This document shows, in pieces, positions 1 through 64,000 of a stretch of 64,000 nucleotides of DNA. The notes under the pieces are model-generated. The model saw only the letters and a list, made by a program, of their open reading frames with translations. It was not told the DNA's origin and made no database searches. Made by a program: the position numbers and the translations under genes. This DNA comes from Trypanosoma brucei (taxonomy: Eukaryota), in the NCBI GenBank assembly GCA_000002445.1, contig CP000071.1, positions 800,001 through 864,000 of the forward strand. The letters run 5' to 3'. Every line of letters starts with the position of its first letter. Position 1 is the first letter of the stretch.

Positions 1-857
1 GGTATTATTGTTCCCTGTAATTATTTACACACGAACAAACTTTAGTGGCACTAGGTGACACTTGCTTACTGCCAAAGGTACCCAATGGAATTAGACAGGG
101 TTGTTTGGATTTCAACCGGCGTAAGAAGGGGCGAACTGCCCGCCGTCAGTATGGTTGTTGATCGAAAATTTGCTCAGTTTTTACCTGATGTGAATTTAAA
201 CGCCTAGAAGGAAGGCGGTAGTAATTTCAAAACATACCAAAGATGTGGTCATGCGTGGTTGGTGTATGGTGGTGTATTAACTGATACTACAACTTATTGG
301 GCACCACGCTGACCCATGTGCAGGACCCAATTTGATGTCTTGAAGGGAAGTGTGTGGTGTACCTTCTATTGAAGAAGGTGTCCGGTTTTAAATACCCTTC
401 AAGTGTTTGAGGTAGTGAATAAGGTTTTGCGTGTACTGGAAGCACGCCGTGTTATGGCTATGGTCTTCTGACAGCGCAGTTTCGTAGTGCATTGGTGTTT
501 AGATTTGTCTGGCAGCATAGGAGAGGCGGTTTATTGTCCCTGCTCGATTTTTTTTTCCTTAGCGGCAACAACGAAATATGCCATGCAGTTAGGTACCCGA
601 CACTCGGTACTAAGTTCACAGCTTGAGAAGGTGAAAAGAGAGCGAAAATGATGGGTGTCCAACGCGTCAACAAGACGGACTCGAAACTTGAAAAGCTATC
701 TGTAGTGAGATGAGACGTCGAGAAACATCTCTTGATTATTGTTTACCACTACGTGCTGCATCAACTTGTATAATGGAGGGGCCCAGTATCATTGGGCTAT
801 GCTCCAGCAATTATCCGCTCACATGTGCATAAATGTCCCCCGTTCTTCTTCAGCGTT

Positions 858-884
858 CGCCTTTATTTTGATCCTGCTTATAGG
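858..884 (+). promoter_or_regulatory. Polypyrimidine tract plus AG dinucleotide (candidate trans-splice acceptor) immediately upstream of the conserved start of the first SET/MYND gene
   Basis: ttttgatcctgcttatag precedes atg at 889. Trypanosomatid mRNAs are trans-spliced at an AG downstream of a poly(Y) tract (established knowledge). Site usage is not verifiable from sequence alone. Confidence 0.4.
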
Positions 885-888
885 TATC

Positions 889-1998
889 ATGGACCCCTCT
901 CAAGAGGGAGCAGAATACCTTACTGCCGTATTCGCAAAACTGGGAGTTCCCTGCAGAGTTGCGAACACAGTAGAGAAGGGGAAACACATTTTAGCAACGG
1001 CCGATATGCCGGCACAGTATAGCGTCTTTGAGGAAGCTCCAGTTGTTTCTTGGCCCTCACAGGGGTATCTTACCCTTGGTGTTCCTTTCTGTCTGTTCTG
1101 TCTTCGCCAGAGAAACAACGCTGATATTGCGGATGAAGGTGAACATAACTGGAACAGTTGTGCTGGATGTGGCTCCTTATTTTGTTCCGAGAGCTGCCTC
1201 GCCTCTGCGGAAATGCCTCACAGGGTCCTATGCGGTGTGCTACAGGAACTTCGGAAGCGTGAATGCACTGATGGTTGTTGTAGGCCTATCACAAAGGAGT
1301 CCTTAGCCAACTGTGTGGCGTGGGTTGTGGGCCGTATCGCAGGGGCAATAAAACAGCGACAATTTAGTGGAAAGCTGCTTGAAGAAAATCACAGGGAAAA
1401 CGCCAATAGTATATCTAGGCAACTCTTTCATGTTGTGACCGCGCCTTTCAATCGCTTTCTTGACGCCCCAAAAAATGCTGAGTTCGCTGACGTGGACGCC
1501 AACTCTTGGTACGAAGAGATCGACAAGTTGTTGCGGGAGCCTTGTCGCGCGGTCCTTCTACAGTCCGCCGCTGCACCACCATCCATTGGAGCAGATTGGG
1601 CACTCGAGATCGTTGACGGGTTGTTGCGTCATGACACGCTCGAGAGGTTCCTTGGAATATTAACACTAAATTCGCAAGGGTTGAATGGTTTTGTTGCCGT
1701 GCCCGGTGCAGCTGGGGATATGGATTCTCCTTCCTTACCCATTACATGGGTGCTGAAGGGTGGAGGCATATATTCCTTGCAATCTGCATTTAATCACTCC
1801 TGCGTACCCAATGTCGCGGTGTTGGCAGAGGGTGGTACGCATGATATAACACTGCGTACGCTTCGCGCAATCAAGAATGGAGAGGAACTGACCATCACGT
1901 ATATACCCGTAGAGAACACTACGCGTGCTGAGCGGCAAATGAAATTGGAAGGATATTTCTTCACATGCCGGTGTCCTCTTTGTGAAGAGGAAGAGTGA
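889..1998 (+). CDS. SET and MYND domain protein (SMYD-like lysine methyltransferase). The ORF is open from 739, but the probable start is the Met at 889.
   Basis: MYND-type zinc finger CAGCGSLFCSESC. SET C-terminal core FNHSCVPN and ELTITYI. Cys-rich post-SET FFTCRCPLC. The ORF residues before 889 are hydrophobic and low-complexity, and a poly(Y)-AG sits at 861-883. Confidence 0.8.
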   Translation: MDPSQEGAEYLTAVFAKLGVPCRVANTVEKGKHILATADMPAQYSVFEEAPVVSWPSQGYLTLGVPFCLFCLRQRNNADIADEGEHNWNSCAGCGSLFCSESCLASAEMPHRVLCGVLQELRKRECTDGCCRPITKESLANCVAWVVGRIAGAIKQRQFSGKLLEENHRENANSISRQLFHVVTAPFNRFLDAPKNAEFADVDANSWYEEIDKLLREPCRAVLLQSAAAPPSIGADWALEIVDGLLRHDTLERFLGILTLNSQGLNGFVAVPGAAGDMDSPSLPITWVLKGGGIYSLQSAFNHSCVPNVAVLAEGGTHDITLRTLRAIKNGEELTITYIPVENTTRAERQMKLEGYFFTCRCPLCEEEE

Positions 1999-3323
1999 TT
2001 CGAACTCTGCTGGTTCAGCGACGGGGTGTTGCAGTGCCATCGCTTGCAACCCTTCTGTGCGGTTAAGCGACTATAAAGCAAGATCTGTATGTCCTCTGTG
2101 TTCTTTGAGCCGGCCCTACTTGGTATCAGAGGTGCCCAGACACGGCACAGATACTTTGAGGTTAGTAACTCGATCGACCTTGATCATTCTCCTTTTCCTA
2201 GCTTCTGGCAATAGGTCGTCCCTTCTATTACTATGGATGTGGCCGATCAGTCAGCCACACACAGTAAATGTTTTACAGGAAGATCTTCGTGTGTTTCATT
2301 CTGTGTCCAGGCTCCAAGTTTAAATTCACACCGAATCTGGCATCGTTTACATAAACAACTCGCTTTGATCGTCCTTTGCGTCTGAGAGGTTTGACAAATA
2401 CCTATTTGCTGCATTTTCGCAAGAATTGCTGCCGTCGCGAAGATGAAGTGCAGTATGCCACCGCCAGACAAGTAGCAGAAACTCTCTATGTAAAGGTTTG
2501 GGGAAGTTAGGGATCGGGTACCCCAATGGTGAATTTACTCTGTCGTATGACGGACGAAAAGTATTTCCCTTGCTGTTTCTCATTCGACCACTTTTCTGCT
2601 CGGGTTCACACCGTGGCCGTCGGGTCCCTCGGTAGTGCATTCGTCACAGGCATGTGTGGGTGCCTTTAAGACAGGCCGTTGCCCCCTCTATTCCATTTGC
2701 GATGAACGTGTCTCTCCGGTACCTCTAATCAAATTTAACGGTGTTCTAAACTGATCTACGTGGCCGGTGTACCGGTGGTTGCTCAACCGCTGATTGAAAT
2801 ATTTTTGCGCGTTTATGAACAACAGCAGCGAGGATCCAAAGCGCGCTGGAGACACATTTGTGCAGGAAGGGCTGGGCGCCGGAACCTGCTATATGAGGCT
2901 TTATGAAGCGTGTGGACAACTTTCTGGCTACTGGGCACGGAATTAAGGCAGTTGACAGCTGTGTGGTCCGGGACAATATACAAATCACCGAGTGCACTAC
3001 TCGTGTAATGTGCATTGCATGTCTGGGTTCGAGCATTGGCTCTGATTGTAGAGGATTCGCTTCGCAAAGCGGCAGCTGGTTATCCATTTAAATCTTTTTA
3101 TCATTAATCGTACCACGGTGGCTCCTATACGTCGCTACCTTCCTTGGTTACTGGGGTTTGCATGTGTGGTATTTGTTTTTCCTCGCTTAACTATTTCTTA
3201 CTTTTTTTTGTTTGAAATTCCTCTGAAGGGTAATTGTGGTATTTTGCGCGCTCTCATTTTTCACTTTTTTCGTACTTTTCGCATGGACGTTTCCCAATTT
3301 CATAACGACAGCTACTTTCTCGC

Positions 3324-4088
3324 TTGCTTCCTTACAACCCTAACAACTATGGGAATGTTTGCTTAAGAATGATCCGACTGCACCGCAACTTGGAGGGGCC
3401 GTTCCAGTGTCGTTGCTTCCGCCGTAGTGCTACAACTCACCGCGTTGGCACCGGAGGAAATGTAGAGGGAGTCGTGGCTTCTTCTTACTCGTCCCACGCC
3501 AGAGACATAACTGCCTCTCCCACAGTTCCGACGCTCTGTGGAGATCGAGGTCATGATGGAAACGAACCTGAAGAGCCAGGGGGCGGGAAAAGGCAGAGGC
3601 AGCCTGAGCACGGAGCGGCAGCCGCGTCGTCTGCCACGTACAAAACAACGCGTAAACGAACTGCGGAGATCAAGGTAAGGAAGCGCGCTCCTTGGGGCAT
3701 GCAGCAACTACGTGATTCGTGGAGCGTGGACGCCATGACAAAGGGAGACAGAGAAAATATGAGCGAGCGTATTCACAGGGAATATCGTTACCACCCGGAG
3801 GAGTTCCGCCGGAACCACATTAAGGTGGCAGCGCTGCTCACAATCCCCGCGCTTTTAATTGGTGCGTTTAGTGGCTATTTCTATCAGACGGGGCGGCCCC
3901 TGTGGGAGGCTGATCCACAATACCTGTTGAATATGATAAGGCAGATGGATGCTTCACCGCGCAGCACGCTTCATCCCTACAAACTTGAGGAAACAGAGGT
4001 GCTCCCCGCGCACGTGAAGGCATACAGGGAAAAGAATTGGGAAAAACGTCTTTTATTGGAGGGCTATCCCCTTGCCACCGAACGGTGA
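3324..4088 (+). CDS. Hypothetical protein with one predicted TM segment (VAALLTIPALLIGAFSGYF)
   Basis: 254-aa + strand ORF in the same orientation as its neighbours. The N-terminal third is Arg/Gly-rich and may be UTR. No recognisable domain. Confidence 0.4.
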   Translation: MLPYNPNNYGNVCLRMIRLHRNLEGPFQCRCFRRSATTHRVGTGGNVEGVVASSYSSHARDITASPTVPTLCGDRGHDGNEPEEPGGGKRQRQPEHGAAAASSATYKTTRKRTAEIKVRKRAPWGMQQLRDSWSVDAMTKGDRENMSERIHREYRYHPEEFRRNHIKVAALLTIPALLIGAFSGYFYQTGRPLWEADPQYLLNMIRQMDASPRSTLHPYKLEETEVLPAHVKAYREKNWEKRLLLEGYPLATER

Positions 4089-4369
4089 AGCGGTTGGAGA
4101 CGGAGACTGGAGAAACGGAGTGGACGCCCGTAGCCCGCGGGAGGTCGTTTTCAGCCTTTTTTACCGCCACACTGGCGCTTCCGTATGCATATCGTTGGCA
4201 TGTCCGTTGTACCCGTTACGCCTCAACGTTGCTTGAGCGTTGCTGCGAAACTGGATGTAATGGAACGTGTGTCTTAATAACATCATTGATGACATTTCCT
4301 TTCTCTCACCTCCGTTCTCTTCGCTGGAATGCATGTTTAGCCACCGGAGCACTTTTGTCAAAGTAGTCT

Positions 4370-6538
4370 TTGTACATACGTAATTTGGCAACAAAAATGG
4401 CCACTGTCACGGAGGCACCTTTAAAGTCACCGCAGGATAGATTGGTGGAGCGCGTGTGCTCATCGGAGGAAGACGACTCTGGCCGTTACGTCATTGCAAA
4501 AGATGACATCAGTCCCGGTGAAATTGTATTGCTAGCAGCACCTTATGCGGTAGCCCTCAACCCCAACGAGGCTGTGAGCGCAATGTATGTGGCGGCCAAC
4601 GTGGAGGAGTGGGAAGATGCCTCCATGGGAGAACTGGCAGGACGCCGGGTCGGCCAGAGGGTCAAGAAGAGCGGCAACATCCCAACGGATGGTGGTGAAT
4701 ACGTGGCGTTGAGCCCGTGCGTAACATTCTGCTCCTGCTGTCTGCGACGCATTCCAACAGGTACGCCTTTCCTCAATTGCGAAACAATCGAGGTCCTTTC
4801 CCACTTAATTGCTGTGGAGCACGTTGAGAGTGAAAATGCAAAGTGGGAAAAAGAACGAGAGTCTCACCAACGAACTGGCTCTGATGCCGGCGATGCAGCC
4901 GATCTCGGAGATAGGATGCACATCAAGAAGGAAAAGAAATTGCAGAAGCCTGCCAGGTCTGCTAAAATGCGGTCGAAGGGGTATTTATCGCTGAAGCAGA
5001 GGTTGCTAGAGGCCGCCACTGCCCAACGTGAGTCCGCCATGTACGAAGCTCAGAAATTTGGTGGTGCGCTGGGCGACAGCAGTAGGAATATATCGTGGCC
5101 GGAACGAGTTGTGGAAAAGCACGTTCTTGAAGAAGACCTGCTGGTGCGAGGTGCGTGTGGCTGTGCTGGTTGCGGCGTAGCTATTTACTGCTCAAAGTCC
5201 TGTTGGCAGAGTTTTAATGAATTACACCGCGCTACGGGTGCGTGCCGCGTTTTGCGCGACGTTTATTCACCGCTGATGAGGATATTCTTGTCACGTATTA
5301 CAAAGGGAAACAAGGGAGGGTCCGCCGAAATTTTTTGTATTGACTCATGGAGCCCAAAGCACTGGCTTCGACGAACAACCGATGAGAAAGCATGGGAGAT
5401 GCTGCAGCTGCTTCTTGCAGCCCTTCTGGTGGGAAGGTGCGCGAAGGAAGGGTATGCAAACAATATGAGGGAGGAAGAGAAAGAGAGACAACACCCAGCG
5501 GAGAATGTGGACGACTATTATAGTGAAGAAGAGGACAGAGTTTGGGGAACCATGGGCGATGAGGAGTCTGCATCACCAAGAGACTGTGACCACCTCCAGG
5601 TCTCGAACACTCCAACCACGGGGACGAAGATAGAGGAGGACGGAGGTAGGGATGTGTCAATTACCGTGAACTCTGCAATTCCCCGTGAAGCGGAGGTAAT
5701 CCGCTTGGTACGTTCACGGATGGGCACAGCGGTTGAAGTTTTGGACTCTAGGGTGAATGAATGCGGAAAATGCCCCCCTAGTGTGGGAAGGATCCCAATG
5801 TCGCTTTGCGTGTCCATTAAGGACCATATCGTGCTAGGTATACGTGCAGACGGTTCCGAAACACATGCAATTCAGTGTCCACAATGGCCTGAAGCTGCCG
5901 CTCTGGTTACAAACCTTTCCGTGTTAAGGAAAGAGTCTCGGTCAGTGTTCCGCAGGTACTACCGCCGGTTTTGCCTGTCTGTGCTCCCTTGGCTGAACTG
6001 CAGTGAGGGGACCGACGAGCCACTCAGTGTTTCTTCCAGCTTCTTTGACCGCTTGTGCGGTGCCGTGCAGTGTAACAACTTTGGTTTGTTTGACCCCAAG
6101 GAAGACTGTATCGGTGTTTCCGTCATCCCAGAGGCCTCGTACTTCAACCACAGTTGTTTGCCAAACTTATGTCGTGTCATGTGCGACGGTGGCATTGCTG
6201 CGTTCTATGCGTTGCGCGAAATCCGCAAGGGTGAACCCCTCACTATTTGTTATGTGGATGTGCAGGAAGTATCAACAGCAGAACGCCGGCGTACGCTTCT
6301 TACTTCCTATCGGTTTTTCTGCCAGTGTAAACGCTGCAATGGGAGTAGCGTGGTTGACGACAAGACGGATGCTGACGCGGCCAAGCTGAGGTTGTGTGGT
6401 GCGTGTGCTGCGCGTGGTTACCTACGACCACTCCCACCTACTGACGCTGCTATCCTTTGTCGTTGGACAATGGACAGCATAGCAACCGGAGAGTGTACCG
6501 TTTGTCACAATCGAGCACCGTGGGGGGGGACTTCCTAA
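4370..6538 (+). CDS. SET and MYND domain protein (second SMYD-like gene)
   Basis: N-SET GEIVLLAAPYAVAL. MYND finger CGCAGCGVAIYCSKSCWQSF. SET core SYFNHSCLPNL and GEPLTICY. Post-SET FFCQCKRCNG. 722-aa ORF. Confidence 0.85.
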   Translation: MYIRNLATKMATVTEAPLKSPQDRLVERVCSSEEDDSGRYVIAKDDISPGEIVLLAAPYAVALNPNEAVSAMYVAANVEEWEDASMGELAGRRVGQRVKKSGNIPTDGGEYVALSPCVTFCSCCLRRIPTGTPFLNCETIEVLSHLIAVEHVESENAKWEKERESHQRTGSDAGDAADLGDRMHIKKEKKLQKPARSAKMRSKGYLSLKQRLLEAATAQRESAMYEAQKFGGALGDSSRNISWPERVVEKHVLEEDLLVRGACGCAGCGVAIYCSKSCWQSFNELHRATGACRVLRDVYSPLMRIFLSRITKGNKGGSAEIFCIDSWSPKHWLRRTTDEKAWEMLQLLLAALLVGRCAKEGYANNMREEEKERQHPAENVDDYYSEEEDRVWGTMGDEESASPRDCDHLQVSNTPTTGTKIEEDGGRDVSITVNSAIPREAEVIRLVRSRMGTAVEVLDSRVNECGKCPPSVGRIPMSLCVSIKDHIVLGIRADGSETHAIQCPQWPEAAALVTNLSVLRKESRSVFRRYYRRFCLSVLPWLNCSEGTDEPLSVSSSFFDRLCGAVQCNNFGLFDPKEDCIGVSVIPEASYFNHSCLPNLCRVMCDGGIAAFYALREIRKGEPLTICYVDVQEVSTAERRRTLLTSYRFFCQCKRCNGSSVVDDKTDADAAKLRLCGACAARGYLRPLPPTDAAILCRWTMDSIATGECTVCHNRAPWGGTS

Positions 6539-6881
6539 CAAGTGAGACATTCACACTTTTCACGTTCCCTCCTTAAGAGCTTTCGCCACGGCCGTGCTTC
6601 GGCGTCTTCGTTCTTTTTTTTTTTTTGTTCAGTGTTTCAGTTACCTGTGGGTCTTGATGCCTGCTTAAGTAACGGTAATAAATGCGTTTAATTAGAATTA
6701 AGTTTCCAGAGTGGATGGTATTCCACTGATTCCACGCGCGAGCCAGCGCCGCTCCAAGGTTTTTTTTTGAACTCCAAAGTATACCACTTGCATTCTGCTA
6801 CACATTCATAAATGTGCGCTGTCGTTTTCGGCTACACACTTGGCGGGGGTTTAGGGGCAAGGTTAGTGGTCGCAAAAGATC

Positions 6882-8123
6882 ATGAAAACGGTAATCAGGG
6901 ACCCGTGCATTCAAAACGGCTGCCGTCGATTCGTTCTTATGCAGCATGGGTTATGGGCAGGAGCGTGGGACTTCAACGCCATTGCAGCAGAGTTGTATTG
7001 TCAGACTGGTTCACAGGATGGCAGGAGTCGAAGGGGGGGCGGTGGAACAGTCAACCAATTGGGAAACATCATGCCCTCCGACGTGGTTCGCACAAAGAGC
7101 AGCTGCGGAGGTTCTCTCTTCGCCCGGGGTAACCTCACCTGTTTTTCCTCTGGTGCCAATGCCCTTATAGGATCGCTTCGTAGCACCTCTGTTTGCGCCC
7201 ATAAGTTATTGCAGGAATTCCTGCCCGTCTTCACAGAGTGGCTGGATACTGTTGAGAATAACAGTGCGGAAAAGCTATCCTTTTCTTGCGTTGGCCACTC
7301 CTTCGGTGGTATCATTCTACGGGAGGCTTTGTACCTTCTGCTTGTTTCTGATGATGCCGGTGAGTACAGTGAAGGCCTCTTTGATTCTGTTAAAGCCGTA
7401 CGTGACCGCTTGGCGACGGCAGGTGTCGTCCTGCAGCACTTTGTTACTATTGCAACACCGCACTGTGGCGCGGCCGAATGTTTGCCGACTCTTGTGTATC
7501 GTGCCGCCTGGGGCATCGCCAAGCTGTTCGCGCCGTCCATAAGTGAAATTTTACTGAATGATGAAGAGGCGTTGCTGTCGGAAAGGCTTCTCGACAAAGG
7601 GCATATTGAAGCGCTGCGAATGTTTCACAAACGGATTCTGTTTGCTAACACACAAAAGGATGTGCTTGTGGGCTTCGCGACATCTTCTTTGATGTTTGAC
7701 GGTGTAGGAGAGGACAAAGTCCGAATTATTGGACGCCCCCAAAGCGATCTACCCTGCGCCCCGGAATTTGAAAATGATGAAGCAGCGTATTCGAGGGTGA
7801 TTCATCTAAAAAGGTTACGTGTAAACGGTGACCTTTCAGATCAAGGGGCTGATCAGGTTGGAGTCGGCAGTGGCGAAGAAAAAGCGAGGAGTCAGCGCCA
7901 TCAGCAAACGTTGCGAAGTCAGGGCACAGGTTCTTCGAAGGTGCATCGCAGCCCACGTGAAATTGCCGCCGTACTGCGTAGTGAGCTCGACTGGGACCTT
8001 ATTGCCCTTCGATACAACAACCCATTGCCCGTAGCCCATATTGCTTGCATAGGTTGGTGCCAGCAACTGGAACCTACGCCCGAACTTGTGCAGCGCATCG
8101 CTGCCGAAATACTGAATGCGTAA
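6882..8123 (+). CDS. Putative serine esterase/lipase of the DUF676 type
   Basis: GxSxG nucleophile elbow in FSCVGHSFGGIILREALY. The ORF length and context fit the DUF676 alpha/beta-hydrolase family. The upstream Met codons in the same frame make the exact start uncertain. Confidence 0.65.
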   Translation: MKTVIRDPCIQNGCRRFVLMQHGLWAGAWDFNAIAAELYCQTGSQDGRSRRGGGGTVNQLGNIMPSDVVRTKSSCGGSLFARGNLTCFSSGANALIGSLRSTSVCAHKLLQEFLPVFTEWLDTVENNSAEKLSFSCVGHSFGGIILREALYLLLVSDDAGEYSEGLFDSVKAVRDRLATAGVVLQHFVTIATPHCGAAECLPTLVYRAAWGIAKLFAPSISEILLNDEEALLSERLLDKGHIEALRMFHKRILFANTQKDVLVGFATSSLMFDGVGEDKVRIIGRPQSDLPCAPEFENDEAAYSRVIHLKRLRVNGDLSDQGADQVGVGSGEEKARSQRHQQTLRSQGTGSSKVHRSPREIAAVLRSELDWDLIALRYNNPLPVAHIACIGWCQQLEPTPELVQRIAAEILNA

Positions 8124-8372
8124 CGTATACGTTAGGGCATTGGGTACTACACTATGAACTATTTTGCATCGTATTTCTTGCACTCTCGTTTGGATGTTTT
8201 TCTGGTGAGCTGCAGAGCCCCGCCTTACACCGCCGCTGCCCCCCCCCTCTTCTTCTGAAAATGCGGCTTCTCGCACGCTGTTACTTTACCTCCTTGTTCC
8301 TCTTCCAACTGAATTTTTTTTTTTTGCGTGTGGGAGGAAGGGTGGTTGTTTCTTGCGAGGCCCGCCGAGTGA

Positions 8373-9521
8373 ATGCTTGGTGCTGTTCCTCCTATAGTAG
8401 TACTTCCGTCGAATCCAGCATACGAACTCCGTCCCGTCCCCGTTGTTTCCAGGAGCGTTGGCCTTTATGGTCCCCCACAGAATGAGACACACGGTAGCGA
8501 TAGAGGACCAGGTGCAGGACGATCCAACGTGTGGCGCGGGGACAATGTTTCAGTTCCGCCCTCAAATGCTACTAGTAGAACCAACGAAGTTGCTTTGCAT
8601 GAGGGACAAGAAAAAAGAACATCAGAAAGTGGCCCTCTAGAAGCGTTTCCAAATAATCACAGTCACTGCTTAGACAGGGTAACGGATAAGGAAGTGGACG
8701 TACTCCTTGACGTCCTAAGTGCACGCTACCAGAAGTACGTGGGGTTGAAGCAACGGAGTACCGAACGGTACCTGGCGCGTGTCGAGTCGCATGTGGACCG
8801 GTTTTTAAGGGAAAAATATAGAAGTGGTACTTCGCTATTTGCTGGCGGTGTGGCATCCTTCATAAAGAGTAAGCTTCCGAGTCCTTTTCACTCGCCGAAG
8901 CCAACGTTCAACAGCGAAAATGGAAAAGATACCCACCGGGAGTTCCCCACTGGTAGTGCCACTGATATTCATGCGAGTTCCGTCTCACGTTCCCTGCCTG
9001 CACTGGAACAGTGCTCGTATACGCCGCAGTGCATTCCCTTTAACTATTTGGATGTACGTCCGGAGAATATGGAGGCAATTGCTGCGAACCTTGCCGTGCT
9101 GCAACACTGCCTAGCTGAACGTGTCAGTCAAGGAAGTTCAGGACGAAAAGAACTTTTGGAGCCAATCATCCGCGATGTGTGGGAAAAAGAGCTGGACCCA
9201 CTTCTCCGTGAAGCCACAGAACTGCTTCGGGTGGCACAATGCAACGTATGGCCCCCGTTGGAATACTTTCTATCCCGTAACGTCGGAAGGGTCAGTGGTG
9301 AGCGACGGCTAAGGTACGATTGTGTCGTGAGAGGATTGCGGGGAGACTTGCATTATCTGGAGACCATCCGCAAGATGGAACACCTGGTGATCGATGGCCA
9401 GTCTAACGGAGCGGGCGAGGAGTCACTGGATTACGTTCCTGTGGGAGGTCTGGCGTTGTCGCGCCTGTACAGACTTGAGAATGAGCACCGAACAGTCTTG
9501 GAGTTTTGGCGGTCGCGATGA
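8373..9521 (+). CDS. Hypothetical protein
   Basis: 382-aa + strand ORF preceded by a poly(Y) tract at 8295-8330. No recognisable domain. Confidence 0.5.
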   Translation: MLGAVPPIVVLPSNPAYELRPVPVVSRSVGLYGPPQNETHGSDRGPGAGRSNVWRGDNVSVPPSNATSRTNEVALHEGQEKRTSESGPLEAFPNNHSHCLDRVTDKEVDVLLDVLSARYQKYVGLKQRSTERYLARVESHVDRFLREKYRSGTSLFAGGVASFIKSKLPSPFHSPKPTFNSENGKDTHREFPTGSATDIHASSVSRSLPALEQCSYTPQCIPFNYLDVRPENMEAIAANLAVLQHCLAERVSQGSSGRKELLEPIIRDVWEKELDPLLREATELLRVAQCNVWPPLEYFLSRNVGRVSGERRLRYDCVVRGLRGDLHYLETIRKMEHLVIDGQSNGAGEESLDYVPVGGLALSRLYRLENEHRTVLEFWRSR

Positions 9522-10552
9522 ACAGTTACTGAAGCGGTGCTCGACCGGGCATTTTTTCTCCTTCCCATTCCTCGTCTGTTGCTTTGAAGCATCGTGTGCC
9601 GCATTTAATGCTTGGTTTGCAACACTTGCTGTTGAAACGGGGACTCACGGCGCGATGGTGGCACCGCTGGCCGCTTCGGTGGTGGACGGCCTGGGCGAGT
9701 CTCACTACTCTTCAGCCGCTTGCCTGCGGGTACACATACCTTGAAGTGATCAGTTTCTGCCTTGGGCATCTTGTAGTGCTGGGTGCCACATACCTTCCCC
9801 CCTTGCTGACGCTGCGTTTCCTGGCGTGCTCCTTTACGCTCTCTCCCCATCACTGATCACTGGGAATAGGGTCGTCTTCATGCTTCTGGCCCACGAGTGT
9901 TGAAAGAGTTAGACGCACGAGGAAGCTAAACACTGGTAGGTAGAATTCAGCACAATTCATAGGGCAGGCGTGTCTCGTGTGACACATGAAGCGCTTCATA
10001 CAAAGCCGCCGTGTGTGGAACCTCATGGATATCAGGCGGCGGCCACCCGTACTCAACCGCCTACGCGGCGTGCTGCAGTTCGCCCAACAACCAGGTGCTC
10101 TTTCCAGACACCGTCAGGGTGGTGACTACAATTGTTCTATGCGCGTAAGTATCTACTCGCGCCCAGGAAAAGTGAGCAGGTTAAACAACGCAGATGCCAC
10201 ATGGCACAACCGCAGTAGAAAAGAAAAGCCGCCCGACTTTGATCCCTCGGCCTTCCGGCGACGGTACAGGGACTCGTGAGTTGAAACCTGTAGTCAAGAC
10301 TATCCACTTTCGTTTGAGCACTCCTTCACTTTTTGCTGCTCACTTATCCCAACACATGCACTGCACAAAGTTTCGCGCACATAAACTCTTTTAACCATTT
10401 ATCATCTCTCTGAAGAGAAGGCTTTAAATAGGTGGCATCGGTTTCAGAGTAATAAAAGTAATAAGGAGGGGGAAAAAAAAAAGAGAATACAGTAGCAATA
10501 AAATATTAACAAAACGCGCGCGTCAGCATTCGTATAGAGGAGGGTAAACGTC

Positions 10553-11569
10553 ATGTTCCGAAGGCTCACACAGTACACAGGAGTTGTAGGCGCTGTGCGC
10601 ACCATTGTTGTGTTCAGTCAACAGCACCACATACTGGAGAGCAATCAAAAAGCTCGGAGCAGCCCCAGCAACGTGTGGATCGAAGACTGGGAGGCTGAGA
10701 GCTATGGACTGACTCCAGAGCCTGGTGCCGTGTCCACGCAGCTGCTACTAGACAAGCCGCTCGAGCTATATAATTTCGATCAGCTCCTCTCTCCACCGGA
10801 GGTAATGGAGGCACCAAAGCACAGCAGTTACAGCTCCCGGAAGGTTTATGGTGAAAAGCTGCAATTCGAGCTCAATGATCGCGCTCAGAAGCATGGGTTC
10901 CACAGTAAGTGGTGGTTAACGAGAACGCAGGCTGTGAAGAACGCCCTCACGTTTAAAAACAACGCACGTAGCTCCATCATTCTCTCGAAGAGCTCACTCA
11001 GGTTGTACCACTCCAGTCAGTTGGTTGGCGGAGAAGCACTCATGACACATCCCGTATCAGGCGGCTCGAGGAAGCTCTACAGCAGGAAGGGAGATGCATA
11101 TCAGGTGCTGTGCGAACACATCCGTCAGAACGCCTTCAACAGCGGTCTCTACTTTACGAGACGGCAGCTGGAGTTCTTCAAGTTGGCGGTGCAGCCGAGT
11201 CAAGCACCTGTGATGATGGATGTCTCATCTGGGGAGCGGTTCCTCATCTTCAACGTGGAGCAACTCGAGGACCCCGAAGTGGCACTGAGGACTCTCGACC
11301 GCTCACCAGTGAGCATTCCGACCTTCCTTCTCTCAGGTGAACCGATGCAGCACGAAGGGGTAAAAAGGCTTCCCAGGTTTAAGAGCAATTACTGGCTAAG
11401 CGGGCGTGATGCTGAGCTGTACCAGTGGCCAATCAAAGAATCAGAGAAGAAGAGGGGAGTAACGCTAAAGAACGAGGGGAGTGCGTCGCTGCAGGTGGAG
11501 TTGTTTAACGTAGAACAGCTGGCAAACCCTGAAGAAGCATTCGCCAAGGCTGGACTCTTTGTCCAGTGA
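10553..11569 (+). CDS. Hypothetical protein, probably mitochondrial, paralog A of a reiterated-motif family
   Basis: The N-terminus MFRRLTQYTGVVGAVR resembles kinetoplastid mitochondrial presequences. Three internal copies of an L[YF]N[FV][DE]QL..PE motif (LYNFDQLLSPPEV, LIFNVEQLEDPEVA, LFNVEQLANPEEA). Also shares HGFHSKWWLTRTQAVKN-like and LYF..RQL blocks with the ORF at 13493. Confidence 0.7.
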   Translation: MFRRLTQYTGVVGAVRTIVVFSQQHHILESNQKARSSPSNVWIEDWEAESYGLTPEPGAVSTQLLLDKPLELYNFDQLLSPPEVMEAPKHSSYSSRKVYGEKLQFELNDRAQKHGFHSKWWLTRTQAVKNALTFKNNARSSIILSKSSLRLYHSSQLVGGEALMTHPVSGGSRKLYSRKGDAYQVLCEHIRQNAFNSGLYFTRRQLEFFKLAVQPSQAPVMMDVSSGERFLIFNVEQLEDPEVALRTLDRSPVSIPTFLLSGEPMQHEGVKRLPRFKSNYWLSGRDAELYQWPIKESEKKRGVTLKNEGSASLQVELFNVEQLANPEEAFAKAGLFVQ

Positions 11570-13492
11570 TAGAGTGAGTTACCGCGCGAATGGGAACGAA
11601 GAGGGCGAACCATAAACAAAAGAGAAGAACAGCACCTCCGGGAAACCCCCAACGGGGAAGAAAAAGCAAGCAACCGGAGGACAGGAACTCAAAAAATCTT
11701 ATAAAAGGGAGGAACCGCGGGAAAGTGATCGTTCTTTTTTACACGCAAATGAACTCATGCAGTAGGGGGAGAGATGGGTTGGCGCTGCACTCACTACGAA
11801 GGAAAAGAAGTAGGAGAGCGAAAATCTAGTTGTATTTATGGGTGACGAGGTGCGACCAAGGATCTTCGATATGCGCTGCTAAACCAGTTAACCGGGTGTG
11901 CGTTTATACTCATTTACACGGGAAAGGCACAAGATGCGGTGTTGGGGGACAGCGAAGAGAGTGTCCTTCAAGATTGAACGGAATTGTTTGGACATGGTAA
12001 AAGAGATCATGGGGCGTAGAGTGAATTACTAGGGCAACGGTCGAACACAACCACGCCACCTATACTTGGTGTGGTTTACCTCTTCTCTGTTGACTCCTCA
12101 GGTCTTTGTTTTGCTGCTTGATCCCCCAGCATAGTGCCTCCAAGTGGTTAGAGGTTTGTGAACCGAGGTGTGTGCGTCACAGGTTCAGTAGCATTAACCG
12201 TTCCTCCCTTACTTTATTTCTGAGAAATTACGTTATTTCTACCACACTTTTTCTCCGCACATGGGGCAAAGTTTCCCATTCCTCCGTGTGGCACGCGCCA
12301 CTGTCTTGCCAGTTATATATTTATTTATATATCCGCCTTTTTGTCTTCATCTGCCCCGGTTGGTAGTTGTGCGCGTATCACCTTGGGCCAGGCTTGTCGC
12401 GCAGCATAGATTAATGCACTTGTTTATTGGCTAAGGAGTTTTGTGGGCCTTTTGTACGTTCTGAGGGCATTGAGTGGGCTGTCGATTTTGTTGTAAAGGG
12501 GTGGAGAAACTGATTGTGGCTACGCCAATTGGGAACCATGTCTGCTTCACTCTGCCGCACATGGGGAGGGGGAAAAAGAAGTAAAGTGGAAGAGTGAAGG
12601 AGTGAGTTGTCAAACGTACTCGTGCCGTTATTCTGTGCATACGTAACCTCTGTCTTGCAGAGCCCCACCCCAATATTTTTGCGGGTCACCTCCTTCCCTC
12701 CCCCCCCCTTTCCCTCATTTTTGGTGTTCTCTTCCCAAATTTTATTCATTCCCTTCCACGGGAGCGTCCCATTAAATGATTTCCCCAAAGTTCTTTATCT
12801 TACCGATTTTGTTTTCTCTGTTTTGCAGAGGATTTACTAGCTTTTGCTGTTTGACAGTCCGAAGCAAAGCAACAAAGAGAGTAGTAAAAAAGAACCATGC
12901 TCACGACGTGTTTCGCTCAGTTGTGGTAATATTCTTCCCCGATGCTCTCCGTTTCAGTTTATTTCACCTGTCACACACGTCCAAAAGCACACCGGCCCTC
13001 ACCGTGAGTCTCACATGCATCCGTACTCGGGTCCAGCCGTCAATTCAGGTGGAGGAGGAGGAAGGGGCTGGCAGCGTCCAGACACCTCTGAAGTAGAGGT
13101 GTGTAGGAGGGGAATGCGAGAGGAGTAAAATAATTAACCTCTATGGGATGGATACTAGACGGAAAGAACAAGCTTATGTATAAGCGGCTTACGCATGTAA
13201 TAGTCAATTTGTCTTTAATGTGGATAAAACATGCTTTCCTGGTTGTGCTGAACTCTCCGTTCATCTTGCCTTACATCTTTTTCGTGTGCTTCTCTTTCCG
13301 TTCGTGCCTGTGTAAACCTAAACTCACACTGTCGTTTAAACTATTACGAACAAAACCCGAGGGTTCGCGTGGCCTTCGCTTCCGGAGCATTGATTGTCAT
13401 CACTGCGGGGGACGCGGGTGAACACGCTACGGCACTCATTTATAGACGTAGACACATCAGGCATAGCGCAACGCACCTGACATATAAGTTAA

Positions 13493-14827
13493 ATGCGGTG
13501 TTCAGCGCGCCTTGCCGCTGTCTTTACGCCGGCGATGCCTCATTTGGATGCTTTTCTCAGACGTCACACCCGACCCGATCACCGATTGCGCCATCATCCA
13601 CTGTGGCTCAGTGAAGAAGACCTGCAGCACCTAGGAAACATTTCCATCGACAGGACGAACCATTGTGGCAGCAGTCTATGTAAAGCGGACGGGCCTCTAC
13701 CAACTGTGCTGGTGGAAGCTCCACGCACGGTTTTCCTCTACAACATGGACCAACTTCCTCCTGAATGCGAGGTCCGGTGGCAGTTTCCGCCCGTAGACGT
13801 GCCATCGTCGGTGAGCAGTATGACAGGTTACAAACTTAAATCCCGCGAACTACTGGAAAAAGCCCGCCATGAGATGGGCTACGAGTCCAACTGGTGGGGC
13901 ACAAAGGCGGCGTGGGCCAAGAAAGGAGTCATGGTGGATATGAACTTGCTACCCACGCCCGTTCCTTCATTACATGTCAGCCAATTCCTTCACATATCAT
14001 TCCTCGTGAACGGTGATCACGTATTGAAGAACTCGTACATCTCTGGGAAGACCGGATCATTAAAATCTTGGACAAGCCATGAGGGTGTACCATCGGCATA
14101 CGAGGATTTTCAGCGGCTGGTGAAAGAACATATGCAGGCCCATAGTTTTGCCTCTCCTCTATACTTCTCGGAGTCTTCACTCCGGAACGCAGGGATTTCC
14201 ATCCGGCCAGGTGTTCAACCCCTGGACTTTTCCGATGTTCAACACACGAACAGCTACATAGGGAACAGGAAACTTGCGCTTCAGGAACTCACAACTACCT
14301 ACCAACAATACTACCACTTGTCACAGCTTGTATTCCCAGCTGGCTACAGAATTCCACGGTCCGTAGTTGAGGTGGAGCGTCAGAACCCCGGTGTGCCAAT
14401 CCACGGAATGACTGGTCGATTGCTGAGTGTCCCTGAGCTACATCCCGAAGCAATCGTGAACTCCAGCGCACCTGAATTGGCACCGTTTGTGATGCGGGGC
14501 AGCAATGAGACCGGCAGTAATGAGCCCAACAATGTTTCATCAGTTGTGGACTTGGAATCCCCGTGTGCTGCGTATGGAAGGAACTTGTGGTACTTACCAC
14601 AAGACGTGCTTGAAGCGGGTGGTGTGGTTGATCCAAACGCAATGCCCGTGGAGGCTGCTGTTGGTAGTCACTCTGACAAGAGGCGGCGCAAACTTTACAA
14701 TGTCGAACAATTGGTGATTCCACTTGAGGGTTACAAAGCAGTTGGTTGCATTGCTACCATGAACCGTTTCGTTCAGTCAGACAAGCCGCCATGTGCTGGA
14801 ACCTTAGCGGGTGATGAGTTGGGGTAG
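13493..14827 (+). CDS. Hypothetical protein, probably mitochondrial, paralog B of the same family
   Basis: Aligns block by block with 10553..11569: LYNMDQLPPECEV / MGYESNWWGTKAAWAKKG / SPLYFSESSL / GVQP / LYNVEQLVIPLEGY. The start may be the Met at 13535 (MPHLDAFLRRHTRP, presequence-like). Confidence 0.7.
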   Translation: MRCSARLAAVFTPAMPHLDAFLRRHTRPDHRLRHHPLWLSEEDLQHLGNISIDRTNHCGSSLCKADGPLPTVLVEAPRTVFLYNMDQLPPECEVRWQFPPVDVPSSVSSMTGYKLKSRELLEKARHEMGYESNWWGTKAAWAKKGVMVDMNLLPTPVPSLHVSQFLHISFLVNGDHVLKNSYISGKTGSLKSWTSHEGVPSAYEDFQRLVKEHMQAHSFASPLYFSESSLRNAGISIRPGVQPLDFSDVQHTNSYIGNRKLALQELTTTYQQYYHLSQLVFPAGYRIPRSVVEVERQNPGVPIHGMTGRLLSVPELHPEAIVNSSAPELAPFVMRGSNETGSNEPNNVSSVVDLESPCAAYGRNLWYLPQDVLEAGGVVDPNAMPVEAAVGSHSDKRRRKLYNVEQLVIPLEGYKAVGCIATMNRFVQSDKPPCAGTLAGDELG

Positions 14828-15526
14828 CAATTGGTGAGCCCTGGGAAAAGTGGAGACTCGCCCAGGACTCTGAGTGGAGAAAACAGCGATGAAGAGGGGG
14901 GTTTTGGGGTAAGCTAATAGTTGCCGAGCTCGGTAGAAGGATCACGGACGGTTGGCCCTCGCGGTGGAGCGAACGGCGGAACGCCTTGAGTTTGGCACCA
15001 TATGTTTGCGTTGTCTGCACGAAGGGGTGCCAAGTGATTCGTTTCACAAGTTATTATTTTCACATACAACTCTTTTACTCTCCTTTCATTTGTCGATTCT
15101 GCACCTATCCCTGCGACCTGCTACCGGCCTTGGATGGCGAACTTCTTTGTGCATTGAATCTGGATCCCACTTCCCTTTCCAATTTTATTCTCCAGTGACA
15201 ATTTTGTGCCATTCTTTTTTTCAGTCATCCCTGTTTGTTTGGAGGGGGATTCTCGATGTGGTGGCATCACTGGTGCTGGTAGAAACCCAACCTGGGAACG
15301 GAGAGCCTCTACCACACGTCGGCTCCGTGCGAACCGAGCGCCTCCCGGGTCCTAGCGGGTGTTTTTTTTTTCTAAATTCGTTTTGATGTATTGTTGTGAG
15401 AGTTTAGGGACCTGCAGGAGGGATACAAGGTGTTGTGAAACGGGTTGGGCTACAAATCGTGTGCTTATAATTCTTTTTCTCGTTTCGGTTGTTTCTGCGA
15501 GCTAGGCCAGTGAAAGAATTTGAGAA

Positions 15527-16984
15527 TTGGGCTTCCATAAGCTGGCTGTTATGACGAGCAAGCATGTGGTGGGGAATGTTTTCGCTGCTACGGCTGTTCT
15601 GCGATGTGGACGCTTCGTCAGCGGTACGCGATTAGGATGTAGCTCCGGGAAAATTATTATCCCGACACTTCCTACTTCAGGGGTGGTTGAAAGGAACCTC
15701 GGATCGTTTTCCTCCACTTCGGCTCTGGGCCGTGGAAGCAGCGAGTACTACGAAAACAAGAGGATGGACCCTGCAGTGGGACAATTTCTTGGCGGTGATG
15801 CCAGTGCTACACTTCGGCGGCAGCAGCAGCTTGAGCATTTTCGCAACGCTACGGAGGACGCCGCCGTGAGGATATGGCGGGACTCTAAGAGCCACATTCG
15901 ACGGCAGGAAAAACTTGTGCAAGATATAGGTGTAGAAGGGGCAGTTCGAGAGCTGCTCCAGCCTACACAAATTTCATTTCGTCAGGAGCTACGTCAGCGC
16001 CCATTGGACCGCGGTATCCTGGAGGAAATATATAAGGGACTGCACGGGAGGCGGATCGAAAGGCAGTTGAAAAGGGGTGTGTCATGGGAGCATTGGATTA
16101 CAAAGGGTGATGGCACCGCACCGGTGTTCACCGCCTCTAGGAAGGCACAGCAAACATTTGCGTTTGGTGGTAACATTAAGCTAGTGGCGAAGGCGACACA
16201 CCCCAAACAGTTCCCGGTTATGGCCATGGGTGGAGGGTATGAAAGCAGCAACGGTGTTTTCGCAATGGGGGAGTCGCAGCGTTTGGTGCCGGAGGTTGCG
16301 TTTGTTGGTCGCACTTCGAGTGGAAAATCGTCACTGGTGAATGCCATTGTAAATGCGATGGTTGCACCGTATGGGCACCTGCAGGGGACGACTAGCTCCG
16401 TTAACTTCTACAACATTGCAGACAAAATAGTACTTGTAGACTGCCCGGGGTACGGTTATTACAATCCAATGGAAACACCTCATCTGGACGCGGAGAATGC
16501 CGTGGCGTCAATGCGTGCGTATCTCACTTCATGCAGCCGTTGCGTTGACGAGAAGCAAGCGGTGGCGGGTACGGGCCGTATCAACATAGCAGAGCGGGCC
16601 GCTAAGGACAAGGCGGCAAAGCATGGGAACAGAAGTCGCATTCGTGCTCCGGGTGTACCTCGTCCGATTAAGCGTGTATTCGTTTGTGTGTCTGCACGCG
16701 GGATGCAACACAGTGATTTGGCGTACCTGGACCACCTAGAGACTCTCTCCCTTCCCTTCTCTGTTGTTCTCACAAAAACGGATGCCGCGCCCATTCGATT
16801 TCTTGCGCGGCTTGCGGACCACACACGCTGCCAGCTTGTTCATTACAAGAATTGCAAGGAGCTACTTCTAACGAGCTCACTTCGGCTTGCCGGAATTGAC
16901 AAAATGCAGAGTCTTATTGGAAGTATGGCACTTGGGGAAGACAAGCTGCATGGCGCGACGACTGACTTCAGCGCCATTGTTTAA
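15527..16984 (+). CDS. EngB/YihA-type GTP-binding protein, probably mitochondrial
   Basis: G1 P-loop GRTSSGKSS, G3 DCPGYG, G4 LTKTD. The N-terminus is Arg/hydroxyl-rich and presequence-like. Confidence 0.8.
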   Translation: MGFHKLAVMTSKHVVGNVFAATAVLRCGRFVSGTRLGCSSGKIIIPTLPTSGVVERNLGSFSSTSALGRGSSEYYENKRMDPAVGQFLGGDASATLRRQQQLEHFRNATEDAAVRIWRDSKSHIRRQEKLVQDIGVEGAVRELLQPTQISFRQELRQRPLDRGILEEIYKGLHGRRIERQLKRGVSWEHWITKGDGTAPVFTASRKAQQTFAFGGNIKLVAKATHPKQFPVMAMGGGYESSNGVFAMGESQRLVPEVAFVGRTSSGKSSLVNAIVNAMVAPYGHLQGTTSSVNFYNIADKIVLVDCPGYGYYNPMETPHLDAENAVASMRAYLTSCSRCVDEKQAVAGTGRINIAERAAKDKAAKHGNRSRIRAPGVPRPIKRVFVCVSARGMQHSDLAYLDHLETLSLPFSVVLTKTDAAPIRFLARLADHTRCQLVHYKNCKELLLTSSLRLAGIDKMQSLIGSMALGEDKLHGATTDFSAIV

Positions 16985-17352
16985 CGTTCTAGTCTTTTTT
17001 GTGACTGCAAACTGGTGTTTCGGTGAAGTGCCTGTCTTGTTGGTTGGGTGCGAACTGTGTTGAGATACCGTGGAGATTATGGGTTCTTGAAATTACGAAA
17101 CCAGGTTCACGCGGCCAAGTCACTTCTGTTAATTTTTTTTTCATCTATCTACATAACTAGCGGTAGAGAACGATAATTGTACACATACAAAAGTTTTTGT
17201 TCTTCACAGTTTTGGGCCGAAAAAGCGAAGTACAGGCAGACCATATAGTCAGTGTACTTCAAGTTTCCTTTCACCTCAGTGGATCGAAGTCGTATCAGTG
17301 AGGCGCTCGTTTCGCATCTCGTTTCACATATTCCCATCCTTGGCTCGTCGAT

Positions 17353-20300
17353 ATGAGCCAAAGCCGTGTTCCTATAAGGTATGGAGCCTTTATTCACCTC
17401 TCCTGCGACGAAGGGTACGTTACAGCGGGAGGGTTGGGTAATGAAGGGTTGTTCATACGGAACAAGAATGAGCTAAGCGACGATGCCGAGCCACTACCGC
17501 TTTTTGGGTTTGAAACAAGCGTTTTTCAGATCCTACCTCCAACAGTGGCTAAAGTCGCGGCAGAGGAGGGGTTGAGCAAAGGCAACCGGGCTCCAAACAG
17601 CAACCCTCTTTCGGACGGTGTCAGTAATATTTACTCGACACAACAGGTGACTTTCGGGCAATTGTTTGTGCTGGTCCATGCGGTGAGCCGCCTACACGTG
17701 GCGGCACTGCCGTCGGAACCTTCTGAGAGGGACCCTGACTGCGCCCGGCTTGTGCTCGCACCGCCTGGTGAAATTGAGCAAACCTTCTGCCAGTTTATCT
17801 TCACACCGCGTTACACAACGCACGGTGAAGGAGATGTCGTGTGCCGAGGTGATGAAGTATTGGTGCAGCTGTCCAGCATCCCTATATTCCTTCAAACTAC
17901 GGTGGTGTCACCTACACGCCCGGTAAAACACGAAACTTTTGGAAGTGCAAGCTTCCCCTACGAACCGACTGATGGATGTGGACGTGGGAACAGTTGGAGT
18001 GCTGGCACCCGTATGGCACTATCTGCTGTGTTGGGAGCACCAGAGGTTAACTTATCGGAGGCAAAAGCACTCGTTTTTGTTGTTGAGCGCTATGACATCG
18101 ATCGAGATAAAGCGGAACATCAACGTATTCTGCACCGCATCCCCCGGCCGTGCGTTTCCGCAGGTGTGCCGGTAATATTTTACCATCTCGAGCACAAGCG
18201 GGTACTGGCTACGAGTGTCGCAATGCCCCCTTGCCAAGGGGGTGGCAAGATTGGAGTGTCAGGCGTGGCGCCAAGGGGCAATGAAGGTGGTGGGGAACGC
18301 GATCATTTGCTCAAGACAAGACAGACTCACTCAGTGATGGGAAATGTTACCGTGATATGCCACGCTTCAGGGAGGTTTGCTGCGGCGGGGAGTTCGAAGT
18401 CGCAGGGAAGTGATTCCCATTCCGCAGGAGCGACAAGCCTCGACTCCGACCCATGTAGCACTAAAGGAAAGGCACCCGATGACCGTAAAAGGGTGAATGG
18501 TGTCGGTGGTGCCGCCCTCCCGCTCTTCGCAGTGGATAAGGGTGTAGCTGATGGAACGTTCAGTGAAGAGGGAGCCCTCAGCGGGTTGCAGTGCAGTTGC
18601 ACCGCTTTGTGGATATTAGAAAACGAGCAACCAACGGTAGGTGGGGCCGTGAATATGAATTCGGGAGTGTATCGCCTCCGTCAAGCCTGTTCTAACTTAT
18701 ACGTTGCTGTGGAAGGGTCAGCCGTTGATACTATACTTGAGGGGGACGGTTCTCCTGAGGGATCTGTTGTGTCGCAGAGGTCCTGTTGTAACCTCACTGG
18801 AGATATCGTAAACGAGGAGGGGGGTGATGTGGTTCGCCCCACAACGCTGTCCATGATTCCGCCACCACGTACACCGAAAGACCTTCAACGCACACTTTTC
18901 AGACTAAGCCCCATGTTTAACACAGATTGCGGGTATCTTATCGAGAATGACTGCTTGCTACTGCAGAACGTCGCCACAGACATGTATCTGTGCACAAGTG
19001 AGGGAAGTGAAACTCTTTCTCTATCATGGAAGCCATCAAATATTGATTTGATAGTCGTCCGAAGGGCCGCAACGGACGTCCAGGATAGCGTCCTATTTCT
19101 TTGGTCCCAATGTGAAACACTTAGTGGGTACCGTGATGCCTTCCAGGTACTGACAACGGAAGGAACGGCAACGCACCAGCAACAAACGGAAACGGACGGT
19201 GAACATGGACAGGGCAGGTATCCTTCGGCAGAAGGCTCAACCAGCCCCACTCTGATGGAAGGAAGAATGGCAATTGTATCGGATTATAATCACATTCCAG
19301 AAAGTTTTGTACGACCTAGCAAAACGTGCCCCAAAGGCAGTAACGTAGGTACTGGTTATGCTTCGCTTCTTCCGGTTATTTGTGCCTGCCAGCGTACACT
19401 CGCCGAGCTCATAATTTTTTGTTCAATCTCTCCTGAACGAAATGTTCTGCGAAGAGACGGCATACCTATCCCGAACCACCAGCATATGTTGGTTGAACTG
19501 TGCGTTCACCGCCTAGTTATTGATGTTATTCTCGCCCCCTTTTCAAAGTTTGGGGTGAGAGCTGACCGATCGGTGGGAAAGCATGCACAATGCTGCGGGC
19601 AGTGGGGCTGTTCTTCTTGGCTTCCACCGCTTCCACTGTCTGGCGGAGTGGTGGATGTTAACGACCTTTTACTGAAGATGCACCGAGAGATTCATATCGT
19701 CTGTCGTCTTGGTTTTCGACTCTTAAGGCAAATGGTCCGTCAAGCGCCGGAGCTCAAGGCAGGGTTTGAAAACTATATACCGTATTTTCTGGCTTTTGAC
19801 GGGTACAAGCTAGAGGTTGTCGATTCGCTGACAAGGCTCTTTTCGGAGAACCCCGCCGTGAGGAACTCATCTTTGGAACTTGTGGTTAATCACTACATCG
19901 CTGGCCTCCACCTCACGCGTTCCGGAAGATATCTGCAGTTGCTATGCTCCATGTGTTCTGTTGGGACCCACGGCGTGACGGAACGTCAGCGACTTGTGTG
20001 TCAAAAACTTCTCGTTGAAAATGCTAACGCATTGTACAGCTTTGTGCTTGATAGTGGCGGCGAGTGGGCCGTTAAAACTGACAAGGATGAACCGCCAATA
20101 CCGTGTAACATCCTTTTTTCAGGACAGCAACAAGACGGCGGAGAAGAGGAAGGAACGAAGCTGAGGGAATACGTGCAGAGCGAATTGGAGCTACTGGGTG
20201 CCCTGTGTCTGGATGGGTGCCCACCTTTATGTAGGGAAGAAGTAGCCAAAGTGTTCCCTTCACCAGTGCTCCTGATGGCTTTACGCAACTTTTCGCCGAA

Positions 20301-23300
20301 ATGGCCTGAAGTGAGCGACCGGTCGCGCGTCTGTGACGTTGTGCGGAGTCATTTAATACGTCTCGCAATGCACTGCTACATCCTTCCATATATCGATGAC
20401 CCAGCTGTGCAGCTACGCGAGGGCGCCGTCCTGCTAGGTTCCAGCAAGTTGCATCTCAAAGTCGATGAAAAAACAGCCTTCTCTGGCAAGCCGGACAGTG
20501 AACTCACCCAGGCTGTGAAAGAGGGAACACTCCACGTCATCCGTTCTAACACCCATTTTGTACGGTCTGACACAGGCCGTAGTATATTGATTCGTGCCGC
20601 ATTAGCGGCATGGCTGCGGTTCGTTAGTGCACATCAGGTTTCCGCCACGGAGACAGCCTGTCTGGTACCGTTGCTTCTAGAGCTTCTTGATAGTAGAGAC
20701 GACGAGGCTCACGACGGCAGCAGCAAAATAGCGGAATACACATGGACACGCCTTGAAGTATCCGAAGCGGGACTGCTCGTTGTTCGGGCTCGAGAGATGA
20801 TTTGTCAGATCCTTCTGCAAATTCTTGAGACCGCTACTTACCGCGCAGCAAATGAAATTAACCTACTGCTGCATGGTATTTTGGTTACTGACCACGGCGC
20901 CAGCCTCGCCCACCAGCACGATTATTGTTCGTTACTCCGCAGGGCGGACGTCTCTTCGACCGGAGACCCGTTTGTCACATCCCCAACCGAAAGAGACGCA
21001 CTGCTGTGGCACAAAGGCAAGGCCAATGACGGTAATGGAAACCGTTGCTTTGGATTGAACAGACGCAAGGGGCCCAGCGACTACCAGTCGACGGTAGCCG
21101 GTAGCGCCGTGACCACGCAGCTCAGTGGCTCCACAAAGGATGTTGCCGCCTTCTTAGATTACGTCAAAGGCATCTGCAGTTGCATCGTGCGCCCACTCCG
21201 TGTTGATCAGCTGGTACCACGGCTCGTCGATCTTGCACACCACGATGGATCACAATTGGCACCATACGCCATGGAGTTGCTCGTTCGAATCTGCACGGTG
21301 AGGCGCAGTGTGGCCCGTCTCGTGCTTCAAGTGCATCCTTTCCCCTCCTCCGAAGTGATTCAATGTTTTGACAATATGTATTTTGCTGCTGTTCAAGTGC
21401 GGTCATCATATATTCGAGGATCCGTGGAGGAGGCCATTGATGTTGCCCTCCAGGGCATCGACGGGTTAAGCACTCAAACTCAAAACGAGGTGACAGGCAC
21501 AACGAATGAGGGTAGAGTGGATGACGGAGGCACCGACGAGTACTATAATGATTTAACGGAGGATGACGAGGAGATCGAAGAAATAGGTATTTGTGAAGAA
21601 CAAGAAGTTGAGGCAAGCTCTTCGTCAGCCCCCGAAGACCAACATGAGGTCGGAGGGGAAAGCAAAGCACGGCGCCTGTGGTCAAAGGCAGCTGGTGCGG
21701 CCCGCATCGTTGTGTATCGAAACGCCATAATTGCACGCCGACGTTCTGTTGGACTAAGCGAAACGTCGCGCGTCCCGCTTCGCGTTGTTGTCCGTGCGGA
21801 GACAGTACGCCATTGGCAAGTGCACATAACTATGCTCGAAATGTACCCGTTCATCGGCCCGTCGAGCCCTGCGTTCAGCAAGTGGATGCGTTTCTTTTAT
21901 GTTTTCACGTTATCCCAAAGTAATGCCGAGTCGCTGAAGGCCTACATTGATATATTTATGGGGGCCTTCAACCTTAGCAGCAACTGCGTTGTTATGGGCC
22001 TCCATATTGTCCTCAGTATTCTCGCGACAATCAAAGATCCAACACCACACCTAACTGACGCATTTCTCCGCGAGTCCGCCCGTTACATTGATGGAGAAAT
22101 TGCTGCTCTTCACCCCGACGGAGAGTTTGCCACCAAGTTGGGTCTCCACGTCTTCACCAAGACCACGGTTGGGGGCATTCCGCGACGTCGTATGTTACAG
22201 CTGTTGCGTGACTATGATGCCTTCCGCTGCCTCCCCTCACCCGGAGTGACCGAGAAGCACGGGCGGGGTCGCTTCACAGCTTGCATCGTTGAGATGGTTT
22301 GCCGCATTTGCGGTACATCAATGGGTGCCGTGGCGCTGGGGCGGTCGGCTCTGCCAGTGACTCATCTCTTAGAAATCACGCTGAGCTATGGCACATCCTA
22401 CACCCCCCTGGTAGAGGTGCCGCGGCCCCGTGCATTGTGGGAAAGTAACTCGTTCCATCTTCTCGGTGCTTATCTGTTGGCGCTCGTGTCGCTCTACATT
22501 GCCGCGGGCGACGCAGGGGGAGACGGGGGTCGAAGACAACGGCAGATGGAATGGATGGCGAACCGTGACTGGTGGTCGGTTGTGCTTTTGCTTTCACGGC
22601 AGCTAAAAGAGCTCACACGGCTAATGCAGTCTAGAACAGAGACTGTGCTATGGCGGGGACGCCGCATTCTGCAGCGGTATCGCCGGTTGTGGCTTGTCAA
22701 TTTACCGCTGGCACTGTTAACTTTCATGACAGAATGTTTTAATGAGGCAGGTTTTTACAGGTACCGGGACGTTGTGGGAGCTACCTTCCACGAAATGTGT
22801 ATGAGTGTCGCCGGGTTTAGCGAAGTGCTCCTCGCAAGTGCTGATGCGATACGGCTGCAGGCAAGAGAGATGGTGGGTTACCGCCGCCTCGTGGCCCTTC
22901 TCCAGGTCCAGACGGGAAACCTCGTGGGTCACGAGCTTCTTTCAGGCACGATGTTGACGACGCGACGCAATCTACGACACGGCGTTATCTGCTACTATAA
23001 GAAAATAAATGAGGCCGAAGAAGAGGCCCGCGGACTACACCCGGACGCTCTCCTGTTGGCCGAGACCGGACCCCAGGCTGAAAACGACGGCATCCAGGGT
23101 GGTTTAATTGCAACAGCGGATGTACCCACGCACACACAAAACGATGCAGACGACTCGTCCCCTATGGGATTACTAATATCTGGTGCTGCGACGAAATGTC
23201 TTGATGCGGAGCGACTCCGTGGTGCACTGCGCAGTCTTGTGAACCGTGACCAACTGATCACCATGGAGGACAGCACGGACCTAGGTGAGCCGGCTGGGAT

Positions 23301-26300
23301 CATGAACGCCCTTTTGTTAAGCTGTCGAGAACGGTCAAATGTTCTAGACTTTGTGTCCACGACTCTCGGCTGCATGCGGGAGCGATCCTTTGGTTCCATC
23401 ACCCTTATTGGTATGCTAAACATTTTCTCCAATGCGCTACATACAGCACTCAGAGAACAGGAGAGAGAAAGACTGAAACATGTTAGTGCTGAGAACTCGT
23501 CGGTGATCACCGACATTTTTACGGTGAGGAGTTTTGAAACCGACTATGCAAAGGAGAATGCGGGAAGGCTACTGCAGACGACGTTCAGTGATCTCGGTGC
23601 AACGCGCGCTATTGCGTCCCTCTGCGCAGTGGACGACCAGGTAGTGGCCTACAGTGCTGTACAACTCTGTGTTGGTCTCCTCGAGGGTGGTAATGAGCAT
23701 GCCCAGAAAGCCCTTCTCGCATATTTCCAAGAGCACCAAGAGAGATTCTTTCACAACATTCGAGACATGCTTCACAAAGCCGTGGATTGGGTGCAGTGTA
23801 CCAACGCAGAACACCAGATCGTTGTGCTTGAGAGGGGTGGAGTGGTTCCTAACGTATCCAACGCACACGAATTCACCCGCATGCTTCTGACAAACGCACT
23901 CACCACGCCCCCATCGCTCTACAGCAGTCTAAAAGTGAGGGTCGGACGCGGTACAGCGGTTGCAAGAAGACGACTTTCCGCGTGGGACCGAGCAGGCGGA
24001 AGTCTCAACCAACGTTTCGTTTGCACCCTATTTCGTATGCTCCAGCTCTTCTGTGAAGGGCACAACCTCAGTATGCAGAACTACATCCGCTCGCAGTACG
24101 ATAATTTGCATAGCGTAAATGCTGTGCATGAAGTAATGAACCTCATTACGGAAATAGCCGCTGTTGTCCACCCGGCCACCGTCCGGATGCTTCAGAGTGC
24201 ATTCGCGCTCCTAACTGAGCTGTGCCAAGGGCCATGTCATGAAAATCAAGAGGCCCTGCTGGGTTACGGTGTGTGTGTCGTTATCAGCAAGTTGCTCAGC
24301 CGCCTGAATTTGCCGGACGTGACGGGCACTCCATCCACTGGAACAGGCATTACAAACTGGGGCGGCGGTGACAGCAACAGTACTGATAACAAGGCTTCGG
24401 TCGACTGCTGCACCCTGAATGAAACAGATAGCGAAGGCAACGCTTTTTTACGTCTACAAGGCGGCTTTTTACTAAGCAAGGACGATGCTGGAAACCTCCG
24501 TATTGCACTCACACAATGCCTACTCTCGCTTATCGAGGGATGTCGTTCACGGGACGTATTCCACCAACTGCTGGAACAGATTCCAGTCGAAGTTATCGAG
24601 CGCGAGCTAACCACGGTGGACCCAGGGGCGTACGACAGCATTCTTGAAAATGAGGAACTGGCGAGTGACCCGGGTGTGGAGGCCCTCTTCAACTGGCTTA
24701 TTTTCCTGAAGACTGTCAGACCGTACGCGGAGGCCGATTACTTGAAACGGATTGATGCAATGCTTCAGCACACAAATAAACTATGCACTCGCCTCGGATT
24801 CATTGAAATACAACGTGCGGATGGAATGCTGGAGAAAGTGCTGTTCCGCATTCCACACGTCTGGCGCGGGTTGATGCGTAGGAATAGGAAGCAGATGCTG
24901 GCGGAAATTAACTGCAGCAGTCGTGCAGCGAAGCTCGGAGACTTTATGTACCACAGTGACAACGTGATCTTTGAAGTGGAACGTAGCTATGCATTCCAGT
25001 GCTGGGTAGAGCGCCGCACACGCTGGAGGTTGGACAACAGAAGTAGCGGTTGGAGAGGTAAAGAGTGTGATGCCGGCAAAGTCGATACTTCAGTCGACGC
25101 AGGCAAACCTAGGTGGACCCCAAAATGGAAACAATGCTCAGATGCGCCCAAATATTTCTGGAACCATTTCATTGCACCCGTACTGTTTTGCACACACCTC
25201 GGTTTTTACGAGTACAGCTCCCTCCTCGTCGCTGTGGTTTTGAACATTGCTTTGATCAACGGCGAGGGGCGTCATCGGAATCTGGAAGAATCCCAGCTCT
25301 GGGCTAACATCATATCTGGCCTGTGTGTCCTGCAGCTTGTGTTGTCTTTAATTGCAATAACTGTGGATACTATTGTCTTTTTCCCGGTGTCGCTGTACGT
25401 ACACTACCGCCAGAAACAGCAGCGGTTTTCCGGGCGGGCGAAGTTCAACGAAACATTGCAAGGGGTTTTACGTGGGTTGAGTGCGAAAGAAATCAGTTTA
25501 CTGCTTGTGACGCGCTTCAGTTTCCAATATCGCTTACTTTTGGTTGTCATGGCGGTTTTAAGCATCTTCGTTTCATATTACTTTGCTGCCGCACACCTTA
25601 CGCTTATGGTTTACACGTTTCCCACACTTCGTACCTTTGTTAGCGCCATCACGCACAATGGCCGACAGTTACTCCTAACGGCCCTGCTTGGTGTCATGGG
25701 ATTGTATCTTTTTGCCATCGCGGGCCGCATTATGTTCCCTGAGCAATTCGGAAGCAACGGTGAGGTCGACGAAAACTCGGGGAAGAAAAACGACGAAAAT
25801 GGAAACTGCGACACATTGCTGCGCTGTTTTACATTTATTCTGTGGCAGGGGCTGCGGCAGGGTGGTGGCGTCGGGGATGTCATGGATGAGGTATCATGGA
25901 ATAGCTCAACACTTGTACCACGGGTGAGCTACGATCTCATTTTCTTCGCTCTTGTAAATGTTGTCTTCCTCAACATCATGTTTGGTATCATAATTGACAC
26001 TTTCGGTGAGTTGCGCGACGACCGACGAGAGAGGGAAAACGAACTGAGGAGCACCTGCTTTATCTGCGGCCTAGACGCGGACACACTTGAAAAGGGCCAA
26101 GTGGGCGGTTTCAGGGCTCATGTGGAAGACGCACACAATATGTGGATGTACCTTTACTTTATTCACTACCTCCGTCATAAGGACCCGAACGAGTTTACTG
26201 GTCAAGAGTCGTACGTCCACGAGAAGATTCAAAGGAATGACCTCTCCTTCTTTCCGGAGGAAGACTGTCTTGCGTTACAAGAATGCAGGGAGGGCAACGG

Positions 26301-26652
26301 CAAGAGAACTGGAGATGACGAGGCTGATAGTGATGACGAGCTTGCGAGCAGCGTTGTGGTAGGGGGCAGTGCACCACGCGGACCAAAGCCTGAGAGTGCA
26401 CATCCCGATACCGGTGTGAAACTTGTGTTGAAGGAGCTGGCAGCTGTGCGTGAAGCTGTCAGTGCCCTTGCGCGGGAGGCCACAATGGAAGGGGAGCGGA
26501 CGAGGGGACTCGCCCAGCAGCTAGAGCTCATAAACCGCAGCAGCCAGAGCTCATCACTGCGGAAGTTTCCCGGCGGGGGCAGCGCAGCATCGGTTGCTGA
26601 GACGAGCACAAGCAAGGGGACGTGGTTGCGGCACTCCGAACCAGAACACTAA
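17353..26652 (+). CDS. IP3R: Inositol 1,4,5-trisphosphate receptor / RyR-family intracellular Ca2+ release channel
   Basis: 3099-aa ORF. C-terminal six-TM channel domain. Pore helix and selectivity filter ...CFTFILWQGLRQGGGVGDVMD (GGGVGD is IP3R-type; RyR has GGGIGD). S6 FFALVNVVFLNIMFGIIIDTFGELRD followed by the conserved C-terminal CFICGL..AH..H motif. The N-terminal region is compatible with suppressor/IP3-binding folds. The length matches my recollection of the T. brucei acidocalcisomal IP3R (3099 aa). Confidence 0.95.
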   Translation: MSQSRVPIRYGAFIHLSCDEGYVTAGGLGNEGLFIRNKNELSDDAEPLPLFGFETSVFQILPPTVAKVAAEEGLSKGNRAPNSNPLSDGVSNIYSTQQVTFGQLFVLVHAVSRLHVAALPSEPSERDPDCARLVLAPPGEIEQTFCQFIFTPRYTTHGEGDVVCRGDEVLVQLSSIPIFLQTTVVSPTRPVKHETFGSASFPYEPTDGCGRGNSWSAGTRMALSAVLGAPEVNLSEAKALVFVVERYDIDRDKAEHQRILHRIPRPCVSAGVPVIFYHLEHKRVLATSVAMPPCQGGGKIGVSGVAPRGNEGGGERDHLLKTRQTHSVMGNVTVICHASGRFAAAGSSKSQGSDSHSAGATSLDSDPCSTKGKAPDDRKRVNGVGGAALPLFAVDKGVADGTFSEEGALSGLQCSCTALWILENEQPTVGGAVNMNSGVYRLRQACSNLYVAVEGSAVDTILEGDGSPEGSVVSQRSCCNLTGDIVNEEGGDVVRPTTLSMIPPPRTPKDLQRTLFRLSPMFNTDCGYLIENDCLLLQNVATDMYLCTSEGSETLSLSWKPSNIDLIVVRRAATDVQDSVLFLWSQCETLSGYRDAFQVLTTEGTATHQQQTETDGEHGQGRYPSAEGSTSPTLMEGRMAIVSDYNHIPESFVRPSKTCPKGSNVGTGYASLLPVICACQRTLAELIIFCSISPERNVLRRDGIPIPNHQHMLVELCVHRLVIDVILAPFSKFGVRADRSVGKHAQCCGQWGCSSWLPPLPLSGGVVDVNDLLLKMHREIHIVCRLGFRLLRQMVRQAPELKAGFENYIPYFLAFDGYKLEVVDSLTRLFSENPAVRNSSLELVVNHYIAGLHLTRSGRYLQLLCSMCSVGTHGVTERQRLVCQKLLVENANALYSFVLDSGGEWAVKTDKDEPPIPCNILFSGQQQDGGEEEGTKLREYVQSELELLGALCLDGCPPLCREEVAKVFPSPVLLMALRNFSPKWPEVSDRSRVCDVVRSHLIRLAMHCYILPYIDDPAVQLREGAVLLGSSKLHLKVDEKTAFSGKPDSELTQAVKEGTLHVIRSNTHFVRSDTGRSILIRAALAAWLRFVSAHQVSATETACLVPLLLELLDSRDDEAHDGSSKIAEYTWTRLEVSEAGLLVVRAREMICQILLQILETATYRAANEINLLLHGILVTDHGASLAHQHDYCSLLRRADVSSTGDPFVTSPTERDALLWHKGKANDGNGNRCFGLNRRKGPSDYQSTVAGSAVTTQLSGSTKDVAAFLDYVKGICSCIVRPLRVDQLVPRLVDLAHHDGSQLAPYAMELLVRICTVRRSVARLVLQVHPFPSSEVIQCFDNMYFAAVQVRSSYIRGSVEEAIDVALQGIDGLSTQTQNEVTGTTNEGRVDDGGTDEYYNDLTEDDEEIEEIGICEEQEVEASSSSAPEDQHEVGGESKARRLWSKAAGAARIVVYRNAIIARRRSVGLSETSRVPLRVVVRAETVRHWQVHITMLEMYPFIGPSSPAFSKWMRFFYVFTLSQSNAESLKAYIDIFMGAFNLSSNCVVMGLHIVLSILATIKDPTPHLTDAFLRESARYIDGEIAALHPDGEFATKLGLHVFTKTTVGGIPRRRMLQLLRDYDAFRCLPSPGVTEKHGRGRFTACIVEMVCRICGTSMGAVALGRSALPVTHLLEITLSYGTSYTPLVEVPRPRALWESNSFHLLGAYLLALVSLYIAAGDAGGDGGRRQRQMEWMANRDWWSVVLLLSRQLKELTRLMQSRTETVLWRGRRILQRYRRLWLVNLPLALLTFMTECFNEAGFYRYRDVVGATFHEMCMSVAGFSEVLLASADAIRLQAREMVGYRRLVALLQVQTGNLVGHELLSGTMLTTRRNLRHGVICYYKKINEAEEEARGLHPDALLLAETGPQAENDGIQGGLIATADVPTHTQNDADDSSPMGLLISGAATKCLDAERLRGALRSLVNRDQLITMEDSTDLGEPAGIMNALLLSCRERSNVLDFVSTTLGCMRERSFGSITLIGMLNIFSNALHTALREQERERLKHVSAENSSVITDIFTVRSFETDYAKENAGRLLQTTFSDLGATRAIASLCAVDDQVVAYSAVQLCVGLLEGGNEHAQKALLAYFQEHQERFFHNIRDMLHKAVDWVQCTNAEHQIVVLERGGVVPNVSNAHEFTRMLLTNALTTPPSLYSSLKVRVGRGTAVARRRLSAWDRAGGSLNQRFVCTLFRMLQLFCEGHNLSMQNYIRSQYDNLHSVNAVHEVMNLITEIAAVVHPATVRMLQSAFALLTELCQGPCHENQEALLGYGVCVVISKLLSRLNLPDVTGTPSTGTGITNWGGGDSNSTDNKASVDCCTLNETDSEGNAFLRLQGGFLLSKDDAGNLRIALTQCLLSLIEGCRSRDVFHQLLEQIPVEVIERELTTVDPGAYDSILENEELASDPGVEALFNWLIFLKTVRPYAEADYLKRIDAMLQHTNKLCTRLGFIEIQRADGMLEKVLFRIPHVWRGLMRRNRKQMLAEINCSSRAAKLGDFMYHSDNVIFEVERSYAFQCWVERRTRWRLDNRSSGWRGKECDAGKVDTSVDAGKPRWTPKWKQCSDAPKYFWNHFIAPVLFCTHLGFYEYSSLLVAVVLNIALINGEGRHRNLEESQLWANIISGLCVLQLVLSLIAITVDTIVFFPVSLYVHYRQKQQRFSGRAKFNETLQGVLRGLSAKEISLLLVTRFSFQYRLLLVVMAVLSIFVSYYFAAAHLTLMVYTFPTLRTFVSAITHNGRQLLLTALLGVMGLYLFAIAGRIMFPEQFGSNGEVDENSGKKNDENGNCDTLLRCFTFILWQGLRQGGGVGDVMDEVSWNSSTLVPRVSYDLIFFALVNVVFLNIMFGIIIDTFGELRDDRRERENELRSTCFICGLDADTLEKGQVGGFRAHVEDAHNMWMYLYFIHYLRHKDPNEFTGQESYVHEKIQRNDLSFFPEEDCLALQECREGNGKRTGDDEADSDDELASSVVVGGSAPRGPKPESAHPDTGVKLVLKELAAVREAVSALAREATMEGERTRGLAQQLELINRSSQSSSLRKFPGGGSAASVAETSTSKGTWLRHSEPEH

Positions 26653-28597
26653 TTTACCGTGCTGGAAGAAGCTCACGGAGGAAAGCGATGACACGCGGTT
26701 CTTCAACTAGAGCTAAAGCACAGGTGTTTAGTCCTATACTCGAACAGAAGTATACACATAAATATATATATATATATTCATTGATATGTTCTTGATTCAC
26801 AAACATCCGGAATGTTACTGAGCCGATTTGACGCTGATAGTGGCGTGTTTCTATCGTTATTTTTTTTTCGTAAACAAGAAAAGTTGTTACCCATGATCGT
26901 GTGGGGTGCTGTAACGCACGTATAATCCCCAGCGGTGCATTCTATTATCGTTTATTTTGACCTTTTTTTCTGTTCCTTAAACCCCCCACGCGTACGTTGT
27001 TTGATCGGAAGGAATGAACAAGTGAGAAAGCAAAGTGTACATCTATGCGTTCGCCGCAACTTGCATTAATATTAGCTTGGTTACTTAACCGTTCGTATCA
27101 CTCTCCCTCACGTGCACTAATGTTTAGTCCCCTGCTTTAGGTTGATTTTTATTTTTTGTTACACATCAGTGGCCCTTTCTAACCTCGTACTTGACACGCG
27201 ACACATTACTGCGAGTGCTCTTCTTTTCTCGCTTGAGCAAGTGATGAGGTTTTTTCCCCCATCCCTTCAAGCAATCAACTCTATCTTCTTTTCTCATTAA
27301 CACGGCTGGCTATTCGGTGACATTCCAGCACCGAACAGTCAGTGATGTGATGTCGGGATCTTCTGTCGTACATATGCTGCATTTGAAGGTACTTTCCACA
27401 CCTGATTTCGTCACTGATGCCCAACTACCAGCAGACAGTTGGGAACCCCACGCAATCAGAAAGTAAGTGATGTACAGTTTCTTGTGGTCCACGGACTGCT
27501 TGGGAAGTGCCGGGTGAAATTTTTGGTCATAAAGACCAGCCTCTCGTACTACTTTCATAATGCCTGGCCCCATCGAGGTTCTGAATACAACGGGACTTGT
27601 GCTATGATGCGCCTCTCGGCGATAAGAGGACCACGTGGTGGGGGTTGCAGTTGAGCTCAAGTGGGGGTAAAAATGGTTCTGAGCCTCGTGTTCACGGTGA
27701 TTCTCAAGATTTGTAAATCCCATAAGTCTGGTATCACAGTTGGGACGCTTTTGTTGTTGTTTGTTGACAGATTGCCGTCGCACTATCACTGATGGATCTG
27801 CCTCTAGTATAACTGGATCAAATCCTTTGTCCTGTGCAAGATCTCCTTTAGTGGAACCTACGTGGGTACTCCGCCCCGAGAAGCGTCGCAGAAATACCGC
27901 AGGTTTGCACACTCATTCACAGTCCAGTATTTCCTGTCCCGGACCTCAGAGTCCCGGCGCGTTGCACTTGCAATATGTACCGAATCTGACCTTTCAGGGA
28001 CTTCGTTAGGTATTGGGCTCTTGCTGCTGAGACCAAAAGACTTGATGCTGCATGTTTAACGACGGCGGGTAGCCTTCTGTGGTCCGCGATACTATTCAAT
28101 GCTAGTGATTAGGTGTTCTTTACTCTTGTGCTCCCCCCTCCTTCGTCGCGGCACCGTGGTAAAAGTATCGGCGGGCGTACTGCTTTCACTGGTGGTCGCT
28201 GTTGCCGTTGTTACATTTGCTCCCCTACAAGCGCTAATACCCTTTTGTTGTTGTTCTTTTCCTGTTTATCTTGGTGTTCCATACGAATACATACGTGCGG
28301 TAAAGAATAGTTTCAACTCAGTCGACTTCTTCACGGCGGTCCGCATATACGTACACGTGTACGCTCCATCTCGTCAACGCACAGAGGCAACACAAAAGGA
28401 AGAGCACTTGCGCAAGGAAACAAAGAGGAAAGAAGGTTCAAAGCAGTCAGTTGATATACATACGTATATACAGTTTGCGCGGTACAACGGACAGTGAAAC
28501 AAAGGGGATCTTGCTCGTTTTGGCCGATTTGTTTTTGTACTCGCCGAAACTCCGTCTTGCTGCATCTCTTTGTAAGTTGTTGACAAACATCTGTAAG

Positions 28598-29518
28598 ATG
28601 GGAGACTCGATATCACCTTCGGAATTACTTCCAGGGCACGCTGGGGAAGAACATTTCTTATCACTTGAAGAAGGAACGACTCCGCAGGTCCACCGGCAGG
28701 AAGTGACTACAGATGCAATGACAAACCTTCAACGGCGTAACGTTTATGTCTCTGGCCTCCCGGAAACGTACCGTGCTTCCGAGTTTCGTGATCTGTGTCA
28801 GTCGTTCGGTCGGGTGGAGGCGTCGAAACTCTGCGTTGACAGTAAGTGCCGGCCGGCGAAGGGTTATGGTTTTGCACTTTTCTTCGAGGAGGAGGACGCA
28901 TTGAAGTGCATCGAAGGACTTAACGGCCGAGTGCTTATGGGCGGCCGACCGTTGCAAGCACGAATAGCAGACGCCGCTGCAGCGCCCGCGCCACTGGACC
29001 CATCAATAGCCCACCCGCCCATTAGCCGCACGCGTCAGGGAATGAAAAGTCACCACCGACAGCTTGGCGCAAGCATCAGCAGCGGAAGCGGTCCTCTCGA
29101 CAGCTCCATCGTTCTCGGGCGGAGCATGTCCTTTTCCTCTCGAGATGATCTTACAGGCTCACAACTCGGGCTCGCAACAGCACTCATCCCGGGAACCGGA
29201 ACCCCATCGGCCCCGACAGCTCTGCACGCACCGATGCAAGCGCCAATTCACGGTGCAGGGGTCACACAACCACCAGGGGCCGTTGGTTACTCACTCGCGC
29301 CGTTCCCTGTGCCTGGTGGCTACATGCCTGTTGGGCACTCCTTCATTCCGCAACAAACTGTTGGCATGCCTCTATTTGTGACTATGCCACAAACCGCGCC
29401 CGTCTCCACTACTGTTGCACAGCAGGTCGTCGTCCCGACGACAGCAATTGTCGCACCGAACGGCTATACACCACAGCTTTGTTCATCGCTGGTGTATCCT
29501 CCGGTTCGAATGGAGTGA
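28598..29518 (+). CDS. RBP10: Single-RRM RNA-binding protein, candidate RBP10 ortholog. The ORF is open from 28451, but the start is taken at the Met at 28598, giving 306 aa.
   Basis: RRM with RNP2 VYVSGL and RNP1 KGYGFALF. C-terminal low-complexity Q/P/A-rich tail. It lies immediately downstream of the IP3R gene and is followed by a multi-kb low-complexity 3' region, which matches what I recall of T. brucei RBP10 (306 aa, ~7 kb 3' UTR). The ortholog assignment is from memory and unverified. Confidence 0.8.
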   Translation: MGDSISPSELLPGHAGEEHFLSLEEGTTPQVHRQEVTTDAMTNLQRRNVYVSGLPETYRASEFRDLCQSFGRVEASKLCVDSKCRPAKGYGFALFFEEEDALKCIEGLNGRVLMGGRPLQARIADAAAAPAPLDPSIAHPPISRTRQGMKSHHRQLGASISSGSGPLDSSIVLGRSMSFSSRDDLTGSQLGLATALIPGTGTPSAPTALHAPMQAPIHGAGVTQPPGAVGYSLAPFPVPGGYMPVGHSFIPQQTVGMPLFVTMPQTAPVSTTVAQQVVVPTTAIVAPNGYTPQLCSSLVYPPVRME

Positions 29519-30970
29519 TGGCACAGAGGGTAACGAAGTAGGAATTTTTGCCGCCAGCTGAGGTCGTTTACCTTGGGTTGGCTGTCATGGAGATAGGGAA
29601 GAGAGAAGCAACATCGCGTGCAAGGAAAAACGAACAGAAGAATCGATCCCTCCCCCCTCCATGAGTCCTTCTTCGTTTATAATTTCGGCTGTTGTTTTTG
29701 CTGTCACCTTTTTTTTTCTTCCTTCTCGTTCGCCACACCCTCTCCTCAACCTCCTTTACCTCCATGGATCTCTCGGCAGCAGTCCCCCTCCCCTCATTCC
29801 CCTCATGTTTTGGTGGTCGCCTTATTGGCACCTCTTTTCGTCATTTTTTCCCCCCACTTGCTGCAGTTCAAGGCGTATTTGTGGGGAGAGTAAAGAACAT
29901 AAGTGAAATCTGAAAACAATAGAAAAGAGAGATGAATTAATTAATGAATGAATGGGAGAAATAAGGAGGAGAGGTGGTGGAGAGCTGGGGAACTGTAATG
30001 AAGAAGAAAAAAAAGAAGAACGAGGGAAAGGTAGATTCAGTGGGGGAGACAAAACAGTGAAGAAGAATCTGGCGGAAAGCAACAATAAGTGTGAAAATGA
30101 GAACGAAGGTGTGAATGATTCTTCAGTTTAAGAAACCACACGTGAAGAAGGACAGAATATATAAATAAATATATCTATTTATATGTTGATGTCTCAGAAG
30201 AAAAAAAGCAAAGGAGGGGAGATAGAAGAGGTTTAAAGGGAGGAAGGAAGACAGGCCCTGAAACCAATAAAACAAAATAAATAAATAAAGAAACGCGAAA
30301 TCAAAACTGAAAATGCGAAAAAAAAAACGAAGAACAAGAAGGGTGCAATGAAGGAATGAACTCCACAGAGAGAATACCCGTTCAAACATTCTTTTCTTCG
30401 TTTTTCCCCTCCTCCTCTCCCCGACGCAACCGCCCCCCTTTTTTTTCTATAATTGGCTCTTCTGACCCACACCCCCTCACTTTCCTTCTCAAAGAACGGC
30501 ATCTTGTTTTCCCACCCTTTATTATTGTTAATTTCTTTTTTCGCTTTACTATTATTATTATTATTTACCACCCCATCACCGTTACTTTTAGTTGTTTTTT
30601 TTTTTTTTATGCCTCTCTCCTTTCATTTTTTTGCGCTTTTGCTCCTCCTTATTGGTTATGTAGAGCGATTTATATAAATCTAATATATATATATATATAT
30701 ATATTTGTATTCATATATTTTATGTCTTATATACATAACTACTTTCGCGCAGAAAAGGGAAAGAGGAAAGGAGAAGAAGGGGGAAAATAGAAAGCCCATG
30801 CACATATATATATATATATATTTATTTATTTGTTTATTTATTTATATATATATATATATGTATTCTTTGTACCTCCCTTTCGTTTTTACTTTGTTTTTTG
30901 TTTTACCTTTTTTTTGTTTCTACTTTGTTTCTTGTTTTGTTTACTGTTAGTCACTCCTTACTATTTTTAC

Positions 30971-31110
30971 CGCCTCTATTATTATCACTATTATTATTAT
31001 TATTATTACTATTATTATTCCTATTATTATTATTATTATTCCTATTATTATTATTATTATTATTCCTATTATTATTATTATTCCTATTACTACTGCTATT
31101 ATTATTGTTA
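30971..31110. repeat. Imperfect (TTA)n/(TAT)n microsatellite punctuated by CC (cctattattattatt... x4-5)
   Basis: Direct reading of the sequence. Confidence 0.9.
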
Positions 31111-33336
31111 TTTCTGGGGCTACTGCAGTGCTTTCCCTTTCTTTTTCTTTGGGTGTTCGCGTGGTTGAGATTGTGATGTGACTTCTGTTTGCTGACGATT
31201 GTTTGTTTCTATTTGATTGTGCCGGTGTCTGTTTTCCCCCACCCCCGTGATGTCACGAAGAAAAACAAAAATTAAATTGAAAAGTTTTTACTTCTCCTCG
31301 TCCAAAGCAATTGCTCTCCTCCTTCCTTTTCTCCACACGCGCGCACGTACGTAGTGAACTAATCAAAGAGTGAAGAAATAAAAATAAAAACACGCGTCGT
31401 GTTGTGGATCCCTTTTTCGGATCCAATTTGCGCTATTGCTTTTTTTTGTTAGTATTATTGTTTTGTGCTTTTTTTTTTCTTTTTCTGTGTGTGTAATATG
31501 ATTTTGTCGCTTTTCATTCAGCGGAAGCAGACAGTAAAGTTATGGGCTCATATGCTTGCATGTGCATTCCATCCGATATTGCGCGGGAGTTGTTGTTTTG
31601 TTTTGTTTTTCACACCTTCGTCCCTTTTTTTTTTCTTTTTGGTTTTTATTGTTTGTATATATTTTCATATTTATGTACATATATTAGGAGCAAATGCATG
31701 CGTGTTTGTGCTTTAACGCCCATGTGTGCGCCCCTTGGCTTGCTTTCCCACAAATACCCTTTCGAAACGCCTTACGGAAGCGGGGACAATATAATTAAGA
31801 AGAAAGGGAGATGGGGGGGAAAAAAAAAAGAGAAAGAGAAAGAGAAACACCGGCTCGTAGACATGAGGAGAGGAATCAAAAAAAAGACAATGAAATGAAA
31901 TAAAGTTAAGTGAAGTGAATTGAAACGAGGTAAGAATTTAAGAAGTTAAGAAAGCTGGTGACCCGCCGTCGCTTTTCTACTTCATTCCACTCTTTTTTTT
32001 TCTTCTTTTCTTTTTTTTCCCATCCTTTTCCTTTTTTTTTGCTAGTTTTTGATCCGCTTTGCCTTTGCATCTTATCTTTCCATTGCTCCCACTTTTTTTT
32101 TATTGTTTCTTTTTTTTTCCCCCTGTTGTTGTCACCATTATTATGTCATGTTATGTCATCGGTACTACGACAGTTGCATTATGATAGTTATTATTTTTGT
32201 TCTTTCTTTTTTGTTCTCGTTTTGTGACGTTGATGTTTGGTTTCATTTTTATTTTTGCGGTTACCTTTTTGTTTTTATTCGCTTTTTTTTTCCTTTTTGG
32301 TTTATTTATTTGTACTTGGTGAAAAGGAAAAAAAACAAAAAATATATATATATATAGATACAGAAGCAGAGGAAGAGAGAAAGAGAGAATGAATGAATGA
32401 ATGAATACGATGAAGAAGATATTGGAATAGAGGTGGAAAGGGAGGGGGAAAAAAAAAAAAGAGGAAAGGGTGACGCGGTTGAGTTGACGGTAAACAAAAC
32501 AGAAACGATAAGAAAAATAATGCACAAAATTCTTCCCCTTCTGTTCCTGTTTTTCGTTTCTTTGTTTGTTTTGTTTTGTTTCGTCTTCTGTTTGGTACCG
32601 CATCACCCGTTACCATGGCCCTCAATATGTCTTTATTATCATTATTATTATTATTATTATTATTACTATCCGTTACTGTTATCCTTCATTGGCATGATGT
32701 TTTTCCGCCGATATTTCACATCTTTTCATTGACTCTTATTATTTTTCACTTCATCCATGCCGACTCTGCAGTACTTGTAGAAATTTCATTGAAACAGTAT
32801 TTTGACGAAAAGGAAGCAAGAAAGTTAAAAATTAATGTAATGTAATGCAATGCAATGTAATGTAATGTAATAAAAAAGTAATAACAATGACAAACCTAAT
32901 AACTATCATAATTATAAGAGAAATTGAAAGAAAGGACAAGGTAGGGTGGAAAAGGAAGCAAAAGAGGGAGAAGGGGGTGAAAAAAAAAATTAATTGTTTA
33001 AGGCTTGAGAAGGGAAAACGGCACTGTAGTAGAGAATGAGAAGGAATAAAAATAAGTGCGTGAGTAAATGGATGAATCAACAACTAAGTGAATGAGCATT
33101 TTCATGTACACAAAAAAAAAAATGAAAAGACGTGTTTGACTCACAAAGGGGAGGAAGAATAGCATGAAAGGTAAATATTTGTGTCAGAATAAAAAAGAAA
33201 CTAAGAATAAAAAAGAAATAATAACAATAATAAAGTGAGGCAGAAAATGATGTTTCCACACCATTGGGATTGTTAAATGTTGCGATTTGGAGAGGAGGGA
33301 ACGCGTGTTGACTGACGTGGTGATGAAAATTTTTTT

Positions 33337-33371
33337 GTTTTGTTTTGTTTTGTTTTGTTTTGTTTTGTTTG
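33337..33371. repeat. (GTTTT)7 pentanucleotide microsatellite. A related (CTGTTTT)3 lies at ~33478-33512.
   Basis: Direct reading of the sequence. Confidence 0.9.
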
Positions 33372-36300
33372 AGGGTCACACGTGTTCCACAACTCCTCCT
33401 TTTGTTTTATTTTGTTTCCGCCCTCCCTCGTTCCCCCTTTCTGCGTTTCCCCTTTTTTTTTCTTTTTTTTTCTTTTTTTTTTTCTGTTTTCTGTTTTCTG
33501 TTTTGTTTTGTTTTTTTTTTTTGCATCCCATCGATTTGAGAGTTATAAAAGACGAGGAAAAGCGGAATGTTTCTCGTGCGACGAGAGCTGGACATGTAAA
33601 ACACAAAGGGAAATTAAGGAAGTAAATAAAAGTAAAAAAAAAAGAAAAGAAGAAAAACGAAAAAGAAAAAAGGAAAAAGGAAAAAAAAAAGCACCCGAGT
33701 GGGTAGAGGATATGCTGGCAATAGTGTGGTCAGTTTATTTTAAAGAGGGAATATGTGGAGGGAAGGGAAATTTTTTGAATATAAATATTTACTCCCACAA
33801 CATGCCGGAAATATATATTAATATTTGAAAAAAAAAAGAGAGAGAGAGAGAGAAAGAAAGAGATGGATTGGAAGGTAAGGTAAGGTAAAGAAGTAAAGTG
33901 AATGAAGCGCGTTGATAATAAATTAAGAGGAAATAAAAAATGTGAAGGATTTGAAGAAGTTTTGTTGGTGCTACTTTCAAGTGAAACTAAACAAAATATG
34001 TGAAGGACGTAATCAATATTTATTTGTTTGTTTGATGACGCTTCTATCCATCTGTCTTCCTTTTGCTTGTAATTTCACTTTTGTATTTTCCCTCCTTCCC
34101 CTCATCGTTTGTTTTTTCATACTTTTTTTACTTTTTTTTTGTGTTTGTATGGTTGGTTGTTCCGCGTATTGCGTTTAAAAAAAAAAAGTATTGAATAGCA
34201 TTGTCGTTCGTGGACCTGGCGCCCTATTTTTTTTTGTTTTTTTTTGTTTTGTTTTACTTTATTTTCACCTTGGATATGGGCATATGATACAAATAAAATA
34301 ATAATTAAAAAAGGGGAAGTGAGGCTTAGTGAACAAACGAAAAGGAAGTCAAATGAAATAATAATTTCTTTATTAAAGTGGTAAAAGAACAAGAATGACG
34401 TTAACGATGAAATGAGCTCCACATATGTCAGGTACTTGAAATCACGTAAAAGATAAAGAATGATTTAAAGGAAGATTAGAGAATATGAGGAGTTAGAAAA
34501 GAGCAAGTAAGTAAGGGTAAGTATATTCTAAGGGAAATGCTACTTGTACTTATAATTAATGACAATAATAGGGAGGGCAAACCAAATATATATAAATATA
34601 AATAAAGATATATATATATATATATATACATATATTTGATTAAAGGAGCGAGAGAAAAGGGGGGGCAGAAACGAACAAAATAAAGTTAGTGAAGGAAAAA
34701 AGAACTGAATAATAAGGTGCTTTCCTTACCGCATTTGTGAGCCACCCCTCATCCCCACATGTACGAGAGCATTTTTCATCGTTTTCGTTCCTCAACAAAC
34801 TTTTGTGCGATGAGGTGGTGGATGAGGAGTGGCAGTGCCAAAAGTAAACAAATGGATCTATATTTCCATTTTTGTTACTTATGAATGTTCACACCTTATC
34901 TTGTTTTTTTTTAAGTTTTCAGCCTTTTTTTTTCGTTTTTTTCTTTTAAATTGTGTGTGTGAGCTCTTTTTTTTTTTTACGCTTCCTCCCACCCCCATTG
35001 CGGGATCCGCTTTGCAAAGAGGAAATATTTTGAGGTATGTGGAGGGCTCCCGTGTCCTCATATATGTAAGCAGCGCTTTTTTTTCGTTATGCTAATTTGA
35101 AAAGGAATTTTCATGTATGTACATAGTTAATATAAAGAAATATATTTATATATTTATAATATACAATATATACAAGAAATATACATACATGTTTCTGTGA
35201 CCGTCTATCTAACTGTCTGACCATCTAATTGACTGACCGACTGGCTGTTTGTTTGTTGTTTTTTTTTTTTCGTTTGCGTGTAAACATAGATACATCATAA
35301 TGGAGTGGCCTCTCATGTGTATGTGCGGGTGCATCCATGTGTGCATGTCTCGTGTTTCCGTTTATTGTCATTATTATTGTTTGTATTCCTTGTTTCGCAC
35401 CTTGTGTGTGTTTGCTTGTTCGTGTTCGCCTACTTTTTTTTTTGCTTTTTTTTTGTTTTTGTTTTTCCTCCTTCCCTTTTATGTGAACCATGGCTATCAT
35501 TTCTTATTATTACTGACATTATAGCTATTGTTATTGTTTACTGTTGCTACTGACATTCCTCCCTGGGTGAATTTCAATTATTTGTGATCTCCTTCTCGTG
35601 TTTTTCCCCCATCTTCTTCAGTCTTTCCTTTTTCTTTTTTTTTGTCTGCTTCGTGTTGACGTTAGTTTTCTGTTTTTGATGTGCGTGCAGTTTTTGTTGT
35701 TTCAACTAAATTAATTTTTCTGTTTTTTCCTTGAGGTCCTGCGCGCGGTGGCGAGAAAAAACAAAAGTAAATGTCAAATAATGGCTGGTTTTTCGACAAG
35801 GTTAACAGAATTCAAAAGGAATAAACAGTTTTTAAAAGAGAAAAAAACGGTGAAATATATATATATATATATATATTTAAAGCTGACAGATATACAAATA
35901 CGTGTGTGATCCTGTGTGATTGTGTGTTTGTGCTCACATTAGAAAGTAAATAAACAAATTTAATGTGCTTTTCTGCCGTCGAAACTTCCCTCCGCTCCCG
36001 TGTTTTGTCTTTGACGTGATATGCAGTGTGCGGATGAGGTTGTTACCACTTTTCTTTTTGTTGTTGTTGTCGTTTCTTCGCTTTTTTTTGGGGGGGGGTT
36101 TCAGTTTTTGGCTTTTGGCTTTATTATTGCCGCTTAATGGATGGAGAAGGGAGAGGGAGGCGATAGAAGCAAAGAAGAGTTCTGTTTGTTTGCTCGCTGC
36201 GGACTTCTGTTCACTTTGATTTAATATCCGGAAAGGAGCAAAAAAAGAAAAGTATAATTCATTTGACATTTCTTGAGCAAGTCGTACAATGAGTGAGCAT

Positions 36301-36599
36301 ACAAATACTTGCAGCATCCGTTCTCTTCCCTCCTTAATCTTTCTCAGACTCTTCCCCTGTCATCTACTTTATTGTTTATTGTACTGTTCCCTTTCTATTT
36401 TGTTTCTGTTTTCGTTTGTGTTTGTGTTAAATCCGATAATCATCAACAGCATCTAACCGGTATTTTGTTTTATCCGTGGTAACGAAAAGAAAAAGAAAAA
36501 AGAGAGACAATAATATATCTCTGTTAATGCCCACGTTAAACTATATATTTTTGTAGGAAGGAGAGAAGAGGGTATGGACCTGCTAAGGGAATTACATAT

Positions 36600-36760
36600 T
36601 TGTTCCCTTCTGTATGAACCACACTTACCTACGGTTTTTGTTGTTTTTTTTTTGTCTTTGTTCCTCTTGTTTTGGTTTGGTTTTTTTTTTTGGTTTCGTT
36701 TCGTTTCTATTTCCTTTTTTTCTATTTGTTTTACGTCTTTGATTGTCTCGTTGCGCGGGA
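36600..36760 (+). promoter_or_regulatory. Long polypyrimidine block, candidate polyadenylation/trans-splicing signal at the end of the RBP10-like 3' region
   Basis: ~160 nt that are almost exclusively T/C (ttttgttgttttttttttgtctttgttcctcttgttttggttt...). Its function is inferred from the general trypanosomatid mechanism. Confidence 0.4.
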
Positions 36761-37771
36761 AGAGGAATACGAGTAAGGGGAGAGAACAGAAGAAAAGAAA
36801 AGGAGACAAGAAGAAAAAGGAAATTTTGTTTATTCCTTATGCTTTCAAAACTCTTTTCCCGTATCAGTGTGCGTGTACGTGTGTGACTGCCTCGATACAA
36901 CTGGTTTCACTTTCGTGCCCTATCATCTGCTCCTTCTCTTTACCTCTTTTTTTTTCTTTTTTCTGTTCCTTTCATTCTGCTCTCACGTTCAACAACCACA
37001 CAGTGAATTTTATTATTTATTAACTTTATTATTACGACAATATATATATATACGGTCGCTACTGTTAGCTTACCGTCAATATCAGTAACCATGTCACGCG
37101 GTTCACAAATGTTAAATTTAATAACAGTAATAAAACGAATATACAATTGAATAGACGTGCAGAAGTTTCGAAGTTAAGTCGAAAGAGCAAAAAAGTTAAA
37201 GAAAAAAATATGTAGAGGGTGGAGCCAACAATAACGTATGGGAGGAATGAATGTGCTTTATGTCCGTGACGGAGGCGTAAAATGATGATGAACTGAAGTT
37301 ATGGAAACTAACAAAATAAGGGAAAGGACATATATATATATATATATATGCGTGCATATATTGTGCCGGAAGGAAGCGGAAATATACACTGAAGCGTACC
37401 GGTCAAAAATTGAAAGTGCGGAACCCCGCGTCTCCGCGTAGTGTCACCTGTTATCCGCGCATTTTCTTAGTGTCTCTGCTTTTAGCGTTGCACATCACCT
37501 TTGCAACAACCGAGTTATCGCCGTTTCACACCTGTGGCACAGATTTTCGTGGCTCCTTCATGACACTTATGCTCACTTTACATCTCACCTGCCGTTTTTC
37601 ATCAAAAGTAAAGACCTTCCGTAGGGATGTTGAGGAACGAAATGACGAAGTATTAAGTCTGTCGTCACTGCGGACAGCTTCTGGCGTGGCACCAAAACAC
37701 TCCTACTGAAAGAGCTCAGTGACGCCGCGCTCGCCATTTGTGAGGCAGAGGGCCACAACGTCCAGTGCCTC

Positions 37772-38092
37772 GTGTACGATCGGTCCAAACGGGAAAATGT
37801 TCCCATGACAGAGGGCCGCGATGCGTGGTACAGCGACGTTGTAGAGACCCTCACGGCAAGTGAGCTCGCGGATTGCCCCGTTGTATGGATTGGGGCGGAG
37901 GATCCCCTTTTCCTCTTGTACACCTCTGGCAGCACTGGTAAACCCAAGGCAATCTTGCATACGCTGGGAGGTTACAATTCACTTTCTGTAATATGGTGCG
38001 CACACAGAATGAACTGCAGTTTCACCGCAGGGGGGCTGCTGTATTTTCCTGGTCTTGAACCAAATTTGCGCTCTCCACGGCGGAGACACTAG
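37772..38092 (+). pseudogene. Acetyl-CoA synthetase (AMP-forming, ANL superfamily) gene fragment or relic
   Basis: The 106-aa ORF contains the near-perfect AMP-binding signature DPLFLLYTSGSTGKPKAILHTLGGY, and upstream WYSDVV...SELADCPVVWIGAEDPLF resembles ACS. Similarity decays after GGY, and the ORF is bounded by stops. Full-length ACS is ~650 aa, so this is a truncated, degenerate remnant. Confidence 0.6.
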
Positions 38093-38280
38093 ACACACCC
38101 AACCCGGTCTGCGTTCGTCTTTGACCTCCCGTTTCAAGGGTGGCACGGCATTGATTATTTACCTCTGCCATTTGGAACGGTCAGGCCATAATGTTCGACT
38201 CGCTCTCCTTAACCCCCCCTCCCCCACCTGCAGTCAGTCGGTGCCATGTTCGCCGTTGAGCGAAACTGATTTTTTTTAAG

Positions 38281-39459
38281 GTGAGTGGTGTTAACCTCTA
38301 TTTTCGTGCCCTTTGTCTCCAATCCCACACTGTCTCTGCTGTCTATTTAGGAAGCCAACGAATGGGTTGTCTCCCTCCCGACGATTTGGGGCCGTTTGTT
38401 TCAGACCATGTTGATGTTAACGAGGCGGAGCCTGTTCCCCTGAGTGACGAGGACCTCGATCTACTTGTGCGGTACTCCCTTCTCCCCACTGATGTCGTGA
38501 GAGAAGCGTGGGCCGTCTTCAACCACTACCGTGTAGTAGAGTGCCTCCGGGCCCAGCAGCGCCATTACGCTATGACAGGTCATTTACCACAGAAGTCAAC
38601 GGTGTCCATGTCAGCGAGGCCGTTTCCGGTGGCGGAATGTGGTGGGAAGCTCTTCACAACTCCGGTTAGGGCCGCCAGTGGCGATTGCAACGCGGTGAAA
38701 GAGGAGGAGAAGGCTCCAGTTAGTCCGAGAGATTGTGTGACCGGTGAAAATTCAGAATGCAGAAAGGAGGAAGTGGAGGTGGCGGTTTTGGGCGCGGAAG
38801 GCCTCCGGCAATTCTTTGAGGATACCGGAGCGCCGATCCCCACGCTTGAGGTGACTTCCTTTCTTCGGCGGATGTCACAGCCCCCTGTAGAGTACTTGCT
38901 GTACCAGCGTGCACTGGAAGAGAAACTGACTGGCGCTGCAGCAGCTGCTGCACCTCCCAGAGAGGAATCGCCAGGGGTTGGCCAAAGAAAAAAGTCTCCA
39001 CAAACTGATCAATCGAAGCACAACAAAGGCCAAAGTGTAGGGCGTGGTCAACGACCGAATAACAACACGAAATCGCTGAATATTCTCGTTGATGACCACA
39101 TCGACCTGTTGGAGGAACAGAGGGGTTCTGGAGGGGAAACGGTGACATTTCCGCTTTTCCTCTACATCTTGTCGAATGCTGAGTTGGGAAAAAATTTCAC
39201 CGCTGATGTCCGCGAGAGTGAAATAAATACCTTGTTTCGGACATTAGACGTGGATGGTGATGGCGTTGTTTCCGTGGACGATATCCAACGGCTACTGGAA
39301 GAGCGGTGCTCACTTGGAGACACGTTGTATGAGGACCGTGACATTCGGTACCTGCGAGGAATGAACCTAACTGAGCTGAAGGCTGCGCTGCGGGAGTGCG
39401 ATGTTGACGAGGACGGGGCGGTGAGACTAAACGACTTTCGCTCAGTTTTGAGTTCGTGA
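38281..39459 (+). CDS. EF-hand calcium-binding protein
   Basis: Two C-terminal canonical EF loops: DVDGDGVVSVDDIQRLLEE and CDVDEDGAVRLNDF. A poly(Y) tract (ctctccttaaccccccctcccccacctgcag) at 38203-38233 precedes it. The start is possibly the Met at 38359. Confidence 0.7.
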   Translation: MSGVNLYFRALCLQSHTVSAVYLGSQRMGCLPPDDLGPFVSDHVDVNEAEPVPLSDEDLDLLVRYSLLPTDVVREAWAVFNHYRVVECLRAQQRHYAMTGHLPQKSTVSMSARPFPVAECGGKLFTTPVRAASGDCNAVKEEEKAPVSPRDCVTGENSECRKEEVEVAVLGAEGLRQFFEDTGAPIPTLEVTSFLRRMSQPPVEYLLYQRALEEKLTGAAAAAAPPREESPGVGQRKKSPQTDQSKHNKGQSVGRGQRPNNNTKSLNILVDDHIDLLEEQRGSGGETVTFPLFLYILSNAELGKNFTADVRESEINTLFRTLDVDGDGVVSVDDIQRLLEERCSLGDTLYEDRDIRYLRGMNLTELKAALRECDVDEDGAVRLNDFRSVLSS

Positions 39460-39870
39460 GCTATACACAGCATTAGTTTCCTAGAGTATATGCAATTACC
39501 GGAGATCTCCAATTACCCTTACATATATATATATTATTTTTTCGACTCCTTTGTGAGTGGAAAAATTATGTGTAGGGTAGCAGGAGCTGAACTAATGTAT
39601 AGAACGTGGGTAAGAACATGGAAAGAAGGCAGTAACCGTCGTGAAAATGTTGTGCCGATGTGCACATTTGTGAGGCCTGATTTGTACTCGTCAGACGTGA
39701 GGGTCTACACCTCTGTTATACGCTGCGCTCACTCGCGTCCCCTATCTTATCCTTTATTTCTTTCACATCCGCATTCTTTCATTTTCGTTTCTTTTTTTAT
39801 TTTGCATGATGTCTTGTTCACGATAATCAATGTTAACCACCAATTTATCGGGTGGAGGGTCTTTGCAGAA

Positions 39871-42477
39871 ATGGGTGTCCCATTACTTCTCACTTGGTTA
39901 AGGCGACGGTTTGCGGCGTGTTTTCTCCCTAGCAACAGTAACGTGAGTGCCGACTGCTTGTACATCGATGTCAATGGACTGGTGTACCAGGCAGCCACCC
40001 TCGCTACTTCTGGTGGCGGGGACCCAGCAGACATCGAGGCAGCCATTCTGCGCAGACTGTTTGATCTCCTGGACGACATTGTGTTACGTCTCGTCCGGCC
40101 GCGCTCGCTGGTGTATCTGGCTGTTGATGGTATTTCACCCATGGGAAAACTCGCCCAACAGCGCTCACGACGACGACGGCGACGACGCCAGGACCCGCAT
40201 TCACACGTTCGTACCACGGAATGGGACAGCAACAGCATCAGCGTTGGAACGTCTTTCATGTCATCTCTGACGGATGCACTGCACTTTTATTGCGCAAGTC
40301 GCGCGGAGCGCATAAATGTGGAGCGGCTTCGTGAGTATAAGCAACGTGACGTTGGGAAAGACGTTGCAAGCGCTGGTTTCCCAGCCAACGAGAAAGCAGC
40401 ACCCTCGCTCATTACGTTTGTGTCAGATAACGTGTGGCGTCCCGGTGAGGGCGAGTCGAAGATCGCAGATGCCATACGGCGCTTTCGCTCGCAACCAAGC
40501 TATGATCCAAACACCGCGCACGTCATTTGTAGTTCAGACACGGATGTGACTGTGTGTTCTCTGATACTACACGAACCTAACATTCATGTACTGCGCTATG
40601 AACATGTTTCAGCTAGCACCGCCAAAGGTGGCAACAATAACTGGCAAACCTACGCAGGCGACAGCTGGGCGTCCACATTCTTCAGTATCTACGCTTTCCG
40701 TGAAGAACTTCGACTAAGGCTCCGGATAGAGCAAACTCGTAGTAACACTATGTCGGCTGAGGAGCTGGAAAAACTCAACAAACAGTTTGAGGCTGCTCTT
40801 CATGACGTGGTGTTTGTGTTGCTCTTGTTTGGAAACGACTTTTTACCATCCGTCGGATGTCGAATTGAGGAGGGCTTTCTTGACAGTCTCCTGGAGATGC
40901 TCGCCACTGACTTCGTTACACGGGGACGATCTATCGTTGATCCAGTTACTAACACCATTCAATTCGATGCTGCACGATACGCCCTGGAGTCTCTCGCAGA
41001 GATGCGCAACGAGCGTTCGAGTGGGCTCCAAGTTGACAACGGTGCAGAAGGTGCCGCAGATTGGGGGTTCGTTAATGAACAATTTCTGCAGCGGAAGGCA
41101 GCAGAGGAGGCAGAGAAGGCGCCTTGGTGTTACGCCTATTGGACAATGCTGCAGTGGTCACTGCAAAACAGCGCTGGTGTCGTGGAGCACTGGGGTTGCT
41201 ACTACCCCTATAGTACCGCGCCCCCGTTGCATCTGCTTCAAAAGTACTGCGGAACACTCTCATATGATGCCCTGATGGAGTTAGCGGAGAAGAGGAGCCG
41301 TAGGAAAGTTGGCCACCACAATCGGGCCCACGATGGGACTAACTCAGGCTCAGGGGAACGGGGGGTGAGGCTGCGGGGACCGGGGCCCACCGACGTGCTG
41401 GTGCAGCTGCTCGTCCTTCTGCCTACTCGTAGTATCGCGCTGCTCCCAACTGCAGTGCGAAAGGGATATTCGGAAATTGAGCCCATTGTAGTTGCCCCTG
41501 TGGAGGAAATCGACTTTGCTGCAGTCCAAACGTGGTGCGCAACGAAACGGGGGTTGTTCACGGAGGAGGAACGCGTGCGGTTCGATGCGTACGCACTCGC
41601 CGCGAGTGACCATCTGGTTGCGGGCGACGTGCATGCAAAATGTGTTCGGGGAAACGAGATGCTTTTTGTCGCTGACTGGAATGCTGAGGAGCTTGCCGCG
41701 GAGTTGAGAGAACTCGAGGAAATAGTGCAAGGTGGGGGTGGCACCCGCAGTGACGGATCGTCCAGTAGCAAAAAGCAGACAGACACCCTAAACAGTGCAA
41801 CCGGCGTTTTCACGTCTTTTTTCTCTGCGAGAAACGCAGGAAAGACATCGGCAGCGGTAGCAGCCTTACTTAGCGCCCCGAAATTCTCCAGAAATATCGG
41901 AGAGGGGGGCACCGGCAATGCCGACACTGTCACCACAAGCAGCGGCATCCCAAATATAAATGGCACCTCAAACAACACCGATAGAGATGTCTTACAGCAA
42001 TCGATTGACGTCGACGTGCTGAGTGCCGCAAACTTCACCTTTCATACTGTTTCGACATCAGCACTAAAGGGTGAATCGATGGTCCGTCGGGTTGGTAACA
42101 TCACTGGGGACACCTTCGAGTGTGGTTCGTACAGCGTCGGTCCGTTGTCGCGCAATCAGAAAACGATGCGCGTCAGATTGCGGTGGCGCGTTGCGTCCAG
42201 GCCGCCCCGAGACGCTGCACCATTTTTGCCGTATTTGCTTTCAGGCTTGAAGCCCCGGCAGAAAAGTGCAGAAGGTGATGGAACCGCCGGAAAGGAGGGG
42301 GTGAAGCGCCCCCGGTCGGAGGTAGCCAAATCGGCGGGGGATGATGACGCCAAGAAGAATGTTTTCGACGACTTCACACAGCAAACAATGTTACACGATA
42401 CCTTGCAGGAGAAAAAAGAGGCCCTGCGACGCCGTCTGGAGGCACTTCAGGGGGGAAATGCCACCCTGGGGACCTAA
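39871..42477 (+). CDS. XRN-family 5'-3' exoribonuclease (XRNB/XRNC-like size). The ORF is open from 39490, but the conserved start is MGVP at 39871.
   Basis: XRN N-terminal signature MGVP..(L)..WL..R. Catalytic-domain blocks LYIDVNGLVYQAA, LVYLAVDGISPMGKLAQQRSRRRRR and GEGESKIADAIR. The basic/acidic low-complexity C-terminus is typical of the family. 869 aa from MGVP. Confidence 0.85.
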   Translation: MGVPLLLTWLRRRFAACFLPSNSNVSADCLYIDVNGLVYQAATLATSGGGDPADIEAAILRRLFDLLDDIVLRLVRPRSLVYLAVDGISPMGKLAQQRSRRRRRRRQDPHSHVRTTEWDSNSISVGTSFMSSLTDALHFYCASRAERINVERLREYKQRDVGKDVASAGFPANEKAAPSLITFVSDNVWRPGEGESKIADAIRRFRSQPSYDPNTAHVICSSDTDVTVCSLILHEPNIHVLRYEHVSASTAKGGNNNWQTYAGDSWASTFFSIYAFREELRLRLRIEQTRSNTMSAEELEKLNKQFEAALHDVVFVLLLFGNDFLPSVGCRIEEGFLDSLLEMLATDFVTRGRSIVDPVTNTIQFDAARYALESLAEMRNERSSGLQVDNGAEGAADWGFVNEQFLQRKAAEEAEKAPWCYAYWTMLQWSLQNSAGVVEHWGCYYPYSTAPPLHLLQKYCGTLSYDALMELAEKRSRRKVGHHNRAHDGTNSGSGERGVRLRGPGPTDVLVQLLVLLPTRSIALLPTAVRKGYSEIEPIVVAPVEEIDFAAVQTWCATKRGLFTEEERVRFDAYALAASDHLVAGDVHAKCVRGNEMLFVADWNAEELAAELRELEEIVQGGGGTRSDGSSSSKKQTDTLNSATGVFTSFFSARNAGKTSAAVAALLSAPKFSRNIGEGGTGNADTVTTSSGIPNINGTSNNTDRDVLQQSIDVDVLSAANFTFHTVSTSALKGESMVRRVGNITGDTFECGSYSVGPLSRNQKTMRVRLRWRVASRPPRDAAPFLPYLLSGLKPRQKSAEGDGTAGKEGVKRPRSEVAKSAGDDDAKKNVFDDFTQQTMLHDTLQEKKEALRRRLEALQGGNATLGT

Positions 42478-42912
42478 TTTCACGATTTTCTCCTCTCTTA
42501 CCATGTGCTCATTTCTTTTATCCGTTGCCATCATCGCTTCCGGGCATGACAGGAGGAAGGGGTACAACGCGGTGTTAACTATAGTCTGAGCTTCGCCCTC
42601 TGAGTTGCTGCACCCTAAGGGTTTTCCCTTATTCTAGTTACATGGTCTTTTTTTCCTTCTCGTTGCTCTTCGGCTTCCGTAATCATATCTCCACCGCAAC
42701 ACGCTGGAGGGATTTTGTGTGGTTTATGGGAAGTAAACAAAAAAAGAGAAAGATAAGGAATAGTGCTAGTGTTACTTTTTTCTTTTTGTAAAGGAAAATT
42801 ACTAAACAAGGGGGAAAATAAAGGCTGTCTGCACGCTGGTATATTCGTCTTCCAGCATACGCATACGTATCCAATTTGATTTCATCCTCCATCATCACCC
42901 CTCCATTACAAA

Positions 42913-45900
42913 ATGCCGCTATACAATATCACTATTCATCCGCTGAAGCTTGCTGCGCACTTCTGCAAACAGGGTTGTTCATACGTTGTCGTTGTTAACC
43001 GTAAGGGGGTGGAGCTGGCGACAAAACCCGCCATGTGTACCGTTGCCGATGAGGTGGCCTTCAGCACACCGGCGGAACTGAACCAGACCCGGACATTTCA
43101 ACTTGCCTTCGACTCACCCAAGGACCGACGTATGATCCAGTTTGCTATGTACGACGTTACCAATCCGAAGCATAGCATAAGGATCACAGGATTTGAAATC
43201 CCACTTGCGGGGATGTGCAGTGTGCTTGCCGGTGAGTCCATATGCGAAAGGAAGGCTGTCTCCTTCCGCATTTCTGGAAGGCCGGGGCGGTTGGACGTCA
43301 TTTTCCGCATGCACCCCACTACGAGCCCCGTACCCCCTCTGACGTTGTATGCGGGGCCGGCAACAGGTTCTGGAGGAAGCAGCTCACCAGTGGAAACAGT
43401 TCGCCTCCCCGCGCGCACCGTGGAGGTGCTTAAGAAGGTTGGTGTACTACCAAAAGATGTGGAAGAAGTTGAGGTGGACGCTGTCATCGCCCAGGAGGTT
43501 GTTGTGCGCACTTCCATGTTGTTTCCCAGTGAGGCCGAACTGCGTGAACGTGTGATGACGCTCGAACGTGAGGTAGCCCAACAGGAGTATAGCGTGCGGT
43601 ATGCTTCAAAGGACAGTGTGTCTTCAGGTTCGGCCGCTTGTGTTGCGCTGCGTAGCGAGCTTCAATACTGGAAGGACACTGTAGAAAGAGTGAATCTACA
43701 GTCAGCGCAAGAAACAGGGATTGCGTTGTTGCTTAAAGCTGGTGAAGAGGGTGAACACGACGACGGCAGTCGCGCCCTCATAGCCGATGTTGAAGGGCAA
43801 CTGGAGGAGGCGAGGAGAGAGCTAAAGACCATAGAAAGATCCCAGAATGATGAAGAGTTGAACACGAAATTAATTCCACTTCTCGGGCAGGTGGAGCAGT
43901 TGGAGGAGCTACTGGAACACCTCCGGAAGGAAGTACATGTACCACCCAAGACTGCGGGATCTAGTGAGAAAGCTGACGTCGTAGATCAGTGGGAACAACT
44001 TGCGCGCGAATTATTCGACAAGGAGCTGATGGTTGAACAACTTATGCACACAGTTCTTACACTCAACCAACTTCAGTTTGAACCATATCCTGCCGCAATT
44101 GAGATGGGCGCTGTTGGGGATACGCCATGTGAACTACAGTTCGTGCGTGACAACAAGAGACAGTTGAAGAACCTTCCTCAGGTCCCCACTCCTAAGCAAG
44201 CCACCGATCTCGCAGCAGCCTCCGGCGGTCCCACCAGTGACAACCTGCTGAACGATCTCTTCGGTTGTCCATCTCCCCCAAAACCAGTTCCACAACCGAC
44301 GGTACAGGCCGACGAGGTGACATCACAACCGCACTTCGAAAGAGAAAACGGGGGGCTTCCAGGCGCACCATCTGTTTTTTCTAGCGGTGTGGCCCCAATT
44401 TGGGGGCAAAAGCCAGTGGGGGCACCCCCCCAAGATGACGCTATGCAACCAGCGGCCACGGCAAACACTCTAGACACCACCGATGGCAAGGTCGGCGACA
44501 GCATGGCGTTCGAAAAGAAAACAACTGAACCGCAAATTATGGTCTCCGCCGGTCTTGCTGCAGCCGCCGCATCACCACCTGACACCCAAAACGGACAGCA
44601 GCTATCATTCCCATTTGACTCGAAGCAGCAGGGTCCAACACAGGGACAGCAGCAACCATTCCCATTTGACTCGAAGCAGCAGGGTCCAACACAGGGACAG
44701 CAGCAACCATTCCCATTTGACTCGAAGCAGCAGGGTCCAACACAGGGACAGCAGCAACCATTCCCACTGGGTTCGCAACAGCAGGGTCCAACACAGGGAC
44801 AGCAGCAACCATTCCCATTCGACTCGAAGCAGCAAGGTCCAACACAGGGACAGCAGCAACCATTCCCACTGGGTTCGCAACAGCAAGGTCCAACACAGGG
44901 ACAGCAGCAACCATTCCCATTTGACTCGAAGCAGCAGGGTCCAACACAGGGACAGCAGCAACCATTCCCATTTGACTCGAAGCAGCAGGGTCCAACACAG
45001 GGACAGCAGCAACCATTCCCATTTGACTCGAAGCAGCAGGGTCCAACACAGGGACAGCAGCAACCATTCCCACTGGGTTCGCAACAGCAAGGTCCAACAC
45101 AGGGACAGCAGCAACCATTCCCACTGGGTTCGCAACAGCAAGGTCCAACACAGGGGCAGCAGCAACCATTCCCATTTGACTCGAAGCAGCAGGGTCCAAC
45201 ACAGGGACAGCAGCAACCATTCCCATTTGACTCGAAGCAGCAGGGTCCAACACAGGGACAGCAGCAACCATTCCCATTCGACTCGAAGCAGCAAGGTCCA
45301 ACACAGGGACAGCAGCAACCATTCCCACTGGGTTCGCAACAGCAAGGTCCAACACAGGGACAGCAGCAACCATTCCCATTTGACTCGAAGCAGCAGGGTC
45401 CAACACAGGGACAGCAGCAACCATTCCCATTTGACTCGAAGCAGCAGGGTCCAACACAGGGACAGCAGCAACCATTCCCATTTGACTCGAAGCAGCAAGG
45501 TCCAACACAGGGACAGCAGCAACCATTCCCACTGGGTTCGCAACAGCAAGGTCCAACACAGGGACAGCAGCAACCATTCCCATTTGACTCGAAGCAGCAG
45601 GGTCCAACACAGGGACAGCAGCAACCATTCCCATTTGACTCGAAGCAGCAGGGTCCAACACAGGGACAGCAGCAACCATTCCCACTGGGTTCGCAACAGC
45701 AGGGTCCAACACAGGGACAGCAGCAACCATTCCCATTTGACTCGAAGCAGCAAGGTCCAACACAGGGACAGCAGCAACCATTCCCATTTGACTCGAAGCA
45801 GCAAGGTCCAACACAGGGACAGCAGCAACCATTCCCACTGGGTTCGCAACAGCAAGGTCCAACACAGGGACAGCAGCAACCATTCCCATTTGACTCGAAG

Positions 45901-46791
45901 CAGCAGGGTCCAACACAGGGACAGCAGCAACCATTCCCACTGGGTTCGCAACAGCAAGGTCCAACACAGGGACAGCAGCAACCATTCCCACTGGGTTCGC
46001 AACAGCAAGGTCCAACACAGGGACAGCAGCAATCATTCCCATTTGACTCGAAGCAGCAAGGTCCAACACAGGGACAGCAGCAACCATTCCCATTTGACTC
46101 GAAGCAGCAAGGTCCAACACAGGGACAGCAGCAACCATTCCCATTTGACTCGAAGCAGCAAGGTCCAACACAGGGACAGCAGCAACCATTCCCACTGGGT
46201 TCGCAACAGCAGGGTCCAACACAGGGACAGCAGCAACCATTCCCACTGGGTTCGCAACAGCAGGGTCCAACACAGGGACAGCAGCAACCATTCCCATTTG
46301 ACTCGAAGCAGCAGGGTGTACCGCAGACCCCGTCAGTGCCAGGACAACAGCAGCAATATATGGCCCCTCCAGAGACACCTGTTCCTCGGTATGTGCGACG
46401 TCCACTAGCGTCGGGAGTGTCTCCCTTTGCTCCTTTTATTAACATTCCCCTCGTAGCACGTGCTTGTCCCCTGGATATTTACCTTGATGGGCAGACCCCT
46501 ACACGCGGCACAGAGATTACCATTCAGAACAATGGTGGTTTTGACATTACTATTGGTGGGGTGGAGCTGCGGCAGGAAGACATGACATCAACTTCGCCGC
46601 ACGCAGGTCAAACTGTTCCCATACGTCGCTGGCCACAACAAATGCACGTACCGCGCGGCGGCGGTCGCGCTACATGCATTATTGCGCTGCACCCAAGTTA
46701 TGCTCGGGGGAGTTCGCTCATCCTCCTGGTCGTGGTGTATGTGCTGAATGAGGGTCGTTATACACCTTTTGCCGCCCGTTTTCCAGTATAG
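42913..46791 (+). CDS. Large repeat-containing protein. It has an N-terminal globular region, a coiled-coil segment, ~34 tandem 17-aa Q/P-rich repeats, then a C-terminal region.
   Basis: 1292-aa ORF. A heptad-like charged region (residues ~200-330) comes before the repeat array. The repeat unit is [17 protein letters not shown] with the variant [17 protein letters not shown]. Confidence 0.8.
44590..46316 (+). repeat. 51-bp tandem repeat array, ~34 copies, in frame inside the CDS
   Basis: Unit ccattcccatttgactcgaagcagcagggtccaacacagggacagcagcaa. Two unit variants alternate irregularly: gactcgaag (FDSK) and ctgggttcgcaa (LGSQ). There are synonymous cagcaa/cagcag differences. All six frames are open across the array because the unit has no stop codon. 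Confidence 0.95.
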
Positions 46792-48057
46792 CTTGCATTC
46801 GTGGAAGTGATATGAAGAACCCGTATAGAGGAAGTGAAGGAATTAATATCAAGGCTGGTTTGGTGAGAAAGAATCAGATGTGCCCCTGTAAGGAAGAGAA
46901 GAAGGGAAAACGTTACACAGATCAGTTTGTGCAACAAGGTGATAACATGAGAGGAGAAACACAAGTTTTTTTCCTTAAAGTGTGCGCATATGCGCAAATA
47001 TCTTTGCTAATGGAATCAACGTCGCCGTGTACCAGTGACGTTTCTCCTTTTTAGTCTGACGTAGCACGGCAGTTTGCTCGCCCTAACACGCTCGCGAGCC
47101 TTTGTCCATTATCCCTCCCTCCCCAATTATTTGGCTCCCTCATTGGCGGGGTGGCAGAGCCCTGTATGACGCACCATATGCACTTCGTTTCCTTGCTTGT
47201 GTGGGTTTCCTTTTTGGGGTAGATCGTCGGAAAAGGTCGTGTTGTCCGCATGGGACCGGTGTTAATGCAGTGAATAAGTGTGTCAACCACCCGCCCTTAG
47301 CCACACTGATGTGGCACTGTTGTGCTGTGAGCGGAAGCCGCCGGACGTGTGCAAGCCCTGTTGAAACGGGATCGCAAAGGTGTTTGCGCCCCATGGTGCC
47401 CTGCGCGTCGCGCGAAATTACGGGCCAGTGACGTTGCTCCCATGCCCTGATCCGCACTCTGTAGTGGGGGTCACGATGCGAACAAAAGCGTGTAGGCAGA
47501 CACCTTTCCCAACGATCAGCCGGCCAGCTCTCGTATCACCTGGGTACGACTTCCCAGGAAACTTAATGAAGTGACCGTTATGATGCGGCACCTCTCCCCC
47601 TTGTCCCTTGCGACTCAGGCGACGGAGTTATCGGAAAAGAGAGCCATTGGAGGAGGGCCCTGTGTACATCCCACTTGGACGGCGTCATTAACCCAGGCTA
47701 ATGCTGATGCTGGCCCCTTGGTAGGGGGGAGGAGGGCGCCCCTGCAATGTTTTGTCATAGCGTCGCTGCCTGTAGCAGTGTAAGCAGCAAATGGAATGAA
47801 GAGGTGAGAACGTCCTTCCCCAACTCCCCCGTCATTCCAAATAAGTGCCGGCGTGGAGTGAAGTGCGTCATTGTGTGGTTGATCTTTGAGACGGAGTGTT
47901 ACAGTTTCCTTTAAGGGGGGAAATGCTTGGTCTGCTTATTTATTATATCCACTCGTTTTAACGCTCCCGATAACCGCCAATGCGCCGCTTGGCGGGCACA
48001 CCGCCGCACACAAACAGGTGAGAAGACTCCCATATCATTTCTGATTCTCTTCTAGCT

Positions 48058-48813
48058 TTGGACTCAGTTACCTTAAGGGAAGGAAGGGCAAGGGAACGTA
48101 TGGAGGCTGTGGTCGCAGTGGATGGCAAACGTCCCAGCCCGGCGACTTTGTTCATTCATGAAAACACTAACTATAATGGAAGGGAAGCGGGTGCGGCGTG
48201 CGTTCCCATGCGAGTCAACGATAGCATTACTGTGCAACAACTCGCTGATGAGTACTGCATCACGAGTGTTGTGGAATGTGATGCCACGGGTAGTGTTCAA
48301 CCCCGAGCGGTGGCGCTAGATTCACCCCTTGATGTTCTCCACGGGGGAAAGTATTATATTGCCAGGCGTGATGTGAAACATTTTGCGCGGGAACCCCGGG
48401 TAACATTCCGTGGAAAAGTTACCGTGAGGGAGTTTAATGCGACACACGGGGTAATTGGGCGGGAAGGGGAAACAAACGCGAACCGAGGACAAGCTGTCGC
48501 TGCGGATCCCGTAGGCGTAGCCCCATCCCGCAAGCGGCCCGAACGGGAGGAAGACTTGTTCGATAGCGGCACACGCACTGAGATATATGCGAAGGAGTAC
48601 GAATTTGTGCCCTTCGTGGGGGATCTCTACAACGATGGAAGGAATGGCATGATTCATCTCAAAGATGTGAAGAAACTCTGTGAAAGCGTAGATTTAGACG
48701 AAGTTGAGTTCAGAGCGCGACACGTACAAGCGGAGAAAATCCTAACCCATGCAAAACAACTATTGCTTAGCTACGCGGACGGCAACGGCGGGAGGACCAG
48801 CCCCGAATACTAG
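48058..48813 (+). CDS. Hypothetical protein
   Basis: 251-aa + strand ORF with protein-like composition. No recognisable domain. The start may be the Met at 48100 (MEAVVAVDGK). Confidence 0.5.
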   Translation: MDSVTLREGRARERMEAVVAVDGKRPSPATLFIHENTNYNGREAGAACVPMRVNDSITVQQLADEYCITSVVECDATGSVQPRAVALDSPLDVLHGGKYYIARRDVKHFAREPRVTFRGKVTVREFNATHGVIGREGETNANRGQAVAADPVGVAPSRKRPEREEDLFDSGTRTEIYAKEYEFVPFVGDLYNDGRNGMIHLKDVKKLCESVDLDEVEFRARHVQAEKILTHAKQLLLSYADGNGGRTSPEY

Positions 48814-50287
48814 ACTTAGATCTGGGCGGAAAGGATAGCGTGCGGCGAACCACGTTGTACTCTTTTGCCTTTCAGTTTTTCCATTTTTGATTATCTTTTT
48901 CTTGCTATGGGGATCTCTTTACAGCTCCAGTAGAGTTTTCGACCTGACTTACGGGCCTTCGGGGAAGGAGAGGTGCAAGTTCATTCCCTTTTCCCGGTAA
49001 CCTACCGGATGGAGAAATAGCGGTTACGAGGCGCACCTCTGCTGCATCTTCTGATCACTGACACAGGTGCGGGCAAGCTGCATCCGACTCTTCGCGTTTA
49101 GATTGTGTGCTACCCTCGCAAGTGTTTGAAATAATTCCCTTCATGTGGATACGTGAAAAGCCAATTCGGGTTGAGGTCGCTTATCTTTGTTTGCGCCTGT
49201 GCAAACATTCGCATACAGAAGTTGCGAAGCAGTCTTTTCGTGTTTAGATTTGCGCACGTCGCGGAGATAAGACGTGCTCGAAAAGTAATAAGGGATTCGG
49301 GGGACGACGAAGGTGTTCCTTTGTGTGGACACGTACATTTTATATGCCCCCCGCAGTCAGCAGACGACCACGTAAGGCGGTGTTGAGGTAGTGACTCAGT
49401 TTCGGGGTGCGGAGGCTCTCGTCCATCGATTTGATATCTTCCGTTTATGTGGCGTCAACGGGGGCAAGAAGAATGCGGCAGAGCGCACCAGCGGGCTGTC
49501 CGGTGGCCCCGTGTTTTACATAACTCTGGTTTTCCCTTTCCGTCTTCACCCTTCCCCACCCGTATCGACTTCAACGACCGGAGGGGAAAGGCCCCTTTGG
49601 CGAGAAGGGGGAGGACGCCTCCGTGCATTTATCCCCTCGCACCTTTCGGCTCCTCAGCGCTCACAGCGGAGGTGCAACTGAAGTGGCCGTGCATAAAAGG
49701 AGCGTTAGTTAAGGGGCCTAATTATGTTGGAAAGTATGACATGTACTTGTTCGTAACACTACAGCGCCTGGTAGAAGAGGGTCATTTGGCTCCCAGCGTC
49801 AGCCAGTGTCCTGTAAATCAAGGGCAGCCGCGGGTTGAAAAGCAACAAGTCGTTGACATGAGGGAAGGGGAAAAAGTGAGGGAAGCGAAGCCCTGCACAC
49901 GCGTGAAAGAAAAGAAGGGATAAACCTCCACCCCCGAATAACACCGGTGACGCTATAATGATAACAGGTTTTGGATGTTCATCCTCCCTCCTCCCCCCCC
50001 CCCGCTGCGCAAAGGAAGAGAAGTTGAAGGTGATGGCACTCGCGGGTTCTATTCCCTGTGCCCACTATTGTATTTGGCACAGTGTTGTTGTAAAGGTTTG
50101 GCTCAGCACTTCGAATACAAGTACCGTGTTTCTTCGGTTCATCCTTCATAACTTCTGTGTGTGGCCTTGTATCCACCTCTGTTGCCTGAGCCGCTTCCTC
50201 CCTCTTTCTCGTCTTCCCTAGATCCTCTATACCCGTAGCGTTGCTGCGTCATTCTTTCACAACCGTGCGATTGCATCGCTGGAGTGG

Positions 50288-51700
50288 ATGGACATCCTGC
50301 GGAGGACGACATCCGTTGAACTTACGCGGCTCCCCGTCAGCGCCGCTGACACACTGAGTGACGTCGTCTTTCCATGGCAATCGCTATGCTTCAGGTTGGC
50401 CATGGTATTCAACAACGAAGGGGGCAAGTACGACAAAGACGGCAGGGCGCTCATGGTTGCAGTGGGTGAGAGTAACTTTGTGCTTATGTGGCGTAAACTA
50501 TTTAATGCGTTATGCATCGCTCCTGTGGTGGTGGATGGGTCCGACACCCAACACAAGTTAAATGCGGAAAGCGGTTCCCTGCACACTAGCACCTCGTCTT
50601 CTTGGTGTACGTACGACCCCACGCGAACAGGCACACTCGGTAAAATCGCTGGAAAGCTCTTTGTAGTGACGGCCAAATGTGTGTCTGAAGGTGCCACGCT
50701 TGAGACCACGGCGCCGACCTCCGGCGAGGTGGAAGAAAGCGGCCAGGGAAAGGAGACACCGATCCCAAGACGCATCGAGTGTGTGTACGACTTTCATTAC
50801 ACGTTACCTGATTTTGATATTTGGGGAAACGACGTTACCATTGGCTTCTTGGTCATGTCCCATTATTCCGGGAACGGTAATGTTGATTTCGTCCGCTCGC
50901 TAGACCCAACGGCTTCTCGCGTGAAAAATTTGTTTAAGTCACCCACCGTGGTGTTGGGAACTTGTCACTACCGAGCGGTTGCGAGCCGGCTTCTGCGATG
51001 TACCTCCGTGGCGAGGCAAATATCAAGCACCAGCGTCATGATTTGTGTGAACGTAGCAAACGTTGCACATGTTCCTGTCCGAGTACAAGAGGTATCGTTC
51101 GACATTTACTCCACACAAATGGGCGAGGGTGACAACGACATCGGCGGTGTCCAACTCACCCATGAGCAGCGATTTGGGCCATGCGGCACAGATTTGAAGG
51201 CCATCAAGCTTCTGCAACGCACCGTCACGGTGACACCATTATTGTTACATGGGCGCTGTCTCGAGGAAACGCTCCAGCCGGGAGAGTCGGCTTGTTTTCA
51301 GTTTGCTATCGGAGTGCAGCCCCACCTGTGTCACCTCCTTGAGACACATCCACGACAGGAGCCGCACAGCAGGTACGCAAATAACACCGCCAGTGTCGCC
51401 GTCGAGGCGGAGAACGCTCCGTATTCGATGCGAAATGACGTATCACCCATTTTGCCCCACTCCCCTGTCGCTCCACAAACGGTGTGGAGACCCTCGCCCA
51501 TCGGGACTGTTGAATGTGTTCCATGTTCTGAACTTAAGCAGGTACTCTTCTCTAAATTCGTTTCGCAAGCGTATGTGAGCTACAATCCTATAGTTTCGGC
51601 AGGTGGGGAAATCACAGATCAGAGAGTGGCATCCCCCGCTTGTCTCACTATCCGGCACTCGGTGCCCTGGTCCATGCTCGCGACGAGGTTGGCCACGTAG
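50288..51700 (+). CDS. Hypothetical protein
   Basis: 470-aa + strand ORF. No recognisable motif. Confidence 0.55.
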   Translation: MDILRRTTSVELTRLPVSAADTLSDVVFPWQSLCFRLAMVFNNEGGKYDKDGRALMVAVGESNFVLMWRKLFNALCIAPVVVDGSDTQHKLNAESGSLHTSTSSSWCTYDPTRTGTLGKIAGKLFVVTAKCVSEGATLETTAPTSGEVEESGQGKETPIPRRIECVYDFHYTLPDFDIWGNDVTIGFLVMSHYSGNGNVDFVRSLDPTASRVKNLFKSPTVVLGTCHYRAVASRLLRCTSVARQISSTSVMICVNVANVAHVPVRVQEVSFDIYSTQMGEGDNDIGGVQLTHEQRFGPCGTDLKAIKLLQRTVTVTPLLLHGRCLEETLQPGESACFQFAIGVQPHLCHLLETHPRQEPHSRYANNTASVAVEAENAPYSMRNDVSPILPHSPVAPQTVWRPSPIGTVECVPCSELKQVLFSKFVSQAYVSYNPIVSAGGEITDQRVASPACLTIRHSVPWSMLATRLAT

Positions 51701-51768
51701 TGGGAAGAGAGGCGCAGAGGCAACACGTGCAGTCAGTTAAAGTTGTCCCCAGCTACCTGCCTCCACAT

Positions 51769-51770
51769 TC

Positions 51771-51800
<30 letters not shown>
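51769..51800. repeat. (GT)n dinucleotide microsatellite, ~15 units, in the intergenic region after the 470-aa gene
   Basis: tgtgtgtgtg... read directly. Confidence 0.95.
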
Positions 51801-51801
<1 letters not shown>

Positions 51802-52052
51802 ATTTGCGTTTGATGGAAGCAAAGGTGCAGGGCAATTTTACCGTGTTATTGGCTCCCTTTTTTTTTTCCGTTCTTTCTCCTTATTTTTGTGCCCCCTCCT
51901 TACCGTTTGTTTGCTTCGTGCCAAGATATTCAATATTTGACCCCATCCACCAGTTGGGTCGACGGAAAGGGAGAGAAACGTACCTGCAAAGTTGAGAAGT
52001 AGAGGGAAGGAGTATCCAGTCGTTTTCTGACCGCATTAGCCCAAGTGTAACT

Positions 52053-53813
52053 ATGCAGGTGACACGGGACAATTTACCGACCGTGCTTCCCAAATTTGTA
52101 CAGCTTCTGAAAACCTGCGACTTCTATGCATTCGACGAGGAAATGACAGGAATCAATGTGCCTGAGCTCCCAGAGTCTGTCACCGATACGCCCCAGGAAA
52201 CCTACAACGCAAAGCGAGCAGCGGCAAGCCGCTACAATATAATTCAAGTCGGGATATGCCTCTTTCACAAAAATAGCGAAAACGGGCCTTCTACACCAGC
52301 GTCGTATGTTGCCCGCCCCTTCAACTTTGTTATTTTCCCCAATCATGAAGACGACTCGCCAAGCTTGGGGAGGGGAGACGACGTGGTGCTAAATCCTTCG
52401 TCCCTTGCATTCCTTCGGCGGCACGACATGAATTTTCAGTCGTGGGTGTACCGTGGCATGGGTTATTGCGATGCCGCCCGTGAGGTGGTATTGCGCCAAA
52501 ATCATGAAGAAAAGTACCACCCTAACCTAAATGACTCTACAGAGCAACGACGGCGCCACGCGCAGTCTATGGAACTCCTAACCCAGGAAGAGAGAAGTTG
52601 GTTTGATGGGGCCGTTGCCGCAGCGCAGAGCCTCTGTGAGCGTGCCCGGGCCGCAGTGGAGCGCGCACAGGCGCAATGTGCTGAAAAGGGAAGTCCTGGT
52701 GCAATTGAGCTGGATGCCGCGATGGATCTCCAGCGATCCGGCGGACGCGAAGTCGTCATCCAGCCGCAGAGAAACAAAAATGCCCGAGAATGTCTGCAGC
52801 GGCACATCGCGCAACACTTCCAAGATATTTCTCTCACGTTCCGACGGAGCGGTTCGACTTATCATGGCACCTTTAAGGTCCTCTTTCCCGGCGAGCAGGC
52901 TCGTATTCTCGAGAAGGAATGCGCGCTGAGAGAACGCGAATTGGTGGATATGCTAGGTTTCCGCCTCGTTTTTAAGGCACTTGTCGAAAGTTCGAAGCCT
53001 TGTGTTGGGCACAACTGCCTAGCGGACGTTCTCTTTCTACTAGCTTCTCTCGATGGAGAACTTCCCGCCGCATTGCCCGAGTTCAAGCATCGCGTCGTCC
53101 AGCTGTTCCCGAAAGTGTTCGACACCAAGTATATTGCCAGCCGCCAAGATCTCTTTCCGGCAGGCAGATTTGGGTCTCGCTACTTGGCGGGGTATTTTGA
53201 CGAATGTGGATTTTGCTCGGCAAACGTTCGAGTATCACTTCCGTTGGGCTTCGAGGAATATGACCCGCTGAAACTTTCTTCAGTGGGGAGAAGCGCAGGT
53301 GGCAATGGCGCACCGGTTCACGAAGCCGGATACGACGCCTTGTTGACTGGGACGCTGTTGCTTAATCTACTCGCGGAAATTGGAGGAGGTGACGTGACGA
53401 CGGCCCCAGCAGGGTTGACGAATAGGTTGGCCCTCTTTCGTTCCCTATTCGCCATTAACCTAAATCCCGACGGTGAAGATGAATACCTTCCTCAAAGCGG
53501 TGCGTTAACGCTACAACACGAAAAACACATCAAGTCTCATCATATCGACAGCTGCTTTTCAGCCTTCTCCTTGCAACATGTAGCCCTGTACCCGATCGAC
53601 GACATGCGCACCCTTGCTGTGCTCCCCTTGTCGTGGACAAAAGCGTGCAACCTCGACGTTGAGGATGTGAGTGGGCTTTCTGTGCAAATGACCTCGCGCT
53701 TCCCTCAGTACTTCCAGGCGTCTCCGTTCACATTCCCTGCAGGTACTAAAGGCGCCTTCCGCGCAACGCCCGTCTCTCTAGCAAGAACGGTTTGCAAAGC
53801 ACTAAGAAGGTGA
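52053..53813 (+). CDS. PARN: Poly(A)-specific ribonuclease (PARN, CAF1/DEDD family deadenylase)
   Basis: The N-terminal block DFYAFDEEMTGI corresponds to PARN DFFAIDGEFSGI and carries the catalytic D and E. The C-terminal catalytic block HEAGYDALLTG corresponds to PARN HEAGYDAYMTG. 586 aa. This may correspond to T. brucei PARN-1 (from memory, unverified). Confidence 0.85.
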   Translation: MQVTRDNLPTVLPKFVQLLKTCDFYAFDEEMTGINVPELPESVTDTPQETYNAKRAAASRYNIIQVGICLFHKNSENGPSTPASYVARPFNFVIFPNHEDDSPSLGRGDDVVLNPSSLAFLRRHDMNFQSWVYRGMGYCDAAREVVLRQNHEEKYHPNLNDSTEQRRRHAQSMELLTQEERSWFDGAVAAAQSLCERARAAVERAQAQCAEKGSPGAIELDAAMDLQRSGGREVVIQPQRNKNARECLQRHIAQHFQDISLTFRRSGSTYHGTFKVLFPGEQARILEKECALRERELVDMLGFRLVFKALVESSKPCVGHNCLADVLFLLASLDGELPAALPEFKHRVVQLFPKVFDTKYIASRQDLFPAGRFGSRYLAGYFDECGFCSANVRVSLPLGFEEYDPLKLSSVGRSAGGNGAPVHEAGYDALLTGTLLLNLLAEIGGGDVTTAPAGLTNRLALFRSLFAINLNPDGEDEYLPQSGALTLQHEKHIKSHHIDSCFSAFSLQHVALYPIDDMRTLAVLPLSWTKACNLDVEDVSGLSVQMTSRFPQYFQASPFTFPAGTKGAFRATPVSLARTVCKALRR

Positions 53814-54288
53814 AGAAGGGTGTTTAAAAAAAAAAAAATTCGCGTTACTCTACTGCAAAAAAAAAAAAAGACATTCGGCAACGAACAATTCAATCCACTG
53901 GGGGATGCGTGCCCTTCGTCGCACCACAACCACAATCCTCTTCAATTTTCCCTCTTTCCTATTTTCGACCCCTAACCCGCCTGCCGGCACGCCCCAAATG
54001 GCGCGGCCCACATTTGACGTAGAAACCATTTGCATATATGACTCTCCCGAGGACCCGCGCCCCGGGCAGACTCGAAGGGGGGACGTTCTGCGCATAACGC
54101 TAAGTGGCGGCGAACAGCAAGCCTCCCGTAACGTCCCTGTAAACGCGGCCGACCCGATCCAATAGTAAAACACAAGGGCCACGTCCTCTTCCCGCCCCCG
54201 CCGCAGCAGTAAGGTTATGCGTGAGAGGTTTTGACTGCCACTTGGAACGCTGAACCGTGGCGTAAGAGTCTCCGCAAAGGAAAACGAA

Positions 54289-54362
54289 TGCTCCCGGCGG
54301 GGTTCGAACCCGCGATATTCGGTTCATAAGACCAACGTCCTAACCAACTAGACCACGGGAGC
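54289..54362 (-). tRNA. tRNA-Ile (anticodon UAU)
   Basis: Minus-strand cloverleaf: acceptor gctcccg/cgggagc, anticodon arm ttggt-cttatga-accga, T arm gcggg-ttcgaac-cccgc, T-run after the 3' end. G at position 37 is unusual. Confidence 0.75.
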
Positions 54363-54456
54363 ATTGGCGCCGGCCACTTCGACAGATACAGAGGAAAGGA
54401 CCGCCGAGTAAACTTCTTCGTTTGTATTAGAAAAAAACAGCCTAACGGCAGTGGCC

Positions 54457-54528
54457 GGTCCTATAGTGTAGTGGTTATCACTTCGGACTTTGAATCCGAA
54501 AACCCAGGTTCGAATCCTGGTAGGACCA
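54457..54528 (+). tRNA. tRNA-Gln (anticodon UUG)
   Basis: ggtcctatagtgtagtggttatcac...ttcgg-actttgaat-ccgaa... The T arm ggttcgaatcc is followed by aattttcgttttttt. It closely resembles eukaryotic Gln-TTG. Confidence 0.85.
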
Positions 54529-54584
54529 AATTTTCGTTTTTTTCAATTCACTAACTATGGTGTCTTTTCACCATCTGCGGCAGT

Positions 54585-54657
54585 GCGTGGGTGATCTAGT
54601 GGTTATGATGTCTGCTTTACACGCAGAACGTCGCGGGTTCGAACCCCGCCCCGCGTA
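54585..54657 (+). tRNA. tRNA-Val (anticodon UAC)
   Basis: Anticodon arm tctgc-tttacac-gcaga. T arm gcgggttcgaaccccgc. Acceptor gcgtggg/cccgcgt with two G-U pairs. Confidence 0.75.
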
Positions 54658-54727
54658 GCGTTTTCCAGTTTGCGGCTGCGTCTCTTCATGTATGGTTCCG
54701 ATTAATGAAATTGTTGAGGAACACGTA

Positions 54728-54800
54728 GCCCTTCTAGCTCAGTCGGTAGAGCGCACGGCTCTTAACCGTGTGGTCGTGGGTTCGAGCCCCACGGGGGGTG
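54728..54800 (+). tRNA. tRNA-Lys (anticodon CUU)
   Basis: gcccttctagctcagtcggtagagc... Anticodon arm cacgg-ctcttaa-ccgtg. T arm gtgggttcgagccccac. Identical in sequence to the copy at 61366. Confidence 0.85.
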
Positions 54801-57767
54801 CTTTTCTCCGATTTCCCTGATTTAACTTCCACAATGGGGTGCCTCGAGTGCTGTCCCGTAAGGCGGTGTGATGTGTCAACAGGCCTTCCTTCAGCAGCGT
54901 CACAGTGATATCGTCGTCACTAAAGGGGAAGTGCCTTCTTCAGGTTGTTGATCTAACATGTTATTGGCCGAAGGCTCCTGCGGTGGACGGCGCATCCCAC
55001 CACCACCTCCCCCCCCCCCCCCGAGAGATCGGGCCTGTGAACTTTTCGGTTATACCCCACACACCCTTTTTCCGGTGGTCTGTCACGGTTTAATTTACGC
55101 GACACGAAAGAGAGCAAACAGACCCCTCACATGAAGCGATGTGTGGGACCGTGTTTTCGGGGGGGCCGAGTCATTAGAACACTTGGAGTTCCTTCTTTTT
55201 TGCTTGTGTCAGACGTCACTGTGCAGCTTTCCTTTCCTAAGGACTAGCCCTTAGCTCGGTGGGGCCATTCAGTAAAGAAGTTCCACCTCCTCACAGTGGT
55301 TGCACAGGAAAATAGCTGCACCCAGGGGCTGGGCACAGGCGCCACAACAAACCACGGCTATTGTCCTAACCCTTGAAAACCAATAAACTTGTATGTACAT
55401 AATGGGTGTCACCTCTAATTGATTCGGAAGTGGACACGAGTATCTTGACGTCAAAAAAAAAAAAGAAAAAATAGCGACTAGCGAACTCCCATATGCTGGG
55501 ACCGTTGAGGTCTTCAGAGGGGACGCTGTACGGAACAAAGATACTGTTAAACATCACCCTGAAGTTGTGGAAAGGATAAAGGCGAAGTGGGGGGCTGAGA
55601 AAAATGGAACCTGAAGGAACAAAATGAAAAACTCGGGGACCTATTACGAAGGCTCGCTCCGAAATTTGATAGAAACTAAGGTTCGATAGAACCAAATTGT
55701 TTATTGTACGCCCTTTCTCTTTAATCTATTTTGTCAGGTGCCGACTAGGATGATGACCCCTAGTAGGGAACAAAAAAAGACACTCGAAACAAAATGCAAG
55801 TAGTCTTTTCATAAAAATAAAAGAGATCAGGCCCTCATCACATCACACAACGTTCTTAAACATGCAGAAACACGACATATACCAGTGTTCGCGCCTGTGC
55901 GAAGCTCCAGCATCCACCTACTTCCTACTCCCACAGACACACACCCTTCACCCCAGCCCCTGTGGTGAGACTATGTTTTTCCCTGCACATGATGGGAGCC
56001 GTGTCATCAACTGTTCGTGGGCTGAAAGCATGTACCCGGGGCCCCTCTGATGGGAGTGCCTGTGTGGTAAAGAGTCCGCCCCAAACACGGCAGTGGGTTG
56101 GTGTTGTTCGCCTTTACGCTCCAATCATACCCCATTGGAGCACACCACAGGCACCTGATCTTCCCACCCTGACTGATGTGCATGAACAGAGAAACACTCT
56201 GGGGTTTCCGGCTGCCCCGGGGCACCGATTCTTTTCGCAGAGATAAATTCCCTTTAGCTTGTCATAGAAGTGGTTTTACGTTCTGCGGATCAAGGCTTCA
56301 AACAAATAGGCACCCGATATTTCTTTTCCCAACTTTTTTTTTTCACCGCTGCCTATTCAATCATCCTCGAAGCGTGCAAAAGCGGCTAGTAAAAAAAGAA
56401 AACCTTATACCAACTCGAGATTAACATAATATATGTACACATAACTCGTGATCGAGCCCCTAGTTTTGAGCGCTAGCCACACATAGGTCCAATTTTTTTT
56501 TCTTTTCACCGTTGAAAAGTAACTTGCCCGAACCACTCAAATAAGTGCCCAAGGTGTGTGGGAAGGAAAGACACAAGACTCTTCTAAGTAATTTCAAAAC
56601 TGTGACATCACTGGAAGGCCAAATAACCAATGTCCATGGGATGGTCAGAGCTCAGTAAAGTGACAGCAGCGTCGGTGAAGACTGCGCCGGGTCTGCCGAA
56701 CGAGAATGGCAAACTCCAGGTGCAGAAACACCAGCACACGCTCACACACATTCGCATATAAACAGCCTCCGCCTTCCCAATGCCGAGCGAAAGAGAACAC
56801 GCTGTAACCTATGGAAGCGGCGAAACACAGCTATCGCTAACCTTGCTTTGCGGTCATTGCTAACGCTGATGGGACGAAAAATAAGGGCTGACAGCTGGAA
56901 GAATAACACCAACAGAAAAGGAAAAGAATGGTGGCTAAGAGGCTCATATGTTCGAGCTTTTAAACTGGTATTAAGCGCAATTTCATGGGGTAATATTGCG
57001 CTGGTCTTGGTACCTTTATCTGGGGCAACGGCTATTACACTAGAGGGCAGGATGTGTAAAGCCACGTATCTCCACAGTTTATTGAAAGGAGGAAGAAGTT
57101 CTTGAATTAAATAACTTTTTTGATAAAGATTTTAACAACAAGCTAAACAGAATGCTCTAAATTTGGAGGAGGTGACAAGTAAGGAGAGGGTGGGGAAGAA
57201 ATCCTGGGAAAACAGATGCGGTTAGAGGGAGTTTGTATTGGGCAACTTTTTTTTTTTTGCACGCAGGCACGATTTAAAAATATATACATTTGCTTCCAGT
57301 GTTGGCTCCTTGTTCTCTCTCAGTGTCTGAAGGCAAAGTAGGGCCTGGATTATCACTAGAAGTAAGTCAATGGAGGTAATATCCTGGAATGGGTGCGATA
57401 CCCGAGAGTTCCCCCCATTGGGGTCGAGGCGATATGCTTTTCGCATAAAACACCGGAAGCAGGTACGTGCAAAAGAGGAAAGGAGGAGCATCATCTACGA
57501 GAGTGCACCCTCACCTCATTAACGTGAATGCGCTCAGTTAGGAAACTTGGACTTACCCCCTTTTATCCTTCCCTTTTGGAAGCCGTATTCGGCCCAAACA
57601 CGAACCAGTACGTGGGGATTCGGCGTAGCAACGCCGCCGGTATTCAATACGAGGATGGACCAACCAACGTATACAAATAAAGAAAACGACGAGGAGACAA
57701 GACAACGCCAAGCTGTTAAAAGTTTACCCACAGAACGGCCCATACAAAACGATGCACGGAAGGACGA

Positions 57768-57845
57768 AAAGGAGGGACGCTTCCGTTCCCACTCAAAGTT
57801 TACTGCAAGCACGGCGCTTTCGTGATGACGCACTGCAGGTGAGTT
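57768..57845 (-). ncRNA. U1: Candidate U1 snRNA (~75-78 nt)
   Basis: The minus-strand transcript AACUCACCUGCAGUGCGUCAUCACGAAAGCGCCGUGCUUGCAGUAAACUUUGAGUGGGAACGGAAGCGUCCCUCCUUUU has a 5' end ACUCACCUG complementary to a GU 5' splice site (canonical U1 is ACUUACCUG). It carries an Sm-like AAACUUUGAG site, a terminal hairpin GGGAACGGAAGCGUCCC and a U4 terminator. The size fits the unusually short (~75 nt) trypanosomatid U1. Confidence 0.65.
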
Positions 57846-58105
57846 GCCCCCACCCCGGAAAAACAGCCGTACAACCCAACATACCACAAAGAACAATATA
57901 AAAGGATCGTATACTAATAAATACTGCGTGGCCGCACCCCTTTTCATCTTGTCTGAATGCCGAGGATGATGGGTTGCAGACGCCGCACTCATCGCCTTGG
58001 GATCGGTGCCCGGTTCATGCGTACTTTGTCTTGACATCTCGATCGGGGCGGCATACTCCATAATATGCTATAGCGTACATAAAAAAACAGTGCTGGGCTG
58101 TAGCG

Positions 58106-58177
58106 GCAATCGTGGTCCAACGGTTAAGATTTCCGCCTTCCAAGCGGGAGACCCGGGTTCGACTCCCGGCGATTGCA
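58106..58177 (+). tRNA. tRNA-Gly (anticodon UCC)
   Basis: gcaatcgtggtccaacggttaagat-ttccgccttccaagcggga...cccgggttcgactcccgg-cgattgc-a. The anticodon loop ccttccaag and T arm match eukaryotic Gly-TCC. Followed by ttttttcgttttt. Confidence 0.8.
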
Positions 58178-58264
58178 CATTTTTTCGTTTTTATCATTCG
58201 GCATATTGTTATGCTCTCGAAAAGCTTTGACACAACATTGCTACGTTAACTCAGGCGGCGGTGT

Positions 58265-58346
58265 GGCAAGATGGTCGAGTGGTCTAAGACGTGACGTTCA
58301 GGTCGTCATCTCTCCGGAGGCGTGGGTTCAAACCCCACTCTTGTCA
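58265..58346 (+). tRNA. tRNA-Leu (anticodon CAG), class II with a long variable arm
   Basis: Acceptor ggcaaga/tcttgtc. Anticodon arm tgacg-ttcaggt-cgtca. Variable arm tctctccggaggc. T arm gtgggttcaaaccccac. Confidence 0.8.
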
Positions 58347-58429
58347 ATATTTTCGTCCGATCATATCGGACTCAGCGGTTTCAAGTGTGGTCTCAACCGC
58401 CGCCGAAGTGTCAATAGGCGCGAAAACAA

Positions 58430-58501
58430 AGGCCCCGCCGAGAATTGAACTCGGGACCCCTGGTTTACAAGACCAGTGCACTGCCACTGTGCTACGAGGC
58501 C
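58430..58501 (-). tRNA. tRNA-Thr (anticodon UGU)
   Basis: Reverse complement ggcctcgtagcacagtggcagtgc-actggtcttgtaaaccagg-ggtcccgagttcaattctcggcggggcc-t. Nearly identical in its arms to eukaryotic Thr-TGT. Confidence 0.85.
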
Positions 58502-58598
58502 AGCGGAAAGGGCTAATAGATATTTCTTGCAGAAACTTTTTTAGAGGAAAAAGGTTATTTCATATACGTTGGCATTTTCAGTATTGCGCCTCGCTGAC

Positions 58599-58670
58599 GG
58601 TCTCGTGGCGCAATGGAAGCGCATCAGACTTCGGATCTGAGGGTTGCAGGTTCGAGTCCTGCCGGGATCG
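58599..58670 (+). tRNA. tRNA-Arg (anticodon UCG)
   Basis: Acceptor ggtctcg/cgggatc. D arm gcgcaatggaagcgc. Anticodon arm tcaga-cttcgga-tctga. T arm gcaggttcgagtcctgc. Confidence 0.8.
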
Positions 58671-60986
58671 CACTTTTCCTCAGTCACATTGGTTCGATAG
58701 CGCCGCGGCTTGTGTGTTAACGGCGCCGCCGGCTGAAAATAGCGGAAGTGGCTGCTAAAGGAGGGGGAGGAGGAGGGGACTAACGACACGGGCTAGCCTG
58801 GCTGGTAGCGGCGAATGTGCTTTCGCCCGACATGATGGTGACCTCTATTTTCTGCTTTATAAGGTTTCGCCTTGACGTTGGAAGAACCGCTTCTTGCACA
58901 TTTGCTCAATGTTGATCATTTCATAGTTTAAGTCAGCAACAGGTCGACCGCCTGTAAGGGTCATCTTTTCCTTACCCACTTATCCCTTTTGCCAATATAT
59001 GCTCATACACAGAAATTGACGGTCAGAGATTTTTCACATGGAACAGTTGAAGCTCGTTTTGCCAACATCCCGAGGAGCGGAGACGAAAATCGCAACCGCC
59101 TCTTTATTGGGCCCCGCATGGCTTAATACCAACCGTTTCTCCCTTCTTGTAGAGAAAAAAAGGTTCTGTTTAGTTGGTTGACTTTCTTGTGAAGATGCCA
59201 TGCATAGAGGGACGTTGTCAATTCGAAAATGATGCGTATGCTTGGAAGGGTCTCTCTTTTCACACGTTGGAATGAATTAAGGAAGCCTTTCTGCCAACGC
59301 CGCGGGACCGCATCAACCGTCATTGCAGGCGTCATTGTAAGGTGGAGTGGGGCTAGTGGATAAACGGAAACGTTTGTATGATGCCGAAATGAATCGAAGC
59401 AAGGCTCATAACACACATACGAGTCGCTCTCCGCTGAATCAACCGGCCTCCAGTCCAACGGGACGAGATGAGAAGTCGGGAATGCACCATAGCACTGAAG
59501 AAGTAGGGGTCGTCGGGATGTCGATGGAGGAACCCCGCCAACCTGGAAATTGACACCTTCTTCCACCTTTCTTTGGCATTTTAATAAGCGATATGTACGA
59601 ATGAAGCTCCCTAATCTTCTCGAAACGTCGGATTGCGGTTACGGCCACCGGAATGACCTTAGGATGCATCTTGGAAGGGGGTTTTTGTCTACTAGCCTGG
59701 TTTGCTTCTCCGAGGATTGGACACCGGTCCCCCTGACGTTGTGTTGACGGGGGTTGGGCAGGCCGCTGCAATGCAGGCTGTGAAAAACTCATTTTGTCCG
59801 CGCCACCGAAGCGCGGGAGACACGGTTGCTTTATTACTTGTTCCATAAGTTAGAAAGAGTCGCATTATCCAACATGTGTTGAGGAAGGGTTTCGACGCAT
59901 CTGCTGACGTTGCTACCCTCACGCTGACAGTTTAAGGGGGGCACTATAGCGAAGAAATCTTCCGCGAAGCGTTTGGAAGGTAACGAGCGGATTTTCGAGA
60001 ATTAGGGTCACGTAGCAATAACTGAAGAATCAGTGGGAAAGTAGAGAAGGAATATGCCAAAATTGAGAGTGGGTGTTGAAAAACTATCACGAATCCTGTT
60101 TGCCAGCTCAGGTTTCTCGCCTTGTTTCGCGGTGAGCGCGCTCAAATACATGTTGTCGACTCACACCCAGATTTCGGTGAGGGGGGGGGGCCGCCCGCCG
60201 ACACGGCAGAGTGTCACACTATTTCCGACTTTTCGTTCGCAGATAGCGGGGTGGGGCGATAGAAAGCGTGTCACATGATAGAACTTTGTGTTCGCTATTG
60301 TGTAGGTCTTAGGCTGTGGGACCCTAGAGGATAACAGAGAGTCAATCCCCTAAATAGCATTTCACACTATGAGCCCTGACTGCGGTTCCTTGTGGTAGAA
60401 TCGCTCCCCTTTTCATTTGGAAATTTGTTGTGGGGAAATGGATCACTCGATATTTAATGGGCATTGCTTGCTTTGGTATTGCCGCAAGTTGCACTCGTGA
60501 AATTGATGCCTGCGTGTGAGAGAGTCGACAAACATATGAATATATATATATTTTTGACTTTCACCTGGAGCTATTGTAGGGGGCCGCCCGAACGCACTTG
60601 GCTTCAGACCGTCATTGCGTGAGGGAGGGGGTAAGACAAAGATGGAAGAAATACATAATAGCGCCAACCAGACACAGTGTTTCGGACTGGCGAGCCAAAT
60701 AAAGTTAGCACCTCCTACCGCAGCTTATGAAGATGCCGGGGAATACTTTCTTGCGCATCTACTTTTATTCTGGTGGAGCGTTGAAATTTCCCCTCACCCC
60801 ACCGGAGAGTGCGTGATGTAACTCTGCGAATGTCATTGGGGCAAGGGGGGTGCAGCAAAATGGGCGGAGGCGGATGTTGTAAGGCATTTTTTCCCCCACA
60901 GTTCCTCCCATGAGGTGCTTGAATCGTGATCCTGTGACGAAAAGCCATAATCGGCAAAAGAAACCCACTTTGATCCGTTTTCAGCG

Positions 60987-61270
60987 GAAAACAAACCGCC
61001 TCGCGACGACACTTGGGGCGCAAAATCCTGAGATGCTCCTCGGTGTGCTTCTGCAACGGGAACGTGCGCAAGGTGGGCTGCTCCGTCACCGGCCTGACCC
61101 GTTCCCCCCACTTTAACGGCGCGAGAACGCCTCTCTACAGTGGCGACCTCAACACCGACACGCAACCAAGCAGAACACCAAGTCAACGCAACAGAACCCC
61201 CGCTTGTCCAAGACGTCCCCGCTAAGCGGGATCAGCCCCCGAAGGTTACAGAGCAATATGCTCCGGCTAC
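60987..61270 (-). ncRNA. 7SL: 7SL (signal recognition particle) RNA gene. The 3' end is approximate: oligo-T runs in the transcript correspond to + coordinates 61021-61024 and 60987-60994.
   Basis: The minus-strand transcript begins GUAGCCGGAGCAUAUUGCUCUGUAACC..GGGGGCUGA (Alu-domain-like UGUAAC and GGCUGA motifs). It contains GGGUCAGGCCGGUGACGGAGCAGCCCACCUUG, which closely matches the universally conserved SRP RNA domain IV / helix 8 motif (E. coli 4.5S GGUCAGGUCCGGAAGGAAGCAGCCAAGG). Its +1 lies ~96 bp from the divergent tRNA-Lys, the arrangement described for trypanosome 7SL genes. Confidence 0.8.
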
Positions 61271-61365
61271 ATCAATCGTTTGACAAAGCCAAGTGATATT
61301 CTTATTCGACATAAACTAAGAAAAAATAAATAAATGTATGTTACAATACGCTTACGGAAGCGGCT

Positions 61366-61438
61366 GCCCTTCTAGCTCAGTCGGTAGAGCGCACGGCTCT
61401 TAACCGTGTGGTCGTGGGTTCGAGCCCCACGGGGGGTG
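61366..61438 (+). tRNA. tRNA-Lys (anticodon CUU), divergent companion of the 7SL gene
   Basis: Same sequence as 54728..54800. Followed by a T10 run. Confidence 0.85.
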
Positions 61439-61527
61439 CTCTTTTTTTTTTGACTTCCCTTTCAGCCGTCCTCATACCGAAAAACGGTGTCAAAACCGTC
61501 TGCCCCGTCCTTCTCTTAGGTGAAAAA

Positions 61528-61599
61528 CATCCGTGACAGGATTCGAACCTGCAACCCTCTGATCCGTAGTCAGATGCTCTTCCATTGAGCCACACGGAC
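61528..61599 (-). tRNA. tRNA-Arg (anticodon ACG), divergent companion of the U3 gene
   Basis: Reverse complement gtccgtgtggctcaatggaagagc-a-tctga-ctacgga-tcaga...gcaggttcgaatcctgt-cacggat. A T5 run follows on the minus strand. Confidence 0.8.
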
Positions 61600-61695
61600 G
61601 TGATCGCTACTCGGGTTGACGAGTGAGGTTGAATACATAAGAAACTGTTTATTACCGATATTAGACTATCGCGATAACTCTGGACGCCGGATGTT

Positions 61696-61840
61696 AAGAC
61701 CGTACTCTGAACAGAATCGTTTTATGAGTACAACCTCTTAAATGAGAAATAACCAACAACCAAATCCTGATGATGAAGGTTGCTGGCTCCGCCCGGAGAG
61801 CTGTTCGATGAACGGCAGGAGCCGGTTCCAGAAGGATCCT
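61696..61840 (+). ncRNA. U3: U3 snoRNA (trypanosome snRNA B), ~144 nt, Pol III-type with a T7 terminator
   Basis: The 5' end AAGACCGUACUCUGAACAGAAUCGUUUUAUGAGU parallels vertebrate U3 AAGACUAUACUUUCAGGGAUCAUUUCUAUAGU (GAC, box A'/A). There is a UGAUGA box (cctgatgatgaagg) at 61766-61776 and a T7 run at 61840-61846. The +1 is 97 bp from position 1 of the divergent tRNA-Arg. The length fits the reported ~143-nt T. brucei U3. Confidence 0.8.
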
Positions 61841-64000
61841 TTTTTTGTTCCACCTTGGCTCGCTGCAACGGGAACTGCCTGGCTCGCTTCTTTTGAGGCC
61901 CTGTGCCTCACGGGTCTCAACGACGTAAAATAAGCCTCCCGGATGCGGCATTCACACCTCCTGCGTATGGAGAGATTGCGTTTGGGTGTGAGACTGGGTG
62001 GGAAACCAACGGCCAACATCCTTTTCGGGGCAGTGTGAGGGCGATCTCTATGCGCCTAGGGTGGCAGTGTTCAGACCACGCTCTTTGATGAGACCCAGTA
62101 GACGACGATCACCTTATCCGGGCTGTCGAATCCTTTCCGCCGACCCTTCAACCGTGGGATGGATAGGAAACTTTCCGGCCAGCGGGGTGGCAGTGCTTAA
62201 GATGGATGGTGCCGTGTTGGAGAGCGTCGCGCTCAGACGGTAGGCCCCACAAGGATTTCTGTTAGGTCTTACTTTGTTCACCAAAATGATGGAACGGTTC
62301 GGCCGACCAACGCACGGAAGACTGGGGTGCCCAGCATTGTTCCTTCGTGGTGGCAAACATGGCAGTAATGTGATCGAATATCAATCGCCGACAACCGGGG
62401 TGTCATATTCGGGAAGAATTTGTCGGCTTCGTCCAGTGTTCAATAAATTGTTCCATGGGAGTGTCTGCTGAGATTGCGAGGTCCACACTGTTTGGGTCAG
62501 CGACAAAAACGGCTGGCCACCGCGGGCCCGCCGAAGCTAATAGAAAAATGAAGATACCGACACAACCAGGCCCCACCCTGCAATATATCAAGGGCGCCAC
62601 CAAGCATCTCCAAGGGGAATTCGAAATGGCTTAAACGAAATTTTTTTTTTTTGGAATTTTCTTCGTGCCTTCGTGGGAGTTTCCCCCCACTGGCGCGGCC
62701 ATCAGCCATCACCGTAGAGCCCTGAGATGCTATCGGTCTGGCGACTGTGGCAGAGTCTCCCTTTTTCATTCATCCTAACACACCCTCTATAATTTTTGTT
62801 GTATTTCCGCATATGAACGGAATACAGCAGATGGGGCGAGAAGCCCCCCACCCCAGACTCTCCAAAAGTTGTCAATTAGCAATCCTTTTTTTGAGGTCCA
62901 CATCACCAGACAGCAGCATCTTAGTGCGGATGATAGTGCCGATGGCACGCTTGCCACGTGCCCAGGGACCGACAAATGAAGAACGGTGTCCCAGCAAGAC
63001 GCTGCTGATCCCTGTGCTGTATGATGCCGTATCCGGAGCACAGCAGTGTTCCCCATGAAAGGAACGCTGTTGGCTCTTGGCTTCCCCCGATGATACGGGG
63101 TACTGGACCCTGGCACCACGTTGAGGTGGCCGGCATCGCCAGGGACTTAAACGAAAATCGCCCGGTTGCATGCGGTTTCCCCGTTGTAACATTTGCGGGA
63201 GAAACGCTGGGGCCGTTGCGTCACACCGTCGCGGGAAACAGTGCGCTTCCGGGTAGTGGCCATGTTGTTCTTCACCTCCCACCTGACGAAAAAAAATCTG
63301 CAGGGGCCCAAAGGTCAAGCGGCCAGCATCATAGCAAGCATTCCGTGTGGTTTAAACGGGAGCGGCGTGCTGAAAGAGGCAGGATCACCCGTTGTTGAAG
63401 GAGGTTTGCGAGAGCGTAATGGAATGCTAAATTATATTGGCTGCCGGAACCACAGAACGCAGCAGGACCACCGGAAAACTTTACCACGTGGTCAATCTGC
63501 TCATATGGAGTTGGGCGCTGCAGAGGGTTGGTAAAGCAGCTTCTAGGGGTCAAATTTTCTCCGTTGGGGCAAAAGCATCGCTACTAGTTGAAAGATTGCG
63601 AAAGCAGGCTGCCCCCGGGTAAAATAAAGGAGGACGTGCCGGAAGGAGAAAATGAGGTTTAAACGATAATGAGGGTTAGAAGGCGTCCCACAGCGCGCCA
63701 TCAGATCCACGCCGTTGACTCAACCACGTTGGTCATGACTATTTGGGCTGGGGCCATCATATTTGACGAGGATGAGGAACGGACCTGGTCATTTAAAGGG
63801 GCTCGCAGGCTAGGGTGCGGTTAACAAGGAGAGAACGTTGCGACGGAAGTGACGTTCGGAGAACCTCCGAAAAAAAAAGGTGGGGAGCAAGAGAGGAAGT
63901 TGGGTTTATGACGTTCGTTGACTCCGTGTCCCTCATTCCAAGCCTCTGGTGCAGCGCCGGTGTCCGCAGAATTTGCCACGTACACCGCACAAGTTGCCAG

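What the first reader, a model, noticed from the sequence alone, without database searches (positions are those of the whole stretch)
60987..61846. Compact Pol III island: 7SL RNA <- tRNA-Lys -> ... <- tRNA-Arg / U3 snoRNA ->, with ~96-bp divergent spacing
Within 860 bp there are two divergent tRNA/small-RNA pairs. The 7SL-like gene on the minus strand has its +1 at ~61269/61270, and tRNA-Lys position 1 is at 61366. tRNA-Arg(ACG) on the minus strand has position 1 at 61599, and U3 starts on the + strand at 61696. The gaps are 96 nt in both cases. This is exactly the architecture in which the A and B boxes of an upstream divergent tRNA act as the extragenic promoter of trypanosome Pol III small-RNA genes (Nakaar, Tschudi and Ullu). 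The 7SL call rests on a near-universal SRP RNA helix-8 motif (GGUCAGGCCGGUGACGGAGCAGCC) that I could read directly. The U3 call rests on the GAC/box A-like 5' end, a UGAUGA box and a T7 terminator.
Basis: partly seen in the sequence, partly recalled or inferred. Interest (0 to 1): 0.6.

Follow-up and report, generated by a model that had tools for sequence, protein, structure and literature searches.

The report
Trypanosome 7SL/U3 genes with companion tRNAs

Summary
They are 7SL/SRP RNA (minus strand, Rfam 113.8 bits), tRNA-Lys(CTT) (+), tRNA-Arg(ACG) (-) and U3 snoRNA (+, Rfam 76.9 bits).

The tRNA-Arg to U3 spacer is exactly 96 nt. The 7SL to tRNA-Lys spacer is 95-96 nt if 7SL starts at 61270/61269. 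The sequence alone cannot fix that start, and one published numbering begins 13-14 nt further in, at 61256. With these starts, box A lies at -103/-104 and box B at -147/-148 from each small-RNA start. That matches the published trypanosomatid rule of box A about 104-106 bp upstream.

The window is T. brucei-group chromosome 8. The neighbouring PARN-1 protein is 100% identical to the T. equiperdum protein, the DNA is 99.7% identical to a T. equiperdum contig, and published Tb927.8.2859 primers match exactly. According to papers that cite that work, this is the T. brucei locus for which tRNA A/B-box dependence was reported (Nakaar et al. 1994).

Related species keep the 96-99 nt small-RNA/tRNA spacing even where the partner tRNA differs. 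Divergent tRNA-tRNA spacers range from 73 to 120 nt.

A third case in the window, a U1 snRNA that Rfam misses, completes the published 13-gene Pol III cluster.

Verdict: correct, and already known.

The parts
60996..61270 (-). 7SL (SRP) RNA gene body, about 275 nt. The 5' end is inferred and could lie anywhere in 61267-61270. An alternative published numbering starts at 61256.
   Evidence: Rfam RF01856 at 61255..61030, 113.8 bits. Rod-like fold with a small Alu-like 5' domain. 275-bp annotation of Tb927.8.2861. Published probe primers match at 61256-61237 and 60996-61015. Pseudouridine numbering.
60988..60995 (-). Pol III terminator of 7SL (TTTGTTTT on the minus strand)
   Evidence: Read directly from the sequence. 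Terminator-like site reported.
61271..61365 (.). Divergent spacer between 7SL and tRNA-Lys, 95 nt (96 nt if 7SL starts at 61269), with an AT-rich centre
61366..61438 (+). tRNA-Lys(CTT), the companion tRNA of 7SL. Box A TAGCTCAGTCGG at 61373-61384, box B GGTTCGAGCCC at 61417-61427, T10 terminator at 61442-61451. Identical to the second copy at 54728-54800.
   Evidence: ARAGORN. Rfam tRNA 63.4 bits. Box B pattern scan. Coordinates and copy identity.
61528..61599 (-). tRNA-Arg(ACG), the companion tRNA of U3. Box A TGGCTCAATGG at 61592..61582, box B GGTTCGAATCC at 61549..61539, T5 terminator at 61527..61523.
   Evidence: ARAGORN. Rfam tRNA 66.3 bits.. 100% identical to the L. pyrrhocoris tRNA-Arg(ACG).
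61600..61695 (.). Divergent spacer between tRNA-Arg and U3, exactly 96 nt
61696..61839 (+). U3 snoRNA gene, about 143-144 nt. It has the AAGACCGUACUC 5' end and UGAUGAUGA box C/C'-like motif, and is followed by a T7 terminator at 61840-61846.
   Evidence: Rfam RF01848, 76.9 bits, full-length model match. 88% identical over 150 nt to L. pyrrhocoris U3. Published length 143 nt.
57769..57845 (-). Upstream lie a box-A-like TGTCTGAATGCC at 57950 (-105) and a box-B-like GGTTCATGCGT at 58012 (-167), in a degenerate tRNA-like stretch.
   Evidence: Exact ACTCACCTG match. Fold and motifs. Orthologues in three species and a conserved stem-loop I with one compensatory pair. Not detected by Rfam.

Best explanation
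The 860-bp interval is the right-hand end of the conserved 13-gene RNA polymerase III cluster on chromosome 8 of a Trypanosoma brucei-group genome. That cluster holds 10 tRNAs plus U1, 7SL and U3.

Two small-RNA genes, 7SL/SRP RNA (Tb927.8.2861) and U3 snoRNA, each lie head-to-head with a functional tRNA gene: tRNA-Lys(CTT) for 7SL and tRNA-Arg(ACG) for U3. The tRNA's internal box A (about -104) and box B (about -147) are the only recognisable Pol III promoter elements upstream of each small-RNA gene.

The inferred mechanism has three steps. TFIIIC binds these boxes. TFIIIB and Pol III are then positioned on both sides of the ~96-bp spacer. As a result the tRNA is transcribed one way and the small RNA the other, each stopping at its own T-run.

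Shown here: gene identities, orientation, spacing, consensus boxes, terminators, organism and locus identity, and conservation of the spacing across species despite partner swaps.

Taken from the literature, not tested here: that expression of the small RNA depends on the A/B boxes, and that TFIIIC/TFIIIB occupy such promoters.
For: -
- Box A lies at -104 (U3) and -103/-104 (7SL). Box B lies at -147 and -147/-148. This matches 'box A consistently 104-106 bp upstream' and boxes at 105 and 150 bp for L. major U2.
- Organism and locus: the PARN-1 ORF is 100% identical to the T. equiperdum protein. The DNA is 99.7% identical to a T. equiperdum contig, and primers published for Tb927.8.2859 match exactly at 58599-58670. 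7SL is Tb927.8.2861.
- The 13-gene syntenic cluster is described in PMC2695483. All 13 genes are found in the window.
- Published statements for T. brucei say that U3 has a divergent upstream tRNA-Arg(ACG) and depends on its A/B boxes, and that A/B boxes of tRNAs promote U3, U6 and 7SL in the opposite direction.
- The TFIIIC subunit Tau95 occupies tRNA genes and the U2 gene and its tRNA-like promoter in T. brucei.
- Comparative control: small-RNA/tRNA spacers are 95-96, 96, 97, 97 and 99 nt. These are T. brucei 7SL and U3, L. pyrrhocoris U3/tRNA-Trp and U1/tRNA-Arg(ACG), and T. melophagium U1/tRNA-Gly. Divergent tRNA-tRNA spacers are 73, 81, 83, 94, 97 and 120 nt.
Against: - The 7SL transcription start is not fixed by the sequence. 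One numbering used in the literature puts nucleotide 1 at 61256, which would make the spacer 109 nt.
- Inside this window the tRNA-tRNA divergent junctions also measure 94 and 97 nt, so the spacing is not distinctive locally.
- No expression or mutational data can be produced with these tools.
- The primary paper (Nakaar et al. 1994) is not held in the library, so it is cited only through papers that describe it.
- The literature itself leaves open whether the tRNA boxes act directly or through chromatin.
Confidence: 0.95

Rival explanations
1. The linkage works indirectly. TFIIIC and Pol III activity at the tRNA gene only keeps the spacer free of nucleosomes, and the small-RNA genes use their own proximal or intragenic elements for start-site selection. 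On this view the tRNA is a chromatin opener rather than a shared promoter.
For: This is proposed explicitly in the literature as an alternative. An intragenic element in the first ~21 nt of snRNA genes is also required. T. theileri U1 lies 245 nt from its tRNA-Gly across an AT-rich stretch with no clear box A at -104.
Against: The spacing stays within 95-99 nt across Trypanosoma and Leptomonas while the partner tRNA changes identity. Neighbouring tRNA-tRNA spacers drift from 73 to 120 nt. A pure chromatin effect should tolerate variable distance. The literature reports that the spacing of the boxes relative to the gene is critical.
Confidence: 0.2
2. The adjacency is just clustering of Pol III genes. 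tRNA genes and small-RNA genes gather at boundaries of polycistronic units, and the ~96-bp gaps are coincidental.
For: All intergenic gaps inside the three sub-clusters are short (56-97 nt), and the two tRNA-tRNA divergent gaps are 94 and 97 nt.
Against: The spacing is conserved across species and specific to small-RNA/tRNA pairs. No other promoter-like element lies upstream. Papers describing the work report mutational dependence on the A/B boxes for U3, U6 and 7SL in T. brucei.
Confidence: 0.03
3. The 7SL-like and U3-like sequences are pseudogenes or retroposed SINE-like copies rather than the functional genes.
For: None specific. 7SL-derived SINEs exist in other eukaryotes (general knowledge).
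Against: Both give full-length matches well above the Rfam cut-offs. Both have intact terminators. They sit in the conserved syntenic cluster. Published T. brucei 7SL probe primers match exactly. The 7SL body is identical, apart from one base, to the T. equiperdum copy. [quoted passage not shown]
Confidence: 0.01

Closest known systems
T. brucei 7SL/tRNA-Lys and U3 (U-snRNA B)/tRNA-Arg(ACG) locus (GenBank X57047 for the U3 side; Tb927.8.2861; Nakaar et al. 1994, Mol Cell Biol 14:6736, as cited)
   Same: The same genes, the same partner tRNA for U3 (tRNA-Arg ACG), the same orientation, and spacing within the published 93-105 bp range. The organism is T. brucei-group. For practical purposes it is the same locus.
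   Different: Nothing of substance. The window carries GCCGGAGCAUAUUGC at the 7SL 5' end, where a published Tb927.8.2861-based primer reads GCGGAGCGCATTGC. It also has one base different from T. equiperdum inside 7SL.
Syntenic 13-gene Pol III cluster: T. brucei chr08-II, T. cruzi Tc6288 (Sc016/160), L. major chr23 (PMC2695483, PMC12204681)
   Same: 10 tRNAs plus U1, 7SL and U3, lying downstream of the same protein-coding unit.
   Different: In Leishmania a 5S rRNA gene replaces 7SL and a tRNA-Trp replaces one tRNA-Lys. In L. pyrrhocoris, U3 pairs with tRNA-Trp and U1 pairs with tRNA-Arg(ACG).
L. major U2 snRNA promoter (tRNA-like boxes A/B at -105/-150, plus box B of tRNA-Ala; PMC4950102)
   Same: Divergent A and B boxes at the same distances from the start. 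It is transcribed by Pol III and has an intragenic 5' element.
   Different: U2 uses a degenerate tRNA-like element plus a second, more distant tRNA. 7SL and U3 here use intact, functional tRNA genes directly.
Vertebrate type-3 Pol III promoters (U6, 7SK) and the human 7SL hybrid promoter
   Same: Small-RNA genes transcribed by Pol III from elements that lie wholly or partly upstream.
   Different: Those use TATA/PSE/DSE elements and SNAPc (introduction). They do not use a neighbouring tRNA's A/B boxes, and in vertebrates U3 and U1 are Pol II genes.

Membership tests
Protozoan SRP (7SL) RNA, Rfam RF01856 | Covariance-model score at or above the curated gathering threshold over the full model | tested here: met
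   113.8 bits against 65, model positions 1-228 of 228, E = 1.9e-23.
Protozoan SRP (7SL) RNA, Rfam RF01856 | Conserved helix-8 (SRP54-binding) motif and a long rod-like helix 5 closed by the 3' end | tested here: met
   GGGUCAGGCCGGUGACGGAGCAGCCCA at 61100..61074. The minimum-energy fold is a single long rod with the 3' end paired to nt ~42-65. The fold's z-score of -1.77 is unremarkable on its own.
U3 snoRNA, Rfam RF01848 (clan CL00100) | Covariance-model score at or above the gathering threshold, the 5' GAC/box A region, and the box C'/C UGAUGA motif | tested here: met
   76.9 bits against 55, model positions 1-209. AAGACCGUACUC at the 5' end and CCUGAUGAUGAAGG. 88% identity to L. pyrrhocoris U3. 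The box D position aligns to CAGA rather than CUGA.
Trypanosomatid tRNA-dependent (companion-tRNA) Pol III small-RNA promoter | A tRNA or tRNA-like element immediately upstream in divergent orientation | tested here: met
   tRNA-Lys (+) against 7SL (-), and tRNA-Arg (-) against U3 (+).
Trypanosomatid tRNA-dependent (companion-tRNA) Pol III small-RNA promoter | Box A about 104-106 bp upstream of the small-RNA start, with an intergenic spacer of 93-105 bp | tested here: met
   U3: box A at -104, spacer 96 nt. 7SL: box A at -103/-104, spacer 95-96 nt with the inferred start. The caveat is the alternative 7SL numbering from 61256.
Trypanosomatid tRNA-dependent (companion-tRNA) Pol III small-RNA promoter | Consensus A and B boxes in the partner tRNA | tested here: met
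   TAGCTCAGTCGG and GGTTCGAGCCC for tRNA-Lys. TGGCTCAATGG and GGTTCGAATCC for tRNA-Arg.
Trypanosomatid tRNA-dependent (companion-tRNA) Pol III small-RNA promoter | Small-RNA expression is abolished when box A or box B of the tRNA is mutated | not testable with these tools
   Reported for T. brucei U3, U6 and 7SL (Nakaar et al. 1994) as described. The primary paper is not held.
Trypanosomatid tRNA-dependent (companion-tRNA) Pol III small-RNA promoter | Pol III termination at an oligo-T run immediately after the small-RNA body | tested here: met
   TTTGTTTT after 7SL at 60995..60988, and T7 after U3 at 61840-61846.

The most novel reading that the evidence does not exclude
The two 7SL 5' ends in use in the literature may both be real. 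One is about 61270, giving the 275-nt gene and the small Alu-like fold. The other is 61256, used for the pseudouridine numbering and a probe primer.

On this reading, a primary Pol III transcript starts 95-96 nt from the tRNA and is then trimmed by 13-14 nt. That would remove helix 2 and helix 3 of the Alu-like domain. It could explain why trypanosome SRP is described as lacking an Alu domain and as recruiting the tRNA-like sRNA-76.

The evidence here does not exclude this. A truncated reference sequence is the simpler explanation.
Probability: 0.08. Interest if true: 0.45.

Novelty: already known. Interest (0 to 1): 0.08.

Why it matters
As a finding it adds nothing new. The companion-tRNA promoter of trypanosome 7SL, U3, U6 and other snRNA genes has been known since 1994, and this window carries that T. 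brucei locus.

Its value is as a positive control. The first-stage reader identified four non-coding genes, their strands, their ends and the correct mechanism from raw sequence alone.

Two minor points may be useful:
- Rfam 15 does not detect the minimal trypanosomatid U1 snRNA, which had to be found by hand.
- The spacing rule holds across Trypanosoma and Leptomonas even though the partner tRNAs have been exchanged.

Tried and rejected
- **Permissive Rfam scans.** I scanned 52-64 kb and 57.6-58.1 kb for more small RNAs. Nothing turned up beyond tRNAs and chance hits, and U1 was not detected.
- **Extra tRNA-like elements.** A search with an exact box-B pattern returned only the known tRNAs plus one likely chance hit at 38051.
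- **The ~96-nt rule for tRNA-tRNA pairs.** T. brucei shows 94 and 97 nt, but other species show 73-120 nt, so I rejected the idea that the rule also governs these pairs.
- **Apparent loss of tRNA-Lys in T. equiperdum.** This is a 10-N scaffold gap, not biology.
- **Synteny walk from PARN-1.** T. cruzi, T. conorhini and T. rangeli have no tRNAs within 10 kb. T. theileri and T. melophagium carry only the left half of the cluster. T. congolense is not on record. No second 7SL locus could be obtained this way.
- **Metagenome scan with the helix-8 motif.** It gave more than 120 hits. The flanks of the motif are dominated by GGAA-loop forms that look like bacterial SRP RNA, and nhmmer found no match to the T. 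brucei 7SL in any hit.
- **Protein search with an ORF antisense to 7SL.** The aim was to find spurious gene calls over 7SL in other species. There were no hits.
- **Right flank of the window.** It holds no ORF usable as a synteny handle.
- **Primary papers.** Nakaar 1994, Tschudi and Ullu 2002, and Ben-Shlomo 1997 are not held.
- **Conserved islands in the two long gaps of the cluster.** I found none in 54.8-57.8 kb or 58.7-61.0 kb, and none downstream of U3.
Full report
**1. Observation.**
The interval 60987-61846 contains four non-coding RNA genes. ARAGORN reports tRNA-Lys(ctt) at 61366-61439 (+) and tRNA-Arg(acg) at 61527-61600 (-). Rfam at curated thresholds reports Protozoa_SRP (RF01856) at 61255..61030 on the minus strand, 113.8 bits against a cut-off of 65. 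It also reports U3 (RF01848) at 61696-61838 on the plus strand, 76.9 bits against a cut-off of 55, with a full-length model match.

- the helix-8 sequence GGGUCAGGCCGGUGACGGAGCAGCCCA;
- the AAGACCGUACUC 5' end of U3;
- CCUGAUGAUGAAGG;
- a T7 run at 61840-61846.

Each gene is followed by an oligo-T run: TTTGTTTT after 7SL, T10 after tRNA-Lys, T5 after tRNA-Arg and T7 after U3.

**2. Spacing.**
The tRNA-Arg/U3 spacer (61600-61695) is exactly 96 nt. This puts box A (TGGCTCAATGG) at -104 and box B (GGTTCGAATCC) at -147.

For 7SL the Rfam model omits the first ~14 nt, so the start must be inferred. Three lines place it at 61267-61270:
- The gene is described as 275 bp (PMC6413958). A published probe primer ends at 60996, just before the T-run (PMC9200285). 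Counting 275 bp back from 60996 gives a 5' end at 61270.
- A primer designed on Tb927.8.2861 for an RNA-detecting assay (RT-RPA on parasite RNA) reaches back to about 61267, with three differences from the window (PMC9626900).
- The predicted fold forms a miniature Alu-like 5' domain with helix 2, two small hairpins and the UGUAAC turn. That fold needs bases 61269-61266.

A start at 61270 or 61269 gives a spacer of 95 or 96 nt, box A at -103 or -104, and box B at -147 or -148.

One conflict remains. Nine published pseudouridine positions on T. brucei 7SL (PMC9283944) are all uridines only if nucleotide 1 is 61256. With a U fraction of 0.25, about 4e-6 would be expected by chance per offset. 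A published forward probe primer also begins at 61256. I read this as a 5'-truncated reference sequence, but only 5'-end mapping can settle it.

**3. Where the window comes from.**
The ORF at 52053-53813 is 100% identical to PARN-1 of Trypanosoma equiperdum and 65% identical to that of T. congolense. The region 52001-62672 is 99.5-99.7% identical to a T. equiperdum contig. Primers published for T. brucei tRNA-Arg Tb927.8.2859 (PMC11894013) match exactly at 58599-58670. 7SL is Tb927.8.2861. The window is therefore chromosome 8 of a T. brucei-group (Trypanozoon) genome.

**4. The wider cluster.**
The window holds ten tRNA genes in three groups: 54288-54801, 58106-58671 and 61366-61600. The literature describes a syntenic 13-gene Pol III cluster of 10 tRNAs plus U1, 7SL and U3. 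It corresponds to T. brucei chr08-II, T. cruzi Tc6288 and L. major chr23 (PMC2695483; PMC12204681).

Rfam did not report U1, even in permissive scans. I found it by hand at 57845..57769 on the minus strand. Its features are:
- the 5' end AACUCACCUG;
- stem-loop I with the U1-70K-type loop AUCACGAAAG;
- the Sm-like site AAACUUUGAG;
- a 3' hairpin followed by a T4 run.

Orthologues exist in T. melophagium, T. theileri and Leptomonas pyrrhocoris. Stem-loop I is conserved and shows one compensatory pair. In T. brucei, a box-A-like TGTCTGAATGCC lies at -105 and a box-B-like GGTTCATGCGT at -167. This fits the published report that T. brucei U1 depends on boxes in a tRNA-like or tRNA element.

**5. 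Comparative test of the spacing.**
Inside the window, the 95-96 and 96-nt spacers are not distinctive. The two divergent tRNA-tRNA junctions measure 94 nt (Ile/Gln) and 97 nt (Thr/Arg). Syntenic loci fetched through PARN-1 orthologues separate the two classes.

| Pair | Species | Spacer (nt) |
|---|---|---|
| 7SL / tRNA-Lys(CTT) | T. brucei group | 95-96 |
| U3 / tRNA-Arg(ACG) | T. brucei group | 96 |
| U3 / tRNA-Trp | L. pyrrhocoris | 97 |
| U1 / tRNA-Arg(ACG) | L. pyrrhocoris | 97 |
| U1 / tRNA-Gly | T. melophagium | 99 |
| Divergent tRNA-tRNA pairs (six) | T. brucei group, T. theileri, T. melophagium, L. pyrrhocoris | 73, 81, 83, 94, 97, 120 |

The partner tRNA is exchangeable. The same tRNA-Arg(ACG), 100% identical between the two genera, serves U3 in T. 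brucei and U1 in Leptomonas. The distance is nevertheless held. That argues for a stereospecific constraint rather than simple clustering.

**6. Mechanism.**
Published work states the following:
- U3 has an upstream divergent tRNA-Arg(ACG), needs the boxes, and is sensitive to their spacing (PMC2784804).
- Box A sits about 104-106 bp upstream, and an additional element lies in the first ~21 nt of the snRNA (PMC4950102).
- A four-subunit TFIIIC exists in trypanosomatids, and its Tau95 subunit occupies tRNA genes and the U2 gene with its tRNA-like promoter (PMC10781861).

My best explanation follows from this. TFIIIC bound to the tRNA's boxes nucleates Pol III initiation complexes on both sides of the ~96-bp spacer.

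The geometry, the consensus boxes and the terminators are shown here. The dependence on the boxes and the factor occupancy are taken from the literature. Whether the effect is direct or works through chromatin remains open in the literature. The tight conservation of distance favours a direct, phased mechanism.

**7. Comparison with what is known, and novelty.**
This is not merely a member of the known class. It is the T. brucei locus that the cited papers describe for the original 1994 work. Every feature of the companion-tRNA promoter class that can be tested in sequence is met. The only feature that cannot be tested is the functional dependence. Novelty: already known. Interest: low, apart from its value as a positive control for the first-stage reader.

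**8. Residual oddities.**
- The 7SL 5'-end numbering conflict (section 2).
- The window carries an internal T4 in 7SL (61025..61022, minus strand) where T. equiperdum has CTTT. U3 also carries an internal T4, so T4 alone is evidently not an efficient terminator in these contexts.
- T. brucei and T. theileri have 260 and 245 nt between U1 and tRNA-Gly, where T. melophagium has 99 nt. This hints that an insertion separated U1 from a genuine tRNA partner. In T. brucei a degenerate tRNA-like element lies in the inserted stretch.

**9. Dead ends.**
- The metagenome scan with the helix-8 motif gave more than 120 hits. The flanks of the motif were dominated by GGAA-loop forms that look like bacterial SRP RNA, and nhmmer found no match to the T. 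brucei 7SL in any hit.
- A protein search with an ORF antisense to 7SL found nothing.
- No second 7SL locus could be reached by synteny.
- The primary 1990s papers are not in the library.

Noticed in passing
window 57769-57845 (-), with upstream elements at 57950-58022 (+): A U1 snRNA gene that Rfam 15 fails to detect even at E<=10. It has the AACUCACCUG 5' end, an AUCACGAAAG loop, an Sm-like site, a 3' hairpin and a T4 run. A box-A-like element lies at -105 inside a degenerate tRNA-like stretch. It completes the published 13-gene cluster.
   Followed up: yes
L004 13152/13252; L002 13971/14217; L007 12598/12696 and 18073/18171: Partner tRNAs are swapped between lineages while the spacing is kept. 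U1 pairs with tRNA-Gly at 99 nt in T. melophagium. U1 pairs with tRNA-Arg(ACG) at 97 nt and U3 with tRNA-Trp at 97 nt in L. pyrrhocoris. T. theileri has a 245-nt AT-rich stretch between U1 and tRNA-Gly.
   Followed up: partly
window 61256 versus 61267-61270 (-): Two different 5' ends for T. brucei 7SL are in use in the literature. Pseudouridine numbering and one probe primer start at 61256. The 275-bp annotation and a primer designed for an RNA-detecting assay imply about 61267-61270. That primer reads GCGGAGCGCATTGC where the window and T. equiperdum read GCCGGAGCATATTGC.
   Followed up: partly
window 61022-61025 (7SL, minus strand) and 61719-61722 (U3): Both small-RNA genes contain an internal T4 run. 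The one in 7SL is CTTT in the T. equiperdum contig, and this is the only difference between the two 7SL copies.
   Followed up: partly
window 54363-54456 and 58502-58598: The two divergent tRNA-tRNA junctions (Ile/Gln at 94 nt, Thr/Arg-TCG at 97 nt) have nearly the same spacing as the small-RNA/tRNA pairs. In other species the corresponding junctions measure 73-120 nt, so this looks coincidental.
   Followed up: yes
window 54802-57768 and 58671-60987: Two long gaps of about 3.0 and 2.3 kb split the Pol III cluster into three groups. They hold no long ORFs, no Rfam hits, no repeats within the window, and no conservation with T. theileri, T. melophagium or Leptomonas. In T. melophagium the first gap is only about 300 bp.
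   Followed up: partly
window 44593-46317: A 51-bp (17-codon) tandem repeat of about 34 copies at 92% match lies inside the long ORF at 42913-46791. This indicates a repeat-containing protein.
   Followed up: no
window 28000-36000, especially 30800-34640: An AT-rich stretch (GC 0.33-0.43 against 0.50 overall) full of simple repeats such as (TAT)n, (ATAT)n and poly-T, with no long ORFs between 29518 and 38281.
   Followed up: no
L006 15157-15166: The T. equiperdum contig has a 10-N scaffold gap that removes the 5' part of the companion tRNA-Lys. ARAGORN therefore finds only 9 tRNAs there. This is an assembly artefact, not a gene loss.
   Followed up: yes
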